A stretch of 64,000 nt of DNA, from contig JAFTVQ010000085.1 in NCBI GenBank assembly GCA_017461865.1, forward strand, positions 6,537-70,536, written 5' to 3'. A model generated the notes under the pieces. The model did no database searches. It worked only from the letters and a program-made list of their open reading frames with translations, and was not told where the DNA came from. The translations under genes were made by a program, and so were the position numbers. Within the stretch, counting starts at the first letter, position 1. Each line of letters starts with the position of its first letter. Shown piece after piece: positions 1 through 64,000 of the stretch. This stretch comes from Lachnospiraceae bacterium (GTDB lineage: Bacteria > Bacillota > Clostridia > Lachnospirales > Lachnospiraceae).

Positions 1-95
1 CCTATCTTTTTCTGTCTGAGAATTCCACGTAACTTAGCAACTACATCATGTGACGTATATCCTTTTTCCTTATATACGTTTATGATACCGTTCAT
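1..95 (-). CDS. truB: tRNA pseudouridine(55) synthase TruB, first 31 codons only (gene runs off the left edge)
   Basis: Reverse complement of 1..95 reads ATG AAC GGT ATC ... = [32 protein letters not shown], a canonical TruB N-terminus. ATGA start/stop overlap with the preceding DHH gene. Expected position downstream of rbfA. Confidence 0.8.
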
Positions 96-1066
96 CTATC
101 ATCCTCCATCTGAAGAGCCAATTGCTCCATCAGACTATTTACGACTTCTTCATATGTTCCGTCAATATTGCATCCGGCTGCACGTACATGTCCGCCTCCG
201 CCAAAATGTGCGGAAACCTTGGACACATCAATGTCGTCCGAGCACGAACGCATACTGATCTTGTAGGACTGTTCTCCTACCTCATAAATATAAACTGCCA
301 CATCGACGCCTTTTACAATGCGCAGCTGATTCACAATACCGGATAAATCTTTTTTATCTGCTCCGTATTCCCGCAGTGTCTTTAAGTCCGTCATGGATAT
401 CATGACACGTCCGTCAAAAAGAGTATACGCATCCATCAACGCCTTGCCGAGAAGTTTTGACTGTACTTCTGTTTTTTCATAAAAGGTTTCATCAATCAGT
501 TTCGGAAAATCAAACCCATAGGAAATCAGTTCAGCCACAATCCGCAGTGTCTTCGGTGACGTGTTGGAATACTGCATAACTCCGCTGTCATGAATAATTC
601 CGATATAAAGCGTCTGCGCCAGTTCCTTATCTATGAGTTTCTTATACTCTTCTTTCTGTGCGATCAACTCATAAACAACTTCTGCTGCCGAGCTGGCACC
701 CGGAACAATATGATCCACATCGCATCCTCCCCGGTTGCTGATATGATGATCGATATTAATCACTTTTTTCGCTGTATCGATATATTTGATTGCTTCTCCG
801 CACCGGTCAGGTACGGTATCTGCCACGATCATGACATCATATGTCTTTTCCGCAGAATAATCCGTTACGATTTCCGAAACACCGCACACAAAATCAAAAA
901 TCGCCGGCGGCTGCTCAATCATTGCATCAATCTGCACCTTTGGAAAAACTTTTTTCAAAAACTGCCACAAAGCCATGACAGAACCAACGCAGTCGCCGTC
1001 CGGATTTACATGTCCGGCGATTCCGATCAGGGCTGCGCCCCTGCATTCCTGTACAATATCTATCAT
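92..1066 (-). CDS. nrnA: DHH/DHHA1 family phosphoesterase (NrnA-like oligoribonuclease / pAp phosphatase)
   Basis: DHH motifs [17 protein letters not shown] and NIDHHISN, plus DHHA1 motif [11 protein letters not shown]. Start moved from the ORF-track start to ATG at 1066 (MIDIVQE...), which follows an AGGGGA RBS and clears the rbfA stop at 1074. Confidence 0.8.
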
Positions 1067-1073
1067 AGTTCCC

Positions 1074-1472
1074 CTATTCTTCTGCATCCTCTGCAGCATC
1101 TTCCTGCTCCTCACGCACAAGGTTCCTGTTCACTTCGTCAATCTTCTTCGACATACTCACACCATATGCAATGGACTGATCCATGATAAATGTAATCTGC
1201 GGCGTATTGCGAAGATTGATTTTTTTTGCAAGTTTGGAACGGATAAATCCTTCTGCACTTTGCAGACCTGCAAGTGTATCCGCAATTTTCTGTTCATCTC
1301 CGAACACCGAAATCCATGCCTTGCATGTTTTCAAATCCGGAGCCACCTCTACTGCCACCACACTCGTCAGCTCGCTGATCCGCGGATCTTTGATTTCTCC
1401 GCGGATGATATCAGCAAGTGCACGCATAACTTCCCCGTTCACACGGGTATTTTTTACACTGTTTTTTCTCAT
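1074..1472 (-). CDS. rbfA: ribosome-binding factor A
   Basis: 132 aa. RbfA-like N-terminus (RVNGEVMRALADIIRGEIKDPR..VVAVEVAPDLK.CK). Sits immediately downstream of infB as in most bacteria. Confidence 0.85.
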   Translation of the reverse strand: MRKNSVKNTRVNGEVMRALADIIRGEIKDPRISELTSVVAVEVAPDLKTCKAWISVFGDEQKIADTLAGLQSAEGFIRSKLAKKINLRNTPQITFIMDQSIAYGVSMSKKIDEVNRNLVREEQEDAAEDAEE

Positions 1473-1480
1473 AATATTTC

Positions 1481-4339
1481 CTATCTTGGTACTTCTACCA
1501 TAATATAAGCTTCTACAATATCAAGCTCCTGCATCTGGTCAAAGCCTTCAAATACAAGACCGCATTCGAATCCTGCTTTTACCTCTTTCACGTCATCTTT
1601 GAAACGTTTCAGTGATGCAAGCTCACCTTCGAAGATCTGATCGCCTTCTCTTGTGATACGTACTTTGCATCCTCTCTGGAACGTGCCGTCAAGTACATAA
1701 GAACCTGCAATGTTACCGATGGCTGACGCTTTGAAAATCTGTCTTACTTCCGCATGACCGATTACTTTTTCCTCGAAGATCGGATCGAGCATACCCTTCA
1801 TGGCAGCTTCCACATCCTCAATTGCCTGATAAATAACTTTATAAAGTCTGACATCCACGCCCTCGCGCTCTGCTGTCGCTTTCGCCATCGCATCCGGTCT
1901 GACATTGAAACCGATAATAATCGCCTGGGAAGCGCTCGCAAGAATCACGTCGGACTCATTGATAGCACCTACACCGCCATGGATGCATTTTACAACAACT
2001 TCCTCGTTGGAAAGTTTCAGAAGACTCTGTTTCACCGCTTCCACGCTACCCTGCACATCAGCCTTAATAATGAGGTTGAGTTCTTTCAGGTTACCTGCCT
2101 GTATCTGTGTAAACAGGTCATCCAAAGACATCTTACTCTTAGTCTCTTCCAGTTTCTTCACTTTATTCTGTGCCACGAAAGTTTCTGCAAACGTCTTCGC
2201 AGTCTTATCGTTTTCATGCGCAATCAGAATTTCGCCCGCATTCGGCACATCGGAAAGACCTAAAATCTCTACCGGTGTACACGGACCTGCTTCTTTCACA
2301 CGGCGTCCCTTGTCGTCCACCATGGCTCTTACTTTACCGTGAGCAGCTCCTGCCGATACAAAGTCACCGACATGGAGTGTTCCCTTCTGGACGAGAACTG
2401 TCGCAACCGGACCGCGTCCTTTGTCAAGCTCCGCTTCCACCACAAGACCTCTTGCGCGTCTGTTTGGATTTGCCTTAAGTTCCAAAATCTCTGCAGTCAG
2501 AAGGATTGTCTCAAGAAGTGTATCAATACCTTCCCCTGTCTTTGCGGAAACCGGAACAAACTCGGTAGTTCCGCCCCAATCTGCCGGAATGAGCTCATAT
2601 TCGGTAAGTTCCTGTTTTACACGGTCAATGTTGGCACTTGGTTTATCCATCTTGTTGACTGCAACCACAATTTCGATACCGGCTGCCTTCGCATGGTTAA
2701 TGGCTTCCACGGTCTGCGGCATAACACCGTCGTCGGCTGCAACTACAAGAATTGCAATATCCGTAGAGTTCGCACCACGCATACGCATGGCTGTAAACGC
2801 CTCATGACCCGGTGTATCCAGGAATGTAATCTTCTGATCGTTGATAGTAACCGTATACGCACCGATGTGCTGTGTAATACCACCTGCTTCACGGTCTGTC
2901 ACATTCGTTTCACGGATAGCATCCAAAAGGGATGTTTTACCGTGGTCAACGTGACCCATAACACAGATAACCGGCGGTCTTGCAACTAAATCTTCCGGAT
3001 TTTCATCCTCTTCCTTCAAAAGTTCTTCAATGACATCTACCTGAACTTCTTTCTCACAAATGATTTCATACTCAATTGCAATTTCTTCTGCTGTTTCAAA
3101 TTCCACTTCCTGGTTTACTGTCACAATCTTACCCTGCATAAACAGCTTCTTCACGATAGCAGACGGCTGAATTTTCATCTTATCTGCAAGATCTTTGATT
3201 GTAATCGTTTCAGGAATTGTAATTACTTTAATCTGCTCCTCCGGAGGTGTCTCCTTCTTCTCCGGCTTAATAAAGCGTCCCGCTTTATTTTTATTCTTCA
3301 TCATCATCTCGTTATCATCTTCGTAGATGTGATCTTTTTTACTTCTCTTATCTCTGTCCTGATTATTGCGTCGTTTCTCATCGTCACGATGCTTTTCCTG
3401 CTCTTTTATCGGGCTTTCCGGAATGAACGAAGCCTTACCGCCCTGATTTTTGCGCGGTCCATTCTGCGATCTGCCATCGCCGTACGAGCCGCGTTCGTTA
3501 CCGCCAAAAGATCTCGAATTACCGCCGCGACCCTGAGAATCACCATTACCCTGGCCACCACGGTTAAAACCGTTACCACTCTGTCTGTCAGAGTAGTTTC
3601 TGTTTTCTCTGTTATCATTTCCGCCACCCTTTCCGTACTGCGGCTTTCTGTCTCTGTCATTAAAACGTTTCTGTCCGTCACCTCTTCTGTCGGAACCAGA
3701 TGACTGCATAACTTCAGCCGGTCTCTCTGTCTGAACATTTGGACTTTCTGCAATTTCCGGTTTCGTTTTCGGCTTGCCCTGATTCATCGGCTGCGGCTTC
3801 GGTGTCGGTGTGATTGCCACCGGCTTAATTACCGGTTTCGGCAATGGTCTGTACGGCTGTGAAGCATTGTTGTTTCTCTGTCCTCCGCCGTATCCGTTTC
3901 TGTCACCGCCATTTCCCTGCGGACGATTGTTTCCGCCACCCTGCGGACGTTTCGGTCCCATACTGCTGTTCTGCGGATTGCTGACAAAAATAATGCTTTT
4001 TTTCTTTTTCGGTGCTTCCGCCTTCGGTGCCTCCGCTTTCGGTGCTTCTGCCTTCGGAGCCTCTGCCTTCGGTGCTTCTGCCTTCGGAGCCTCTGCCTTC
4101 GGTGCTTCTGCCTTCGGCACTTCCGCCTTCGGTGCTTCTGCCTTCGGCACTTCCGCCTTCGGTGCTTCCGCTTTTGCTTCTTTCTTTCCGAAGTTTGCTC
4201 TCACCGCCTGTGCAGCTTCCTCATCCACACCGGAATCACTTCGTTTCACTTCGATTCCCTTGGTTGCCAAAAATCCTTTCACATCATCGTTTGATATATT
4301 TAACTCTTCTGCAAGTTCACGTACTTTAATTTTCGCCAT
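1481..4339 (-). CDS. infB: translation initiation factor IF-2
   Basis: 952 aa. [14 protein letters not shown]-terminus. GTPase motifs [22 protein letters not shown] and NKMD. Conserved C-terminal domains. Low-complexity G/R/N-rich linker. Confidence 0.97.
4010..4174 (-). repeat. 15-bp in-frame tandem repeat (~10-11 copies) encoding ([10 protein letters not shown])n in the IF-2 N-terminal region
   Basis: Plus strand reads gcttctgccttcggt/gcctctgccttcggt repeated head to tail. The protein reads [59 protein letters not shown]. Confidence 0.9.
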
Positions 4340-4353
4340 CTTACTACCTCCGT

Positions 4354-4695
4354 CTAATTTTGTGTCCCGTCAAGTAATTTACGAATCGACTGCGCAAATC
4401 CGAAATCTGTCACTGCAAGAGACGCTCTCATCTCTTTGCCCATTGCATGGCCAAGCTCCTCCTTGACTCCGAACTCATAACAAGGAATTTCATAAAAACT
4501 GCTTTTATCTTTAAAAAGCTTCTTTGTATTGTCCGAAGCATCCTCTGCAACAATCACCAGCTCCGCCTGAAATGACTTTACTGCTTTTTCCGTTGCAAAT
4601 TCTCCGCTGACCGTTTTTCCGGCTCTTGTCGCAAGACCGATCATGGAAAAAATCTTCTTTTTATTATGATCTGTATTATTCAATGCTTCCCTCAT
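4354..4695 (-). CDS. ylxQ: L7Ae/L30e-family RNA-binding protein YlxQ
   Basis: Core sequence [46 protein letters not shown] is typical of YlxQ. Sits between ylxR and infB. Start is ambiguous: ATG 4695 overlaps the ylxR end, ATG 4644 is the alternative, and the ORF-track TTG at 4731 is unlikely. Confidence 0.7.
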
Positions 4696-4945
4696 ACTCC
4701 TTTTGAAGTTTCTCGTAAATCGACTTGTCAATACTCATTTTGAAGGAGCGCTCCAATCCTTTGCTTTTCACAGCAAGATTTAAACATTCTTTCTGCCTGC
4801 AAAGATAGGCACCTCTTCCGTTTTGCTTTCCGGTTAAATCCAGAACAATCTCGTCTTCCGGTGTTTTGATGACACGCATCATTTCTTTTTTTGGTCTCAT
4901 CTCCCCACATCCGACGCATTGTCTGAGCGGTATTTTTTTACCCAT
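4676..4945 (-). CDS. ylxR: YlxR/RnpM (DUF448) RNA-binding protein
   Basis: 89 aa. Signature IPLRQCVGCGEMRPKKEMMRV....GRGAYLC. Conserved nusA-ylxR-ylxQ-infB order. Confidence 0.85.
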   Translation of the reverse strand: MGKKIPLRQCVGCGEMRPKKEMMRVIKTPEDEIVLDLTGKQNGRGAYLCRQKECLNLAVKSKGLERSFKMSIDKSIYEKLQKEYEGSIE

Positions 4946-4953
4946 ATAAACCT

Positions 4954-6093
4954 CTATTCTTCGTAGCTTTCCTCTGAATATTCTTCATATTCTTCGTACT
5001 CGCCGTCCTCATATTCATCCATATAATCTTCATAGCGGAATCCAGGTGCATCTTTTGCCTGTGTCTCGCTCTTGATATCAATCTTGTAACCGGTCAATCT
5101 CGCTGCAAGTCTCGCATTCTGACCTTCTTTACCGATGGCAAGTGACAACTGATAATCCGGAACAACTACTTTCGCTGTCTTTTCATCCGGATCCGCAAAC
5201 ACTGCTACGATCTTAGCCGGAGACAATGCATTCTGAATGAGATTACCAGGGTTTTCATCCCAGTTGATAATGTCAATCTTCTCGCCGCGAAGCTCATCAA
5301 CAATCGTATTGACACGGGAACCGTTCATTCCGACACAAGCACCCACCGGATCCACGTTCGGATTGTCGCTCCAAACTGCCATCTTTGTACGGCTTCCGGC
5401 CTCACGGGCAATCGCTTTGATTTCAACCGTTCCGTCTGCAATCTCTGCCACTTCCGCCTCAAACAAACGCTTCACAAGCTCCGGATGCGTACGGCTCACT
5501 AAAATACGTGCTCCTTTTGTTGTATTCTTTACTTCGAGAATATATACCTTAATTCTGTCGGTCGGTTTAAAATGCTCTGTCTTTACCTGTTCATTCTCAT
5601 TGAGAAGCGCTTCCGCTTTTCCGAGATCAATGCTGATGTTCTTTCCGATATATCTCTGCACGATACCTGTCATGATATCTTTTTCTTTTTCAAAATACTG
5701 GTTGTAAATTACGCTGCGCTCTTCTTCCCTGATTTTCTGCAAGATTACATTCTTTGCATTCTGCGCTGCAATACGTCCGAACTCTTTGGACTCAATCTTA
5801 ACCTGTACCTTCTCGCCGACTTTTGCTTTCTTGCTGTATTTTAATGCATCGGAAAGTGCAATCTGCAGACATGCATCCTCCACTTCCTCAGCTGTCGCCA
5901 CAACATCCTTCTCCGCGATCACTTTATAATCACATGTCTCTCTGTCAATGGTTACCGTAATATTGTCCGCTTTACCGAAATGATTCTTGCATGCTGTCAT
6001 CAACGAATTTTCGATTGCTTCAAATAATGTCTCTTTGCTGATCTCCTTCTCCTTTTCCAACATGTCAAGTGCTGTCATTAATTCCTTGTTCAT
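4954..6093 (-). CDS. nusA: transcription termination/antitermination factor NusA
   Basis: 379 aa. NusA N-terminus MNKELMTALDMLEKEKEISKE, S1 and two KH regions (ACVGMNGSRV, LAIGKEGQNARLA), acidic tail. Confidence 0.95.
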   Translation of the reverse strand: MNKELMTALDMLEKEKEISKETLFEAIENSLMTACKNHFGKADNITVTIDRETCDYKVIAEKDVVATAEEVEDACLQIALSDALKYSKKAKVGEKVQVKIESKEFGRIAAQNAKNVILQKIREEERSVIYNQYFEKEKDIMTGIVQRYIGKNISIDLGKAEALLNENEQVKTEHFKPTDRIKVYILEVKNTTKGARILVSRTHPELVKRLFEAEVAEIADGTVEIKAIAREAGSRTKMAVWSDNPNVDPVGACVGMNGSRVNTIVDELRGEKIDIINWDENPGNLIQNALSPAKIVAVFADPDEKTAKVVVPDYQLSLAIGKEGQNARLAARLTGYKIDIKSETQAKDAPGFRYEDYMDEYEDGEYEEYEEYSEESYEE

Positions 6094-6111
6094 TTTCCTT
6101 TTTCCTCCTAA

Positions 6112-6576
6112 TTAAAAATCAATATGCGGACGTACCAACGCCAGATCCGCTCTTGCAAATTGTTTCTCACCGTTTTCTGTCCAAATGGTGATACTTCCTT
6201 TATCATACGCTTTTAATATACCTTCAAAGTCCTTGGACTTATCGATCATCCTATAGGTTTTGATTTCGATCTCTTTTTCGAGATACCGCTCAAAATCTTT
6301 ATCTTTTTTCAGCGGACGCAGGAGTCCCGGACTGCTCACTTCCATAATGTAAGAATCCTCAATGAAATCTTCCCTGTCCAGCTGTTCGGAGAAAGCCCTG
6401 CTCACCAATTCACAGTCATCAATGGTAATCCCGCCCGGCTTATCAATGTACGCCCGAAGATACCAGTTACTTCCTTCCTTTACATACTCCACATCCACCA
6501 GTTCAAAACCATTGGCAGTCACAATGGGCTGCAAAAGTTCTTCCGAACGGTTTTCGTAGTTGTCACGTTTTGACAT
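6112..6576 (-). CDS. rimP: ribosome maturation factor RimP
   Basis: RimP-like sequence (LVDVEYVKEGSNWYLRAYIDKPGGITIDDCE..VSSPGLLRPL). Start set to ATG 6576 (MSKRDNYE...) behind an AGGTGA RBS. The 20-codon N-terminal extension in the ORF track is occupied by a terminator-like palindrome. Confidence 0.85.
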   Translation of the reverse strand: MSKRDNYENRSEELLQPIVTANGFELVDVEYVKEGSNWYLRAYIDKPGGITIDDCELVSRAFSEQLDREDFIEDSYIMEVSSPGLLRPLKKDKDFERYLEKEIEIKTYRMIDKSKDFEGILKAYDKGSITIWTENGEKQFARADLALVRPHIDF

Positions 6577-6612
6577 TCGTTCACCTGTCCTTCCTGCCTT
6601 ATCAGACAATGT

Positions 6613-6639
6613 AAAAGAGTGGACTTGCAAGTCCACTCT
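6613..6639 (-). terminator. Intrinsic-terminator-like hairpin in the rimP-nusA-infB leader (also downstream of the RND gene)
   Basis: Perfect 24-nt palindrome AGAGTGGACTTG/CAAGTCCACTCT (6616..6639), followed on the transcribed strand by TTTTACATTG. Lies between the predicted promoter and the rimP RBS. Confidence 0.55.
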
Positions 6640-6668
6640 CTTATCATTTCTTATTTATCACTTTAGTC

Positions 6669-6697
6669 AGTATAGCACTCTGCGCCTTGAAATGCAA
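6669..6697 (-). promoter_or_regulatory. Predicted sigma-A promoter of the rimP-nusA-infB operon
   Basis: Minus strand reads TTGCAT (6692..6697), 17 nt, TGc TATACT (-10 at 6669..6674), i.e. an extended -10. About 90 nt upstream of the rimP ATG. Confidence 0.55.
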
Positions 6698-6731
6698 GCA
6701 TTTCGGCACATTTTTTGCCATTTCTTCAAGT

Positions 6732-9700
6732 TTATACCGGACCGCCCAGGTCACTGTCGTCATCCTCATCACCGATATCAATCTCTTTAATCTCTCTCTT
6801 AAAGAAAACATCATACATAATCGGAATGATAAACAGCGTCATAAGCGTTGCATACGCAAGACCGCCGATAGTTACAATTACCATACCTCGGCTCATAACC
6901 GCAGAAGCATCTCTGGAAAGCGCCATTGTCATCATAGCAAGAATCGTTGTAAGCGCCGTCATAAGAATCGGTCTCATACGGGTCTTTCCGGTCTCTACCA
7001 GCGCTTCGTGTTTTTCCATACCGGCAAGGCGGAGCTGATTCGTATAATCCACGAACACGATACCGTTATTAACAACCACACCGGCCAACACCAAAAATCC
7101 CATCATTGCAATCATGGAAAGATCTTCTCCCGTGAACAACAGTCCCAGGAAACCGCCCGTAAATGCGAGCGGGATTGTAAAGAGCACAATGAACGGTGAC
7201 AGAAGACTTTGGAACTGCGCCACCATAATCAGATAGATGAAGATGACCGCAAGAAGAATCATGAGAAGCATATCCTCCATCATACTCATAACCTCTGTAC
7301 TTTCACCGGCAATCTCCACACGGATTCCGTCCGGCACCTGATATTTTGCCAATTTGTCCTCCACCTGTCTGGAGAGAAGCGTCGTATTGTAGCCATCCAT
7401 TGTTTCCGCCGAAACAGTCATATATCTTTCCTGATTGACACGGGAAATCTGTGCAATACTTTCACCTTCCGAAATCTCGGCAAACTCTTTGAGTTTATGG
7501 GTCTCCTCAACCTCTTTTCCCTCATCATCCGTCGTCTTCACGGTAAATTCATAATCCATCAGATTATCTTCGGTAATTTTTTTCGTTTCGTTCACTACCG
7601 TTACCTGATATTTACCGTCTTCGGTATTTAATGTGGTAACATCGGCTTCTGTTGTCAGCTTCCCTGATATCTCCATAAAAATCTGTGCCACAGTAAGTCC
7701 GTGACGCATCGCTTTATCTTTATCAATGGTGATTTCGAGCTGTCTGTCTGCTTCCTCCTGTCCGTTTGAAACATTTTCAAACCCTTTCACGTCCTCCAGA
7801 AGCGAAACCATATCGTTACTCACTTCAAGTATCTCATCCGTATCTTCACCATACACATTAATCTGGAGACCGCTGCTCATCAGTGCGGAAATATCCATAT
7901 TCGAAGTTGCAATGGTATATTCGGTATCCGCATATCCTTCCTGCATGATTTGCTCCAGCTTATCTGCCACAACTCCGTTGTCTTTTCCTGTCGCATCATC
8001 CAAAATCAGATAAAATGAAAAATCTTTATTTGTTCCGGAAGACATCATGACATCTCCGCTGCCGCCGCCTGACATAATACCTACGGTCACAATGCCGTCA
8101 ATATCCCTGATTTTTTCCATCAAATCATCCGCTGCCGCATAGCCGTCTTCCACTTCCCATTCTGCCGGAACACTCATGGTCATACTCATCTGATTGCCGC
8201 CCATGGACGGAAGTAAAACCATACCGGTATTAAGCACTCTGATAATACAGAATACCAAAAGCACAATGGCAACCGCCATCGGAACAACCTTTACTTTCAG
8301 GCAGAAACGAATCGCTTTCTCATAAAGTCCGATTACCTTATCAAACCATTTATGACTCTTTTCATTTGCATTTTTCAGCACAGTCGCACTCATACACGGC
8401 ACAAAGGTCAACGCCACAATCAGACTGGCAACCAAACTGTATCCGATGGTGAGAGCCATATCCGTAAACAACTGTCTCGTAAGACCGCTTGTAAACACAA
8501 TCGGAAGAAATACACAAATCGTTGTCAATGTGGACGCCGTAATGGCACCTCCGACCTGTTTCGCTCCCATAACTGCTGCCCGGGCTGCCGGTACTCCCTT
8601 ATTCCTGAGACGGTAAATATTTTCAATAACGACGATCGAGTTGTCTACCAGCATACCGACACCCAGGGCAAGACCGGACAGGGAAATCATATTCATCGTA
8701 ACATCCGAGAAGTACATAAGCACAATGGCAAAAAGCACACTGAGCGGAATACTGAATGCAACCACAAGCGTCGGCTTATAATCCTTCAGGAAAATCGCAA
8801 GTACAATAATCGCAAGAAGCGCACCCCAAATCAGGTTCGAGAGCACAGAATTGATAATTAATCCGATGTAATCGCCCTGATCCATAAGCGGTGTCAAATG
8901 GAGTCCGACATACTCTTCTTCCAGTTCCTCTATGGTTTCCTTCAACGTCTCGGATACAGCAGATGTACCAGCCGTACTCGATTTCATAATACTTAAAATA
9001 ACCGCATCATTGCCATTTAATTTTGCATAGCTGTCATCGGCATTGTCAATGACCGTAACCGCAGCCACATCACTGATTCGTACGTCTCCGATTTTATCAA
9101 TCTTGCAAAGGATCATATTTTCAATCTGCTGCACCGTATCAAATTCTTCCCCGATTTTCACAAGAACCTGGGTATCATCCCCATTATCAATATAGCCCGC
9201 CGGCATGGAAAAATTCTGTGCAGCAATGAGCTGCGATAATGTCTCGAGGGATAACAGAGCATCCATATTTGCACTTTCAAGCGCTGCTTCCCTGCTCTCA
9301 TCCAGCTGTTCCTGCGCCTGCTCCATCTGGGTCTTTCCTTCTTCGATGGAAGTCAGTCCGGACTCCATCTGCGCCGTGTACGCACCGAAAGAAGCTGCTG
9401 CCGTTATCTTTCCTGCTTCTACATCCACATAAGCTGCTTCAGCTTCTGCAATCGAAGCGTCAATCTGTTCATTGATCTTTTCTGTCGCCGCAATTTCAAT
9501 CTTTAAGTTGGCCAGTTCCGTCTCAATCTGCGGAATGCGAACCTCAACAATATCATAAAGCTTTTTGAGGTTCTTCTTTGTCATATTTTTTGCCGCTTCT
9601 TCCTGTCCCTGCTCCTTCAGCATGGCGCGGAATGCCTTTAATTTTTTCGGATTGTCAATGGCATCTTTCACATTTTTCGGAATATTGTCAAGCTGAGCCG

Positions 9701-10829
9701 CTACCTGCTCATCCGCCACCTTCTTTGCATTCTCGGCAGCTGCCGTATTAATGGAAGCTGCTGCCTCTGCGCCGAGCATGGCAAGATAGCTTTCCACATT
9801 GGTCGCATCCACCGTAACACCGGTCATTCCCGCTGCACTGAGAGCCTGCTGGACGGCTGCAATTCTTATCTGCATATAAGCCGCATCATAAATTGCTTTG
9901 TAAGTTTCCTCTGATTGTACCGCATCTCTTGCACCCGAAAAAGCATCATTCATCTGCTTATAAGTATCCGGTACCTTATTGTCTTTGTAAGCATCCAGTT
10001 CTGTCTGAAGTGCCATCTGATCGGTCTGAAGCCCGACCAAAATTGCTGCGTATGCTGCTTTCGTAGCCATCGCCTCATCCAGCATTTTACTGTACTCAGC
10101 CAGTTCTTGGGTTGCGCTGTCCTGCTCTTCTTTCAGCTTATTCTTTCCGCTTTTCAGTTCCGCTTCCGCATCTTTCAGTTCCTGTTTTGCATCATCCAGT
10201 TCAGCCTGTGCCTCATCCAGCTTGTCAGTCGCGATGCCGAGAACTTTTGCATTTAATTTATCTATTTTCTTTTCATCCAACCGGATTTCAACGGATTCCT
10301 CCACCATACCGGTCGCCGTCACACTGGCAACACCGTTCTGACGTTCCATATGCGGAATTACCGTCTCGTCCACAAAAGCGGTCAGATCATAGATATCTCC
10401 GCCGTCATAATCCACTGCCAAATACATCGTAGCCATCATATCCGGAGATATTTCCATCAGCGAAGGTGTCCCCACATTTTCAGGCAGTTCAATCTGATTC
10501 ACCTGCGTGGACAACTTAACCATCGCACTGTCCATATTGGTATCATCCGCAAACTCCAGTGTCACCAGACTGTAGTTTTCATAAGACACACTACTCACAT
10601 TTTCCACACCGTTAACCGTGCCGAGCGCAGACTCAAGCACTTGTGTCACATCGCTTTCCACCCGTTCCGGCGATGCTCCCGGATATGTCGTTATGACCAT
10701 AACATACGGAATGCTGATGGTCGGCAACAAGTCTGTTGTCAATTTCATAAAGCTGACGATTCCGAGCACAATCAGCATTACAACTGCTACCAGCACTGTG
10801 AATGGTCTTTTCACACTAAACTTTGACAT
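6732..10829 (-). CDS. RND (AcrB/AcrD/AcrF-family) efflux permease, 1365 aa, with a large coiled-coil insertion in loop 1
   Basis: Canonical RND N-terminus (FSVKRPFTVLVAVVMLIVLGIVSFMKLTTDLLPTISIPYVMVITTYPGASPERVESDVTQ). Two blocks of hydrophobic TM helices. Loop 1 is ~630 aa versus ~300 aa for loop 2. Residues ~193-525 are A/E/K/Q-rich and helical-looking. Confidence 0.85.
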   Translation of the reverse strand: MSKFSVKRPFTVLVAVVMLIVLGIVSFMKLTTDLLPTISIPYVMVITTYPGASPERVESDVTQVLESALGTVNGVENVSSVSYENYSLVTLEFADDTNMDSAMVKLSTQVNQIELPENVGTPSLMEISPDMMATMYLAVDYDGGDIYDLTAFVDETVIPHMERQNGVASVTATGMVEESVEIRLDEKKIDKLNAKVLGIATDKLDEAQAELDDAKQELKDAEAELKSGKNKLKEEQDSATQELAEYSKMLDEAMATKAAYAAILVGLQTDQMALQTELDAYKDNKVPDTYKQMNDAFSGARDAVQSEETYKAIYDAAYMQIRIAAVQQALSAAGMTGVTVDATNVESYLAMLGAEAAASINTAAAENAKKVADEQVAAQLDNIPKNVKDAIDNPKKLKAFRAMLKEQGQEEAAKNMTKKNLKKLYDIVEVRIPQIETELANLKIEIAATEKINEQIDASIAEAEAAYVDVEAGKITAAASFGAYTAQMESGLTSIEEGKTQMEQAQEQLDESREAALESANMDALLSLETLSQLIAAQNFSMPAGYIDNGDDTQVLVKIGEEFDTVQQIENMILCKIDKIGDVRISDVAAVTVIDNADDSYAKLNGNDAVILSIMKSSTAGTSAVSETLKETIEELEEEYVGLHLTPLMDQGDYIGLIINSVLSNLIWGALLAIIVLAIFLKDYKPTLVVAFSIPLSVLFAIVLMYFSDVTMNMISLSGLALGVGMLVDNSIVVIENIYRLRNKGVPAARAAVMGAKQVGGAITASTLTTICVFLPIVFTSGLTRQLFTDMALTIGYSLVASLIVALTFVPCMSATVLKNANEKSHKWFDKVIGLYEKAIRFCLKVKVVPMAVAIVLLVFCIIRVLNTGMVLLPSMGGNQMSMTMSVPAEWEVEDGYAAADDLMEKIRDIDGIVTVGIMSGGGSGDVMMSSGTNKDFSFYLILDDATGKDNGVVADKLEQIMQEGYADTEYTIATSNMDISALMSSGLQINVYGEDTDEILEVSNDMVSLLEDVKGFENVSNGQEEADRQLEITIDKDKAMRHGLTVAQIFMEISGKLTTEADVTTLNTEDGKYQVTVVNETKKITEDNLMDYEFTVKTTDDEGKEVEETHKLKEFAEISEGESIAQISRVNQERYMTVSAETMDGYNTTLLSRQVEDKLAKYQVPDGIRVEIAGESTEVMSMMEDMLLMILLAVIFIYLIMVAQFQSLLSPFIVLFTIPLAFTGGFLGLLFTGEDLSMIAMMGFLVLAGVVVNNGIVFVDYTNQLRLAGMEKHEALVETGKTRMRPILMTALTTILAMMTMALSRDASAVMSRGMVIVTIGGLAYATLMTLFIIPIMYDVFFKREIKEIDIGDEDDDSDLGGPV

Positions 10830-10955
10830 GATGATCTCTCCTGTTTATTTCTTGTTTATAGTTTTTTTATGTTATTTTTATATTTTGCCAAACATAACAA
10901 TACGAAATGAGATTACACCCCATTTCGCATTGAATAAAAATCTATTTTTTGTTTC

Positions 10956-11384
10956 TTAAATATCTCCTGCCGTTTTGAGGAACAGAGATTCCTCCTCATT
11001 GATCTTCTTTGCTTTCTGCACATATTCTTCCTGCACTTCGTTCATAAGCGGCGCAGCCTCAGCCTTTGCTTTTTCATCCAGCGCCTGTTTTACGGCTTCC
11101 TCATAGAACTCCAGCGCTGCAATATCTTCATATCCCATATAGAAATCCGCATACTCGGAATCACCCTGTCTTGTCTGTCCGCTGTAATCATAGCTTACAT
11201 CCATTCTTCTGCGCACTGCTACATAATTATCCTCAATCTTAATAAATGTAACATTTGTCGTCGTCGTCTTATTACCTTCAATCAAAAGATCTTTGCTGAG
11301 TTTCATACCGTTACTCAAGACAACACTCACTAACGTGGCATCAATATTATCAACAACTATCTGATTAAATACTTCTTTTTTCAT
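10956..11384 (-). CDS. hypothetical cytoplasmic protein (142 aa), no recognisable family
   Basis: ATG at 11384 (MKKEVFNQ...) sits 8 nt after a GGGAGG RBS. No TM segment or signal peptide. N-terminal half looks beta-rich and the C-terminal ~50 aa is acidic and helical. Confidence 0.6.
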   Translation of the reverse strand: MKKEVFNQIVVDNIDATLVSVVLSNGMKLSKDLLIEGNKTTTTNVTFIKIEDNYVAVRRRMDVSYDYSGQTRQGDSEYADFYMGYEDIAALEFYEEAVKQALDEKAKAEAAPLMNEVQEEYVQKAKKINEEESLFLKTAGDI

Positions 11385-11416
11385 ATAAAAACCTCCCAAA
11401 GCCCAATACTAGGTAC

Positions 11417-11445
11417 ATTCTACCACGATAAAAACAGCGCGTAAA
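11417..11445 (-). promoter_or_regulatory. Predicted sigma-A promoter for the 142-aa gene (and possibly the RND gene)
   Basis: Minus strand reads TTTACG (11440..11445), 17 nt, TGg TAGAAT (-10 at 11417..11422), an extended -10. Confidence 0.45.
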
Positions 11446-11468
11446 CTGTTTTTTGACAAAAGATAAAC

Positions 11469-11500
11469 AAAAAAAGCATTGAAAATTTGATATTTTCAAT
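11469..11500 (-). terminator. Putative intrinsic terminator downstream of tRNA-Glu
   Basis: Minus strand reads ATTGAAAAT-ATCAA-ATTTTCAAT (9-bp AT-rich stem), followed by GC TTTTTTT. Confidence 0.45.
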
Positions 11501-11534
11501 ACTTTCTCGGGTTGGACTGTTATAAAACAGTGAG

Positions 11535-11606
11535 CAGCTCGTAGGGGAATCGAACCCCTGTTTCCGCCGTGAGAGGGCGGCGTCTTAACCGCTTGACCAA
11601 CGAGCC
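11535..11606 (-). tRNA. tRNA-Glu (anticodon CUC), 72 nt, CCA not encoded
   Basis: Reverse complement is GGCTCGTTGGTCAAGCGGTTAAGACGCCGCCCTCTCACGGCGGAAACAGGGGTTCGATTCCCCTACGAGCTG. Cloverleaf has anticodon stem CCGCC/GGCGG, loop CT-CTC-AC and T-arm AGGGG-TTCGATT-CCCCT. Closely resembles Bacillus tRNA-Glu apart from CTC versus TTC. Confidence 0.9.
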
Positions 11607-11630
11607 ATGAGGACTTTTATGTCCTCGACT

Positions 11631-11659
11631 ATCTTATTATAAAATGCTGTGAAATGCAA
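11631..11659 (-). promoter_or_regulatory. Possible sigma-A promoter for tRNA-Glu
   Basis: Minus strand reads TTGCAT (11654..11659), 17 nt, TAAGAT (11631..11636). The -10 is weak. A better TATAAT lies only 12 nt from the -35, so it was not used. Confidence 0.3.
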
Positions 11660-11686
11660 GCACTTTTTTTAAAAAATAAATGCAAT

Positions 11687-14600
11687 TTACATCAAATCAA
11701 ACAAACTGTACTGATTTGACTCCGGAATATCTCCGAGAAGTCCCATTTCTCCCATCTTATCCAGCACACTCTGAGGTACCTTGCTGCGGCTCTTCAGATC
11801 GTCCTTGGAAAGGAACGGTCCGTCCTTTGCCGCCTCCATAATGGCCTCCGCCGCCTTATCACCCATTCCTTCAATACTGGAGAAGGACGGCATAATTTTT
11901 CCGTCAATAATCTGGAAATTGCGGGAATGCGCCCTGTATAAATCCAGCTTCATAAAATCAAAGCCGCGGGCATACATTTCCTGGACAATACGCATATCAC
12001 GAAGGGTATCCTTTTCCTTATTTGAAAGGGTATCTTTCCGTTTTTTATAATCCTCAATGTTCCGTTCCAAATGCTCTTTTCCCTGACACATCAGTTCGTA
12101 GGAAAATGCCGTGGCACGGATACTGAAAAAAGCGGTATAGTACGCAAGGGGATAATACACTTTGCAGTATGCAATTCTCCATGCCATCATAACGTAAGCG
12201 GCTGCGTGCGCTTTCGGGAACATGTACTTAATCTTACGGCAGGACCAGATATACCAGTCCGGAACATCCGCCTCCAGCATCACCTTTTCCCATTCATCCT
12301 TGACACCTTTTCCTTTACGGACACTCTCCATGATGGTAAATGCAAGGGAACTTTCCACTCCTTTGCTGATCAGGTAGACCATGATATCGTCACGGGTACA
12401 AACCGCCGTGGAAATCGTCGCCTTTCCTTCCTCAATCAGCGTCTTTGCATTTCCGAGCCATACGTCCGTACCATGGGACAGACCGGAAATACGGATCAGA
12501 TCGGAGAAAGATGTCGGACCGGCGTCGATAAGCATCTGCATGGCAAAATCCGTACCAAACTCAGGAATTCCCAAAGCTCCCAGTTTACAACCTCCCAAAT
12601 CCTCCGGCGTCACATGCAGCGCCTCCGTGGACTGAAACAGGCTCATAACCTGCTTGTCATCAAGCGGTATCTGCGTCGGATCAAGACCGGTCAAATCCTG
12701 AAGCATACGAATCATGGTCGGATCATCGTGTCCGAGAATATCAAGTTTTAAAAGGTTATGATCAATCTTATGATAATCAAAATGTGTGGTGATAATATCC
12801 GTTGTCATGTCGTTCGCCGGATGCTGCACCGGAGTAAAGGAATCGATTTCCTCTCCCAGCGGAAGAACAATAATACCTCCCGGATGCTGCCCGGTTGTAC
12901 GACGGACATTCTCACATCCTTTTGCGATACGCTCAATCTCACAACTCCGCTTGGAAATACCGCGTTCCTCATAATAATTTTTCACATAACCATACGCAGT
13001 CTTTTCCGCCAGCGTACCGATGGTACCGGCGCGGTAAGCCTGTCCGGCACCGAAAATAACCTCGGTGTATTTGTGCGCCTTACTCTGATACTCTCCGGAG
13101 AAGTTCAGGTCAATATCCGGCTCCTTATCTCCCTTGAACCCGAGGAATGTCTCAAACGGAATATCAAAGCCGTCCTTTACAAGCGGCTTTCCGCACTGCG
13201 GACAAATCCGGTCCGGCATGTCACATCCCGCCATTCCGGAATATGCTTTTACCTCCGGTGAATCAAAATCATAAAAATGACAATCCTTGCAATAATAGTG
13301 CGGACTCAGGGAATTTACCTCCGTAATTCCGGCCGCGTAAGCCACGAAAGAAGAACCTACGGAACCACGGGAACCGACAAGATAGCCATCCTCCACCGAC
13401 TTCCACACAAGCTTTTGCGCAATGATATACATCACGGCAAATCCGTTGGATATGATGGAATTCAGCTCCCGTTCCAACCGCTCCTGCACAATATCCGGCA
13501 AAGTCTCCCCGTATATCTCATGTGCCTTGCGGTAACAGATATCCGTCAATGTCTGGTCACTGTTCTCAATGACCGGCGGACATTTGTCCGGACGAACCGG
13601 GTCCACCACATCGACCATGTCTGCAATTCTGTTCGTATTGGTGATTACAACTTCTCTTGCTTTATCACTTCCGAGATATTCAAACTCTTCCAACATCTCA
13701 TCGGTGGTCCGCAGGTAGAGCGGAGCCTGGGAATCCGCATCCTTAAATCCCTTTCCCGCCATAATAATACGGCGGTATACCTCGTCCTCCGGATCAAGGA
13801 AATGCACATCACAGGTCGCGCAGACCGGTTTCCCGAACTGATCTCCCAACTCACAAATCTGCTTATTGATTGCCTTAATGTCGTCCATGGAATTGACACT
13901 TTCCACTTTTTCCGAATCAATCATGAATTCATTGTTTCCAAGAGGCTGTATCTCAAGATAATCGTAAAAACGCACAATTTTTGCAATCTCCGATTCCGAT
14001 TTGCCGTCCAGAATCGCGCGGTAAAGTTCTCCCGCCTCACAGGCACTGCCCAAAATCAAGCCTTCCCGATATTTCATAATCAGGCTCTTCGGCACTTTCG
14101 GCCTTCTGCTGAAATAATTCAGGTGAGACTCCGAGATCAGCTTATACAGATTCACACGTCCCACATCATTTTTGGCCAAAACAATGGCATGATAGGATGG
14201 CAGTTTCCGTATTGCTTCCGGACTGTCTTCTCCGAGCGCATTCACCTCATCAAGCCCTGTGATGCCCTGCTGTCTTAACATCTCAAGAAATTTTTCAAAA
14301 ATCTCTGCCGTCGCCCCTGCATCATCTACCGCTCTGTGGTGATTTTCCAAAGAAACGCCGAGTGCTTTTGCCACATGATCCAGTTTGTATTTTGCAAGAT
14401 TCGGCAGCAACACTCTTGCCAGCGCCACCGTATCAACATATGTATCATCCAAATCAATCCCTTGGCGCGCTGCCGCCACGCGGATAAATCCCATATCAAA
14501 ATCCGCATTGTGGGCCACTAAAACAGCCCCCTTACAGAATGCAAGAAACTCCGGCAAAACCGCTTCTATTTCCGGCGCATCTTTCACCATGGAATCATTG

Positions 14601-16267
14601 ATTCCGGTAAGCTGCTCAATCCGGAACGGAATCGGCTCTTTCGGGTTTACATAACTCGAAAACCGTTCCGTAATCTTCCCGTTTTGTATTTTTACTGCGC
14701 CGATTTCAATGATATTATTTTTCTCATTGGAAAAACCGGTGGTTTCGATGTCAAATACGACATAGTCCTGCTCCAAAGACTGATTTTTGGAATTGGTCAC
14801 GATATTTTTCAAATCGTCCACCAAATAAATTTCCGATCCGATAATTACCTTAAAGAAATCCTGCCTGTCCAGGGTCTTTCCTTCCTTCTCAGCCTCCGCT
14901 TTGGCCTCCTTATACAAGTCCTGCCATGTATGGAACATATCCGCAAGCGCTGCAACCACGCCGTGATCGGTAATAGCAATTGCCGGATGTCCCCATTTGT
15001 AGGCACGCTTTATAATATCCGTCACATCCGCAACACCGTCCATATCACTCATCTTGCTGTGACAGTGCAGCTCCACTCGCTTCTCCATGGCATGATCATT
15101 TCTTGCCACCCGGAAATCTTTGGATTTTTGAATGCTTTTAATCATAATCACAATATCCCGGTCAAACGCATCCTGGGTCGGGATACCCTTTACCATGACA
15201 AAGGCTCCTTTGCCCGCGCCTGCCTTAATATTGGCCAGTTCTTCATTCGGACAGAACATCTTACATTTTATTGTGTCCGTAAAATCTGTAATATTGAACG
15301 AATAAATTGTCTTTTCATTTCGGATTTCCCGCTCATCGGTCCCGAGAATCTGTCCCCGGATGACGATCTCTCCGATTTCTCCGACAACTGCATCAATCGG
15401 TGTAATCTCCCCTTCAATATCAAAGCCGTAGAGTACATCCGGATTGTCCGATTTGCGCTGTGGTCTGCGATACGGCTTATTGTCTCCTCTTCCCTGTTTG
15501 TCTTTGTCAAAGGATTTTCTCTCCTTGACCGCCGGCTGTTCCTGTTTCTCAACCGCCTGCGGCGTCTTCTCCGGTTTCCCGTCCTCTCCGCCGAACGGAT
15601 CAAAACCTACAGTTCCCATATCCACATACTCATCATCGCTGCCCTTCGGCTTTTCATCCGAAGCTGCTCTGGCTGCAATCTCCGCCACCTTTCTTGCAAT
15701 TCGGACATCGTCTTCCTTCCGGTATCTGCTCTCCTGCGGCTCCACGTATGCGATGTCAAAAATTGCCCGGATACCGCATCTTTCACAGACAATCTTCGTA
15801 AGAATATCAAGAATTTCTCTTTCCTTCTGATGATGGAGCGGAATATTTTCCACCGAAAGCAAAACCTGTCCCTTTTCCGGATATGAAAATTCACCTTTTT
15901 TCAACATGCTGTAGAGCACCGGACTGTAATTCTTCAGTTCCAACAACATACTGTCCATATACACGTCAAACAGCTTCTGCACATCATACTGGTCTGACAG
16001 GCGGAACGTCTCATATATTTTTACTTCCACCGCCGGGCGCAGCATCCCCATATCATCATCTGCAGCCGAAAAAAGCTGCCTTAGCAGCTCTTTTTCGATT
16101 TCATATATATACTGTTTTTCAATCAGTCTGTCACACGTTATGTAAACCTTGTAGAGGTCGCGCATACGGGTGGTCGCAATGCGTTCCACCGTAGCCATCT
16201 CCATATAAGCTTTACATACGCCGCTGAGTTTCAGCGTCGGAAAAACTTCAAAAAAACTTCGATTCAT
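11687..16267 (-). CDS. polC: DNA polymerase III alpha subunit, PolC type
   Basis: 1526 aa. MNRSFFEVFPTLKL N-terminus, PHP motif VELHCHSKMSDMDG, 3'-5' exonuclease motif VVFDIETTGFS, polymerase core. Low-complexity K/E/D/P linker at aa ~200-278. Confidence 0.97.
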   Translation of the reverse strand: MNRSFFEVFPTLKLSGVCKAYMEMATVERIATTRMRDLYKVYITCDRLIEKQYIYEIEKELLRQLFSAADDDMGMLRPAVEVKIYETFRLSDQYDVQKLFDVYMDSMLLELKNYSPVLYSMLKKGEFSYPEKGQVLLSVENIPLHHQKEREILDILTKIVCERCGIRAIFDIAYVEPQESRYRKEDDVRIARKVAEIAARAASDEKPKGSDDEYVDMGTVGFDPFGGEDGKPEKTPQAVEKQEQPAVKERKSFDKDKQGRGDNKPYRRPQRKSDNPDVLYGFDIEGEITPIDAVVGEIGEIVIRGQILGTDEREIRNEKTIYSFNITDFTDTIKCKMFCPNEELANIKAGAGKGAFVMVKGIPTQDAFDRDIVIMIKSIQKSKDFRVARNDHAMEKRVELHCHSKMSDMDGVADVTDIIKRAYKWGHPAIAITDHGVVAALADMFHTWQDLYKEAKAEAEKEGKTLDRQDFFKVIIGSEIYLVDDLKNIVTNSKNQSLEQDYVVFDIETTGFSNEKNNIIEIGAVKIQNGKITERFSSYVNPKEPIPFRIEQLTGINDSMVKDAPEIEAVLPEFLAFCKGAVLVAHNADFDMGFIRVAAARQGIDLDDTYVDTVALARVLLPNLAKYKLDHVAKALGVSLENHHRAVDDAGATAEIFEKFLEMLRQQGITGLDEVNALGEDSPEAIRKLPSYHAIVLAKNDVGRVNLYKLISESHLNYFSRRPKVPKSLIMKYREGLILGSACEAGELYRAILDGKSESEIAKIVRFYDYLEIQPLGNNEFMIDSEKVESVNSMDDIKAINKQICELGDQFGKPVCATCDVHFLDPEDEVYRRIIMAGKGFKDADSQAPLYLRTTDEMLEEFEYLGSDKAREVVITNTNRIADMVDVVDPVRPDKCPPVIENSDQTLTDICYRKAHEIYGETLPDIVQERLERELNSIISNGFAVMYIIAQKLVWKSVEDGYLVGSRGSVGSSFVAYAAGITEVNSLSPHYYCKDCHFYDFDSPEVKAYSGMAGCDMPDRICPQCGKPLVKDGFDIPFETFLGFKGDKEPDIDLNFSGEYQSKAHKYTEVIFGAGQAYRAGTIGTLAEKTAYGYVKNYYEERGISKRSCEIERIAKGCENVRRTTGQHPGGIIVLPLGEEIDSFTPVQHPANDMTTDIITTHFDYHKIDHNLLKLDILGHDDPTMIRMLQDLTGLDPTQIPLDDKQVMSLFQSTEALHVTPEDLGGCKLGALGIPEFGTDFAMQMLIDAGPTSFSDLIRISGLSHGTDVWLGNAKTLIEEGKATISTAVCTRDDIMVYLISKGVESSLAFTIMESVRKGKGVKDEWEKVMLEADVPDWYIWSCRKIKYMFPKAHAAAYVMMAWRIAYCKVYYPLAYYTAFFSIRATAFSYELMCQGKEHLERNIEDYKKRKDTLSNKEKDTLRDMRIVQEMYARGFDFMKLDLYRAHSRNFQIIDGKIMPSFSSIEGMGDKAAEAIMEAAKDGPFLSKDDLKSRSKVPQSVLDKMGEMGLLGDIPESNQYSLFDLM

Positions 16268-17326
16268 CTACTCATTACCCCAATTTAAAAGTTCATCTCT
16301 CAGTGTGGAAAGAAGCTGATCTTCCGGCACCTTCCGGATGATTTCTCCCTTCTTAATCAAAAGCCCTTCACCGATACCTCCTGCGATACCGATGTCTGCC
16401 TCCTTCGCCTCTCCCGGCCCGTTTACCACGCAGCCCATCACTGCCACTTTCAGATCCAGCGGTATATCTGCTACCATTTTTTCCACTTCGTTGGCCAGAC
16501 CGATCAAATCGATTCTTGTCCTTCCGCAAGTCGGACAGGATACCACTTCGATACCGCCTTTTCGAAGACCGAGTGTCCGAAGAATCAATTTTGCCGATTT
16601 AATTTCCTCCACGGGATCTCCGGTGAGAGATACTCGAATGGTATCACCGATTCCCTGATGAAGAATAATTCCAAGTCCTACCGATGACTTAATATTACCG
16701 CTTGTCAATGTGCCGGATTCCGTAATGCCGACATGAAGCGGATAGTTGGTTTTCTCTACCAGTTTTTCATGCGCAGCCACACACATAAGAACGTCCGATG
16801 ATTTGATGCTGATGACCAGATTATCATAGCCCAAATCTTCTATGATGCGCACCTTATCCAGTGCACTTTCCACAATACCCTCTGCGGTCACGCCGTGATA
16901 TTTCTCTACCAGTTCTTTTTCCAATGAACCGCTGTTTACACCGACACGGATCGGGATGTTGCGCTCTTTTGCCACATTCACCACCGCTTTCACACGGTCA
17001 ATGCTTCCGATATTTCCCGGATTGATACGGATTTTATCTGCCCCGTTTTCCATGGCGGCAATTGCCATTTTATAATCGAAATGAATATCTGCCACAAGAG
17101 GAATGTGGATCTGCTTTTTGATTTCTTTGAGCGCCTGCGCTGCTTCCGGTGTCGGAACCGTACAGCGGATGATTTCGCATCCCGCCTTTTCAAGGCGGAG
17201 AATCTGCGCAACCGTAGCTTCCACATCTTCTGTATGTGTATTGGTCATAGACTGGATCAGCACAGGGTTTCCACCGCCGATCTTTCTGTCTCCGATCTGA
17301 ATTACCTTTGTATGATCGCGATACAT
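16268..17326 (-). CDS. ispG: 4-hydroxy-3-methylbut-2-en-1-yl diphosphate synthase (flavodoxin) IspG
   Basis: IspG-like throughout (IGGGNPVLIQSMTNT, PLVADIHFDYK, SCPTCGRT, MGCVVNGPGEA). Start set to ATG 17326 (MYRDHTK...) behind GAGGAGGA. The ORF-track start would overlap rseP. Confidence 0.9.
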   Translation of the reverse strand: MYRDHTKVIQIGDRKIGGGNPVLIQSMTNTHTEDVEATVAQILRLEKAGCEIIRCTVPTPEAAQALKEIKKQIHIPLVADIHFDYKMAIAAMENGADKIRINPGNIGSIDRVKAVVNVAKERNIPIRVGVNSGSLEKELVEKYHGVTAEGIVESALDKVRIIEDLGYDNLVISIKSSDVLMCVAAHEKLVEKTNYPLHVGITESGTLTSGNIKSSVGLGIILHQGIGDTIRVSLTGDPVEEIKSAKLILRTLGLRKGGIEVVSCPTCGRTRIDLIGLANEVEKMVADIPLDLKVAVMGCVVNGPGEAKEADIGIAGGIGEGLLIKKGEIIRKVPEDQLLSTLRDELLNWGNE

Positions 17327-17342
17327 TTCCGCATCCTCCTCA

Positions 17343-18476
17343 TCAGAACAATTTTGCAATGTCATTGTAAAGCACAAATACCATGAGCACCATCAGACAA
17401 ACCATACCGATCATATGGACAAATCCCTCTTTTTCCGGAGGAACCGGTTTGCCCCGCACAGCCTCAACTACTAAAAACACCAATCTTCCGCCATCCAGCG
17501 CCGGAAAAGGAAGAAGATTGAGCACTCCAAGATTGGCAGAAAGCAAAATAGCAAAATTAAGCATATTCAGCCAAATATAGAACACACCATCCGGTTTGGA
17601 CTGATTGTATATATTATTGACCGTCTGTGCCATTCCCACCGGTCCTGACACATCATCTTTTGTCACCTGTCCCTGAATTAACAATTCCAGACTTTTGAAC
17701 GTCGTCTCAATCCAGTATCCCACCTCATAGGCACTGTATTTGAGCGTACCGGCAAATCCCGGCTTCACATACTGACCCACGCCGGAAAGTCCCATATAAT
17801 AGCGCTGCGCCGCCTCATCATAAATCGGAGTGATTACCGTCTGATACGTCTCCCCGTCCCGTTCATATGTCACTTCAATATTTTCTCCGCGGTTTAACAT
17901 GGACCGGAGACTGATTTCCCTGTAAAGATGAATCTTATTTCCATCCATGCGGACAATTTTATCGCCATCCCGCAGGCCTGCTTCATAAGCAGCACCGTCT
18001 TCCAGCACGGTTGTCACCACAGGCATATCCGCCCCGTAACTACCGACAATAATCATGGAGAAAAAAAATGCAAGAATAAAATTAAAAATCGGACCTGCTA
18101 TCACCGTTGCAATCCTGACAAATACCGGTGCATCCGGAAAAGCTCCCGACTTTTTCCCGAGCTGTGTGTCACGAACCGGAGATGCATCTGTCTTTTCTGC
18201 CGATTTCATCTCCGCAGATTTCTCTGCCGGTTCCCCGCCGGATTCATCCTCCGCAAGATTCAGCCCGTCTTCCCCCTCAAACATACAGGCTCCGCCCAAC
18301 GGCAAAAGCCGAATGGCATATTTCGTCCCGCCCTTTGTAAAGGAAAAAATACAAGGCCCCATTCCCACGGAAAATTCCACTACATGGATGCCATTCATTT
18401 TTGCAATGATAAAATGCCCGAATTCATGTGCAATCACTACAACACAAAAAATCAGTATAAACAAAACAATGCCCAA
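17343..18476 (-). CDS. rseP: RIP zinc metalloprotease RseP/RasP
   Basis: HEFGHFIIA zinc motif in TM1, PDZ-like middle region, NLLPFPALDGG motif. TTG start 7 nt after AGGTG. Confidence 0.9.
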   Translation of the reverse strand: MGIVLFILIFCVVVIAHEFGHFIIAKMNGIHVVEFSVGMGPCIFSFTKGGTKYAIRLLPLGGACMFEGEDGLNLAEDESGGEPAEKSAEMKSAEKTDASPVRDTQLGKKSGAFPDAPVFVRIATVIAGPIFNFILAFFFSMIIVGSYGADMPVVTTVLEDGAAYEAGLRDGDKIVRMDGNKIHLYREISLRSMLNRGENIEVTYERDGETYQTVITPIYDEAAQRYYMGLSGVGQYVKPGFAGTLKYSAYEVGYWIETTFKSLELLIQGQVTKDDVSGPVGMAQTVNNIYNQSKPDGVFYIWLNMLNFAILLSANLGVLNLLPFPALDGGRLVFLVVEAVRGKPVPPEKEGFVHMIGMVCLMVLMVFVLYNDIAKLF

Positions 18477-18479
18477 AAT

Positions 18480-19625
18480 TTAACACCTGCTCTCAATAAA
18501 TTCGTAACAGGAAGCCTCTGTCTCCAAAATCTGCTCCACTGTCGGATTCTCGATAACACTATGCTGCTCCATGGATGCTCCGATCAATTCCGGAATATCC
18601 AAAAAGCCGATCTTCCGGTTCAAAAACAGACTGACTGCCTTTTCATTGGCCGCATTAAATACCGTCGGCATACTTCCGCCGATACGGAACGCTTCATAAG
18701 CAAGCCCAAGTCCGGCAAACACCTCCGGATCCGGCTCTTCAAACGTAATCTCCCGAAGCGCAAAAAAATCCACTTTATTGTCACTCATCGGCAATCTGTC
18801 CGGGTAAAAAAGCGCATATTGAATCGGCAGCTTCATATCCGGAACGCCAAGCTGTGCCATCACCGCACCATCTACATACTCTACCATAGAATGTATGATG
18901 CTCTGTGGTTGTACTACTACTTTTATTTTATCCGCTGTCACGCCAAATAACCAACCGGCTTCCATAATTTCAAGCCCTTTGTTGACCATAGTGGCGGAAT
19001 CAATGGTAATCTTTCTTCCCATGGCCCAGTTCGGATGTTTTAACGCATCCTCCACCTGCACCGATTTCATCTGTTCTTTTGTCCATCCGCGGAACGGTCC
19101 ACCGGATGCTGTCAGCAGAATCTTACTGATTTTATCTTTCGGCTCTCCGTTTAACGACTGGAAAATTGCACTGTGTTCACTATCCACCGGAAGGATTTTA
19201 ACGCCGTATTCCTTTGCCAACGGCATAATAATATGCCCCGCTGTCACAAGCGTTTCCTTATTGGCAAGTGCAATGTCCTTTCCCGCCCTGATTGCTGCAA
19301 TCGTCGGCCGGATACCGATCATGCCTACAATGGCAGTCACCACAACATCCGCCTGCAAAAGAGACGAAATCTCAATAAGTCCTTCCATACCGGCCAGCAC
19401 CTTCACATCGGTGTCACTGACACGCACGCGAAGCTCCTGCGCCGCCTCCTCCGTCCACATAACCGCATAGGACGGTTTATACTGTCTGATCTGCTGTTCC
19501 ATTTTATCAACATTGCTTCCTGCCGCAAGCGCAAGTACGGAAAGTTTTTCCGGATAACTGCTCACTACCTCAAGCGTCTGTGTTCCTATGGAACCGGTAG
19601 AACCCAACAAAACAATTTTTTTCAT
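18480..19625 (-). CDS. dxr: 1-deoxy-D-xylulose 5-phosphate reductoisomerase
   Basis: 381 aa. LGSTGSIGTQTL NADPH motif, DSEHSAIFQ, NKGLE motifs. Confidence 0.95.
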   Translation of the reverse strand: MKKIVLLGSTGSIGTQTLEVVSSYPEKLSVLALAAGSNVDKMEQQIRQYKPSYAVMWTEEAAQELRVRVSDTDVKVLAGMEGLIEISSLLQADVVVTAIVGMIGIRPTIAAIRAGKDIALANKETLVTAGHIIMPLAKEYGVKILPVDSEHSAIFQSLNGEPKDKISKILLTASGGPFRGWTKEQMKSVQVEDALKHPNWAMGRKITIDSATMVNKGLEIMEAGWLFGVTADKIKVVVQPQSIIHSMVEYVDGAVMAQLGVPDMKLPIQYALFYPDRLPMSDNKVDFFALREITFEEPDPEVFAGLGLAYEAFRIGGSMPTVFNAANEKAVSLFLNRKIGFLDIPELIGASMEQHSVIENPTVEQILETEASCYEFIESRC

Positions 19626-19659
19626 AATAACTGATCCTCTTGTCTGTCAAACTATAGCT

Positions 19660-20484
19660 CTAGTGCATCAATAACATCGCCCCGTAATAGATGAGCGGAG
19701 CTGTCACAATTACACTGTCAAAACGGTCAACAATACCGCCGTGTCCCGGAATCAGATTGCCGTAATCCTTGATTCCGTAATCTCTCTTAATACCTGACGC
19801 AGCCAAGTCTCCGATCTGGCTGAGAACAGAACCAACCGCCGCAATCATCGGAAATGCCCACAGCGCGTTGTCCGGAATAATAATAGTCTGAATTTTCTGC
19901 AGTACCAGTGCATACAAAAATCCGGCCAAAGCTGCGCCGAGCACTCCTCCCACAGAACCCTCGACTGATTTTTTCGGGCTGAGCACCGGAGCAAGCTTAT
20001 GTTTTCCAAGCAGCACGCCGGAAAAATAAGCAAAAGTATCACACACCCACGATGCAATGAACACGAGCCACACAATATAAATTCCGTTCTCCATCATTCT
20101 CGTCTGATAAATATACGAAAGAAGAACCGGTGCATAGATAAAGGAAAATGCTGCTGCCATAAGCTTATCAGCTTTATATTTCGGAAAGGTCAGTACATAT
20201 ACAAGCAGCATTCCCATAATCGTCAGTATGATTGGAAACAGGAAAAACACCTTGTCCGTCGCCTGACTGATTACTATGTAGTATGCTGCGATGCCGGCAT
20301 ATCCAACCATCTCGACACCGCACATTTTTTTCTCATCCGGTCTCACATGTGTAGCTTTGATAAGTTCGTTGAATCCGATAAGAGAAACTAAAAGCGTAAC
20401 ACCGAACAAAATCCATCCCCCGGAGAACATGGTAATTGCCAAAATAATTACAATAAATATTCCACTGATTACTCGTGTAAGCAT
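19660..20484 (-). CDS. cdsA: phosphatidate cytidylyltransferase
   Basis: 274 aa polytopic membrane protein with the CdsA C-terminal signature SGIKRDYGIKDYGNLIPGHGGIVDRFDS. Confidence 0.9.
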   Translation of the reverse strand: MLTRVISGIFIVIILAITMFSGGWILFGVTLLVSLIGFNELIKATHVRPDEKKMCGVEMVGYAGIAAYYIVISQATDKVFFLFPIILTIMGMLLVYVLTFPKYKADKLMAAAFSFIYAPVLLSYIYQTRMMENGIYIVWLVFIASWVCDTFAYFSGVLLGKHKLAPVLSPKKSVEGSVGGVLGAALAGFLYALVLQKIQTIIIPDNALWAFPMIAAVGSVLSQIGDLAASGIKRDYGIKDYGNLIPGHGGIVDRFDSVIVTAPLIYYGAMLLMH

Positions 20485-20487
20485 GGC

Positions 20488-21195
20488 TTACTCCTCCTTT
20501 ACAAGTCCGAAGCGGCGATCGCGCACATTGTATGTCTCAATCGCTTTTTCCAGTTCTTTTTTATCAAATGCCGGCCACGGCACATCGGTAAAATAAAATT
20601 CCGTATACGCAAGCTGCCAAATCAGGAAATTGGAAATTCTCTGTTCTCCGCTGGTCCGGATCATCAAATCCGGCTCCGGAATCCCTTTTGTGTCCAGATA
20701 ATCCGCAAAACGTTCTATCGTCATATCTTCCGGTTTCAATTTCCCCTGCTCTGTTTCCTGCATGATACTGCGCACCGCGCGGACCACTTCATCCTGCCCG
20801 CCGTAGTTAAGCGCAATCTGGAAATGAAGGCCTGTATTATTTTTTGTAGCTTCTTCCAATGCTGCAATGCTTTCCTGTATATCTTCCGAAAGCTTTGTCT
20901 TATCTCCTATCACACGGACACACATATTGTTTTTTTCTGCTGTCTTCAAAGAAGTACTCAAATACTTGTGTAACAGCTTCATCAGCGCATCTACCTCATC
21001 TTTGGGGCGATTCCAGTTTTCCGTAGAAAATGCATACACCGTCAGATATTGCACCCCCATCTTGTAGGCTTCTTCACAGATGACCTCCACATTTTTACTT
21101 CCCTGCACATGCCCGTAATTACGGGGCATACCTTTACTTTTTGCCCATCTTCCGTTTCCGTCCAGAATGATGGCAATATGATTCGGCACTACCAT
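20488..21195 (-). CDS. uppS: isoprenyl transferase (undecaprenyl diphosphate synthase)
   Basis: HIAIILDGNGRWA, YAFSTENWNRP and RTSGEQRISNFLIWQ motifs. Start ATG 21195 sits 5 nt after GGAGG. The ORF-track TTG lies inside the RBS. Confidence 0.92.
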   Translation of the reverse strand: MVVPNHIAIILDGNGRWAKSKGMPRNYGHVQGSKNVEVICEEAYKMGVQYLTVYAFSTENWNRPKDEVDALMKLLHKYLSTSLKTAEKNNMCVRVIGDKTKLSEDIQESIAALEEATKNNTGLHFQIALNYGGQDEVVRAVRSIMQETEQGKLKPEDMTIERFADYLDTKGIPEPDLMIRTSGEQRISNFLIWQLAYTEFYFTDVPWPAFDKKELEKAIETYNVRDRRFGLVKEE

Positions 21196-21221
21196 ACATA
21201 CCTCCAAATGTGAATATAAAC

Positions 21222-21254
21222 GAAAGGGGAAAGGCCTCCGACCTCTCCCGTTTC
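21222..21254 (-). terminator. GC-rich hairpin between frr and uppS (partial terminator or processing/stability element)
   Basis: Minus strand reads GAAACGGGAGAGG-TCGGAGG-CCTTTCCCCTTTC (13-bp stem with 1 mismatch and 1 G:U), followed by GTTTATATT. Confidence 0.3.
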
Positions 21255-21266
21255 TTCCACCGCATA

Positions 21267-21818
21267 TTAAACGGTCATGATTTCCTTTGATTTTTCATCT
21301 ACCATTCCATCAATCTGTTTGATGAATTTATCTGTCATTTTCTGAAGCTGATCTTCCAGCTGTTTGATTTCATCCTCTGAAACATCGCTCTTTCCGAGTT
21401 TCTTAAGGGCATCGTTACCGTCTCTTCTGATATTGCGGACAGCAACTTTATTTTCCTCACCCTTCTTCTTGACATCTTTTACCAAATCTTTACGACGCTC
21501 TTCCGTAAGCTCCGGGAAAACAAGACGGATAACCGATCCGTCATTTGACGGTGTAATACCTACATCCGACATCATAATTGCTTTCTCAATCTCTTTGATG
21601 AGTGTTTTTTCCCAAGGTGCGATCTGAAGCATTCTCGGTTCCGGCACCGTAATATTACCAACTTGCTGAAGCGGTGTCGGTGTTCCGTAATAATCCACTT
21701 TGATTTTATCAAGCACGTGCGGATTTGCTCTTCCTGCACGGATTGTTGCAAATTCCGAAACCAGATGATCTACCGTCTTCTGCATTTTGTCTTCATAAAC
21801 TTTAATTCTCTCATCCAT
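21267..21818 (-). CDS. frr: ribosome recycling factor
   Basis: 183 aa with typical Frr sequence (RAGRANPHVLDKIKVDYYGTPTPL, RLVFPELTEERRKDLVK). Confidence 0.95.
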   Translation of the reverse strand: MDERIKVYEDKMQKTVDHLVSEFATIRAGRANPHVLDKIKVDYYGTPTPLQQVGNITVPEPRMLQIAPWEKTLIKEIEKAIMMSDVGITPSNDGSVIRLVFPELTEERRKDLVKDVKKKGEENKVAVRNIRRDGNDALKKLGKSDVSEDEIKQLEDQLQKMTDKFIKQIDGMVDEKSKEIMTV

Positions 21819-21831
21819 TTTGATATCCTCC

Positions 21832-22527
21832 CTATACCGTTACCTTCGTACCGTTAAACTTCCCGTTCATTGTATTCACAATACTGTTTTCTTCATTTAA
21901 GCCGAATACCCACATCGGCATTTTATTTTCTTTTGCAAGAATGGAAGCTGTCATATCTACAACCTGAAGATTTTTAGCCACCACTTCATCAATGGATACC
22001 TCATCGTATTTCTTTGCTTCCGGATTTACTCTCGGATCATCGTCGTACACTCCGTCAATCGCCTTCGCCAGAAGAATAACATCCGCTTCCACCTCAATCG
22101 AACGGAGCATAACTCCTGTATCGGTAGAGAAATACGGATGACCGGTACCTCCTGCAAAAAAGACTACCATGCCTTCCTCAAAACACTGATTGGCGCGGTC
22201 TTTGGAAAATAATTCCGTAAAGGCACCGCACGTAAACGGTGTCATAATATTTGTTTTCATTCCGACGCTCCGGAATATTTCGGAAACATAAATGCAATTC
22301 ATGATGGTTGCAAGCATTCCAATCTGATCGGCTTTGGTACGATCGATATTTTCGCTGGTACGTCCTCTCCAGAAATTACCTCCGCCGATGACAATTCCAA
22401 CCTGGACACCGTCATCCACAAGATGTTTTACCTGAACGGCAACAGCTCTGACCGTCTCCTCGTCAAATCCTGTTTTCTTTTCTCCTGCAAGAGCTTCCCC
22501 GCTCAATTTCAACATGATTCTTTTCAT
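21832..22527 (-). CDS. pyrH: UMP kinase
   Basis: 231 aa. RIMLKLSGEAL, GIVIGGGNFWRG and FFAGGTGHPYFSTDT motifs. Confidence 0.95.
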   Translation of the reverse strand: MKRIMLKLSGEALAGEKKTGFDEETVRAVAVQVKHLVDDGVQVGIVIGGGNFWRGRTSENIDRTKADQIGMLATIMNCIYVSEIFRSVGMKTNIMTPFTCGAFTELFSKDRANQCFEEGMVVFFAGGTGHPYFSTDTGVMLRSIEVEADVILLAKAIDGVYDDDPRVNPEAKKYDEVSIDEVVAKNLQVVDMTASILAKENKMPMWVFGLNEENSIVNTMNGKFNGTKVTV

Positions 22528-22542
22528 AAGTTGTCTCCTGTC

Positions 22543-23652
22543 TTATTTCTGAATCAGTTCATCAAAGAAGGATGTCGGATTCACTTCTGCGTAACACTGT
22601 GAGCACATACCTTCAATAACGGCACCATTATTAATCTGTACAGATTTTGATTTAATATTACCCATAACAATCGCAGATGCATCCAGGATTACCGGTCCCT
22701 GTACATCAATATCTCCTTTTACAGCACCGGCAACCACTGCGCTGGTAGCTGAAATATCACCGATAATGACAGAGTTCTGTCCGATTTTGATGGTTCCGCT
22801 TGCAACTACTTTTCCTGTAATATGTGCAGAATCCGCAAATACTTCTGCTGCTTTAGAATCTCCTTCAATTGTTCCGGATACATTCAATTTGCCGAGAACT
22901 TCCACGTTTCCTTTCACTTTACCGAGAATCTCAATACTTCCCTTGGAAACCATATCACCGGTAATCATCATGCCGGCAGTAATCACTGCTGTTTCATCCA
23001 CTACTTCTTCTTCCGCCAAATTAATTTTCTGTTCTGCCATTGCTTTTTCTACCTCTTTTTCTAATTCTGTTTCTTCTTTTTCTTCTTCCTGCTCTACTGC
23101 AAGAAGTTCCTCCGGAGACTGCATTTCTCTCTCTTCGAAATCCTCTCCTCCGGCCTCCTCTTTTGCAACAATATTTGCAATGCTGGCTATCTGTGCCGCA
23201 GCTGCATCGATTACCGGTGTCGCTGCCGGTTGCTGCTCTTCCTCTTCCGGCTCCGCCAACTCTTCCGCTTCTTCCAAAATCTCTTCCGGTTCTGCCACAG
23301 TCTCTTCCTCCGCAACCTCTTCCGGCTGCGCTGCAGCTTCTTCCTCTGCAACATCCTCCGGCTCTTCTGTAACCTCTTCCTCTGTTGCCTCCTCCGGCTG
23401 TGCTGTATCCTCTACAACATCCTCTGTCTCTTCTTCCTCAAGGGTAAGTTCCTCAATTTCTGCTTCCGTCTCTGTTTCCGCATCCGTTTCTGTCGCAAAC
23501 TCTTCCGCAAGGGCCTTCTCAACTTCTTTCATGGCCTCTTCCACCGCTGTATCCTCTTCCAAATCCAGCTGGTCTGCTTCCTGTTTTTCTTCCGGGAGTA
23601 ACTCATCCACCGCAAGTGACAGATCTTCTTTTAAATCTTGAAAAAATCCCAC
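22543..23652 (-). CDS. bactofilin-domain (DUF583) cytoskeletal protein with a ~230-aa polyacidic N-terminal region
   Basis: C-terminal ~130 aa has bactofilin beta-helix repeats (ITGDMVSKGSIEILGKVKGNVEVLGKLNVSGTIEGD...VIIGDISATSAVVAGAVKGDIDVQGPVILDASAIVMGNIKSKSVQINNGAVIEG). N-terminal region is ~40% Glu by eye. GTG start 8 nt after GGAGG. Confidence 0.75.
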   Translation of the reverse strand: MGFFQDLKEDLSLAVDELLPEEKQEADQLDLEEDTAVEEAMKEVEKALAEEFATETDAETETEAEIEELTLEEEETEDVVEDTAQPEEATEEEVTEEPEDVAEEEAAAQPEEVAEEETVAEPEEILEEAEELAEPEEEEQQPAATPVIDAAAAQIASIANIVAKEEAGGEDFEEREMQSPEELLAVEQEEEKEETELEKEVEKAMAEQKINLAEEEVVDETAVITAGMMITGDMVSKGSIEILGKVKGNVEVLGKLNVSGTIEGDSKAAEVFADSAHITGKVVASGTIKIGQNSVIIGDISATSAVVAGAVKGDIDVQGPVILDASAIVMGNIKSKSVQINNGAVIEGMCSQCYAEVNPTSFFDELIQK

Positions 23653-23677
23653 CGTATTTTCCTCCGTTTCTTCATTT

Positions 23678-24667
23678 TCAGTTCACATCTTTTTCTTGTT
23701 GCAAATGCTGTACCATCGTCATTTCATCATCAACCGGTACAAACTCAATATTTTCCATACTCTGCAATTTTTCTATCATCAACGGCAAAGCTTCTACTGT
23801 CGCCGTCTTGTCTGATGCATCATGCAAAAGTACGACTGCCGTATGGTATTTCTCCACATGTTCGGTCACATTGTCTGCAATCTGCTGCGGACTCAACCTT
23901 CTTCCCGTAGCATCGCCGCACGAAACATTCCAATCCAGATAGAAAATGTCTTCCTGCGTGAGATATTCTGCCAGTTCTTCCATCGGCACATCGCTGACCC
24001 GGTTGGAACTTCCACCCGGAAAGCGGTAAAATCTGGACCAAACACCTGTCGTATCATACAAAAATTCCTGCAGTTTTTCCAAATCCTCCGCAAACATCTC
24101 CCGCGACGCATATATTTCATGATATCTGTGACTGTAGGAATGCATCCCGAGCGTATGTCCTTCCTCCACAATGCGTCTGTAAAGAGGTGCGTATACATCC
24201 TGCGTCTTGCCCGTCACAAAAAATGTCGCTTTCACATCGTATTGCTTTAATATATCAAGTATCTCATCCGTATACGAACTGGGTCCGTCATCAAATGTCA
24301 AATAAACTTTTGTGACATCCTCCCTGCCGTCTTTTACGGCATCCTTCCGGTTTGCATCTCCTTCGCTGCTTATCTCTCCCGCCGGATTAGCGCCTCCGGG
24401 TCCGACATCCAAAGCAACCGCCTGTTCTTTTATCACAATCTGATCCGCAAGATCTACCGAATCCACAATCACAATCGAAGCATCCTGCAACGCTCCCGCT
24501 TTCCTTGCGGCACTGAGCATATTTACCTGCTGTTGCAGTTGCTCCACCTTAATAAACAAAAGAATGCACAACAGAATCGGCAACAAAATACCCAAGATAA
24601 GGAATGCAATGATCCATTTTTTTAAAACACCGACCCTTGCGGTCCTCTCCTCCGTATTTTGTGACAT
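23678..24667 (-). CDS. membrane-anchored polysaccharide deacetylase (NodB homology domain)
   Basis: N-terminal TM segment (WIIAFLILGILLPILLCILLFI). NodB motifs YLTFDDGPS, GHTLGMHSYSH, FRFPGGSSN and VVLLHD. Confidence 0.85.
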   Translation of the reverse strand: MSQNTEERTARVGVLKKWIIAFLILGILLPILLCILLFIKVEQLQQQVNMLSAARKAGALQDASIVIVDSVDLADQIVIKEQAVALDVGPGGANPAGEISSEGDANRKDAVKDGREDVTKVYLTFDDGPSSYTDEILDILKQYDVKATFFVTGKTQDVYAPLYRRIVEEGHTLGMHSYSHRYHEIYASREMFAEDLEKLQEFLYDTTGVWSRFYRFPGGSSNRVSDVPMEELAEYLTQEDIFYLDWNVSCGDATGRRLSPQQIADNVTEHVEKYHTAVVLLHDASDKTATVEALPLMIEKLQSMENIEFVPVDDEMTMVQHLQQEKDVN

Positions 24668-24698
24668 ACCAAACTCTCTCCTTCTTCACATTCGATTT

Positions 24699-24707
24699 AT
24701 TGTACCA
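24699..24707 (-). promoter_or_regulatory. Possible extended -10 promoter for the deacetylase-bactofilin-pyrH transcription unit
   Basis: Minus strand reads TGg TACAAT ~25 nt upstream of the ATG. No convincing -35 (T-run only). Confidence 0.3.
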
Positions 24708-24732
24708 CAAATCATAATGTAAAAAAAGTGTT

Positions 24733-25833
24733 TTAGTATATAATTCTGTTTCTTCCTTCTTCTTTGCCGCGATACAATTTTTCATCCGCTGCCTTCAGCG
24801 TCGCATCCACATCATCCTGCTGTAAAAACTCCGTCAAACCGAAGGTCATTGTCACCTTAATTTCCTGTCCGTTTGCCGTAATCACTGTATCCTGCACCTT
24901 TTTACGGAGTTCTTCAAGCATGGCACAGGCCTCATCTCCGCTACAGTTAAAAAACACAAACAAAAACTCTTCTCCGCCCCAGCGGATTGCAAAATCCCTG
25001 CGCCGCATTTCGCTTTGGAACAAATTTGCAAGTGTTTTCAGCACTTCATCACCGGCATCATGTCCGTAAGTATCATTTACCTTTTTAAAATAGTCGATAT
25101 CTGCTATGCTGACACAGCACCCTTCCGCCATTTCCGCATTGTGCGAAACCGCCTCAAGCAAATCCCTTCCTTTTCTCCTGTTATAAAGTCCGGTCAGCGC
25201 ATCTTCCGTCGCCTGCTTTTCAAGTATCGCATTGTATTCCAGCAGTTTCCCCTCCAATTCCTGACTGCTCTCGCTGCAAACAAAGCAGATAAAGGAGATA
25301 CACCAGAAAATCATGACGGTATTAATAACCTGCAACGTCGTTATCTCACCGGACAACAGAACAATTTCCGGCGTCCGCATATAGTAAAAACGAAACATAA
25401 AAAGTCGAAAAATTGTAACAGCCACTGCAAAAATAATCTTTTTTCCGTAATTTTTGTATTTCGAGAAAAAATACAAAATAAGTAAAATCATCAAAAAGTG
25501 CTGCACACCGGTATTCCATCCGAGAAAATGCACATAGCTGACTACACAAACGAGCGTAACCGCAACAAATCCCCAAAGTGTAACCGATGTCTTACCCCGA
25601 TAAGTCATGGCAAACATAACAAGACATGCAACAATATACAACACAAAAAGTGCCATACTCTGAAAATACATGTACATGACACCGCACAACAATATATTAA
25701 TCGCATAATACACAATATAGGACAACAAAAGAACTCGCACTATCACTGTGATTTTCTTCGGTTCATTCACAGCTCCCGTGTCTTTCCTCACAAAATCAAT
25801 AAATCTATTTATTATCCCTTTTTTTGTATCCAT
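24733..25833 (-). CDS. membrane-bound diguanylate cyclase (GGDEF domain with I-site)
   Basis: About 6 predicted TM helices in the N-terminal 190 aa. C-terminal GGDEF domain has DALTGLYNRR, DIDYFKKVNDTYGHDAGD, the RRRD I-site 5 residues before GGEEF, and RGKEEGRN. Confidence 0.88.
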   Translation of the reverse strand: MDTKKGIINRFIDFVRKDTGAVNEPKKITVIVRVLLLSYIVYYAINILLCGVMYMYFQSMALFVLYIVACLVMFAMTYRGKTSVTLWGFVAVTLVCVVSYVHFLGWNTGVQHFLMILLILYFFSKYKNYGKKIIFAVAVTIFRLFMFRFYYMRTPEIVLLSGEITTLQVINTVMIFWCISFICFVCSESSQELEGKLLEYNAILEKQATEDALTGLYNRRKGRDLLEAVSHNAEMAEGCCVSIADIDYFKKVNDTYGHDAGDEVLKTLANLFQSEMRRRDFAIRWGGEEFLFVFFNCSGDEACAMLEELRKKVQDTVITANGQEIKVTMTFGLTEFLQQDDVDATLKAADEKLYRGKEEGRNRIIY

Positions 25834-25862
25834 TTCCTCATCCCCATCTAGATATTGTGTAT

Positions 25863-25891
25863 ATTTTACACCATTTCAGACAGATATGCAA
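25863..25891 (-). promoter_or_regulatory. Predicted sigma-A promoter of the GGDEF gene
   Basis: Minus strand reads TTGCAT (25886..25891), 17 nt, TAAAAT (25863..25868). Lies just downstream of the tsf terminator. Confidence 0.5.
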
Positions 25892-25914
25892 ACAGTTGGC
25901 ACCTGCAACCGACA

Positions 25915-25959
25915 CAAAAAAGCCCCTGAAATCGCAAAAAATCACAATTTCAAGGGCTT
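25915..25959 (-). terminator. Rho-independent terminator of rpsB-tsf
   Basis: Minus strand reads AAGCCCTTGAAAT-(loop)-ATTTCAGGGGCTT followed by TTTTTGTG. Lies 30 nt after the tsf stop. Confidence 0.8.
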
Positions 25960-25988
25960 GTTTTTAATTTTGTACAATTTAACGCTGA

Positions 25989-27068
25989 TTATGCGTTCAT
26001 CTGAGCAGCAACTTCTGCAGCGAAGTCTTCGTTCTTCTTCTCCATACCTTCACCAACTTCGAAACGAACGAACTTGGTAATTGTAAGTGCTTTGTTCACT
26101 GACTCAAGATATTTTCCGACTGTCTGCTTACCGTCTTCTGCTTTTACATATACCTGATCGAGAAGACTGATTTCTTTCAGCTGTTTAGAGATACGGCCTT
26201 CAATCATACCGCCGAAAATCTTATTCTCAACAATGTTAGCCTTATCCTGCATTGCCAAATCTGCCAACGTAGCCTTAGCAGCATCTGAAAGGAAGTTGAA
26301 TAAATATTTATCATTTTTCTTCTCTTCGTATGCAGCAAGATCTTCGTCTGAGAATAACTTATCACCTACTGCTTTATCAAACAAAGCATTTAAAATCGGT
26401 TTCGGAAGTGAAGCCGGATCATTTAATGAGCTGTCTACTGTAATGTCTCTCATCTTGTCGATTTCAGCCTGTGAAATATCAGCTCTTCCCACATACTGCG
26501 GATTCATAGCTGCAACCTGCATAGCAACGTTTGTAAGCGCTTCTTTCTCAGCATCGCCGTTTGCACCTGTAGCTGCAACCAAAACACCGATTTTTCCGCC
26601 GCCGTGAAGATAAGTAGCCACACAATCACCGGAAACTTTTGCAAATCTACGGAAAGATAATTTTTCTCCGATGGTAGCTGTCTTTTCTACCAAAAGATCC
26701 TGAAGACCGTTTGAAGCAAGAACTGCATCTACATCTTCACCGTTTGCACCGCCGTTTAATCCTGATGCAAGAGCAGTGTCAGCAACTGCCTGTACAAACT
26801 CCTGGAACACTTCGTTTTTAGCAACGAAATCTGTTTCAGAGTTAACCTCAGCAACAACCGCATCTGTACCGTTTGTTGCTACACGCGCAATACCTTCGGC
26901 TGCAATTCTGCTGGCTTTCTTTTCCATCTTAGCAGCACCGCTTTTTCTTAATACATCAACAGCTGCATCCATATCACCGTTTGTTTCTGTAAGAGCTTTT
27001 TTACAGTCCATCATACCTGCGCCTGTCATTTCTCTTAATTCTTTTACCATAGCTGCTGTAATTGCCAT
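25989..27068 (-). CDS. tsf: translation elongation factor Ts
   Basis: 359 aa. MAITAAMVKELREMTGAGMMDCKKAL UBA-like N-terminus and conserved core. Confidence 0.95.
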   Translation of the reverse strand: MAITAAMVKELREMTGAGMMDCKKALTETNGDMDAAVDVLRKSGAAKMEKKASRIAAEGIARVATNGTDAVVAEVNSETDFVAKNEVFQEFVQAVADTALASGLNGGANGEDVDAVLASNGLQDLLVEKTATIGEKLSFRRFAKVSGDCVATYLHGGGKIGVLVAATGANGDAEKEALTNVAMQVAAMNPQYVGRADISQAEIDKMRDITVDSSLNDPASLPKPILNALFDKAVGDKLFSDEDLAAYEEKKNDKYLFNFLSDAAKATLADLAMQDKANIVENKIFGGMIEGRISKQLKEISLLDQVYVKAEDGKQTVGKYLESVNKALTITKFVRFEVGEGMEKKNEDFAAEVAAQMNA

Positions 27069-27119
27069 ATTATTTTCCTCCGTTATATTCTAAACTTATT
27101 TACCATTTATAAAACCGAA

Positions 27120-27848
27120 TTATTCAGCATCTGCCTCTTCTGCTGCTTCTGCAACTTCTTCGGCAGCACCCTGGTTCGCTTCGATAACAGCATCTGCCAT
27201 CTTAGAAACGATGAGTTTTACTGCACGGATTGCATCATCGTTACCCGGAATTACGAAATCAAGTTCTTCCGGATCACAGTTTGTATCAGCGATACCTACC
27301 AATGTGATTCCGAGTGCATGTGCTTCCTGGATACAGATTCTTTCTTTCTTAGGGTCTACTACAAAGATAGCATCCGGAATATGTTCCATTTCTTTGATTC
27401 CGCCTAAGTTTTTCTCTAATTTTTCCCACTCTTTCTTAAGAGCGATAACTTCTTTCTTCGGAAGTACATCGAATGTTCCGTCTTCTGACATTGTCTCAAT
27501 TGCTTTTAAGCGGGCAATTCTTGACTGGATTGTCTTGAAGTTTGTGAGCATACCACCTAACCATCTCTCGTTTACGTAGTACATTCCGCAACGCTCTGCC
27601 TCTGTCTTAACAGCATCCTGAGCCTGTTTCTTTGTACCTACAAAAAGGATAGTACCGCCTGCTGCAGCAACTTCTGAGATTGCCTGATAAGCCTCATCCA
27701 CTTTGCCTACAGATGTCTGTAAGTCGATGATGTGGATACCGTTTCTCTCTGTGTAGATGTACGGAGCCATCTTAGGGTTCCATCTTCTTGTCTGATGTCC
27801 GAAATGAACACCTGCTTCTAATAACTGTTTCATTGAAATAACGCTCAT
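27120..27848 (-). CDS. rpsB: 30S ribosomal protein S2
   Basis: 242 aa. [28 protein letters not shown]-terminus. Acidic tail. Confidence 0.97.
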
Positions 27849-27989
27849 GTCTTTACCTCCATTTGGTTAAAATTTGCTTCCGCACACATCAACTTTCCGT
27901 GCCACCTCCGCGTTAAAGAAGCACCGGCCGGAAATCCGTCTGCGTGTTTAATAGTTACTTATTGCGTCTTTGCAGACCACAACGCATAG

Positions 27990-28018
27990 ATTTTAACACA
28001 AAAAAGCCCCTGTTTCAA
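27990..28018 (-). promoter_or_regulatory. Predicted sigma-A promoter of rpsB-tsf
   Basis: Minus strand reads TTGAAA (28013..28018), 17 nt, TGt TAAAAT (-10 at 27990..27995), an extended -10. The -35 is embedded in the upstream terminator hairpin. Leaves a ~135-nt 5' UTR. Confidence 0.55.
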
Positions 28019-28024
28019 GGGCTT
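28000..28024 (-). terminator. Rho-independent terminator ending the fla/che-sigD transcription unit
   Basis: Minus strand reads AAGCCCTTG-AAA-CAGGGGCTT followed by TTTTTGTG. Lies ~40 nt after the stop of the 190-aa gene. Confidence 0.75.
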
Positions 28025-28063
28025 TTCTGATATTTTGTTATAATTTTGTCTCATATCTGATGA

Positions 28064-28636
28064 CTAATTCGGCCGCGTTGTCAAAATCGCCGCAATCTCC
28101 TCATCGCCGGCTCCTACCGGAATCCTGTGAGTCCCCGTACATATCCTCTTATCGTAGCCGTTCGTACAAAGATATCTGTCATAGGCCTGTGCATCATCAA
28201 CCAATCCTGCCTGAAGCAATTTCTTTGCCACCGTCTGGGATCCGTCTCCGCCCTGCACTACAATCTCAACCGTCTGATCTGTTTCAATTTCTTTGATCGG
28301 AGTTTCTTCCTCTTTCGGCTCTTCTTCCGTCTCTTCCTCTTCCTGTACTACGGTCTCATTCTCGTCCGGTTGCTGATTCTTCTCATCATCTTCTTCCTGC
28401 TTTGCTTCCACATCCGGCACTGTCACGACAGCTGTTTCTTTTTCTGCCTGATTGTCCGACACCGTATCTGCGAGAACCACGTCTTCATATTCCTGTACCA
28501 TCCCCAAAGCCTCAGCCCGCGCAATAATCTCATCATCGGTCAGCTTTTCGGTCTTTCCGTTTATCGTCACGCTCATCAGAACAGCCGTCACCAAAATACC
28601 GATGCCGAGACCTCTCATGTAATATCTAAGTTTCAT
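28064..28636 (-). CDS. hypothetical membrane-anchored protein with acidic linker and C-terminal YceG/MltG-N-terminal-like (LysM-like) domain
   Basis: 190 aa. N-terminal TM (GLGIGILVTAVLMSV). E/D-rich linker. The C-terminus VEIVVQGGDGSQTVAKKLLQAGLVDDAQAYDRYL...GTHRIPVGAGDEEIAAIL resembles the small N-terminal domain of MltG. No lytic transglycosylase catalytic domain. Confidence 0.55.
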   Translation of the reverse strand: MKLRYYMRGLGIGILVTAVLMSVTINGKTEKLTDDEIIARAEALGMVQEYEDVVLADTVSDNQAEKETAVVTVPDVEAKQEEDDEKNQQPDENETVVQEEEETEEEPKEEETPIKEIETDQTVEIVVQGGDGSQTVAKKLLQAGLVDDAQAYDRYLCTNGYDKRICTGTHRIPVGAGDEEIAAILTTRPN

Positions 28637-28638
28637 TT

Positions 28639-29409
28639 TTATATCCCCTTAAACAAATCGATTACCAGCTTCACTTCACCGACACCAAGGCCAAGCTCCT
28701 TGGCAATTGCCACGTTGCTTTTTCCTTTCTTGTGAAGTTCAAGAATCCGCTCATTATTATTATCCGCCGATTCCTGCGCCGCATCGAATTGAAGCGATAT
28801 ATTCGTTTTCTCCGGCATCTTTTCTTTCTTTTTCGCAACAGACTTTGTCGCTGCTTTCTTTGCCGTCTTCTCTGTTTTTTTCTCTTTTTCTTCTGCCGGA
28901 GGTTGCAGCTTCTCAATTCCGGTCAAGTCTATCGGCTTAAACGCTTCATCCAGTGCCTGCGTCGCTTCAGACACCTCTTTTTTAACCACGTCCGCTTCCT
29001 GTACCGCTTCATTTACTTCTTTCACAGCCTTTGTAACTTCACTGGCCGTCTCTTTGATATTCTCATGTTTGTCATTGAGCATATCGTACAAAAACAGCAC
29101 CTCTTCATGGCTTTTATGAATGTCCGTCAACACCGTCTCCGTATATTCCGAAATCGCTGTCAGTTTCTCGTTGGAAATACGCTCCAAAGCACGTTCCGTT
29201 CTCTCCATGGAATAAGACACGGTTTCTTCCACTGTATCTTCCACCTGGGAGCGGACATTTTTTAATTCCGCTTTCAACATTTCCTGTATCTGTTCCTGCG
29301 TCAGCTGCTTATCCACTTCTTCCATCTCACTCTTACTTTCCGGCACAATAAAACTGCCGATAAAAATGAGAGCACCGAGAATCAGCAATATTATCTCAAG
29401 TGTGGTCAT
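28639..29409 (-). CDS. hypothetical single-pass membrane protein with cytoplasmic coiled coil and C-terminal HTH-like motif (SwrB-like by position and architecture)
   Basis: 256 aa. N-terminal TM (LEIILLILGALIFIGSFIV), long E/K-rich helical region, K-rich linker. C-terminal ILELHKKGKSNVAIAKELGLGVGEVKLVIDLF looks like helix-turn-helix. Confidence 0.55.
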   Translation of the reverse strand: MTTLEIILLILGALIFIGSFIVPESKSEMEEVDKQLTQEQIQEMLKAELKNVRSQVEDTVEETVSYSMERTERALERISNEKLTAISEYTETVLTDIHKSHEEVLFLYDMLNDKHENIKETASEVTKAVKEVNEAVQEADVVKKEVSEATQALDEAFKPIDLTGIEKLQPPAEEKEKKTEKTAKKAATKSVAKKKEKMPEKTNISLQFDAAQESADNNNERILELHKKGKSNVAIAKELGLGVGEVKLVIDLFKGI

Positions 29410-29454
29410 TTCTTTTCCTCTTTTTTGCTATTCTTCCTTTTCTGACAAAACCAG

Positions 29455-29778
29455 TTATACCGAACATTCAAAATGGGACATCCCCTTGCGGATTACTTTT
29501 CCGTCAGCTGAAAACTCCGCCTGACCCTGTCTTCTTCCTCTTCCGCCGTCACCCTGATACTCATTTTTTCCTTTCTCCTTGGCATCCTGTTTCCTCTGAT
29601 AATTATCAGATTCATCAGACTGTCTTACCTGAGTCAGTTTCTTTTCCACCGTCTTTTCCATGGCCGTTTGAAAAACCGCCTGATCCATCATCGGCTTCAT
29701 ATCCTCATTCTGTTTTATCACGGTAAAATCCTGTGTTCTTGTCATAATACCGTTTAATTGCATCGGACCGATCGCCAT
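29455..29778 (-). CDS. hypothetical protein (107 aa), charged/low-complexity, unknown family
   Basis: ATG 29778 preceded by GAGGAGGAG. Tightly packed between the FapA-like gene and the following membrane protein. No TM segments. Confidence 0.5.
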   Translation of the reverse strand: MAIGPMQLNGIMTRTQDFTVIKQNEDMKPMMDQAVFQTAMEKTVEKKLTQVRQSDESDNYQRKQDAKEKGKNEYQGDGGRGRRQGQAEFSADGKVIRKGMSHFECSV

Positions 29779-29792
29779 ACCAATCTCCTCCT

Positions 29793-31385
29793 CTACAGTG
29801 AGTGAATCTTTACTTCTCCGTGTTCATCCACAAAACGACTGAACTTGATATCACTCTTCAACGTCAAAGAGTCCTCACCGATTACAATTTTTGTTCCTGC
29901 ATATGCCGTTTCACGCACGCATACACACGCATCCGAACGATGGGTCAGCATCTGATCCAGTTCTTCAAACTCTGCATTCCCGGCAGCCATCTGCTCCTGA
30001 AGCTGTTGGCTGAGCTGCATCAACGAGCGGACATACTGCATCTGCTCCGGAGGCAGTTTTGCCCCGGACTTAATCTTAGCTGCAGCACCTGTCAGCGTAG
30101 TCTGTATAGTCGCATACTTTTTGTTCATCTCCGCCATTTCTTTCTGCAATTCGACATAACGCATTTTCTGCTGCGGATCAACACCAACTTCCACCAAAGT
30201 ATCTGCTCCCATGGCAGAACCGAGTGTTTTACAAGATATCTTTTCCGCGGCGCGCACTGCACCGCCTGCAATAAATCCCTTTTTACCGTCCACGGTAATT
30301 TGTGTTCTGGCACTCACTTTACTGTGCATAATAGAGTTGGCTTCCACATGGGTTCCCGCTTCAATCGTAGCATTTTCCACAAACTTTGCCACTACACTTC
30401 CGCCGGCCTTCAGGACGCCCTTTCCCATTCCGTTCATGCCCCGGGCAATGATAATATCACCGCCGGCCGTAATGGACGCACCTTCCACGACGCCCCGGAC
30501 CTCCACACTGCCCGTAGCGTTAATGCTGAATCCAGCCTGCACATTACCCGATACAATCACATTTCCTTCTGAAGTAATATTACCGGTCGCCGTGCCGACA
30601 TTTTCCACTTCATACACATCGGACACAAACACTTTGTCTCCTGCAAGCATAACATGCCCGTTAATTTTAGATCGAATCTCCAACTTATCCTCAGACAACT
30701 CAATCTTGTCACCATATTTTAACGTAAGGTGCTTTACCTCTATCGGCTTTATACGCTCGCCGTATACGTTACAACCATAGTCGCCTCTGTCCTCCGGCGT
30801 CAATCTGGCAAGCACATCGCCTTCTTTACAATGATTGATTGTATTCAAATTAAAAAAGTCAACCGAACCGTCCTCCAGACGCGTCGGACGTGCATGGCGG
30901 TCTGTATTGAAGAAATATTCAATGCTCGCATCACTTCCGTTACGCGGTGCAAGTCCGGATGCAACAACAATATCCGTACAATATTCCCTCTTTTCAAGAA
31001 ACGCATCGATTGCTTTCTCATCAATTCCGTATTTCACATTCTTGTGTGCAAGATCTCCGAGAATATCCGACTTACTCATCAGACTTCCTGTCTCATTCGG
31101 CGGCACAAAGCGAATTACCGCTGTCATTTTATCCTCTGACACCTTCAAAAAAAACATTTCATTTTCCGGTAATCTGTGTGGTACCGGAAGCATAACAACA
31201 ACAGGCTCCGTTCTCATCGTCTGGATTGCCTGATATAGTTCTTTCACGTCATATTGCGTAATCCTTTTCAACTGCAGATACGCCGTTACCTCATTGATAT
31301 CCACCCTTTTCCCGCCTTCTGTTGCAGGAATGAACTCAATGCCGGTCCCCATCTGCGTTGTTACCATGCGAAAATAAGAGTTCAT
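29793..31385 (-). CDS. FapA-family (DUF342) protein
   Basis: 530 aa. The central beta-helix-like repeats (TATGNITSEGNVIVSGNVQAGFSINATGSVEVRGVVEGASITAGGDIIIARGMNGMGKGVLKAGGSVVAKFVENATIEAG) and C-terminal coiled coil are typical of DUF342/FapA. Confidence 0.75.
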   Translation of the reverse strand: MNSYFRMVTTQMGTGIEFIPATEGGKRVDINEVTAYLQLKRITQYDVKELYQAIQTMRTEPVVVMLPVPHRLPENEMFFLKVSEDKMTAVIRFVPPNETGSLMSKSDILGDLAHKNVKYGIDEKAIDAFLEKREYCTDIVVASGLAPRNGSDASIEYFFNTDRHARPTRLEDGSVDFFNLNTINHCKEGDVLARLTPEDRGDYGCNVYGERIKPIEVKHLTLKYGDKIELSEDKLEIRSKINGHVMLAGDKVFVSDVYEVENVGTATGNITSEGNVIVSGNVQAGFSINATGSVEVRGVVEGASITAGGDIIIARGMNGMGKGVLKAGGSVVAKFVENATIEAGTHVEANSIMHSKVSARTQITVDGKKGFIAGGAVRAAEKISCKTLGSAMGADTLVEVGVDPQQKMRYVELQKEMAEMNKKYATIQTTLTGAAAKIKSGAKLPPEQMQYVRSLMQLSQQLQEQMAAGNAEFEELDQMLTHRSDACVCVRETAYAGTKIVIGEDSLTLKSDIKFSRFVDEHGEVKIHSL

Positions 31386-31428
31386 AAAACCTCCTTTCCG
31401 TTACGGTATACCGTAATCCCCTTCCCTT

Positions 31429-32202
31429 TTACAATGAATCATGGAGAATTCCCATATAATTTCCGAGTCTGGTCTTCATCTTCGAAAGCCCCTTTGTATG
31501 AAGCTGCGAAACACGCGATTCAGACACTTCCAAAATATTACTGATTTCCTTCAAAGTTAATTCCTCGTAATAATACAGAAGAATTACCTTCTTCTCCTTT
31601 TCTGTCAACAATTCCAATGCTTCCATAAGCATTTCTTTCAATTCATGTTGTTCCATGATCTTTTCCGGCTGGGCAAAATGTCCGGACACCCGCCCACGCT
31701 CATTGGAAATATCACTTCCCTGTTCCAAGTACTCATTCAGAGAAACAACACCTGTTATTTTCATCTGGGACTGCCACTCAACATACTCCTCATCGGAAAT
31801 ACCGAGTCCCAACGCTATTTCTTCGTCGGTTGCAGGTCTTCCCGTTTCCTGCTCCACCTGACGCATAACAGCTTCTATCTGTTTCTGCTTCTGGCGTATT
31901 GTCCGCGGTATCCAGTCCATCTTACGAATCTGATCCAAAATGGAACCACGGATTCTGAGACTTGCATATGTCTCAAATTTCACTTCCTTCAAGGAGTCAT
32001 ATTTGTCAATCGCATCGATAAGTCCGAAAATACCATATCCTACAAGATCATCAAACTCGACATTGTTGCCGAGATACATTCCGAGCCGTCCTGCAACCAC
32101 TTTTACAAGAGGTGCGTATTCTAATATGATTTTTTCTCTGATATCCGGGCTTTTCGTGCGCGCGTAATCAATCCACAAACGCTTTCTTGCCGCTTCATCC
32201 AT
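31429..32202 (-). CDS. sigD: flagellar RNA polymerase sigma factor SigD/FliA (sigma-28)
   Basis: Region 2 (YAPLVKVVAGRL..DDLVGYGIFGLIDAIDKYD) and region 4 (LTLKEISNILEVSESRVSQLHTKGL). Start ATG 32202 (MDEAARK...) sits 7 nt after GGGAGG. Confidence 0.92.
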   Translation of the reverse strand: MDEAARKRLWIDYARTKSPDIREKIILEYAPLVKVVAGRLGMYLGNNVEFDDLVGYGIFGLIDAIDKYDSLKEVKFETYASLRIRGSILDQIRKMDWIPRTIRQKQKQIEAVMRQVEQETGRPATDEEIALGLGISDEEYVEWQSQMKITGVVSLNEYLEQGSDISNERGRVSGHFAQPEKIMEQHELKEMLMEALELLTEKEKKVILLYYYEELTLKEISNILEVSESRVSQLHTKGLSKMKTRLGNYMGILHDSL

Positions 32203-32239
32203 ACGATAACCTCCCACAAGCAGTTTTCTCCCCTACCGA

Positions 32240-32524
32240 CTACTTTTTCTCAATCACAGAACCATCCTGATTCTGCGACTCTTCCCCTTCTGCCTTCTCC
32301 TCATCACCGTCTTCTTCGCCTTCTTTTTCCTCTTCCTCGGTCTTCACCGGACAGAATTTGTCAAGCAATCTCTTTATCCAGGATCCAAAAATATAAAACA
32401 CAAAGAAAACGAGCAACACCACCTTTAATGTGGTATTGAGATCATAATCATTCCGATACATAACTATGCTGGTTACCAGCCCGGCAAGCAGCATCACGAT
32501 CGCTGGTATATTTTTTGTTTCCAT
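32240..32524 (-). CDS. small hypothetical membrane protein (94 aa, 2 TM, acidic tail)
   Basis: Two hydrophobic helices (IPAIVMLLAGLVTSIVMY and VVLLVFFVFYIFGSWI), then an E/D/K-rich C-terminus. Wedged between cheD and sigD. Confidence 0.5.
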   Translation of the reverse strand: METKNIPAIVMLLAGLVTSIVMYRNDYDLNTTLKVVLLVFFVFYIFGSWIKRLLDKFCPVKTEEEEKEGEEDGDEEKAEGEESQNQDGSVIEKK

Positions 32525-32563
32525 ACACTTCTCACTTTATGTAAACCTAATATTATCTATATC

Positions 32564-33049
32564 CTATATAGAATAAGGCTCCCTTCCGACTGCACGGATT
32601 TGAAACTCTCCGGTCTCAGGCGAAAAAACTACTGTTCTTCCGTAATTCGCACCTGTATCCTCCGCCAAAATCGGAATCCCCAACTCTTTCAGTTTCTGCT
32701 TTGTCGCTTCCACGTTGCGTTCACCGACACGGACAAGATTTGACTTGTTCTGGAAGGCAAACATCTGCGCTCCTCCTGCAATTTTGGCAACCAAACGATT
32801 TCTGGAAGCACCGGCCCCGACAACACAGCGAACCAGTTCCTCAATCCCTGTATCAGCAAACTTCGGAATATTAGAGCTATCTTTAATTTGTTTACTATCG
32901 GGAAGCATGATATGTGCCAGCCCACCTATCCCGGTCACGGGATCCCGCAGTGCGATACCGACACAGGATCCAAGTCCCAATGTCGTAATGGTATCCGGAC
33001 TGACACAGACTTTTAAATCTGCCATCCCCACTTTAATCATTTCACTCAT
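32564..33049 (-). CDS. cheD: chemoreceptor glutamine deamidase CheD
   Basis: 161 aa. TLGLGSCVGIAL and GGLAHIMLP motifs with the conserved Cys/His. Confidence 0.9.
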   Translation of the reverse strand: MSEMIKVGMADLKVCVSPDTITTLGLGSCVGIALRDPVTGIGGLAHIMLPDSKQIKDSSNIPKFADTGIEELVRCVVGAGASRNRLVAKIAGGAQMFAFQNKSNLVRVGERNVEATKQKLKELGIPILAEDTGANYGRTVVFSPETGEFQIRAVGREPYSI

Positions 33050-33072
33050 ATACTATTCGTTATCCCTTCGGG

Positions 33073-33690
33073 TTAATTCATTCCCAACGAACCGAGAATT
33101 TTGTCATAGGACTCCAGATCCGGCACTAAAATGAAAAATCCATCCAATGTCAGATCATCCGTAAACTGTGTCTGTATCAACAAAATTTTGTCTCCCAATG
33201 TACCGAACTCAATTGCCGGCACACTTAATATTGCTCCTGCCATATCAATACTGATATCAGGTATCGAAGGAATAATTTTCATATTTGTCAGCATAGAAAG
33301 CGAGTTAAGATAAGCACCGGTAATAATATTACCGATTTCCTTCAACGCTGATAATTCCATTTCATTCAGAGGCTCATCTGTTGCTGCCTCCATACCCATG
33401 AGTTTTGCAACCAACGTATGCGCAGACTGTTCATTCAGCAGAAACATAATGCTTCCGGTAATATCTCCTTCCACCAGAAGATAGATACCTGCCATAATCT
33501 GCTCTTCACCGCCCATCAAGGCTCCAACCTCTTTAAAATCAAGCAGTTTCACTTGCGGAACTTTCATGTCCACTTTACAACCGAGCATCTGAGCCAGTGC
33601 TGTCGTTGCATTGCCGGCTCCGATATTCCCAAGTTCCTTGAGTATGTCAAAGTACTGCTGTGAAACATGATTTAAATCAAATTTACTCAT
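33073..33690 (-). CDS. cheC: CheY-P phosphatase CheC
   Basis: FDILKELGNIGAGNATTALAQML and LSALKEIGNIITGAYLNSL duplicated CheC motifs. Start ATG 33690 clears the cheW stop at 33716. Confidence 0.88.
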   Translation of the reverse strand: MSKFDLNHVSQQYFDILKELGNIGAGNATTALAQMLGCKVDMKVPQVKLLDFKEVGALMGGEEQIMAGIYLLVEGDITGSIMFLLNEQSAHTLVAKLMGMEAATDEPLNEMELSALKEIGNIITGAYLNSLSMLTNMKIIPSIPDISIDMAGAILSVPAIEFGTLGDKILLIQTQFTDDLTLDGFFILVPDLESYDKILGSLGMN

Positions 33691-33715
33691 ACAGCACCGC
33701 TCCTTTAATCGGTTT

Positions 33716-34171
33716 TTATGCTTCTTTCTCTGCAAATGTTCCGGAAATATCCAGAAGAGAGATAAGGCCGTCTTTCTCTTTTCCTACTCCGAAAATAAAA
33801 TTCGCTCTCGGATCCTTGGAATCATAAGCAACCTTCTCAATCGCTGCATTTTCAAGAGTTACCACTTCTTTTACTTCGTCAACAAGAACACCGATGCATT
33901 CTCCTGACTCCAGTTTGATAATAATAATACGCGTTGCCTTTGTAATTGTATCATCTTCCAGTCCCATTTTGAGTCTGAGGCTGAGCACCGGAATTACTTC
34001 ACCACGGAGATTGATAACTCCCTTTATGTATGTCTGTACTTTAGGCACTCTTGTAATACGCTGCATACGCACGATATTATCTACATATTTGATATCAACA
34101 CCAAACTGTTCGTCGCCGTATTTCACAACGATAAACTGTGTGGTTTCATACTGTTCTCTGATCTCGTTCAT
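33716..34171 (-). CDS. cheW: chemotaxis coupling protein CheW
   Basis: 151 aa. FGVDIKYVDNIV...VPKVQTYIKGVINLRGEVIPVLSLR, typical CheW. Confidence 0.92.
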   Translation of the reverse strand: MNEIREQYETTQFIVVKYGDEQFGVDIKYVDNIVRMQRITRVPKVQTYIKGVINLRGEVIPVLSLRLKMGLEDDTITKATRIIIIKLESGECIGVLVDEVKEVVTLENAAIEKVAYDSKDPRANFIFGVGKEKDGLISLLDISGTFAEKEA

Positions 34172-34186
34172 GTCTGCCTCCCTCTC

Positions 34187-36268
34187 TTATAACAATGCAT
34201 TGGTATCCAGGATAAGAGCGATCTCGCCATCACCGAGGATTGTAGCGCCACTGATAATCTTAGATTTATTGATGTATTTACCAAGCGACTTAATAACGAT
34301 TTCCTGCTGTCCCATCAGTTCATCAACAACGAGACCTGCCAGTTTATCTCCTTTCTTAACAATGATAACAAGGAGATTTTCGTCCGGAGACTTGGTAGAT
34401 TCAATATCTAGAACTTCGTTTAAGCGAATAAGAGGAATGACTGTTCCGCGGAGATTGATCACTTCCTTAGCCTGTACATGCTCGATTTCGCTCGGATCAA
34501 TATCTTCCAGAGTCTGGATAGAACCGAGAGAAATCGCATACTTCTCACCGCCGACTTCTACCATGAGAGCCTGGATGATTGCCAAAGTAAGCGGAAGACG
34601 GATAATAAACGTACTTCCCTCTCCAAGCTTGGTTCTTACATCCACTTCACCGCTGAGTGATTCAATCTTCGACTTAACAACATCAAGACCGACACCTCGT
34701 CCGGAAACATCCGTAACCTGTTTTGCCGTAGAGAAACTCGGCAGGAACAAAAGACCGATAATATCTTTGTCCGACATATTTTCTGCCTGCTCAGCCGTGA
34801 TGGCACCACGGGCAATTGCTTTCGCCTTGACAGCTTCCACATCAATACCGTTACCGTCATCTCTAACTTCAATGATAACGTTGTTACCTTCCTGATATGC
34901 ATCAAGGAAGATGGATCCCATTTCCGGTTTTCCTCTCTCCTTACGCACCTGAGAAGACTCAAGTCCGTGATCGGCCGAATTACGAAGCAAGTGCATCAAC
35001 GGATCTCCGATTTCATCTACCACCGTACGGTCAAGTTCTGTCTCTTCACCTGACATATAAAGTGTCATCTTCTTATCTAATTTCTTTGAAAGATCACGAA
35101 TCATCTTAGGGAATTTCTGTACTACGGATTCAATCGGAACCATTCGCACTTTCATAACCGATTCATGCAGATTGGTCGTAACACTTTCAAGGTATTCAAT
35201 CTGTTCATTAAAGGTAGTATCGGTAAGCATTCCCTCCTGTGAAGATGTGGACACCAGAGAGTTCTTTGCAATAATAAGCTCGCTGACAAGATTCATGAGA
35301 GAATCCAGTTTTTCAATATCGACACGGACAGTACGATTCACAATCGGTTTTCCGGCCGGTTTCTTATCCTGCTTTGCCACGCCGCCCTGTGCACTGTTGT
35401 CCGCTTTTGCAGTTTCTTCTACCTGTGCAACCTGAACCTCAGCTTTTGCTTCAGGAACTTTCACTTCCACTTCACCCACATAAGCAGCCTCGATTTCCGA
35501 CACATCAAGAACAGCCTTCTTTACAGACTCCGCATCTGCTTCCGTAATTATAATCATACTAAAATCAAATTCAAAACGCTCATCCTCGATATCCTGAGCA
35601 GAAGGAACAGAAACAATAATCTCTCCGATTTCCTCCAAAGCCTTAAATACAAGGAATGCACGAGCTGCTTTCAAAATACAGCTTTCCTGTACATAAACAG
35701 AAACCCCGTAACATTTCTTTCCCTGCTTTACCGCCTCGCCGAGAACCGCATTCTCTGTATCACCGAGTTTAATATCGCGCCATTTCTCTTTTGACGGATC
35801 CGCACTCTGGGACGCCGTCACTTCCGCTGCCGGTGCCGTTTCAGGAGCCGCTGCCGGTGTTGAGGCCGCCGGTGCACCGGAACCGCCGTTTGCAAGATAA
35901 TCATTCAACGCCTTAATCAAATGCTCGTTATCGTTGGTTCCTTCCTCTGTTGTATTCTGAATATTTTCGGTATATTCTTCCAAAGCATCCAGAACCTGGA
36001 ACAACAGGTCCACCATGGCGCTGTCGACTTTAATCGTATTGTTGCGCACTTCGGAGAACACATTCTCCATGTCATGCGTCAAAGCCTGCAGACGTTTATA
36101 TCCCATAGTGCCCGCCATACCTTTCAGGGTATGGGCAGAACGGAAAATCTCATTGATTGTGTCCATGTTGTCCGGCTCCTGCTCCAGAATCATGAACTGA
36201 TCACTCAGGCTCTGCAAATGTTCTTTTGTTTCGTCCAGGAAAATCTCCAGATATTGCGTTACATCCAT
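34187..36268 (-). CDS. cheA: chemotaxis histidine kinase CheA
   Basis: 693 aa. HPt motif FRSAHTLKGMAGTMG, HATPase motifs (HLLRNSADHGLE, DDGNGID, GRGVGLDVV), C-terminal CheW-like domain. Confidence 0.95.
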   Translation of the reverse strand: MDVTQYLEIFLDETKEHLQSLSDQFMILEQEPDNMDTINEIFRSAHTLKGMAGTMGYKRLQALTHDMENVFSEVRNNTIKVDSAMVDLLFQVLDALEEYTENIQNTTEEGTNDNEHLIKALNDYLANGGSGAPAASTPAAAPETAPAAEVTASQSADPSKEKWRDIKLGDTENAVLGEAVKQGKKCYGVSVYVQESCILKAARAFLVFKALEEIGEIIVSVPSAQDIEDERFEFDFSMIIITEADAESVKKAVLDVSEIEAAYVGEVEVKVPEAKAEVQVAQVEETAKADNSAQGGVAKQDKKPAGKPIVNRTVRVDIEKLDSLMNLVSELIIAKNSLVSTSSQEGMLTDTTFNEQIEYLESVTTNLHESVMKVRMVPIESVVQKFPKMIRDLSKKLDKKMTLYMSGEETELDRTVVDEIGDPLMHLLRNSADHGLESSQVRKERGKPEMGSIFLDAYQEGNNVIIEVRDDGNGIDVEAVKAKAIARGAITAEQAENMSDKDIIGLLFLPSFSTAKQVTDVSGRGVGLDVVKSKIESLSGEVDVRTKLGEGSTFIIRLPLTLAIIQALMVEVGGEKYAISLGSIQTLEDIDPSEIEHVQAKEVINLRGTVIPLIRLNEVLDIESTKSPDENLLVIIVKKGDKLAGLVVDELMGQQEIVIKSLGKYINKSKIISGATILGDGEIALILDTNALL

Positions 36269-36269
36269 A

Positions 36270-37331
36270 CTATTGTACCCCCGCGTTTAAAATAATAGCC
36301 GAAGCTATGTTGTCTAAAGGTTCGATCCGGTCTGCCATCCCTGTCGCCACTATGCTTCTCGGCATCCCGTATACTGCACAGGTGCTCTGTTCCTGTGCGA
36401 TAACATATATATCCTTCTGTTTTGATAAGTTCAGAATACCTTGTGTCCCGTCTGCTCCCATACCGGTGAGAACAACACAAATGATACTGTCATACTCCGA
36501 TGTTCCCAATGTTTCATACATAAAGTTTGCACACGGACGAACCCCTTCTCTTGTAGGGCCGTCCTTCAGAACCAAATAGTGTTTTCCTGCCCTTGTCGAA
36601 ACTTCCATATGCTTTCCGCCACGCGCAAGATACACATTTCCTTTCCGGATTTCCATACCGTCTTCGGCTTCCCGGACGGTCAGCGGACTAAGTTCATCCA
36701 ACCGCTGCGCCAGAGATGCCGTAAAACCTTCCGGCATATGTTGAACAATAAGAACCGGCGCATCCAAATCTGCAGGCAGATACGGAATCACTTCCTGTAA
36801 TGCCTTCGGACCTCCCGTAGAACTGGCAATGGCAACGATTTTTTGGGAATCCGCATCACTTAATGTCTTTTTTTCCTTTTTCGTCGATGCCGATTGTCCC
36901 GCCTGTTCCAGTCTTGCTTCATTCTGTTCCGCTGCACATTCCAGAATAGAAAGAAAACGTTCCATAAAGGACTCTGTCTTGGCTCCCATGATGGTACTCG
37001 GCTTATGTATAAAATCTACCGCTCCGAGTTCCAACGCCTTAATCGTGGTCGCCGCACCCTCCGAAGTCGCTGTACTGTACATTACGACCGTCGTCCGGAT
37101 ATCAAGCTCCCTAATCTGCATGAGAACACCGATTCCGTCCAATTTCGGCATAACCACATCCAGTATTACCACATCATACACATTTTGTTTTAATAATGCG
37201 ATTGCCTCAACGCCGTTTGCCGCCATATCCTGAACACAGAATCTGTCATCTAACGCTATTATATCACATACTATTCTTCTCATAAGTGCAGAGTCATCTA
37301 TAACTAATATTTTTTTCTTTTTAGAATCCAT
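36270..37331 (-). CDS. cheB: protein-glutamate methylesterase/deamidase CheB
   Basis: REC domain (KILVIDDSALMRR ... DVVMPKLDG) plus methylesterase domain (IASSTGGP, VQHMPEGFT, GMGADG). Start ATG 37331 overlaps the PilZ gene end by 11 nt. Confidence 0.93.
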   Translation of the reverse strand: MDSKKKKILVIDDSALMRRIVCDIIALDDRFCVQDMAANGVEAIALLKQNVYDVVILDVVMPKLDGIGVLMQIRELDIRTTVVMYSTATSEGAATTIKALELGAVDFIHKPSTIMGAKTESFMERFLSILECAAEQNEARLEQAGQSASTKKEKKTLSDADSQKIVAIASSTGGPKALQEVIPYLPADLDAPVLIVQHMPEGFTASLAQRLDELSPLTVREAEDGMEIRKGNVYLARGGKHMEVSTRAGKHYLVLKDGPTREGVRPCANFMYETLGTSEYDSIICVVLTGMGADGTQGILNLSKQKDIYVIAQEQSTCAVYGMPRSIVATGMADRIEPLDNIASAIILNAGVQ

Positions 37332-38043
37332 TTTTTCTCTGCCTATTCTTTCTTTCTTCTTCAAAAATATAACGGATGATTTCTTCTCTCTCCGTACTTT
37401 CCATGTTTAGGTACTGTAAACGGTGTTCATATTCGCCCGGTCTGTTGTCAATCTCCTTGGAAGCAAGAATTTTTCCCGCGATTTCATATTCCTTTTCCCT
37501 GCCGTTAATCTGAAGCTTGTAGGACAAATAAATAACAGTGTCTATTTCATATTTATAGTCTGAGACAAAGCGTACACCGCCACCACTGATATCTACAATC
37601 ACGCTCTTACGGAGCGGAAGACCCGGCTGAAAATAGAATTCATTTTTTTCAACCGCTTCAATCTCTTCCTCTTCCAGCTCACGGCTGTTCATGTTTAATA
37701 TACAGGAGAAGCGATAATATTCACGTCTTTGATGTTTCCTTAAATTGCTGGTCGGCTCACACAAAAGAATAAAATTATTATCACTCTTATAGCGGTCAAC
37801 AATCTTGACATAGCACTGATAAAGTCCCTGTCTGGTATAAAAACAAATGTCATATTCTCCGCCTACCGGAAGCAAAATAAGCTTCGTCTTCTCCATCGGC
37901 ATCAATATTTCAATCTGTTCGTCCGAAAGAACATCATACACTTTTGAAGCGTATGCTTTTTTGTCGGATACCGATCCTAAAATCGACCGCTCGACTGTCT
38001 GTAATTCAACCTTTTCCCCTGGTCTTACATATTTTGTTAGCAT
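37321..38043 (-). CDS. PilZ-domain c-di-GMP receptor, YcgR/MotI-like putative flagellar brake
   Basis: N-terminal YcgR-like beta-barrel region. PilZ motifs QRREYYR (RxxxR) and DISGGGVRF (DxSxxG). Start ATG 38043 sits 4 nt after GGAGGT. Confidence 0.8.
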   Translation of the reverse strand: MLTKYVRPGEKVELQTVERSILGSVSDKKAYASKVYDVLSDEQIEILMPMEKTKLILLPVGGEYDICFYTRQGLYQCYVKIVDRYKSDNNFILLCEPTSNLRKHQRREYYRFSCILNMNSRELEEEEIEAVEKNEFYFQPGLPLRKSVIVDISGGGVRFVSDYKYEIDTVIYLSYKLQINGREKEYEIAGKILASKEIDNRPGEYEHRLQYLNMESTEREEIIRYIFEEERKNRQRKNGF

Positions 38044-38064
38044 GTGACCTCCATACAATAAATA

Positions 38065-38967
38065 TTACTTGCTATTTTCTGTTCCCATAATTTTTTTATT
38101 TACGACAATATGTGAGAAAAATGCCGCCATTCCTCTCTTTTTAATACGTCCCGCTTCCTCACCGTACATCATAATGCGCGTAATCTCCTCAAAGGCACGG
38201 GAAGATTTGGCATTTTCATTTTGAAGGGATATCGGTTTCTGCTGCATAACCGCATTTGACAGCTGCATATCCTGCGGTATGGATCCGAGATAGCCGAGCG
38301 GCAACTTGAGGTATCTGGAAACAACCGCATTCAGTTTCTGATAGAGAACTCTTCCGTCCTGCGGATTGTCCACACGGTTTGCCAGGACTTTGATCTGTGT
38401 CATTTCACGACTGAAACGCGGATGTCTGTTTAAAGACTTTAACAGAGAATAAGAATCCGTAATCGAAGTCGGCTCCGGTGTCGTCACAAGAACAATCTCC
38501 CCGCTTGCCACAAGAAACTCCAATACTGCATCGGAAATCCCGGCTCCCGTATCTATTATAATAACATCCGCTATCGAATCTAACTTCGCCAAATTCTGAA
38601 TAATATAAGTCAAATACTCTTTATTCAGATTGGATAACCCTGCAATACCGGATCCGCCGGATATGAATCCGACACCTCCCGGTCCCCATGTGATAATTTC
38701 TGTAATATCTTTTCCCTGATATATTAAATCACACAAGTTATGTTTTGGCACTGTTCCAAACATAATCTCAATATTGGCAAGTCCGAAATCCGCATCCAAA
38801 ATGATAACTCTCTGTCCCAATTTCCGGAACTGGACAGCAAGATTAATGGAAACATTTGATTTTCCGACTCCGCCCTTTCCGCTGGTCACTGTTATCACCC
38901 TGGCAAGCGGTCTGCTTGAGGGATTTTTCATTTTTATTATATTTCTAAGCTGTTGCGCCTGATCCAC
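38065..38967 (-). CDS. flhG: MinD/ParA-type ATPase FlhG (YlxH)
   Basis: Deviant Walker A TSGKGGVGKS. N-terminal DQAQQLR matches the DQAxxLR FlhF-activator helix, which supports the GTG start at 38967. Confidence 0.9.
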   Translation of the reverse strand: MDQAQQLRNIIKMKNPSSRPLARVITVTSGKGGVGKSNVSINLAVQFRKLGQRVIILDADFGLANIEIMFGTVPKHNLCDLIYQGKDITEIITWGPGGVGFISGGSGIAGLSNLNKEYLTYIIQNLAKLDSIADVIIIDTGAGISDAVLEFLVASGEIVLVTTPEPTSITDSYSLLKSLNRHPRFSREMTQIKVLANRVDNPQDGRVLYQKLNAVVSRYLKLPLGYLGSIPQDMQLSNAVMQQKPISLQNENAKSSRAFEEITRIMMYGEEAGRIKKRGMAAFFSHIVVNKKIMGTENSK

Positions 38968-38994
38968 CCTTACACCATCCTTTCGGTCCCCTGA

Positions 38995-40245
38995 TTAAAG
39001 GCGACCTCCGCCGAGAAGAAGTTTTACTGTCTCCTGGGCGTTAAAATCAGCAATGTCGTCGGGAACATTCTGTCCGCATGTCACGTATGACATAGCCGCT
39101 CCCGTATATAATTTCAAATTCAAAAGATTACCGAGAGATGTCGTTTCATCTAATTTTGTAAAAATCAAATTGTAATCGGTAATCGCCCTATAAGAATCCG
39201 CAATACTGATCAAATCTCTGTATTTTGTCGTCGCACTGACTACAAGATATACTTCTTTCTCTACCGAAGCATCCAACACATCAATCATCGCTCTCATATT
39301 GTCATGAAGCTCTGTATTGTGATGGGAATGTCCTGCCGTGTCAACTAAAATGAAATCATAATCTTTGAAATCCGCAAGTGCTGTCTGTATTTCCGGAGCA
39401 GTGTAAATCACCCGGAAAGGCACTTCAAGAATACTGGCATATGTACGAAGCTGTTCCGCCGCTGCGATACGATACGTATCCGCCGTCAGCAACGCAATCT
39501 TTTTTTTCTGTTCCACAGAAAGTTTTGAAGCCAGTTTTGCTATCGTAGTCGTTTTTCCGACTCCGGTCGGACCGATAAAATAAACAATCTTCGGCCCCTT
39601 CTCCGCCGGGCTGATGGTACATGGTTTGCCGAATTTTAATACCATTTTCTGGTATACATTGGAAAGCATGAAATCAATCGGCATATTCGGTTTCATCGTC
39701 CGGTCCAGATCATCAATCAACTGATTGGCATATTTCTCATGAAGTTCATTCTCCATCATAATACTGTAGAGAAGTTTGAAAAATTCTATATTTTCATTTT
39801 TTTCGTCTGTCTGTTCTTCTTCTTTCTGTCCGATCTGCTTTTCCAGCATACTCTGCAGAGTATTGAGCTTTTCTTCAATTCCGCTCTCTTCTTTCTTTTC
39901 AACAGGCTTTTTGACAACCTCTTCCTGCTCTGCTGCGATGTGATCGGACTTGCTTACCTTCGGAGCAACAGCCGGCTCTTTCTTTTCTGATTTTTGCTGC
40001 TGTTTTTCCTGATTCTTTGCAATTTCACTGACTGCTGCCACCGCCGAGCGGAGATCTGCCGACTGATCAGCCGGTTCTTCCTCTAACGCCACAGTTACCT
40101 CAATCATTTGCGGTTTCAATATACTGAAGAGACCTTTCTTCTTCACCTGTCTGACATTCATCAGCACTACCGCGTTCCCCAGTTCTTTTTTCGCAACTGC
40201 CAGAGCTTCTTCTTCTGTCTTTCCCTGAAACTTCTTGATTATCAT
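38995..40245 (-). CDS. flhF: flagellar biosynthesis SRP-type GTPase FlhF
   Basis: 416 aa. Acidic/basic B-domain. NG domain motifs GPTGVGKTTT, DTAG and TKLDET. Confidence 0.92.
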   Translation of the reverse strand: MIIKKFQGKTEEEALAVAKKELGNAVVLMNVRQVKKKGLFSILKPQMIEVTVALEEEPADQSADLRSAVAAVSEIAKNQEKQQQKSEKKEPAVAPKVSKSDHIAAEQEEVVKKPVEKKEESGIEEKLNTLQSMLEKQIGQKEEEQTDEKNENIEFFKLLYSIMMENELHEKYANQLIDDLDRTMKPNMPIDFMLSNVYQKMVLKFGKPCTISPAEKGPKIVYFIGPTGVGKTTTIAKLASKLSVEQKKKIALLTADTYRIAAAEQLRTYASILEVPFRVIYTAPEIQTALADFKDYDFILVDTAGHSHHNTELHDNMRAMIDVLDASVEKEVYLVVSATTKYRDLISIADSYRAITDYNLIFTKLDETTSLGNLLNLKLYTGAAMSYVTCGQNVPDDIADFNAQETVKLLLGGGRL

Positions 40246-42279
40246 TTATGCACTCACCATCCCTACAGATTGCAATTCTACATTTGTTTCAACTTCATTA
40301 TACGATACTACGATCAAATCTTTAAAATAGTCCTCTGTCAACCGTTTAAAATACATACGAACAATCGGTGACGTGATAATAATCGGATTTTTTCCGAGAC
40401 TTTCCAACTTTTCTACTTCTGCCTGCACGGACGCCATAATCGCCTTCGTCCGGTCCGGGGCAAGTGTAAGGTAAGCCCCCTGTTCCGTCTGCTTGACGCT
40501 TCCCATGATTTCCTGCTCCACCTGCGGATCCAGCGTCACTACGCTGGTCGTCTCATTTGCCGGGAAATATCTCGCAGAGATAGCTCTCTTCAAACTCTGA
40601 CGTGCATATTCCGTCAAGATGTCGGTGTCACGGGTTGTCGGCGCATAATCAGCCATCGTCTCGAAAATTGTGAGCAGATCACGGATAGAAATACCCTCCT
40701 TAAGCAGATTCTGCAATACCTTCTGCACTTCGCCGAGGCCGAGCATCTTCGGAACAAGTTCCTCCACGATAGACGGGTTGCTCTCTTTTAAGTTGTCCAC
40801 CAAATTCTGAACATCCTGACGGCTGAGAAGTTCTGCGATATGACGGCGGATAATCTCAGTCAGATGTGTTGCAATGATGGACGGCGGGTCAACAACGGTA
40901 TACCCGAGACTTTCCGCACGTTCTCTCTGTCCTTCCGTAATCCAGACAGCCGGCAGATGGAAGGACGGTTCAAAAGTCTTAATACCCGTAATTTCTTCCT
41001 CTACATATCCCGGATTCATGGCCATGTAGTGATCAAACAAAATTTCACCTTCACTGACCTGAATGCCTTTTATCTTAATAATATACTGGTTTGGATTTAA
41101 CTGAATATTATCGCGCAGACGGATAATCGGCACAATCGTACCGAGCTCAAGCGCAATCTGCCTACGTATCATAACAACACGGTCAAGCAAGTCTCCGCCC
41201 TGATTAACATCCGCAAGCGGAATAATACCATAACCGAACTCCAGCTCGATAGGGTCCACCTGAAGGAGCGAAGTAACATTTTCCGGTTGGCGGATCTCCT
41301 CCACCGCCATTTCCTCTTCATTGGCTTCACTCTCAATCTGGGCAGTTTCAATGGTACTTGCCATCATACGGCCCACAACAATAAAAACAGCACCAACTGT
41401 CAGGAATATCAATGTATTCAGCGGTGTAATAATACCGAGACCGATAAGTACCGCCCCAACCAGATACATCGTCTTCGGCACACCGAACAGCTGCTTGATA
41501 AGCACCGAACCAAAGTCCGCATCTTTGCTTCCCTTTGTCACAAGAATACCTGTGGAAAGCGAAATCAAAAGAGACGGAATCTGGCTGACCAAACCATCAC
41601 CGATGGTAAGGACTGCATATTCTTCCAGTGCCGCTGTAATTTCCATATTCTGACGAAGCACGCCCATGAGAATACCGCCGATAATGTTAACCGCGGTGAT
41701 AATAAGACCCGCTGTGGCATCTCCTTTGACGTACTTCACCGCACCATCCATGGAACCAAAGAAGCTTGCTTCCTGCTGGATCTTGTCACGGCGCTCTTTT
41801 GCCTGTTTATCTGTAATGGCTCCGGTGTTCAAATCTGCATCGATGGCCATCTGTTTACCCGGCATAGCATCCAGGGTAAATCTGGCAGTAACTTCCGCCA
41901 CTCGCTCAGAACCCTTGTTGATTACCATAAACTGAATGATAATCAGGATGATAAATACAATTGCACCCATAATCAGGTCGTTACCACCCACGAATTCTCC
42001 GAAGGTGCGGACAACGTTACCCGGATCTCCCGTCGTCAGAATCAAACGTGTGGATGATACGTTCAGCGCAATCCGGAAGATGGTTGTAAACAGAAGTATG
42101 GTCGGATAATAGGACATATCCAGTGCTTCCCTGGCAAACATGGAACCAAACATAATGGCAAAAGCCACCGCCATGTTACAGGCCAAAAGCACATCCAGAA
42201 GTCCTGACGGAATCGGTACAATTAACATGATAAACGCCGCAAGGACATACGCCGCTACGCCGATATCTGCTTTTTTCAT
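40246..42279 (-). CDS. flhA: flagellar export apparatus protein FlhA
   Basis: 677 aa. Conserved TM region, FHIPEP motifs (DAMPGKQMAIDADL) and cytoplasmic C-terminal domain. Confidence 0.96.
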   Translation of the reverse strand: MKKADIGVAAYVLAAFIMLIVPIPSGLLDVLLACNMAVAFAIMFGSMFAREALDMSYYPTILLFTTIFRIALNVSSTRLILTTGDPGNVVRTFGEFVGGNDLIMGAIVFIILIIIQFMVINKGSERVAEVTARFTLDAMPGKQMAIDADLNTGAITDKQAKERRDKIQQEASFFGSMDGAVKYVKGDATAGLIITAVNIIGGILMGVLRQNMEITAALEEYAVLTIGDGLVSQIPSLLISLSTGILVTKGSKDADFGSVLIKQLFGVPKTMYLVGAVLIGLGIITPLNTLIFLTVGAVFIVVGRMMASTIETAQIESEANEEEMAVEEIRQPENVTSLLQVDPIELEFGYGIIPLADVNQGGDLLDRVVMIRRQIALELGTIVPIIRLRDNIQLNPNQYIIKIKGIQVSEGEILFDHYMAMNPGYVEEEITGIKTFEPSFHLPAVWITEGQRERAESLGYTVVDPPSIIATHLTEIIRRHIAELLSRQDVQNLVDNLKESNPSIVEELVPKMLGLGEVQKVLQNLLKEGISIRDLLTIFETMADYAPTTRDTDILTEYARQSLKRAISARYFPANETTSVVTLDPQVEQEIMGSVKQTEQGAYLTLAPDRTKAIMASVQAEVEKLESLGKNPIIITSPIVRMYFKRLTEDYFKDLIVVSYNEVETNVELQSVGMVSA

Positions 42280-42311
42280 TCCGTCACCTTCCTTCCGTCA
42301 AATTTTATCTT

Positions 42312-43421
42312 CTATATCTTTCCTTGGATATGGTATACCATTGCAAGCACTTCTGCCACCGTCTGATAGAGTTCCGGCGGAACCTGTTCCCCGATTTCCA
42401 CATTGTAGTAAAGCATACGTGCAAGCGGTTTGTTTTCAACAATTTCTACTTTATTTTCTCTTGCTACTTCCTTAATTTTAGCGGCCAGATGATCTTCACC
42501 TTTCGCCAACACAATCGGGGCCGGCGCCACATCAAGATCATATTGTATAGCAACTGCAAAATGAGTCGGGTTTGTGATAACCACGTCCGCTTTCGGAACA
42601 TTTTGCATCATACGTCTTCTGGACGATTCCTGCATACGCTGACGCTGTTTTCCTTTGACCGCCGGATCTCCTTCTGCATTCTTGTATTCATCTTTCACTT
42701 CCTGCTTGGTCATCTTCTGTTCTTCATGGAACTTATGCTTCTGATATGCGAAATCAAGCAGTGCAATAATAATATAAACAATGGATATTTTCAGCCCCAG
42801 ACTGATGGCGATATCTCCCGCCACGGCAATCCCCTGCCAAAGAGTCATATTAAACAACAGATATATGACTTCCATCTGATCACGCAATGTTGTGTATACC
42901 ACATAAATAATCAGACCGATCTTCAATATGGATTTCAGCAACTCTACCAAAGACTGCGAAGAAAACATCCTTTTAAATCCACTGATCGGATTCATCTTGC
43001 TGAATTTCGGTTTTAACGGCTTGGTTGTAATATGCCATTTCACCTGAATCAAATCCGCTAAAAAGGCCAGCACAAATCCAACTGCCAAAAAAGGTGCAAG
43101 CATCAATGTAATATGCAAAAGCACATGCCTCAAATATATCATCATGTCGCCGGTCCGGAATTCTCCGTTATGTAATTTGATAAATTCCGGAATCCGGTTA
43201 TAGCCGTCCGAAAACGCCTCGAGAAAATTTTCTCCCAAAAAACCGACGATGACATTCATCAATGCAAATATGCCGACCATGGTAAAAGCGTTGGCAATCT
43301 CCTTACTCTTGGCTACCTGTCCTTCATCCCTGGCATCCTTGAGCTTTTTGGCGGTAGGTTCCTCGGTTTTCTCTCCTCCGGGTCCTTCCTTAGCGAAGAA
43401 CTGAAGATCTAATTCCATCAT
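42312..43421 (-). CDS. flhB: flagellar export apparatus protein FlhB
   Basis: 369 aa. DLQFFA..EKTEEPT N-terminus and NPTH autocleavage site (VVITNPTHFAVA). Confidence 0.95.
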   Translation of the reverse strand: MMELDLQFFAKEGPGGEKTEEPTAKKLKDARDEGQVAKSKEIANAFTMVGIFALMNVIVGFLGENFLEAFSDGYNRIPEFIKLHNGEFRTGDMMIYLRHVLLHITLMLAPFLAVGFVLAFLADLIQVKWHITTKPLKPKFSKMNPISGFKRMFSSQSLVELLKSILKIGLIIYVVYTTLRDQMEVIYLLFNMTLWQGIAVAGDIAISLGLKISIVYIIIALLDFAYQKHKFHEEQKMTKQEVKDEYKNAEGDPAVKGKQRQRMQESSRRRMMQNVPKADVVITNPTHFAVAIQYDLDVAPAPIVLAKGEDHLAAKIKEVARENKVEIVENKPLARMLYYNVEIGEQVPPELYQTVAEVLAMVYHIQGKI

Positions 43422-44203
43422 GGCATTAAAGCCTCCACAAACGCAACAATCATAACTTTCATTTCCGTATAAATGAAATCACTGACATACGGCAACATTC
43501 CCGTTGTCAGAAACATAATACCCAATCCGAGAAGTATCTTGAGCTGCATTCCGACTGCAAACATATTCAGCTGCGGCGAAACCTTGGCAAGAATACCAAG
43601 TACAACATTTAATATCAGCGTGCAGCAAAAAATCGGAAGACAAATACGGAATCCGATATTTACATAGCTGCTCAAAAAAGAAATAACCGGCTCCAGCATC
43701 AAATCCGTTCGAAATACCGCCCCTGCCACAGGTATCAGCTCATACGTATCAACGATAGCCTGTATGAGATACCGATGCATTCCGGACACGACCAGCATGA
43801 GCATAACCATGTACTGGTAATAAAAACCGGAAATGGTAACATTTTCTTTCGTAGTCGGATCCATGGCATTTACCATGGCAAAACCGATCTCCATGTCCAC
43901 CATTCGTCCCGCAAAAAAAACAATAGAGCTGCATATATTGGCTCCCCAGCCAATCATCAGCCCGACAATCGCTTCCTTTAAAACAATCGTCGCATATTGC
44001 AGCACTGTAGTGTAAACCACCTGCTCATGCGGCATTGTTGTAAAATATACAAGATAAGAAAGAAATACACCAAGCGCAATTTTAAACTGTCCCGGTGTAC
44101 TGTCCATTCCATAAAACGGGGCTGCAAAAAGAAAACAGGTCATGCGGACAATGATCAAAAGAAATATTTCAAGTTCCTGTAATGAAAAACTGTATTCTAT
44201 CAT
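43418..44203 (-). CDS. fliR: flagellar export apparatus protein FliR
   Basis: 261-aa polytopic membrane protein in the fliP-fliQ-fliR-flhB order. ATGA overlap with flhB. Confidence 0.9.
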   Translation of the reverse strand: MIEYSFSLQELEIFLLIIVRMTCFLFAAPFYGMDSTPGQFKIALGVFLSYLVYFTTMPHEQVVYTTVLQYATIVLKEAIVGLMIGWGANICSSIVFFAGRMVDMEIGFAMVNAMDPTTKENVTISGFYYQYMVMLMLVVSGMHRYLIQAIVDTYELIPVAGAVFRTDLMLEPVISFLSSYVNIGFRICLPIFCCTLILNVVLGILAKVSPQLNMFAVGMQLKILLGLGIMFLTTGMLPYVSDFIYTEMKVMIVAFVEALMP

Positions 44204-44207
44204 ATTT

Positions 44208-44477
44208 CTACCTTATGTAAATCGCAAAATCAGACCACATTTCCGTCATAAGTGATGTCATATTATTTAACATCCAATGTCCGACCAGCATTAACGTTAC
44301 AAAAACCCCAAGAATTTTCGGAACAAACGTAAGTGTCTGTTCCTGAATGGATGTAACCGTCTGGAAAATACTGACAACCAGACCGATTACAAGTGATATA
44401 AGCAAAACAGGAGCCGACGTCAAAATAATGGTATACAATGCCTTGTTGGCAATTTCCATAACCATATCGATTGTCAT
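44208..44477 (-). CDS. fliQ: flagellar export apparatus protein FliQ
   Basis: 89 aa, 2 TM. Typical FliQ sequence (SIFQTVTSIQEQTLTFVPK). Confidence 0.92.
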   Translation of the reverse strand: MTIDMVMEIANKALYTIILTSAPVLLISLVIGLVVSIFQTVTSIQEQTLTFVPKILGVFVTLMLVGHWMLNNMTSLMTEMWSDFAIYIR

Positions 44478-44519
44478 CGTCTCACTCCTATCTTTCTGCT
44501 ATATACGCTGCCTAGGCAG

Positions 44520-45371
44520 CTACATAAATGTTTTTACCAAATTCACAATAACAAGATTCCATCCGTCCGCAAGAACAAACAAAAGAATTTTAAACGGCAT
44601 GGAAATCGTCGTCGGCGGAAGCATCATCATACCCATACTCATAAGAGCAGAAGACACTACCATATCTATGACAAGAAATGGTACATAGATTACAAAACCG
44701 ATAATAAACGCCGTCCGCAACTCACTGACCATAAATGCCGGAATCAATGCGCTTGTCGGTATATCCTCAAGCTCTCCCGTCCATTCGTAACCGCCGATTT
44801 CACAAAACATCTTGGCATCCTTAAGCTGTGTCTGCTTATACATAAAATCACGGATTGGCTCCGCTGCCGCTTCCAAAGCTTCTTCCTGCGACAACTCACC
44901 TGCTTCAAAAGGAATCAGAGCCTGCTCATTGATCTCTGTGATTGTAGGACTCATGATAAAATAAGTCAAAAACAAAGCCAGTCCAATGATAACCTGGTTC
45001 GGCGGTGCTGTCTGCGTATTCAGCGCCTGCCTTGTAAAATGCATCACAATCAAAATCCGGGTATAGGATGTAAGACAAATCAACAAAGTCGGAGCAATGG
45101 CGATTGCCGTCAACACAAGCAAAATCCGAATCGGACCCGCAACCGTACCGTTGCCGTCATTATATGTAATTGTCATTGTATTTGCTATGTTCAGATCGGC
45201 GAGCTCATCCGGCGTCTCAGACGTTCCCGGCTCATTGATATTGGTCCGGTCCTCCGTCTGTCCTGCAAAATTGGAATCCATAGTGGTCGCATGTACTGCC
45301 ATCGTCCCCATGAACACAAATATTCCAAGCACAAGAGCCATAGCGCACATCCGCAATACTCTTTTATTCAT
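44520..45371 (-). CDS. fliP: flagellar export apparatus protein FliP
   Basis: Conserved core (TSYTRILIVMHFTRQALNTQTAPPNQV..GLALFLT). Start ATG 45371 (MNKRVLRM..., signal-peptide-like) overlaps the fliO end by 8 nt. About 50 extra residues lie between the signal peptide and the core. Confidence 0.9.
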   Translation of the reverse strand: MNKRVLRMCAMALVLGIFVFMGTMAVHATTMDSNFAGQTEDRTNINEPGTSETPDELADLNIANTMTITYNDGNGTVAGPIRILLVLTAIAIAPTLLICLTSYTRILIVMHFTRQALNTQTAPPNQVIIGLALFLTYFIMSPTITEINEQALIPFEAGELSQEEALEAAAEPIRDFMYKQTQLKDAKMFCEIGGYEWTGELEDIPTSALIPAFMVSELRTAFIIGFVIYVPFLVIDMVVSSALMSMGMMMLPPTTISMPFKILLFVLADGWNLVIVNLVKTFM

Positions 45372-45747
45372 CCTTATCCGCCTGCTTTTTTCTGCTGTTC
45401 TTTGCTTTCTCCAAAATCGCCTTAAAATCAATCGGCTGTATATCGCCTTCCGCATCTTTTCGCAATTTCAGTTGCTCCGGTTCAATCTCTGCCAGCATTG
45501 TAATTGTATCTTTGCCCAATGCAATCACAAAATATCTGTCACCCGCGCGAACGATTTGGAGATATTTGTTCGGTGCGATTCTCGTCGTTTCCATGACTTC
45601 CATATTGCCCGAAGTCATAGTCTGCTTCTGATACTTGGCAATAAATCTTGTTGTCCAAAATGTGATAAACAGCACAAACGCGAATATTATAATTGCTGTT
45701 AAAAGCTGTACAAAAGACTCTACTGCCCCGGAAGACATCAAAATCAT
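45364..45747 (-). CDS. fliO: flagellar biosynthesis protein FliO (FliZ in B. subtilis nomenclature)
   Basis: 127 aa with a single TM near the N-terminus (LLTAIIIFAFVLFITFWTT). Position between cheY and fliP. Confidence 0.75.
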   Translation of the reverse strand: MILMSSGAVESFVQLLTAIIIFAFVLFITFWTTRFIAKYQKQTMTSGNMEVMETTRIAPNKYLQIVRAGDRYFVIALGKDTITMLAEIEPEQLKLRKDAEGDIQPIDFKAILEKAKNSRKKQADKDE

Positions 45748-45748
45748 A

Positions 45749-46111
45749 TTAGCCCACTACTTTCTTAACCGCTTCAAGTACACGTTCTGCCTGGAACGGT
45801 TTTACGATAAAGTCTCTGGCACCGGCCTGAATAGACTCGATAACCATCGCCTGCTGACCCATAGCTGAGCACATGATTACCATTGCGCCCGGATCGGAAG
45901 CCTTGATTTTCTTCAACGCCTGAATTCCATCCATCTCCGGCATTGTAATATCCATAAGAACAAGATCCGGTTTTACTTCCGCATATTTTTCTACTGCTTT
46001 CAAACCATTTTCTGCTTCGCCCGCTACATTATATCCGTTCTTTGTAAGGATATCCTTGATCATCATTCTCATAAAAGCTGCATCGTCACAAATTAAAATG
46101 TTTTTCGCCAT
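45749..46111 (-). CDS. cheY: chemotaxis response regulator CheY
   Basis: 120-aa REC domain (ILICDDAAFMR, LVLMDITMPEMDG, FIVKPF). Confidence 0.93.
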   Translation of the reverse strand: MAKNILICDDAAFMRMMIKDILTKNGYNVAGEAENGLKAVEKYAEVKPDLVLMDITMPEMDGIQALKKIKASDPGAMVIMCSAMGQQAMVIESIQAGARDFIVKPFQAERVLEAVKKVVG

Positions 46112-46139
46112 TTCTATTTCTCTCCTATTTCTTTTAACT

Positions 46140-47339
46140 TTATTTTACGATTTCCGTTACTCTGATACCAAAACTCTCTTCGATTACAACAACCTCTCCT
46201 TTGGCAACAAACTTACCGTTTACCAGTACATCGATCGGTTCTCCTGCAATCTTATCAAGTTCTATGATCGTACCCGGTGTGAAATCAAGAATTTCAGCAA
46301 TAGATTTTCTGGTCCGTCCAAGTTCAACCGTTACCTCAAGCGGAACATCCATAATCAGTCCGATATTTTCCTGACTGACTGCTGTAGCCCCGGCACCACC
46401 GAACGCTTGGAACTGTGCCGGTTGAATATTCATACTTTGTACCGGCATCATCTGCGGCATCGCCATCATTTGAGGCTGCATACCCATCTGCGGCATTCCG
46501 TAACCCATCGCCATCGGATCCGGTTGCATCGGCATCGGCTGTGGGATCGGTTCCGGCATTGGCTGCGGAATCGGTTCCACTTTCTCCGGAACAAAAGGCT
46601 GCGGAGCCGGAGCAGGTTCCGGAGCCGGAGCAGGTTCCTCCCCGCCCATTTGGTTTCCCATAAAGATTTCATACAGTGATTTTGCGAAATCAATCGGGTA
46701 GAGCTGCATGATTGTACTGTCTACCAAATCTTCAATCTGCATTCTGAATTCAATCTTTACAAACTGTTCATCCAGAAATGGTGCTATATCACCGCCGCGC
46801 TTATTGTCGAGCATATTCACAAGACTTGCATCGGGCGGGCTGATATCAATCATCTTACCGAGCATAGAAGAAAGAGATGTGGCGGATGATCCCATCATCT
46901 GGTTCATCGCCTCCGAAATTGCACTCAAATGCAGTTCACCAAGCTCCCCTTCCGTATTGGTACCGTCACCGCCCATCATAAGGTCAGTGATTACCTTTAC
47001 ATCGTGTTCTCTTAATATTAAAATATTGGCTCCATCAAGGCCTACCGTATATCGAATCTGAATAAATACACATGGTCTTTCATGGTCATCGATAAAATTT
47101 TCCCATGTAGCTACGGATACGACAGGTGTTGTAATATTTACCTTACGGTTCACCAATGAGTACAACGTTGTCGCCGAAGTACCCATGCTGATATTGGCAA
47201 TCTCACCGATGGCATCCTTCTCAATATCACTCAGTTCAATAAGCGCCTCTGACGAAGCAGGCTCGGCAGGTGCATCTCCGCCGATATCCATACCACTTAG
47301 CAGCGCATTAATCTCGTCCTGAGACAGCATACCGTCCAT
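46140..47339 (-). CDS. fliY: flagellar motor switch phosphatase FliY (CheC-like + FliN domains)
   Basis: N-terminal LSQDEINALL peptide. CheC-like motifs (DAIGEIANISMGTSATTL, LSAISEAMNQMMGSSATSL). C-terminal FliN/SpoA domain (VPLEVTVELGRTRKSIAEIL...VLVNGKFVAKGEVVV). P/M/Q-rich linker. Confidence 0.92.
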   Translation of the reverse strand: MDGMLSQDEINALLSGMDIGGDAPAEPASSEALIELSDIEKDAIGEIANISMGTSATTLYSLVNRKVNITTPVVSVATWENFIDDHERPCVFIQIRYTVGLDGANILILREHDVKVITDLMMGGDGTNTEGELGELHLSAISEAMNQMMGSSATSLSSMLGKMIDISPPDASLVNMLDNKRGGDIAPFLDEQFVKIEFRMQIEDLVDSTIMQLYPIDFAKSLYEIFMGNQMGGEEPAPAPEPAPAPQPFVPEKVEPIPQPMPEPIPQPMPMQPDPMAMGYGMPQMGMQPQMMAMPQMMPVQSMNIQPAQFQAFGGAGATAVSQENIGLIMDVPLEVTVELGRTRKSIAEILDFTPGTIIELDKIAGEPIDVLVNGKFVAKGEVVVIEESFGIRVTEIVK

Positions 47340-47342
47340 GGA

Positions 47343-48323
47343 TTATTCCTCCTCTCTCACTACTGACATAATCCGAACCGCATAATTGTCTTTATTCGTT
47401 CCGGGCAGTGCAGTAAATTTTTTCAGATTTCCAACGTAGATCGGAAGTTCTTCATCTACCTTGGAGTCAAGCCGGATCACATCGCCAACCTGCAGGCTCG
47501 CAAAATCCATTACCGAGACTACACTCTTACCAAGTACCGCTTTCACCGGTACGGTTGTACGTTTGATCATCGACTCAATATATTCTGCATAATTCTCATC
47601 ACTGATGCTCTGCATCGTTGAGAACCAGAATTTCGTATTTAATTTGTCCATAATTTCTTCCAGTGTAATGTACGGAAGACAGGCATTCATGTAACCCTCA
47701 ATGTCGCCGATCCTTACATTCAGCGTAACGATGGCAATCATTTCATTCGGTGCAATAATCTGGGCAAACTGTGCATTGGTTTCAATCCTCTCCATGAACG
47801 GATCCAAATCCACCACGTTTTTCCACGGTTCCCGCAGAAGTTGCATACATGCAATCATAATCTTATCGAGAATTGACATTTCTATTTCTGAAAATTCCCT
47901 GTTCTTTTCAAGCGGTATTCCGGAGCCGCCGAGCATTCGGTCCAAAATAGCAAAACCGAGATTCGGCGAAAGTTCCAAAATAATATTACCATTCAGCGGC
48001 ACAAAATTAATAATTCCGAGTACAACCGGATTACTGAGGGCATTGGTAAATTCCGAGAATGTTACCGTTTCCGAACTGGCCACATTTACCTGCACTGTTT
48101 TTCTGAGATATACCGGCAGGTTGGTAGACAAAAGACGCCCGTAATGTTCAAAGATGATTTCCAGAGTTCGCAGGTGTTCTTTCGAGAACTTGGCCGGTCG
48201 TTTAAAGTCGTAATTTTTGGCTGTTTTTTCCGGCGTTTCTTTGATTTCTTCCACATCCAGTTCACCACTGCTCAGCGCATTCAGCAAACTGTCTATCTCG
48301 CTTTGAGATAAAACGTCTCCCAC
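47343..48323 (-). CDS. fliM: flagellar motor switch protein FliM
   Basis: LSQSEIDSLL CheY-P-binding peptide and conserved FliM core. Start placed at GTG 48323 (MGDVLSQ), 8 nt after GGAGG. The ORF-track GTG at 48332 abuts the RBS. Confidence 0.92.
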   Translation of the reverse strand: MGDVLSQSEIDSLLNALSSGELDVEEIKETPEKTAKNYDFKRPAKFSKEHLRTLEIIFEHYGRLLSTNLPVYLRKTVQVNVASSETVTFSEFTNALSNPVVLGIINFVPLNGNIILELSPNLGFAILDRMLGGSGIPLEKNREFSEIEMSILDKIMIACMQLLREPWKNVVDLDPFMERIETNAQFAQIIAPNEMIAIVTLNVRIGDIEGYMNACLPYITLEEIMDKLNTKFWFSTMQSISDENYAEYIESMIKRTTVPVKAVLGKSVVSVMDFASLQVGDVIRLDSKVDEELPIYVGNLKKFTALPGTNKDNYAVRIMSVVREEE

Positions 48324-48361
48324 CTGACTCACCTCCTGTTTATGTAATGTCCGGTAAGTGC

Positions 48362-48886
48362 TTACTGCTCAATAATATCCCGGAATGTGACTTTATAAAT
48401 AAAATCAGAGTCAAACATTGTTTGAATTCGTTTCAGAATATCTTCACGGACTGCATCGCCGTTGTCCGCCTGGATTTGTTCCATCGTATAATCGCCGAAC
48501 GCTTCCACAATCAGTCCTTTAATCAAACTTTCTTTTGCTTTCATGGACTCTTCGCCGCCGTATGTCTCATAATCGTCATGCTTCATATCCATAGCAAGTG
48601 TTACCGACACAAGTGCAAAATGATCTTTTCCGTCCTCTCCCTTTTTGAGCGGAATCGTCATCTGATCTGCAATATCATAAACCGCCGTATCGTCAATGGA
48701 AACCTCCGCAATCTCCTCGCCTGCTTTTCCGCTTTCAAGCTCCAGGTTCAGTATTTTGGCAATATCGCCGATCACTGCCGCCGTCTTCTTATTCGTTGAT
48801 GTAACGCTGATCATAATCACGGTAGAAAACACCAAATTGACAATCAGCAATGCAAGAATCAAGATAGATAACAAATTCTTTTTCAT
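48362..48886 (-). CDS. fliL: flagellar basal body-associated protein FliL
   Basis: 174 aa with an N-terminal TM. FliL-like C-terminal region. Position between motB and fliM. Confidence 0.8.
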   Translation of the reverse strand: MKKNLLSILILALLIVNLVFSTVIMISVTSTNKKTAAVIGDIAKILNLELESGKAGEEIAEVSIDDTAVYDIADQMTIPLKKGEDGKDHFALVSVTLAMDMKHDDYETYGGEESMKAKESLIKGLIVEAFGDYTMEQIQADNGDAVREDILKRIQTMFDSDFIYKVTFRDIIEQ

Positions 48887-48911
48887 GTTCTGTTTCTCCC
48901 TTTATCTCATT

Positions 48912-49715
48912 CTAATAACCGGATAACTCGGTATAGATTTTAATCTCTACGCGTCTGTTCTGCGCTCTGCCTTCCGGCGTTGTATTATCCGCAATCGGAA
49001 TATGCTCTCCCCTTCCGGAATGTTTGAGTACCGACGGTTCCAAAGACGTGGTGCTCATAAAATAATCGAACACGGAAAGCGCACGAAAACTCGAGAGCAC
49101 ATCATTGTTTGCAAACTTGGAATTGCTGATCGGTACATTGTCCGTGTGACCTTCAATCTCAATGGTACTCTCTGCGTAACGCACAAGAATCATTCCCACT
49201 TTATCGAGAAGCGGTAATGCCTCTTCCTTCAACTGATCACTTCCCGAATCAAAAAGAAACGCACCGTTCAGCGTCAAAGAAACATACTGGGATGTGAAAT
49301 CAACGGAAATATCTCCTTCGTGCTGATTTCCGTCTTCCGCCAAAGCTTCTTCCACCTTTTCTGCAAGTTCCTCGGATTCGGAGAGCTTCTTTTCTTCAAA
49401 CTCTTCGAACACATCCACGTCCTGCTCTGACTCTGCGGTCTTTCCTGTGCTGTTTATGTATTTGTCAAGCTCATTCAACTGGCTGACGCCGTTGCTGATG
49501 AGTATACCGTCTCCGATTGCTGTTGCCCCTGCCTCAAAAATACTGAATGTCTGTGAAAAAGATGCCGCAACCTCATCAAACTTTTTGGCATCTACACTGG
49601 ACATGGAGAACAAAAGCACGAAGAAACAAAGAAGAAGATTCATCAGGTCACTGAACGTGGCCATCCACGCCGGGGAACCAGGCGCCGCAAGATCTTCTTT
49701 CTTTTTCTTAGACAT
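48912..49715 (-). CDS. motB: flagellar stator protein MotB (OmpA-like C-terminus)
   Basis: SPAWMATFSDLMNLLLCFFVLLF with the conserved Asp. OmpA-like domain (GHTDNVPI..NDVLSSFRA..NRRVEI). Start ATG 49715 overlaps the motA end by 8 nt. Confidence 0.9.
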   Translation of the reverse strand: MSKKKKEDLAAPGSPAWMATFSDLMNLLLCFFVLLFSMSSVDAKKFDEVAASFSQTFSIFEAGATAIGDGILISNGVSQLNELDKYINSTGKTAESEQDVDVFEEFEEKKLSESEELAEKVEEALAEDGNQHEGDISVDFTSQYVSLTLNGAFLFDSGSDQLKEEALPLLDKVGMILVRYAESTIEIEGHTDNVPISNSKFANNDVLSSFRALSVFDYFMSTTSLEPSVLKHSGRGEHIPIADNTTPEGRAQNRRVEIKIYTELSGY

Positions 49716-50514
49716 CTGCTTCACCACCTTCACCCTGTCCGGTTTCTCTATCCTTCGGAGCAAGGAACGACTTTAATTTTTCTTCAATCACACGTGGATT
49801 TTCTCCTGCCTGAATGGATAACAGTCCCTCCACCATGATTTCTTTAATCATAATTTCTGTATCATTATTAGATTTCAACTTACTTGCCACCGGAGTACAA
49901 ATCCAGTTGGCAAGAAGCGAACCGTATAATGTCGTAAGTAAGGCAATCGCCATATTCGGTCCGATTGCCGAAGGATCGGACAGGTTCTGTAACATATTAA
50001 CAAGACCGATCAGGGTACCGATCATACCCCACGCCGGTCCCATGGCTCCGAGATCCTGCCAAAAGCTCATATTCTTTTTATGTCTGCCATCCACGCTGTC
50101 AAGCTCTGTCTCCATGATTCCGCGAACGAGCTCAGGATCGGTTCCGTCAACGATCAACAGGATTCCCTTCTTCAAAAAAGCATCATCCAAATCGGCTGCT
50201 GCCTCTTCTAACGAAAGCAATCCTTCTTTACGCGCAACATTTGATAAATCAATAATCTTCTGAATCATTTCTGCCGTATCCAGATTCGGCACCTTAAAAA
50301 TCAACAGGAAACTCTTTAATCCCGCAAAATAATCTGCCATAGTATAACTGGCCATAACACAGAAAAAGGCACCACCAAACGTAATCAACGCGGATGCCGG
50401 ATCCAAGAAGTTGATCAATGCAGCCCAGCCCGCATCACCTGTTACAATACCGAAAATACAAAGAGCAAAACATATGACTAAACCTAAAATCGATGCTAAA
50501 TCCAAAACAATCAC
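49708..50514 (-). CDS. motA: flagellar stator protein MotA
   Basis: 268 aa, 4 TM. The GPAWGMIGTLIGLV region is typical of the MotA/TolQ/ExbB family. Start is uncertain: GTG 50514, or TTG 50505 which follows AGGTGA. Confidence 0.9.
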   Translation of the reverse strand: MIVLDLASILGLVICFALCIFGIVTGDAGWAALINFLDPASALITFGGAFFCVMASYTMADYFAGLKSFLLIFKVPNLDTAEMIQKIIDLSNVARKEGLLSLEEAAADLDDAFLKKGILLIVDGTDPELVRGIMETELDSVDGRHKKNMSFWQDLGAMGPAWGMIGTLIGLVNMLQNLSDPSAIGPNMAIALLTTLYGSLLANWICTPVASKLKSNNDTEIMIKEIMVEGLLSIQAGENPRVIEEKLKSFLAPKDRETGQGEGGEADV

Positions 50515-50643
50515 CTGTCTATTTTCACTCTAATATGTAAAAATATCCTTTCTACACAATTTTACTAGATTTTTCACCTCTTGTCTACTTACTTTTACAA
50601 TTATTTGCACACCCAAAATATGTATATTTTATAAAATATGGTT

Positions 50644-50672
50644 AAGGGCGCTGGCTCAGCGCCACCGCCCTT
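50644..50672 (-). terminator. GC-rich hairpin in the flgE-motA gap (possible partial terminator or RNA-stability element)
   Basis: Minus strand reads AAGGGCG-G-TGG CGCTGAG CCA-G-CGCCCTT (10 bp with one G.G mismatch), preceded by AAAA but followed by AACCATATTTTAT, so there is no contiguous U-tract on the sense strand. Confidence 0.35.
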
Positions 50673-50719
50673 TTCATACCTCAAAAAACACTGTATGACT
50701 ATCCCATTATTATATCAAA

Positions 50720-52351
50720 TTAACGTTTCAGGTTTACAAGTTCTTCAAGAAGTGTATCAGAAACCGTAATGATTCTTGAGTTCGCCTGGAAACCTCTCTG
50801 TGTTGTGATCATCTCTGTAAACTCAGCCGAAAGATCCACGTTACTCATTTCCAAAACACCCGTTGTCATATATCCGCCGTCCGCAGTTACATCAAGACCG
50901 ATTCCGTCAAATTCACCGGAGTTCATCGTTGCAGAATAAAGGTTGTCTCCTTCTTTCTGAAGACCGGATGCATTTGCAAACGTCGCTACGGCAATCTGTC
51001 CGAGAAGCTTTGTCTGTCCATTGTCGTAGGAAGCATAAATCATACCGTCATTCTGAATGGATACTCCGGACATTTCACCGAGCTTTCTACCTGCTCCGAG
51101 TCCGTCTGTATCACCGCTCACCGCACTGATTGTACTTGTACCGTTGTTGTTGTAGTTGGAAGAAGGCGAAAAATCAATATTGATATCTTCAAATGCACTT
51201 CCTGCATCATCCCCAAAACTGAGTACCAACTCAAGATTGTTCGTTAAGCCGTTCACACTCTGAATCTGACCCGTGCTTGTATTGTACTGAACAACACCAC
51301 CGGTAATCTGTTTTCCGGCAACTGCAATCGAACCGTCATCCGGGCTGATTGCGCCCGCAAGATTGTTCGCTTCAATAAGTGCCCCGAGCGTCGTCGTTGT
51401 ACCATCCGGATTTGCCACGTACAATTTTGCAAACTCTTCATATGTAGTGTAGCCGTATGCATTTGCTACGATTTCCTGCTGTTCTGCCGTAAGTGCACCT
51501 GCAAGATTGATATCCTGTGAGTTACCCGCATCATCTAAGTATGTCAATGTAGTTCCATTGATTGTATATCCGTTTGCAAGAACAAGATTCTGTGCATCTT
51601 CTACCGTCTTTACCGAACCAAGCTGAATATTTGTTGTATCAATCGCATCACCGTTGGAATCCAAAACATCCGCAAGTTCTACTGTATACATACCTTCGGT
51701 TCCTGTTGCTTTCATAGAAAGTTTTGCCGTATAGGCATAACCGAGACTGTCAAAGAAATTGACACTGACAATCTTACCCGCTTCCGAACTTACCGACGGG
51801 TCGTTTTTATCGATAATACCGGACACATATGCCTCTGTTGTAGCTTCCGGCGGATATGTCATATTTTCCGCACTCATGATTCGAAGTGCGCTGACCGTGT
51901 CTTTTGCAATGTTGCCGTCCTGCACCTGCCATCCCTGCACGGTATATCCGTTGGATGTCATAGCAAGATTACCCTGTCCGTCCACATAGAAAGAACCGTC
52001 TCTTGTAAAGAAGGTATCCTGTCCGTTGCTGACAATAAACAGTGCTTCCCCTGTAATTTTAAGGTCGAATGGATTTCCGGTTGACTGTGTTGCACCGGTT
52101 GTCTCGATAGATGTAGAAATCGCACCCGTAGTAACACCGAGACCGATCTGCCTTGCGTTGGTACCGGCTCTTCCGGTTTCCGCATTGGCACCGGATGCAG
52201 ACTGTGTTGTCTGATACATAAGTTCTGAGAATGTAATCGACTGAGACTTGAATGCTGTTGTGTTAACGTTTGCGATGTTGTTACCGATAACGTCCATTTT
52301 TGTCTGGTGAGCCTTCAGGCCTGATACACCAGAATAAAGTGATCTCATCAT
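50720..52351 (-). CDS. flgE: flagellar hook protein FlgE
   Basis: 543 aa. MMRSLYSGVSGLKAHQTKMDVIGNNIANVNT N-terminus and EMSNVDLSAEFTEMITTQRGFQANSRIITVSD C-terminus. Confidence 0.95.
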   Translation of the reverse strand: MMRSLYSGVSGLKAHQTKMDVIGNNIANVNTTAFKSQSITFSELMYQTTQSASGANAETGRAGTNARQIGLGVTTGAISTSIETTGATQSTGNPFDLKITGEALFIVSNGQDTFFTRDGSFYVDGQGNLAMTSNGYTVQGWQVQDGNIAKDTVSALRIMSAENMTYPPEATTEAYVSGIIDKNDPSVSSEAGKIVSVNFFDSLGYAYTAKLSMKATGTEGMYTVELADVLDSNGDAIDTTNIQLGSVKTVEDAQNLVLANGYTINGTTLTYLDDAGNSQDINLAGALTAEQQEIVANAYGYTTYEEFAKLYVANPDGTTTTLGALIEANNLAGAISPDDGSIAVAGKQITGGVVQYNTSTGQIQSVNGLTNNLELVLSFGDDAGSAFEDINIDFSPSSNYNNNGTSTISAVSGDTDGLGAGRKLGEMSGVSIQNDGMIYASYDNGQTKLLGQIAVATFANASGLQKEGDNLYSATMNSGEFDGIGLDVTADGGYMTTGVLEMSNVDLSAEFTEMITTQRGFQANSRIITVSDTLLEELVNLKR

Positions 52352-52426
52352 AATGAATGACCTCCTGTTTTCCCGGTCCGTTTATTCCCTCTGTCAGTCA
52401 GGAATATTAGCCTCCATAAGGTCCGG

Positions 52427-52825
52427 CTAGTTGATAACGGCTCCGTCAATATTTGTAAAAATGTTTTCTTCTGTGGTTCCGGATCCCATCGCTGTGATGA
52501 CTGTCCGGCTTCCGGTACTGACGATGAATGCAAGATCATCAATCAATACAAGTGGTTCTTTGATACCTTTTCCGCTTGCCTTATCCGTTCCTTCTTTTAA
52601 CCGGGTAAGTTGCTCGCTGCTGAGACTGATGTTTCTTTCCGCCAGGCGATTGGTCGCATGCTTGGAAAATTTAAGTTCTTCCGTCTCCCCGCCGACAACC
52701 GCTTTCCTGTTCAGTATTTGTTCAAAACTGAGCCCGTCACTCTGCGGCAAATAATTCCCGGCCACTGCGGAACTGTTTTTCGGCACCTGCACTGCGGATA
52801 GGTATGGACTGTTTTGAATGTTCAT
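52427..52825 (-). CDS. flagellar operon protein of unknown function (TIGR02530-like)
   Basis: 132 aa. LKFSKHATNRLAERNISL...PLVLIDDLAFIVSTGSRTVITAM matches my memory of the small conserved flgD-flgE-linked family. Strong RBS GGAGGAGGA. Confidence 0.6.
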   Translation of the reverse strand: MNIQNSPYLSAVQVPKNSSAVAGNYLPQSDGLSFEQILNRKAVVGGETEELKFSKHATNRLAERNISLSSEQLTRLKEGTDKASGKGIKEPLVLIDDLAFIVSTGSRTVITAMGSGTTEENIFTNIDGAVIN

Positions 52826-52871
52826 ATATCCTCCTCCATGAGAATGCCTTATTTCATTTCCTTATAATGTT

Positions 52872-53540
52872 TTACTCGTTACTGTTATTATTATCGGCAG
52901 AATTTTCCGCTGCCTTAACCACCTGCGCCAACTTTTCTCTGTACTGCTCGATTTTCTGTTTTACCTCGTTTGCAACGAATGTCTTCTGATAATCATCCAT
53001 TCCGTCATATGTATCCAAAATTTCAGAAATGGCACTCTTATCGGAAAGTGTGATTTTTTCCACTTCCGGAAGTTTTGCAACATTACCTACAAGTGTAGAA
53101 GCCAAGCCGTACGCTGTAAGATAAGCTTCATCACATACATATGTTACATCATCCAATGAATACAATTCTTCATCAATCGCCACAAGTGCCTTGCCGTTCT
53201 CATATTTCACATAGTCTACTTTTCCCATGATTGTGGACTCTACGCCGCTTTCACTGGTCGTTGTGACTTCTACCGTCTTACCTACCAATCCGGAAGCACG
53301 GCTGAGATCCATACTCTGGCTCATATTCTGCATCTGTTCTACTTCCGAGAACGTTGCGTACTGTGCGATATACTCTGTATTCGATGTCGGTTCCAACGGA
53401 TCCTGATATTTCATCTGTGCCACAAGAAGCTGGAGAAAATCATCTTTTCCTAAAGATGTCTTGCCCTTCTCCGAAGCACTTGATGTCGTTGAAGTCGCAT
53501 TGGCCACGAGACCTTCCTCTATAATTGCAGATACGCCCAT
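52872..53540 (-). CDS. flgD: flagellar hook assembly (capping) protein FlgD
   Basis: LGKDDFLQLLVAQMKYQDPLEP motif and C-terminal beta-rich domain. Confidence 0.92.
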   Translation of the reverse strand: MGVSAIIEEGLVANATSTTSSASEKGKTSLGKDDFLQLLVAQMKYQDPLEPTSNTEYIAQYATFSEVEQMQNMSQSMDLSRASGLVGKTVEVTTTSESGVESTIMGKVDYVKYENGKALVAIDEELYSLDDVTYVCDEAYLTAYGLASTLVGNVAKLPEVEKITLSDKSAISEILDTYDGMDDYQKTFVANEVKQKIEQYREKLAQVVKAAENSADNNNSNE

Positions 53541-53554
53541 TGTCGTTCCTCCTT

Positions 53555-54973
53555 TTATACCCGGAAATTCATTCGGTTACCGCCCATTCGCATCATCTCA
53601 ATCTGCAAACGGTCCGCATCCGACATTTCCATCTCTTCTAATTCTTCCTGTCCGATTTCGTCCAGATTAAGAATTCTTCTGCTGCTCTTCTTTTCTCTTG
53701 CCGCCTCATCCTCTGCATCTTTTCCGTGCTGATCCAGATTTTGTTCAAACTCATGGCTGGCAACTGTCACTTCTACCGCGTCGATTTTCAACCCCTGCTC
53801 CTGCAAAGATTCACGAAGTTGTAACATCTGTCCTTCCAGTGCTGCACGGATTGCCTCATCCTGCACCGTAAGCTGTGCACTGATAGTTCCGTCCTTAGCC
53901 ACCACCTGAAGATTTACCGTGCCAAGCTCTACCGGATGGAGCTGAATCTCCATAGATGAAATCTTTTCCGAATGATGAAGTCTCACATAATCCGAAATCT
54001 GATCAATCATCTCTCTCGTTCTTTCCAGATCAAACTGTCCTTCAAAAATCTCGTCCGCCGACGCTTGGTTTACATAATTCACTTCGCCATTAACTACTGT
54101 CTGTGTATTCTGACCGTTCATAAGCGCTGAATTCTTATCTTCACCTTTGTCCATGGCGCTGTTCTCATGTTTTGTTGTCTGCTGTGCATCAGCCACCGTC
54201 TCCGATTCGGATGTTCCATCCTCCTCAGTTACTTTCACTGTGGCTGCATCTTTTGATTCTGTCGGTTCTTCTGCAATCACTTCGGCTTCCTGCATCACCG
54301 GTTCCTCTGCCACTTGCGACGCCTCATCCACCATCTGCATCTGTTGCCGGTCCATTGACACACTCTCTTCGACATTCTGCATGCTCATCTGCTTATCAAT
54401 CACCGCCTGAAGCTCTTCCACACTCATCCCGAGCTCATCCGCCAACGACTGCATCTGATTCTGCACTGTCTGTGCCAAATCCGTAATCTGCGAAAACAAT
54501 GTTTCGTCCGTAAGCACTTCCACCAGCTGGACACCGGTCAGTTCTGCTGCCAAAGCAACCATATTACCCTGAGATAAAAGATCCATCACACTGAGCCCGA
54601 GCACTTCCATAGCCTCACGCACTTCTTCTTCGGACACTCCAAGCTCCTCGGCAATCTCTTTGACAATAGCTTCTTCTTCCGCTTCCACTTCTTCAGACAC
54701 TTTCTCTGCCGCCACATCTTCTTTTGACGACACCGTTTCCGCCTCACGGATTTCTTTGCGTCCCGTATGCTGTGCCGCATTTTTTTCCGCATGAACTTTC
54801 ACTTCCGAACCATGCGCAACTCCTGCGCTTTCGTCCTGCTGTCCGGCAGAAGCAAACTGCATCGCGTCCGAGAACTGCATCTGCGCCTCAGCCGCCGCTG
54901 CTCCGGCTTTTACTGCATTTGTCGCCGATACATAGCCGGTCTGCTGCATTTCCATAATTGATGCACTTGTCAT
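53555..54973 (-). CDS. fliK: flagellar hook-length control protein FliK
   Basis: 472 aa. Acidic/Q-rich low-complexity body. C-terminal Flg_hook domain (EIQLHPVELGTVNLQVVAKDGTISAQLTVQDEAIRAALE). Confidence 0.85.
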   Translation of the reverse strand: MTSASIMEMQQTGYVSATNAVKAGAAAAEAQMQFSDAMQFASAGQQDESAGVAHGSEVKVHAEKNAAQHTGRKEIREAETVSSKEDVAAEKVSEEVEAEEEAIVKEIAEELGVSEEEVREAMEVLGLSVMDLLSQGNMVALAAELTGVQLVEVLTDETLFSQITDLAQTVQNQMQSLADELGMSVEELQAVIDKQMSMQNVEESVSMDRQQMQMVDEASQVAEEPVMQEAEVIAEEPTESKDAATVKVTEEDGTSESETVADAQQTTKHENSAMDKGEDKNSALMNGQNTQTVVNGEVNYVNQASADEIFEGQFDLERTREMIDQISDYVRLHHSEKISSMEIQLHPVELGTVNLQVVAKDGTISAQLTVQDEAIRAALEGQMLQLRESLQEQGLKIDAVEVTVASHEFEQNLDQHGKDAEDEAAREKKSSRRILNLDEIGQEELEEMEMSDADRLQIEMMRMGGNRMNFRV

Positions 54974-55040
54974 ATTCGTCCTCCTTTCTGAAAGATTTTA
55001 TAAATCCTCAGAATATTTATCGGACATTTCCCACTAAAAC

Positions 55041-55910
55041 TTAAGTCTGCGGATCCATTATTTTGGTAATTTTCGCTGCCACTACCGGATCCATCGCCCC
55101 GAGTATGGCCCCTCTGTCTTCCGCTGTCATAACACTGAGAATCCGCGCAACCAAATCCAGATTATCTGTCATGGATTCAAAGATTGCAGCCGCTGCCTTC
55201 GGCTTCATTTCGGAATAAGCCGCTGCATAATCCTGCACCTCTTTTGTCTCCTGCTGCTCCTTGATCACTTCTTTATAAAGTGCTTCCGCAGTTGCCGGAT
55301 CCATGGCTTCGTAATACTTTGCGTATTCATCCGGCCCCGGTCCGTTTTCCGCATATATGACTTCCTCGTAAAATTCATTTTTAATCTTCTGGAATTCCAA
55401 CTGGTTACTCTCAAACGTTTCCAAACGCTTGATTTCCGCCTCCATCTGCTGGATGGTTGTTCCGTCCGATGTCGTTTCCGATCTGGCTGCTTCCAACTGA
55501 AGTTCCAACACCTTAATGTAATCTACCGCGTCCTGAATCGTCGCATATCCTTCGTATCCGCTTTCATCCGCCGTTGTCTCCGGCTCCGGCAAAATTTTAT
55601 TTACCACCGGTACATTTTTAAGAAGCGGTGTCATTACATTCGTCCCGAAACCGCCGACATCCAGTTTAATCAACAGACAGATGATTGCAATCCAGACAAG
55701 CACAATAATAAATGTCACAATTGCCACAGAAAACGGATTACCCTCCGACTCTTCCGCAAGCTGCGCTTCTTCAAGAGCCAGTTCCTTTGCGCGGGCCTTC
55801 GCCTCTTTTCTCTGCTGCTTTTGTTGCTGTTTCAGCTTCTTTTTTTCTTCTTTCAGTCTCTTCTGATCCGCTTTGATATCAAAACCGAGCCCTTCCGCTC
55901 CTTGTGCCAT
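55041..55910 (-). CDS. YlxF/FlbB/MotE-like flagellar protein (MgtE_N-like C-terminal domain)
   Basis: 289 aa. K/Q-rich N-terminus and one TM (VAIVTFIIVLVWIAIICLLI). C-terminus AAAAIFESMTDNLDLVARILSVMTAEDRGAILGAMDPVVAAKI resembles the MgtE intracellular N domain. Position after fliJ as for B. subtilis ylxF. Confidence 0.65.
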   Translation of the reverse strand: MAQGAEGLGFDIKADQKRLKEEKKKLKQQQKQQRKEAKARAKELALEEAQLAEESEGNPFSVAIVTFIIVLVWIAIICLLIKLDVGGFGTNVMTPLLKNVPVVNKILPEPETTADESGYEGYATIQDAVDYIKVLELQLEAARSETTSDGTTIQQMEAEIKRLETFESNQLEFQKIKNEFYEEVIYAENGPGPDEYAKYYEAMDPATAEALYKEVIKEQQETKEVQDYAAAYSEMKPKAAAAIFESMTDNLDLVARILSVMTAEDRGAILGAMDPVVAAKITKIMDPQT

Positions 55911-55930
55911 CGTTTCACCTTCCTCCGATT

Positions 55931-56374
55931 CTAATTGCGACCATATGTATAACTGGTCAACTGGTCAATCTGCTTACTCTCCTCCGCTTTTTCATCCAGA
56001 AGAAACTGCTCAAACGCCCTCTCTTTCAAAATCTCATGAGTTTTACGTTCTTTCATCAGATCAACCATAACCTTTTTCTTTTGTTCTACTTTTCTTTCCG
56101 CTGCATGGATGCGCAGCGCCTGCTGTTTCATCCTGTCCCGCTGGATTTCCCTGGACAATGTGTTATCCTCAATATCTTTGATACTGAGCGATTCACGCAG
56201 ACGAAGCTGTCTGGATTCCTCCTCCAGCTGTTTGTTACGGGCAAGCATCTGCGCAAGGATCTCCTGTTCTTCTGCCAGTTCCATATTGGCGGCAGCGAAC
56301 TCATTTTTCGCCTGCACTTCCAGCTTTTCTTTAATATTCAGGATATTCTGCATTCTGTAACGAAATCTACCCAT
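55931..56374 (-). CDS. fliJ: flagellar export chaperone FliJ
   Basis: 147-aa coiled-coil protein (FRYRMQNILNIKEKLEVQAKNEF), immediately downstream of fliI. Confidence 0.85.
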   Translation of the reverse strand: MGRFRYRMQNILNIKEKLEVQAKNEFAAANMELAEEQEILAQMLARNKQLEEESRQLRLRESLSIKDIEDNTLSREIQRDRMKQQALRIHAAERKVEQKKKVMVDLMKERKTHEILKERAFEQFLLDEKAEESKQIDQLTSYTYGRN

Positions 56375-56392
56375 AACTCCTCATCCGCCGAT

Positions 56393-57709
56393 TTATTCAA
56401 AAATCTGTTTCATCATTTCAACTTCCTGCTCAAAATCATATTTTTCATCCGTCTGCTGCAGCAAAAAGCGATTCACCGCATCAATTTTTTCTATGGCATT
56501 ATCAATACCCGGATTGCTTCCTCTTTTGTAGGCACCGATATTGATCAAATCTTCCGACTCATTGTAAGTGGCCATAACATTTTTCAATTTGCCTGCCACC
56601 TGTTTGTGCTCTTTTTCCGCAATCTGACTCATACAACGCGAAATGCTCTGCAGCACATCAATGGCCGGATAATGATTTTTGTGCGCCAGTTTACGGTTGA
56701 GCATAATATGTCCGTCCAAAATACTTCTGGCCGTATCCGTAATCGGTTCATTGAAATCATCACCGTCTACAAGTACCGTATAAAGTCCCGTGATAGACCC
56801 TTTGTCCGAACGTCCCGCTCTCTCCAAAAGCTTCGGCATCTCGGAATACACACTCGGCGGATAACCTCTTGTTACCGGCGGTTCTCCGCTGGCAAGCCCG
56901 ATCTCACGCTGCGCCATGGAAAAACGGGTCAGCGAGTCCATCATCAGGAGGACATCTTTTCCCCTGTCACGGAAATACTCCGCAATGGCAGTCGCTGTCT
57001 TGGCCGCTTTGTTTCTTTCCAGTGCCGGCTTATCCGACGTTGCCACAACCACAATGGAGCGTTTCATTCCTTCTTCGCCCAAGTCGCGTTCAATAAACTC
57101 ACGCACCTCACGCCCACGCTCTCCGATCAGGGCAATCACGTTAATATCCGCCTTCGTATTGCGCGCGAACATACCCATAAGCGTAGATTTTCCGACACCG
57201 GATCCGGCAAAGATACCGATACGCTGTCCTTTTCCTACCGTAATCAGACCGTCCACCGCTTTGACACCGAGAGGAAGCACCTCGTCGATAATTTCCCTCG
57301 CCATCGGATCCGGCGGAGGAGCCTCGACCGGATACTCCTGTGCTCCGTCCATAAGGCCTTCGTCTGAAAAACGCCCGAGTCCGTCGAGCGTCTTTCCAAG
57401 CAATTGCGGTCCAACTTTAACGCTGAGAGGATATCCTTCGTTTTCTACCACACATCCTCCCCCGATTCCGTCCGTAACCTCATACGGCATAAGAATCGTG
57501 TGACGGTCTTTGAATCCCACCACTTCTGCAGTGATATAATCACCGCTGCGACCTGTTTTATATATACGGCAAAGATCGCCGAGTCTTGCATCCGGTCCGG
57601 CCGACTCAATCGTCAGACCTACCACATTGACAATCTTTCCCAGTCTTTTAAAATACACATCTTCTTTCAGTTGTTCGTATTTCTGAAACTGCATTTCTGA
57701 ATAGCTCAA
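56393..57709 (-). CDS. fliI: flagellum-specific ATPase FliI
   Basis: Walker A GSGVGKSTL, Walker B VLLMMDSLTR, F1-ATPase-like fold motifs. TTG start 6 nt after AAGGAG. Confidence 0.95.
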   Translation of the reverse strand: MSYSEMQFQKYEQLKEDVYFKRLGKIVNVVGLTIESAGPDARLGDLCRIYKTGRSGDYITAEVVGFKDRHTILMPYEVTDGIGGGCVVENEGYPLSVKVGPQLLGKTLDGLGRFSDEGLMDGAQEYPVEAPPPDPMAREIIDEVLPLGVKAVDGLITVGKGQRIGIFAGSGVGKSTLMGMFARNTKADINVIALIGERGREVREFIERDLGEEGMKRSIVVVATSDKPALERNKAAKTATAIAEYFRDRGKDVLLMMDSLTRFSMAQREIGLASGEPPVTRGYPPSVYSEMPKLLERAGRSDKGSITGLYTVLVDGDDFNEPITDTARSILDGHIMLNRKLAHKNHYPAIDVLQSISRCMSQIAEKEHKQVAGKLKNVMATYNESEDLINIGAYKRGSNPGIDNAIEKIDAVNRFLLQQTDEKYDFEQEVEMMKQIFE

Positions 57710-57712
57710 GGC

Positions 57713-58609
57713 TTACTCCTTTTTCCCGGTATAGGAAAGCAGTTGAAGCTTTCTCTTTAATTCCGTCAATTGTACGGAGAGACTGCAGTCAAATATGCCG
57801 TCTTCCGTCTCAACCAGACACTCATTCTTGGACAATGTCCGGTCTTCCACAATCTCAAGCTGCGCATTTTTCACACAGCCCTCCTCCATAATCTGGGCTT
57901 TTTGCATACTGACATACGAATAATCCGCCTCAGATACATGAATCAGATACGTATCACTCATTTCCACACTGCGGAGCGTATTGGCGATCAAATGCTGCAA
58001 CACATTGCGATACTGCGAAAATTCCACCTGAAAGACATGCTCGTAAACTCCGGTTAACTCCTTAATCAAATACGGTTCCATGTCTGTCATTTTTTCTTCA
58101 TATAAGCGTTGCAGTTCCTGCTCTTTCATCGCATATTCATTCCGAACCGCCTGCGCCTCTGCTTCCGCTTTTTGGATACCCTCCCGATATCCGTCCTGCA
58201 TCCCCTGCTGCCGGGCATTTTCCTTAATCTGTCTGGCTTCCTGCTCTGCCAGGGCACGTGCCTGCTGCATAATCTCTTCCGCCTGCGCATGGGCCTGCTG
58301 CAAAATTTCTTCCGCCTGCGCTCCCGCTGCATTCAACTCTTCCGCCAATGCCTCCGGTTGCTGTGCCTGCACAAGTTCTGCATCCATCCCGTCTTCAAAG
58401 AGCAAATCAACCGCTCCGGCATCTGCTTTGTCCGCCCCGTCAAAAGAGGTCGGACGGTAGGCTGTCACATCTTCCGCATCAAAAGCAGCCTCCGGAGAAG
58501 CGATCATCTTCTCTTCCATCCGTTTATCGGAATCAATGATGCATACCTCATCCTGGTTCACCATGACCCAACCGGACTTCAACAAATTTTGTCTATACAA
58601 CGATTTCAT
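57713..58609 (-). CDS. fliH: flagellar assembly protein FliH
   Basis: E/A/Q-rich central coiled coil and FliH-like C-terminal domain. Start set to ATG 58609 (MKSLYRQ...) after AGAGGTGG, overlapping the fliG end by 17 nt. The start is uncertain. Confidence 0.8.
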   Translation of the reverse strand: MKSLYRQNLLKSGWVMVNQDEVCIIDSDKRMEEKMIASPEAAFDAEDVTAYRPTSFDGADKADAGAVDLLFEDGMDAELVQAQQPEALAEELNAAGAQAEEILQQAHAQAEEIMQQARALAEQEARQIKENARQQGMQDGYREGIQKAEAEAQAVRNEYAMKEQELQRLYEEKMTDMEPYLIKELTGVYEHVFQVEFSQYRNVLQHLIANTLRSVEMSDTYLIHVSEADYSYVSMQKAQIMEEGCVKNAQLEIVEDRTLSKNECLVETEDGIFDCSLSVQLTELKRKLQLLSYTGKKE

Positions 58610-59609
58610 CGCCACCACCTCTGGAGATAACAATTTCTGCCGAATCTTCAAGTTTACGTATGATATTAACAATCTTCTGCTGTGCTTCTTCAACATCCTT
58701 CATACGCACAGGACCCATGAATTCCATATCTTCCCGGATCATAGCTGCCAAACGCTTTGAAAGGTTATTGAAGATTGCATTCTGAACTTGTTCATTGGCT
58801 CCCTTAAGAGCAATGGCAAGGTCTGAATTTTCCACATCACGGAGAACACGCTGGATCGCACGGTCATCAAGCAGCAAGATATCTTCGAACACGAACATCT
58901 TCTTGCGGATTTCGTCTGCCAATTCCGGCTCCTCGATTTCCAATGTTTCCATAATATGTTTCTCTGTTCCGCGGTCCACGGTATTGAGGATTTCTACCAC
59001 CGCATCGACACCGCCGATGACGTTGTATTCCTGATTTACAAGCGAAGATAACTTTGTCTCGAGCACGCGTTCCACCTCTTTGATGACATCCGGACTGGTA
59101 CGGTCCATCGTAGCGACACGCTTTGCCACATCCGCCTGTCTGTCCGGAGCAAGCGCCGAAATAATCTGCGCCGCCTGCGACGGCGACAAATAAGATAAAA
59201 TAAGTGCAATCGTCTGCGGATGTTCGTCCTGAATAAAGTTGAGAAGCTGGGAAGCATCCGCCTTGCGGACAAACTCGAACGGTTTTACCTGAAGGGACGC
59301 GGTCAGTCTTCCGATTACTTCCATCGCCTTCTCCGGTCCGAGTGCTCCTTCCAACAGTTCCTTGGCATATCCGATACCGCCTTCGGCAATATACTGCTGT
59401 GCCAGACATATCTCATAAAATTCATTGATAACGTCATCTTTTACCTGGGTCGTGATACTCTTTGTATTTGCAATCTCCAATGTGAGTTCTTCGATTTCTT
59501 CCTCTTTCAGATGTTTAAAAATCTGAGACGACTTCTCAGGTCCGAGAGAAATCAAAAGAATCGCCGCTTTTTGAATTCCTGTATAGCTTGAGTCTGCATA
59601 ACGGGCCAT
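58593..59609 (-). CDS. fliG: flagellar motor switch protein FliG
   Basis: 338 aa. GIQKAAILLISLG and MFVFEDILLLDDRAIQRVLRDV. Torque-helix region present. Confidence 0.95.
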   Translation of the reverse strand: MARYADSSYTGIQKAAILLISLGPEKSSQIFKHLKEEEIEELTLEIANTKSITTQVKDDVINEFYEICLAQQYIAEGGIGYAKELLEGALGPEKAMEVIGRLTASLQVKPFEFVRKADASQLLNFIQDEHPQTIALILSYLSPSQAAQIISALAPDRQADVAKRVATMDRTSPDVIKEVERVLETKLSSLVNQEYNVIGGVDAVVEILNTVDRGTEKHIMETLEIEEPELADEIRKKMFVFEDILLLDDRAIQRVLRDVENSDLAIALKGANEQVQNAIFNNLSKRLAAMIREDMEFMGPVRMKDVEEAQQKIVNIIRKLEDSAEIVISRGGGDEIVV

Positions 59610-59616
59610 TCTTTAT

Positions 59617-61218
59617 TTACCCCCAATCTTCTGTCAGCCAGTTGCGGAGCAGATTTGCTACCGCTTCCGGATTTTCATCTACAAATTTCTCGATCAGCTT
59701 ACGGGCATCTGATTTGCCCTCAAGATCGATATCTTCCATCTCAGGTTCCGGCGTAGACTGCAGCATTTTCTCCACTGCCAGTTCTTCTTCCGGCTCCTCC
59801 TCTTTCTGCTGGCGCATACTCCGGATAACCACAAATGCCAGCACCGCCAAAATAGCTATGATAAGCAACACCTGTACGATGTCCGCAGCTTCCACTGCAG
59901 CTCCCTCTTTATCCATAAATACCGGAACCTCATAGGCCACGATAGAAATATTCTCCGCTGCAATACCGGTCGCAGTCTGCACGATGCTGTACATATCTTC
60001 ATCCACATCCAGCTTGATCTGCTCTGCATTGGCTAATTTGAACTCCTCCCATGTCATATCATTGAGAAGCCCCTGGTCTTCCACCTCTTCCTCGTTATAT
60101 ACATGAAGCTTCTTGGCCGTAACGGAAATAGAAGACTCATCATAAACAATCAATCCGGCCGGCGTAAGTTTTTCCGTCACTTTTTCGCTCGGAAGATATT
60201 TGCGTTCTTCCTCCGTCACGGTCGACGTGCTTCCGTCACCGTTTTCAATGACGTAAGTCGTTCCGTCCTGATCGTTGCTTCCCGTTCCCGGTTCTCCGCC
60301 GATTCCGCTTTCGTTCTCAGAAGAATAAATATTTTCCTGTGCCAGATATCCCTGTGACAGCCCTTCTTCCACGTAATAATTGTGATCCGTCTCTTTGTAG
60401 GAAGAAAAATCAAGAGACAAATTACTTGCCACTTCAATGGAATCATACAGATCCGTTCCGAGAAGAACACTTTTTACTTCCTGTTTTACAAGTTTTTCCG
60501 CTTCCTGTTTCATGGAGAGCTGTGTACCGATATTACCCACACCGGACGCCTGTGTCTCACCGGAGAACAGAAGATTACCCACGGTATCAATAATCGTGAC
60601 ATTGTCCGTATTGGAATTGCCGAGGGCGGTTGCTATGTAATGGGCCAGCGAAGACGCCACCTCCGGAGGCATATCACCGGAAAGCCCCAACACTACCGAT
60701 GCCGAAGATTCCAAATTCTGACTGATCAATGTACCGTCATCTTCCGGAACACTGAGTGTCACATGAGCCTCTTTGACAAAGTCATTGGCCATCAAATCTT
60801 CTTCCATCTTACCTTCTTTATATAAAATATATCGTTTCTGCTTATCTGATTCCGTTGTGGTGAATCCGCCGCTGGTCACATCTTCTATACCGAAGCCTTC
60901 CGAAGAAATATCGTTGGCTCCGAGAACCAGCCGGGCATCCGACAATTGCTCTTTCAATACATAAACCGTCAGAGCATCATCCGATGTATAATGCGTAATC
61001 TCATTCGCTTCCAAAAGTTCCGTCACTTCCGCCGCAACCGCTGTGGAATCACAGATCTTCACTACCGTATACTGAGGTCTTGTCAGCACATAACTGAGCA
61101 CACCGATGGCAACTACTACACCGGCAATCGAACATATGATAATCGTCTTTTGCTTCGGTGTGAATTTGTTCCACCATTCTAATATTTTATTGGGGATCTC
61201 TTTCAGTCTGTCCAGCAT
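59617..61218 (-). CDS. fliF: flagellar MS-ring protein FliF
   Basis: 533 aa. N-terminal TM after FTPKQKTIIICSIAGVVV, YscJ/FliF periplasmic domains, second TM, cytoplasmic FliG-binding tail. Confidence 0.93.
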   Translation of the reverse strand: MLDRLKEIPNKILEWWNKFTPKQKTIIICSIAGVVVAIGVLSYVLTRPQYTVVKICDSTAVAAEVTELLEANEITHYTSDDALTVYVLKEQLSDARLVLGANDISSEGFGIEDVTSGGFTTTESDKQKRYILYKEGKMEEDLMANDFVKEAHVTLSVPEDDGTLISQNLESSASVVLGLSGDMPPEVASSLAHYIATALGNSNTDNVTIIDTVGNLLFSGETQASGVGNIGTQLSMKQEAEKLVKQEVKSVLLGTDLYDSIEVASNLSLDFSSYKETDHNYYVEEGLSQGYLAQENIYSSENESGIGGEPGTGSNDQDGTTYVIENGDGSTSTVTEEERKYLPSEKVTEKLTPAGLIVYDESSISVTAKKLHVYNEEEVEDQGLLNDMTWEEFKLANAEQIKLDVDEDMYSIVQTATGIAAENISIVAYEVPVFMDKEGAAVEAADIVQVLLIIAILAVLAFVVIRSMRQQKEEEPEEELAVEKMLQSTPEPEMEDIDLEGKSDARKLIEKFVDENPEAVANLLRNWLTEDWG

Positions 61219-61281
61219 TTTTCTCTCCTGCTTTCCTGTTTTTCACGCATTGTGCTTATCAACATCATCCCGTTACCGGCA

Positions 61282-61608
61282 TTAAATCTGCATATTCATG
61301 ATTGTCCGGTAGGATTCCAAAAACTTATCACGCACCGCAACCGTATACTGTAATGCTGTCGATGCTTTCTGTAATGCGATTGTCAGATCATGGGTGTTTT
61401 CCGTCTCTCCCAAAGCGAGTTTCATCTGCTCGTCCTCCGCATTCGAAATATATGCATTGGTCGAATTGAGACTCTGTACGGCCGAATCCAAAAAGGATGC
61501 AAACACATCATTGCTTCCCGCGTCCGCAATCTGTGTATCATATGCATTATCCTGCATTACATTGCGGATGACTCCGCTGCTTACATTGTACAAAGAACTG
61601 ATATCCAT
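61282..61608 (-). CDS. fliE: flagellar hook-basal body protein FliE
   Basis: 108 aa. C-terminus ALQKASTALQYTVAVRDKFLESYRTIMNMQI is typical of FliE. Confidence 0.9.
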   Translation of the reverse strand: MDISSLYNVSSGVIRNVMQDNAYDTQIADAGSNDVFASFLDSAVQSLNSTNAYISNAEDEQMKLALGETENTHDLTIALQKASTALQYTVAVRDKFLESYRTIMNMQI

Positions 61609-61655
61609 GCTTTACTCCTCATTTATGTCACACAAATACTGTTAATTACCTTTGA

Positions 61656-62093
61656 TTACTGTGCCATTTCAAGGCCTTTGACCGCCATACTCTTGCTTGC
61701 CGTAAACGCCGTAGCATTCGCCTCGTAAGCTCTCGTGGCATCAATCAGGTTGGTCATCTCTGTTACCACATCCACGTTCGGATAGGAAACATAACCGTTC
61801 TCATCCGCATCCGGGTGCGCCGGATCGTACACCATCTTGAGATCGGTGGAAGTGTCCTCAAAAGTAGCTGCCACTTTAACACCGGCTGCCTGATACGTAC
61901 CTTTGGCCTTATCAAGGGCGCTCGAAAAGCTGTGTCCGTTTCCCTTTTCCGCAAAAATTACGGATTTACGGCGATACGGTGTACCGTCTTCTGTTCTGGT
62001 CGTATCTACATTGGCTATATTTTCGGAAATTACATCAAGTCGATAACGCTGTGCGGTAAGACCGGATGCATTAATATCAAAAGATTCAAACAT
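61656..62093 (-). CDS. flgC: flagellar basal-body rod protein FlgC
   Basis: INASGLTAQRYRLDVISENIANVDTT N-terminus and conserved C-terminus. Confidence 0.95.
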   Translation of the reverse strand: MFESFDINASGLTAQRYRLDVISENIANVDTTRTEDGTPYRRKSVIFAEKGNGHSFSSALDKAKGTYQAAGVKVAATFEDTSTDLKMVYDPAHPDADENGYVSYPNVDVVTEMTNLIDATRAYEANATAFTASKSMAVKGLEMAQ

Positions 62094-62121
62094 AATAACT
62101 CCTCCTCTGCTGCGAAACTAT

Positions 62122-62511
62122 TTATTTCATCACCATGGCCAACCTTGCAAATTCCTGGTTGGTACTTGTCACCAGTGCATTATACTTAATCTGGTTGCTG
62201 GCAAGATAAGCATTTTCCGTGTCGATATCCACATTGTTGCCGTCCAGACGATAAGAGAATCCCGAATAGTCTGTGTATGTCGTCGGCGTCAGGGCACGCA
62301 TGCTGAGTGACGCAACCTTATGGTCCGTCTCAATATACTTCGCATCGCTCATGGCACGTCGCAGTGTCTCCTCAAACGCAACGTCCTGTCTCTTGTAATT
62401 CGGCGTACTGATATTGGCAATATTGTGAGAAATCACTTCATTTCTCAACCACGCTGCATCCTGCGCTTTATCAAGGACATTCACATAATTAAACACGTTG
62501 GAATTAAACAT
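62122..62511 (-). CDS. flgB: flagellar basal-body rod protein FlgB
   Basis: LRNEVISHNIANISTPNYKRQDV motif. Start ATG 62511 sits 7 nt after AAAGGAGTG. Confidence 0.93.
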   Translation of the reverse strand: MFNSNVFNYVNVLDKAQDAAWLRNEVISHNIANISTPNYKRQDVAFEETLRRAMSDAKYIETDHKVASLSMRALTPTTYTDYSGFSYRLDGNNVDIDTENAYLASNQIKYNALVTSTNQEFARLAMVMK

Positions 62512-62551
62512 ACGGTCACTCCTTTCGGGCATACTTTGCCCACTCTATTTT

Positions 62552-62593
62552 ATTATAAAGAAAATCATAAAAAACACAAGGTTTTCTTCGCAA
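62552..62593 (-). promoter_or_regulatory. Predicted sigma-A promoter(s) of the fla/che operon
   Basis: Two overlapping candidates on the minus strand. First: TTGTGT (62574..62579), 16 nt, TATAAT (62552..62557). Second: TTGCGA (62588..62593), 18 nt, TATGAT (62564..62569). Confidence 0.45.
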
Positions 62594-62607
62594 AAAATAA
62601 CATTATC

Positions 62608-62657
62608 TTGTGGATTATTTTTTAAAAACCACAAAATATAGTTTATGTAAACCACAA
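62608..62657. promoter_or_regulatory. Three phased TTGTGGWTT repeats upstream of the fla/che promoter (candidate operator/activator sites)
   Basis: Minus-strand TTGTGGTTT at 62649..62657 and 62626..62634 (23-nt period). Plus-strand TTGTGGATT at 62608..62616 forms an inverted repeat with the middle copy across a 9-nt AT-rich spacer. Confidence 0.4.
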
Positions 62658-62687
62658 AAATGGATTTACAAAAAATGCAAATCCATT
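62655..62687 (-). terminator. Rho-independent terminator of codY
   Basis: Minus strand reads TGGATTTGCA-TTTTTTG-TAAATCCA followed by TTTTTGTGG. Lies ~50 nt after the codY stop. Confidence 0.7.
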
Positions 62688-62737
62688 TTCTACCGGGAAA
62701 CATCCGTATTCCCCATTATTCTGTTTTATCTTATTCT

Positions 62738-63511
62738 CTAACGACGGATCTGATCGATCTCCTCATAGAGAACTTCATTGAGCACCTTGATATAGGTACC
62801 TTTCATTCCGGAGGATCGCGATTCAATCACACCGGCGCTTTCAAACTTACGGATGGCATTGACAATCACCGAACGGGTAATTCCGATCCTGTCTGCAATC
62901 TTGCTGGCTACAAGAATTCCTTCCATTCCGCCGAGCTCATCAAAAATATGTACAATTGCTTCCATCTCCGACTGGGACAGTGTACTGATTGCAGATTTCA
63001 CAACCGCTCTCTTACGCACTTCCTCCGCACTCTCCTCATTGACCGAACGGAGCATTTCAAGCCCAACGACTGTCGTACCGTACTCGCATAATATAATATC
63101 GTCAATTTCGTACTGTTTATCAAGCTTATAAATGAATAAAGTTCCCAATCTTTCGCCGGCAATGTCAATCGGGGAAATCAGAGCCTTATAATCTTCCACT
63201 CCCTGCTTCTCAAATCCGAGCGTCTGAAGATTCACATTTTCCTTCGTGGAAAGGACACTGAGAAATCTCTCGTTGAGCTCACCGTCCACAAACGTACCGA
63301 CCTTACTTTCAAACAACTCTTCCAGCACATGAACGGCATCCCTGTTTCCGACACCGAGAACCTTTCCCTTCCTGCTGATAACAAGAACGTTGGACTGCAA
63401 AATCTCTTTCAACACATTGCAAATATCATTAAAAACCACTTTGCTGGAATTATTATTATGAAGTAACTTTCCGATCTTTCTCGTTTTATCTAATAACTGT
63501 ACGCTGCTCAT
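62738..63511 (-). CDS. codY: GTP/BCAA-sensing pleiotropic transcriptional repressor CodY
   Basis: LLDKTRKIGKLL N-terminus, GAF-like domain, C-terminal wHTH (ASKIADRIGITRSVIVNAIRKFESAGVIESRSSGMKGTYIKV). Start ATG 63511 preferred over ATG 63523. Confidence 0.93.
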   Translation of the reverse strand: MSSVQLLDKTRKIGKLLHNNNSSKVVFNDICNVLKEILQSNVLVISRKGKVLGVGNRDAVHVLEELFESKVGTFVDGELNERFLSVLSTKENVNLQTLGFEKQGVEDYKALISPIDIAGERLGTLFIYKLDKQYEIDDIILCEYGTTVVGLEMLRSVNEESAEEVRKRAVVKSAISTLSQSEMEAIVHIFDELGGMEGILVASKIADRIGITRSVIVNAIRKFESAGVIESRSSGMKGTYIKVLNEVLYEEIDQIRR

Positions 63512-63550
63512 GTCCCTCTCCATCTTTCAGAACCGACGGGTTACACAAAT

Positions 63551-63579
63551 ATCGTACCACAATAAAACGAATTTTTCAA
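63551..63579 (-). promoter_or_regulatory. Predicted sigma-A promoter of codY
   Basis: Minus strand reads TTGAAA (63574..63579), 17 nt, TGg TACGAT (-10 at 63551..63556), an extended -10. Confidence 0.45.
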
Positions 63580-63609
63580 TATATTCGTACAATTAAATAA
63601 ATATTCTAA

Positions 63610-64000
63610 CTATTTATTTTCCTGCTTTTTGGCCTCCACATGGGAACATCCTTCCTTGGAGCAGACAAGCTTACTTCCCTTTTCAAGAAGTGCCTCCCCA
63701 CAGACCGGACACAGCTGTCCGCTCGGCTTCTGCCATACCATGAAATCACATTCCGGACCGTTTTCACAGCTGTAATATCTTCTTCCCTTTTTCGTTTTGC
63801 GGATTACCACTTCTTTTCCGCACTTCGGGCAGGCCACACCGATCTTTTCAAGATAAGGTTTGGTGTTCCGGCAATCCGGGAATCCCGGGCATGCAAGGAA
63901 CTTTCCGTGCGGACCGTACTTGATGACCATCTGTTTTCCGCACAGATCACAAACTTCATCCGATACTTCATCGGCGATCTCTATAGACTCCAGCTCCTTT
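63610..64000 (-). CDS. topA: DNA topoisomerase I, C-terminal zinc-ribbon region only (gene continues beyond the right edge)
   Basis: Repeated Cys4 zinc-ribbon motifs (CDLCGK..., CPGFPDC, CPKCGKEVVIRKTKKGRRYYSC, CPVCGE...CSKEGC). The reading frame stays open to position 64000. Confidence 0.85.
   Translation of the reverse strand, partial: KELESIEIADEVSDEVCDLCGKQMVIKYGPHGKFLACPGFPDCRNTKPYLEKIGVACPKCGKEVVIRKTKKGRRYYSCENGPECDFMVWQKPSGQLCPVCGEALLEKGSKLVCSKEGCSHVEAKKQENK

Follow-up and report, generated by a model that had tools for sequence, protein, structure and literature searches.

The 64-kb stretch of DNA analysed here (the window) carries the gene for a large RND permease, which an earlier note on this DNA had placed at 6732..10829 as a 1365-aa open reading frame, flanked by a 142-aa orphan and rimP. 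The frame and both neighbors lie there as described. Upstream are the orphan, of 147 aa (or 142 aa when counted from its ATG), and polC; downstream follow rimP-nusA-ylxR-L7Ae-infB. The features at this end of the locus are as follows.

6732..10829, minus strand: RND (ACR_tran) permease, 1365 aa (ORF list, Pfam, PDB phmmer, Foldseek)
10898..10932, minus strand: terminator-like hairpin between orphan and RND gene, with a stem of 16 bp and a T-rich tail after it (pattern scan, consensus match only)
10956..11399, minus strand: 147-aa soluble orphan, possible clade-specific companion of the pump (loci comparison)

The 147-aa protein matched no family in Pfam and NCBIfam profile searches. The label "orphan" proved too strict, as 15 loci have a homologue immediately upstream of the long RND gene, in one case inverted and within a different neighborhood. 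They form a family of 37 clusters, in which every member with a named source is a Lachnospiraceae "hypothetical protein", and the gene is possibly a clade-specific one that travels with the pump. The scanned ORFs of the window included no adaptor (MFP) or outer-channel gene, in keeping with the earlier note, and neither family recurred beside the permease gene at 73 loci (flanks up to 8 kb). No MmpS-like gene was found near the pump genes of these 73 loci, and 31 of them have an LD-carboxypeptidase gene upstream.

The Permease and Its Insert

The gene product is an AcrB-fold, proton-driven-type RND permease and a member of a Clostridia-specific clade. It matched Pfam ACR_tran (PF00873) with 647 bits and MdtB in the PDB (phmmer, E 5e-80), and its model matched MtrD and AcrB (Foldseek, E 1e-43, TMq 0.58). 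Its score against the NCBI RND_permease model, 542 bits, falls far under the cut-off of 1250 bits. By hydropathy and the AF2 model, TM1 spans roughly aa 9-37, TM2-7 roughly aa 651-867 and TM8-12 roughly aa 1178-1344. The two extracytoplasmic loops are accordingly unequal, with about 615 aa in loop 1 and about 310 aa in loop 2, close to the 630 and 300 aa estimated at first reading.

10257..10829, minus strand: aa 1-191, TM1, PN1, start of PN2 and first DN strand, up to the insert (aligned to MdtB 14-205; AF2 secondary structure)
9255..10256, minus strand: aa 192-525, 334-aa all-helical insert in DN helix alpha1 of the funnel/docking domain (gap in Pfam and PDB alignments)
8229..8879, minus strand: aa 651-867, TM2-TM7 bundle (hydropathy, AF2 helices, residue mapping)
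7299..8228, minus strand: aa 868-1177, extracytoplasmic loop 2 with PC1, PC2 and DC (unbroken alignment with MdtB and ACR_tran; AF2)
6798..7298, minus strand: aa 1178-1344, TM8-TM12 bundle (hydropathy, residue mapping)

Compared to the HAE-1 pumps AcrB, MexB and MtrD, the protein has the same fold, the same order of subdomains (PN1, PN2, DN, PC1, PC2, DC) and 12 transmembrane helices. Residue mapping put R1284 and T1291 of the TM8-TM12 bundle at AcrB R971 and T978, which are common to HAE-1 pumps and this pump. The proton relay differs: HAE-1 pumps use D407-D408-K940, whereas the pump has D729-N730 in TM4 and N1254 at the position of K940. With D-N-N in place of the D-D-K triad, even the energy coupling of the pump is deduced from homology. 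HAE-1 pumps also lack an insert in DN, and a separate adaptor and TolC-type channel are encoded near them, while the pump gene stands alone.

The extra residues were delimited by alignment. The ACR_tran match is split in two, the second part covering protein residues 526-1342 and profile positions 198-1020. Similarly, phmmer aligned residues 3-191 with MdtB 14-205 and residues 526-1343 with MdtB 208-1023, so that about 334 residues of the pump stand where MdtB has about two. The earlier note had put some 330 extra residues at aa ~193-525 (the interval 9255..10253 is exactly aa 193-525), which agrees with the gap at aa 192-525. It had also taken the segment to project from the porter domain, and this has to be corrected: the insert maps between AcrB Q197 and L198, in the funnel/docking subdomain DN, where a 334-aa all-helical module interrupts helix alpha1. 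Loop 2 is of normal size and has no insert in the alignments to MdtB and ACR_tran. No sequence relative of the module was found among Pfam, NCBIfam or PDB families.

Predicted Structure and Surface of the Stalk

The AF2 model of the insert (mean pLDDT 85.9) pairs two unbroken helices in antiparallel orientation, one of 98 and one of 102 residues (about 14-15 nm), which are capped by a helical head.

9981..10274, minus strand: aa 186-283, N arm of the stalk, single continuous helix of 98 residues (AF2 insert model H11-108)
9579..9980, minus strand: aa 284-417, head (tip) domain of about 130 aa with about seven short helices (AF2)
9273..9578, minus strand: aa 418-519, C arm of the stalk, single continuous helix of 102 residues (AF2 insert model H243-344)
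9498..9557, minus strand: aa 425-444, best-conserved patch of the insert, at the head/C-arm junction, YDIVEVRIPQIETELANL (block conservation 0.79-0.85)
9372..9422, minus strand: aa 470-486, small-residue-rich "neck" motif in mid-stalk, VEAGKITAAASFGAYTA (conservation; faces N-arm aa 242-262)

The module is predicted to be an antiparallel two-helix coiled coil with about 100 residues in each arm, and its distal half is thickened by the head. The long helical hairpin proposed at first reading is thus recovered in the monomer model as paired helices and not as disorder. Of the two helical halves around a "less regular middle", the halves were borne out and the middle was not, as it is a folded helical head within a region of pLDDT 93-98 (aa 265-445). 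The full-length monomer model has the same two helices; they are broken there at aa 239-246 and 468-480, the neck, with pLDDT below 50, and the stalk may be bent at the neck instead of forming a straight 15-nm rod. Foldseek matches of the insert were long antiparallel coiled-coil hairpins only (chemoreceptor, MukB, Rad50 and the dynein stalk), with no MmpL or MFP among them.

The insert is A/E/K/Q-rich and heptad-like, as had been noted: it contains 19% Ala, 11% Glu, 9% Lys, four Pro and no Cys. The hydrophobic/Ala profile has a period of 3.5-3.55 residues, which was matched or beaten by 3 of 2000 shuffles in the N arm and by none of 2000 in the C arm; in the middle of the insert (103 of 2000) it does not stand out. 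Ala/Leu heptads at aa 200-234 of the N arm have a Leu that is 100% conserved, and those at aa 488-515 of the C arm combine Met, Ile or Leu with a small residue at +3. The proximal half is a thin "Alacoil"-type rod, in which each heptad has one Leu/Met/Ile and one Ala/Gly/Ser and is otherwise polar. This leaves a single narrow Ala/Leu seam, with about 0% hydrophobic residues at the other five heptad positions; some 90% of the residues at non-core positions are polar, and identity there is only about 0.5. In the distal stalk, identity is 0.71-0.74, on a par with the porter domain.

Conservation and Spread

Invariant residues were found in the 425-444 patch (R431, P433, I435 and N441), in the neck (E471, G473, K474, A477 and A486) and in the head (P384, D389, A390, K396, L397 and G408). 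The E-x-G-K motif of the neck is recognizable in many divergent relatives. Indels between relatives are confined to aa 305-372 of the head, and insert length ranges from 259 to 420 aa.

The 425-444 patch, used as a search pattern, recovered 188 species. The same insert is present in at least 188 GTDB species genomes, mainly of Lachnospiraceae and including Kineothrix and Jutongia isolates, and proteins of about 1355-1365 aa form more than 120 clusters, with identities down to 56%. All 24 of the much more divergent RND relatives compared have inserts of 193-394 aa at the same site, and their stalk base is kept in register. Far from being a rarity of one genome, the insert is widespread and old within a large Clostridia RND clade.

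These data also bear on the possibility, raised in the earlier note, that the frame is an assembly chimera, or that the insert is a disordered low-complexity linker tolerated in a surface loop. The A/E/K/Q bias and the differing head lengths of relatives would fit such a reading. However, the identical protein occurs on five independent contigs (the longest of 238 kb), collinear homologues are present in at least 188 species, cultured isolates have intact long ORFs, GC content does not shift across the insert, AF2 predicts a confident helical fold, and invariant residues and strict heptad register are retained down to 30-40% flank identity. An artefact or a decoration without function is effectively refuted and has a negligible probability.

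Comparison with Other Transport Systems

The closest analogue of the stalk is the coiled coil of mycobacterial MmpL4/5, as the earlier note had suggested, although it is located in the other loop. Like the pump, the cluster-I proteins MmpL4, MmpL5 and MmpL10 carry in cis an antiparallel coiled-coil hairpin on their extracytoplasmic domain and work in a host without TolC-type machinery. In MmpL5, the coiled coil is a 196-aa insert in PD2, in the C-terminal loop (PMC12501195), and this domain, about 13 nm long, is essential for efflux (PMC12501195; see also PMC12183618 and PMC11850643 on MmpL coiled coils). In contrast, the pump has 334 aa in DN of the N-terminal loop of an ACR_tran protein, with a large helical head and one polar-flanked seam, and profile searches and Foldseek found no sequence or fold match between the two coiled coils. 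The MmpL insert carries a disulfide at its tip, encloses a lumen lined by Met and depends on MmpS; the insert of the pump has no Cys, and no MmpS-like gene was found near the pump gene.

This analogy raises the question of a conduit, in which the three hairpins of a trimer would form a six-helix alpha-barrel over the funnel, with substrates passing through its lumen and the heads as its distal mouth. The MmpL5 barrel, hexameric and 13 nm long, was modelled, is partly resolved in a homologue and is required for efflux (PMC12501195). The pump's arms of about 100 residues come close to it in length, the insert is Ala-rich with Met/Ile/Leu at core positions of the C arm, and a barrel built on polar contacts, as with AcrA hairpins, is conceivable. 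However, the proximal stalk sequence provides neither a second interface for adjacent hairpins nor an apolar lumen, and the insert branches from DN alpha1 on the funnel's outer face and not near the threefold axis; the missing Cys, MmpS-like partner and Foldseek match to MmpL or MFP count against a conduit as well. As the proximal stalk has one narrow seam and is otherwise polar and poorly conserved, its surface pattern argues for exposed rods over a sealed MmpL5-like tube. We consider a conduit unlikely.

The adaptors AcrA, MacA and EmrA also use an antiparallel coiled coil to extend their reach off the membrane, a role analogous to that proposed for the stalk. These adaptors are polypeptides of their own, which also contain lipoyl, beta-barrel and membrane-proximal domains and assemble as six copies into a sealed tube with TolC, whereas the hairpin of the pump is fused into the permease, is presumably present in three copies and has a surface that appears unsuited to tube formation. 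Pfam and other profile searches found no lipoyl, beta-barrel or membrane-proximal adaptor domain in the pump.

AcrB-fold pumps of normal size in other monoderm Bacillota include SwrC/YerP of B. subtilis, FemT of S. aureus and CD630_24070 of C. difficile, and it is debated whether they need accessory factors. Their descriptions liken them closely to Gram-negative pumps and mention no stalk; the CD630_24070 operon includes MFP and TolC-like genes. MacB/FtsX-type ABC permeases (P0216, P0205, P0207 and P0217) share repeated "L-x-x-A/G" heptads with the insert and gave many matches to its profile. P0216 has, besides MacB_PCD and FtsX domains, a coiled-coil stretch of about 400 aa. As with AcrB-type pumps, this class of transporter relies on a separate adaptor in diderms, but it belongs to another superfamily with another energy source, and the likeness extends no further than generic heptads and may reflect composition.

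Proposed Role of the Stalk

We propose that the module is a cis-encoded, adaptor-like and wall-reaching stalk, in which three exposed struts bear a functional head, a reading to which we give a probability of roughly 0.45. Assuming a trimer as in AcrB, three rods would stand up from the funnel's outer rim. The rim location is suggested because the insert lies in DN alpha1 and the helices of PD-type modules, the fold from which the funnel subdomains are derived, are on the external side (PMC8277102). With a headpiece of about 7 nm, the conserved neck and head would reach a height of about 20 nm over the membrane, which places them within or at the wall. The struts, which would not form a sealed tube, could dock the pump exit to a wall layer or a wall-associated partner and keep the exit route open across the inner wall zone; the stalk would then do the work for which AcrB-type pumps in diderms require a separate periplasmic adaptor. 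A partner or adaptor may still be encoded at another place in the genome, as the analysis covered the 64 kb of the window and flanks of up to 8 kb. A precedent is MmpL5, an RND pump with an essential coiled coil in cis (PMC12501195), and among Gram-positive AcrB-like pumps SwrC depends on an extracytoplasmic accessory, the lipoprotein MeeY.

Alternatively, export via the stalk may not be the point. The head and neck could bind a wall-associated hydrolase, lipoprotein or substrate-delivery protein, and the RND cycle would move or regulate this partner, as with FtsEX-type coiled coils. Conservation is highest at the distal stalk and head junction, with the proximal rod as a mere spacer, and the full-length model suggests a possible hinge at the conserved, small-residue-rich neck. 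The heptad signature shared with the long extracytoplasmic coiled coils of the four MacB/FtsX-type permeases, the LD-carboxypeptidase gene upstream and the dependence of SwrC on MeeY point the same way. However, no candidate partner is conserved across the differing neighborhoods of the family, LD-carboxypeptidases of family S66 are usually cytoplasmic, some divergent relatives are nearly headless (e.g., P0208, with a 193-aa insert), and the FtsX-type likeness may have its origin purely in composition. Such a docking arm is in our judgment improbable, to about the same degree as the conduit.

A search of one paper library found no description of this design for Clostridia RND pumps, in agreement with the earlier note. 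The insert has no match among the families of Pfam, NCBIfam and the PDB, and we infer its function as a cis adaptor-like stalk that reaches the wall. For the gut Lachnospiraceae host, the finding means an AcrB-type pump with a conserved stalk, predicted to be about 15 nm long, and a head, both built into the outer funnel domain. With no adaptor or channel genes nearby, this built-in stalk design is widespread in Clostridia.

An insertion in the funnel subdomain of an AcrB-type permease

The long RND gene of the window encodes a pump with an extra segment, the insert, in its first extracytoplasmic loop.

6732..10829 (-), RND permease ORF, 1365 aa, Pfam ACR_tran (PF00873) match
9255..10256 (-), insert, 334 aa (aa 192-525), a gap in the Pfam and MdtB alignments

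The pump scores 647 bits against PF00873 (cut-off 28) in two stretches, the second of which pairs protein residues 526-1342 with profile positions 198-1020. In a phmmer search of PDB sequences, aa 3-191 align with MdtB 14-205 and aa 526-1343 with MdtB 208-1023. Because both alignments resume at aa 526, aa 192-525 represent an insertion at a place where a canonical pump has about 2 residues; the interval 9255..10253 in the earlier note corresponds exactly to aa 193-525. The insert is rich in Ala, Glu, Lys and Gln and contains four Pro and no Cys. Hydropathy blocks lie at aa 3-37, 654-877 and 1178-1344, and, combined with AF2 secondary structure, they assign about aa 9-37 to TM1, 651-867 to TM2-7 and 1178-1344 to TM8-12. 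The pump has the RND topology of 12 TM helices, arranged as 1+6 and 5(+1), and its two large extracytoplasmic loops take the PN1/PN2/DN and PC1/PC2/DC folds in the prediction; the inequality of these loops, already claimed in that note, was confirmed at about 615 aa for loop 1 vs about 310 aa for loop 2. A Foldseek comparison of the AF2 model with MtrD, AcrB and AcrD (E 1e-43, TMq 0.58) left the insert as the unaligned remainder.

By fold and Pfam the pump is AcrB-type; by the curated models of NCBI it is not. Its best score among the NCBIfam RND_permease_1/2 models is 542 bits (NF033617) vs a curated cut-off of 1250, and its scores with all equivalog models are far under their cut-offs. The proton-relay residues were compared with the E. 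coli AcrB sequence (1049 aa; landmarks F178, D407, D408, K940, R971 and T978 all check). The positions of D407/D408 in TM4 and K940 in TM10 are occupied by D729, N730 and N1254 in the pump, and R971 and T978 in TM11 are kept as R1284 and T1291. All or nearly all of 70 homologues have the D-N and N-N pairs. As read from these residues, D729, N730 and N1254 point to another possible charge arrangement for proton coupling in the Clostridia clade. The altered sites are located at window 8640..8645 (aa 729-730) and 7065..7070 (aa 1254-1255), inside the RND ORF. On the basis of the 542 vs 1250 bits and the D-N-N relay, we place the pump in a distinct Clostridia clade of ACR_tran and not in HAE-1. 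The region of the DN beta-hairpin loop, which holds the trimer together in HAE-1, is present and, judged by eye, about 5 residues shorter than in AcrB.

In a global core alignment with the same AcrB sequence, the insertion point maps to the first helix of DN, the funnel/docking subdomain, between Q197 and L198. The RND headpiece measures 70 Å, of which the distal 30 Å form the funnel domain (Chem Rev review). Since the insertion falls in the first DN helix, the stalk is expected to originate from the outer upper rim of the headpiece and not from the porter domain, where the earlier note had placed the base of the hairpin.

Predicted fold and conservation of the stalk

AF2 was run twice, on alignments of 70 and 73 sequences, and yielded models of aa 1-1170 (mean pLDDT 71.7, core AcrB-like) and aa 176-540 (mean pLDDT 85.9, pTM 0.60). 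The second of these, the insert model, divides the stalk as follows.

aa 186-283, N arm, 98 residues, single unbroken helix
about aa 284-417, head, about 7 short helices (aa 286-415) linking the arms
aa 418-519, C arm, 102 residues, single unbroken helix

In this model, pLDDT is 93-98 across aa 265 to 445, and at 1.5 Å per residue the predicted helices give an arm length of about 14.5-15 nm. The two arms, of 98 and 102 residues, agree with the helical hairpin anticipated from the sequence; the "less regular middle" of that proposal is non-periodic, as described, and is a confidently folded helical head in the prediction. Foldseek with the insert model returned long antiparallel coiled-coil hairpins only, from a Thermotoga chemoreceptor, the MukB elbow, Rad50, SMC and the dynein stalk, all of them weak matches (best E 9e-4, TM 0.42 or below); no specific structural relative, MFP or MmpL was among them.

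The heptad pattern was examined in 70 homologues. In the proximal N arm (aa 200-234), one heptad position is Ala and an invariant Leu follows four residues on; in the proximal C arm (aa 488-515), every seventh residue is Met, Ile or Leu, with Gly, Ala or Ser at +3. The remaining heptad positions of the proximal stalk essentially never carry a hydrophobic residue, and its non-core positions are about 90% polar with an identity of only about 0.5. Of 2000 shuffles, 3 equaled the 3.5-3.55-residue periodicity of the N arm and 0 that of the C arm, and the middle of the insert is without periodicity (103/2000). The arms are thus two long predicted helices with heptad periodicity that would pair as a hairpin, as in an antiparallel two-helix coiled coil. 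The distal stalk (aa 242-283 and 418-487) reaches an identity of 0.71-0.74, equal to that of the porter and docking regions within loop 1. Insert length varies from 259 to 420 aa among relatives, with constant arm lengths and with all indels at aa 305-372, within the head. In our reading of these patterns, the stalk would be a thin, solvent-exposed two-helix rod bearing a conserved neck and head.

A sealed tube formed by the stalks, of the type described for MmpL5 (PMC12501195), is the main rival explanation. Each rod has a single seam flanked by polar residues, which does not look like the surface of a helix packed against two neighbors in a barrel, and the insertion site is peripheral. We therefore regard a sealed tube as unlikely.

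In the longer monomer model, the arms are broken at about aa 234-256 and 462-486, where pLDDT falls below 50. The two break segments, ELAxYSKMLDEAMATKAAY and VEAGKITAAASFGAY, are both conserved and rich in small residues, and they are taken as facing each other because each is about equally far from the base of its arm. In the models they may represent a neck or hinge. A possible hinge, the conservation of the distal stalk and the precedent of SwrC-MeeY all favor a second rival, in which the stalk serves an external partner as a docking or mechanotransmission arm; its probability is also low, on a par with that of the tube.

Distribution and origin of the insert

Five contigs, the longest of 238 kb, carry the identical protein. 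More than 120 clusters at 90% identity contain proteins of about 1355-1365 aa with identity down to 56%, and the named ones are annotated as "efflux RND transporter permease subunit" from MAGs of Lachnospiraceae, Clostridiaceae or Eubacteriales. When two conserved insert peptides were used as patterns against one genome per GTDB species, 188 species were found to encode a relative; the best 80 of these are nearly all Lachnospiraceae (Kineothrix, Jutongia, Lachnoclostridium and Roseburia sp.), and a few are MAGs of Oscillospiraceae and Ruminococcaceae. The long ORF is intact in the isolates Kineothrix sp. MSJ-39, Jutongia huaianensis NSJ-37, J. hominis BX3 and strain D16-51, and GC content is continuous over the insert. 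An assembly chimera, which the earlier note had named as a danger to its proposal, can be excluded for practical purposes by this recurrence over contigs, clusters, species and isolates and by the lack of a GC break.

A word-indexed search with the insert alone recovered no more than 13 RND fragments, as its candidate list was filled with coiled-coil words, and it was replaced by the genome scan and a profile search. When 1.84 billion representatives were searched exhaustively with HMMER, the insert profile matched 263 clusters at E ≤ 1e-3 and 81 at E ≤ 1e-10; in about 33 of the best 150 of the 263, the match begins at aa 186-191 of the protein. In all 24 divergent relatives fetched, the same site is interrupted by an insert of 193-394 aa; flank identity is 30-64%. 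Their first ~45 and last ~50 insert residues are in register, and the insert ends at a conserved A-L-x-x-A-N/D-x-D-x-L junction. One profile match, P0208, has an insert of 193 aa that is essentially a bare hairpin, after which the ACR_tran profile resumes at position 198. The in-register base and this near-bare hairpin suggest that the base is an ancient shared element and the head an elaboration.

When Pfam, NCBIfam and PDB sequences were searched with the insert, and with the head by itself, the only matches were to generic coiled coils (APG6_N, SMC, keratin) and fell below threshold; no known family matched the insert. A match to the FlbB "collar" (E 7e-4, 19 bits vs a cut-off of 110) was dismissed as coiled-coil noise. 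The TIGRFAM model of the X-X-X-Leu-X-X-Gly heptad repeat in YhgE/Pip proteins, which we took to be a possible relative, was absent from the NCBIfam scan results.

The insert profile also repeatedly matched the long coiled coils of four MacB/FtsX-type ABC permeases (P0216, P0205, P0207 and P0217; P0216 has MacB_PCD and FtsX domains). These proteins of 1200-1380 aa have extracytoplasmic coiled coils of about 400 aa with "L-x-x-A/G" heptads like those of the proximal stalk, and the likeness may be compositional only. They are a second class of transporter with a coiled coil in cis, one that depends on an adaptor in diderms.

Gene neighborhood

Within window 6112..16267, the pump gene lies between polC plus an orphan gene and rimP-nusA-ylxR-L7Ae-infB; in Bacillota, polC and rimP are usually neighbors.

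10956..11399 (-), orphan, 147 aa (142 aa from ATG), soluble, no family match

The orphan region has a GC content of 0.37-0.39 vs 0.43-0.49 in its surroundings, and its product, by eye, is without a hydrophobic segment. The family comprises 37 clusters, every named one a Lachnospiraceae "hypothetical protein". In 15 loci a homologue lies immediately upstream of the long RND gene, and once the pair is inverted in a different neighborhood. The orphan and rimP had been correctly named as neighbors, and the 142-aa length holds from the ATG; the orphan accompanies the pump in the subclade to which the window belongs, also where the pair has another genomic location, and may be a clade-specific companion or regulator.

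No MFP or OMF gene was found among the window ORFs scanned, a set excluding those at 16.3-22.5 kb and several small ones. The other ORFs scanned include tsf, further housekeeping genes and a flagellar/chemotaxis cluster. This cluster (window 29793..61218, -) encodes FapA, CheA, CheB, FlhF, FlhA, FlhB, FliP, FliN/Y, FliM, FlgE, FliK, FliI, FliH, FliG and FliF, and motility is probable for this Lachnospiraceae. Genes at window 22.5-25.8 kb code for a bactofilin, a polysaccharide deacetylase and a GGDEF protein. The N-terminal part of the infB product (window 1481..4339, -) is a long low-complexity region containing many tandem 10-residue repeats, and a Gly/Asn/Arg/Gln-rich stretch lies between these repeats and the GTPase domain.

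The homologues occupy unrelated neighborhoods. Clustering of the genes around 73 homologue loci gave the recurrent families listed below; the flanks contain no adaptor or channel gene and no such family recurs, in keeping with the lack of flanking partner genes stated in the earlier note.

Recurrent neighbor families of the pump, with the number of loci
LD-carboxypeptidase S66, 31/73
SpoVAD, 23/73
SpoVAC/EB, 19/73
DUF6465, 17/73
147-aa orphan, 15/73

In a Jutongia-like subclade (loci L027, L001-L004 and about 20 others), LD-carboxypeptidase S66 (in L001-L004, a NUDIX gene) is upstream of the pump, and spoVAD-spoVAC/EB-DUF6465 and a SASP gene lie on its 3' side. This neighborhood raises a possible link to sporulation or wall remodeling. 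A sporulation linkage of the pump in general was considered and not built on, since SpoVAD/SpoVAC are downstream in 19-23 loci but in one subclade only, and the gene in the window lies between polC and rimP.

Comparison with known systems and possible function

Compared to other RND pumps and their partners, the stalked pump differs in several features. First, mycobacterial MmpL4/5/10 carry coiled coils (PMC12501195, PMC12183618, PMC11850643); that of the MmpL4/5 type is in PD2, the C-terminal loop, whereas loop 2 of the pump aligns without an insert and the stalk is in the DN part of loop 1. The MMPL profile (PF03176) reaches only 38.6 bits on aa 1080-1334, under the 647 bits of ACR_tran, and, unlike cluster-I MmpL, the pump loci have no recurrent small membrane-anchored partner and the insert no Cys. 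Second, HAE-1 tripartite pumps have an adjacent adaptor gene and often an outer-membrane factor gene, neither of which accompanies the pump in the ORFs scanned, and they use a D407-D408-K940 relay in place of D-N-N, sharing the R971 and T978 equivalents. Third, the hairpins of periplasmic adaptors are flanked by HlyD, biotin-lipoyl or beta-barrel domains, none of which was detected in the insert with Pfam and NCBIfam even at E = 1. Fourth, the Gram-positive AcrB-like pumps SwrC and FemT are of normal size, as is the AcrB-like pump of C. difficile, which has its own MFP and TolC-like genes. No description of an AcrB-type permease with a helical DN insert was found in the full-text literature searched, which covers few subscription journals; the earlier remark that none was known for Clostridia-type RND pumps agrees with this.

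If the pump is trimeric, as other AcrB-fold pumps are, three rods would rise from the rim of the funnel, and their conserved necks and heads would lie about 20 nm away from the membrane. Our tentative preference, with a probability of about 0.45, is that the insert is encoded in cis as an adaptor-like stalk, which would extend to the wall layer or to a partner associated with the wall and would organize the exit route. A bolder reading, which we consider improbable, is that the stalks and heads of the trimer form a wall-spanning exit cage or duct above the funnel, an "all-in-one" RND machine with adaptor and channel functions built in that evolved independently of the MmpL5 tube. Should this prove true, the same heptad-stalk module may also have been reused in MacB/FtsX-type permeases and would then be a general means by which some bacteria carry substrates through the wall zone.

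Significance

The AcrB-like RND pumps of monoderms are poorly understood, and both their diderm-like appearance and their need for accessory proteins are debated. The stalked permeases are a large, conserved and apparently undescribed architectural class in abundant gut Lachnospiraceae and other Clostridia, with a predicted ~15 nm stalk and head on the permease itself, at the place where adaptors and TolC engage diderm pumps. If the models are right, they would add to mycobacterial MmpL4/5 a second, independent example of an RND pump that extends itself by a coiled coil. Whether the stalk is a tube, a strut or a docking arm is testable in cultured Kineothrix sp. MSJ-39, Jutongia hominis and J. 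huaianensis. These pumps may also have a bearing on the tolerance of gut anaerobes to bile acids, fatty acids or antimicrobials.
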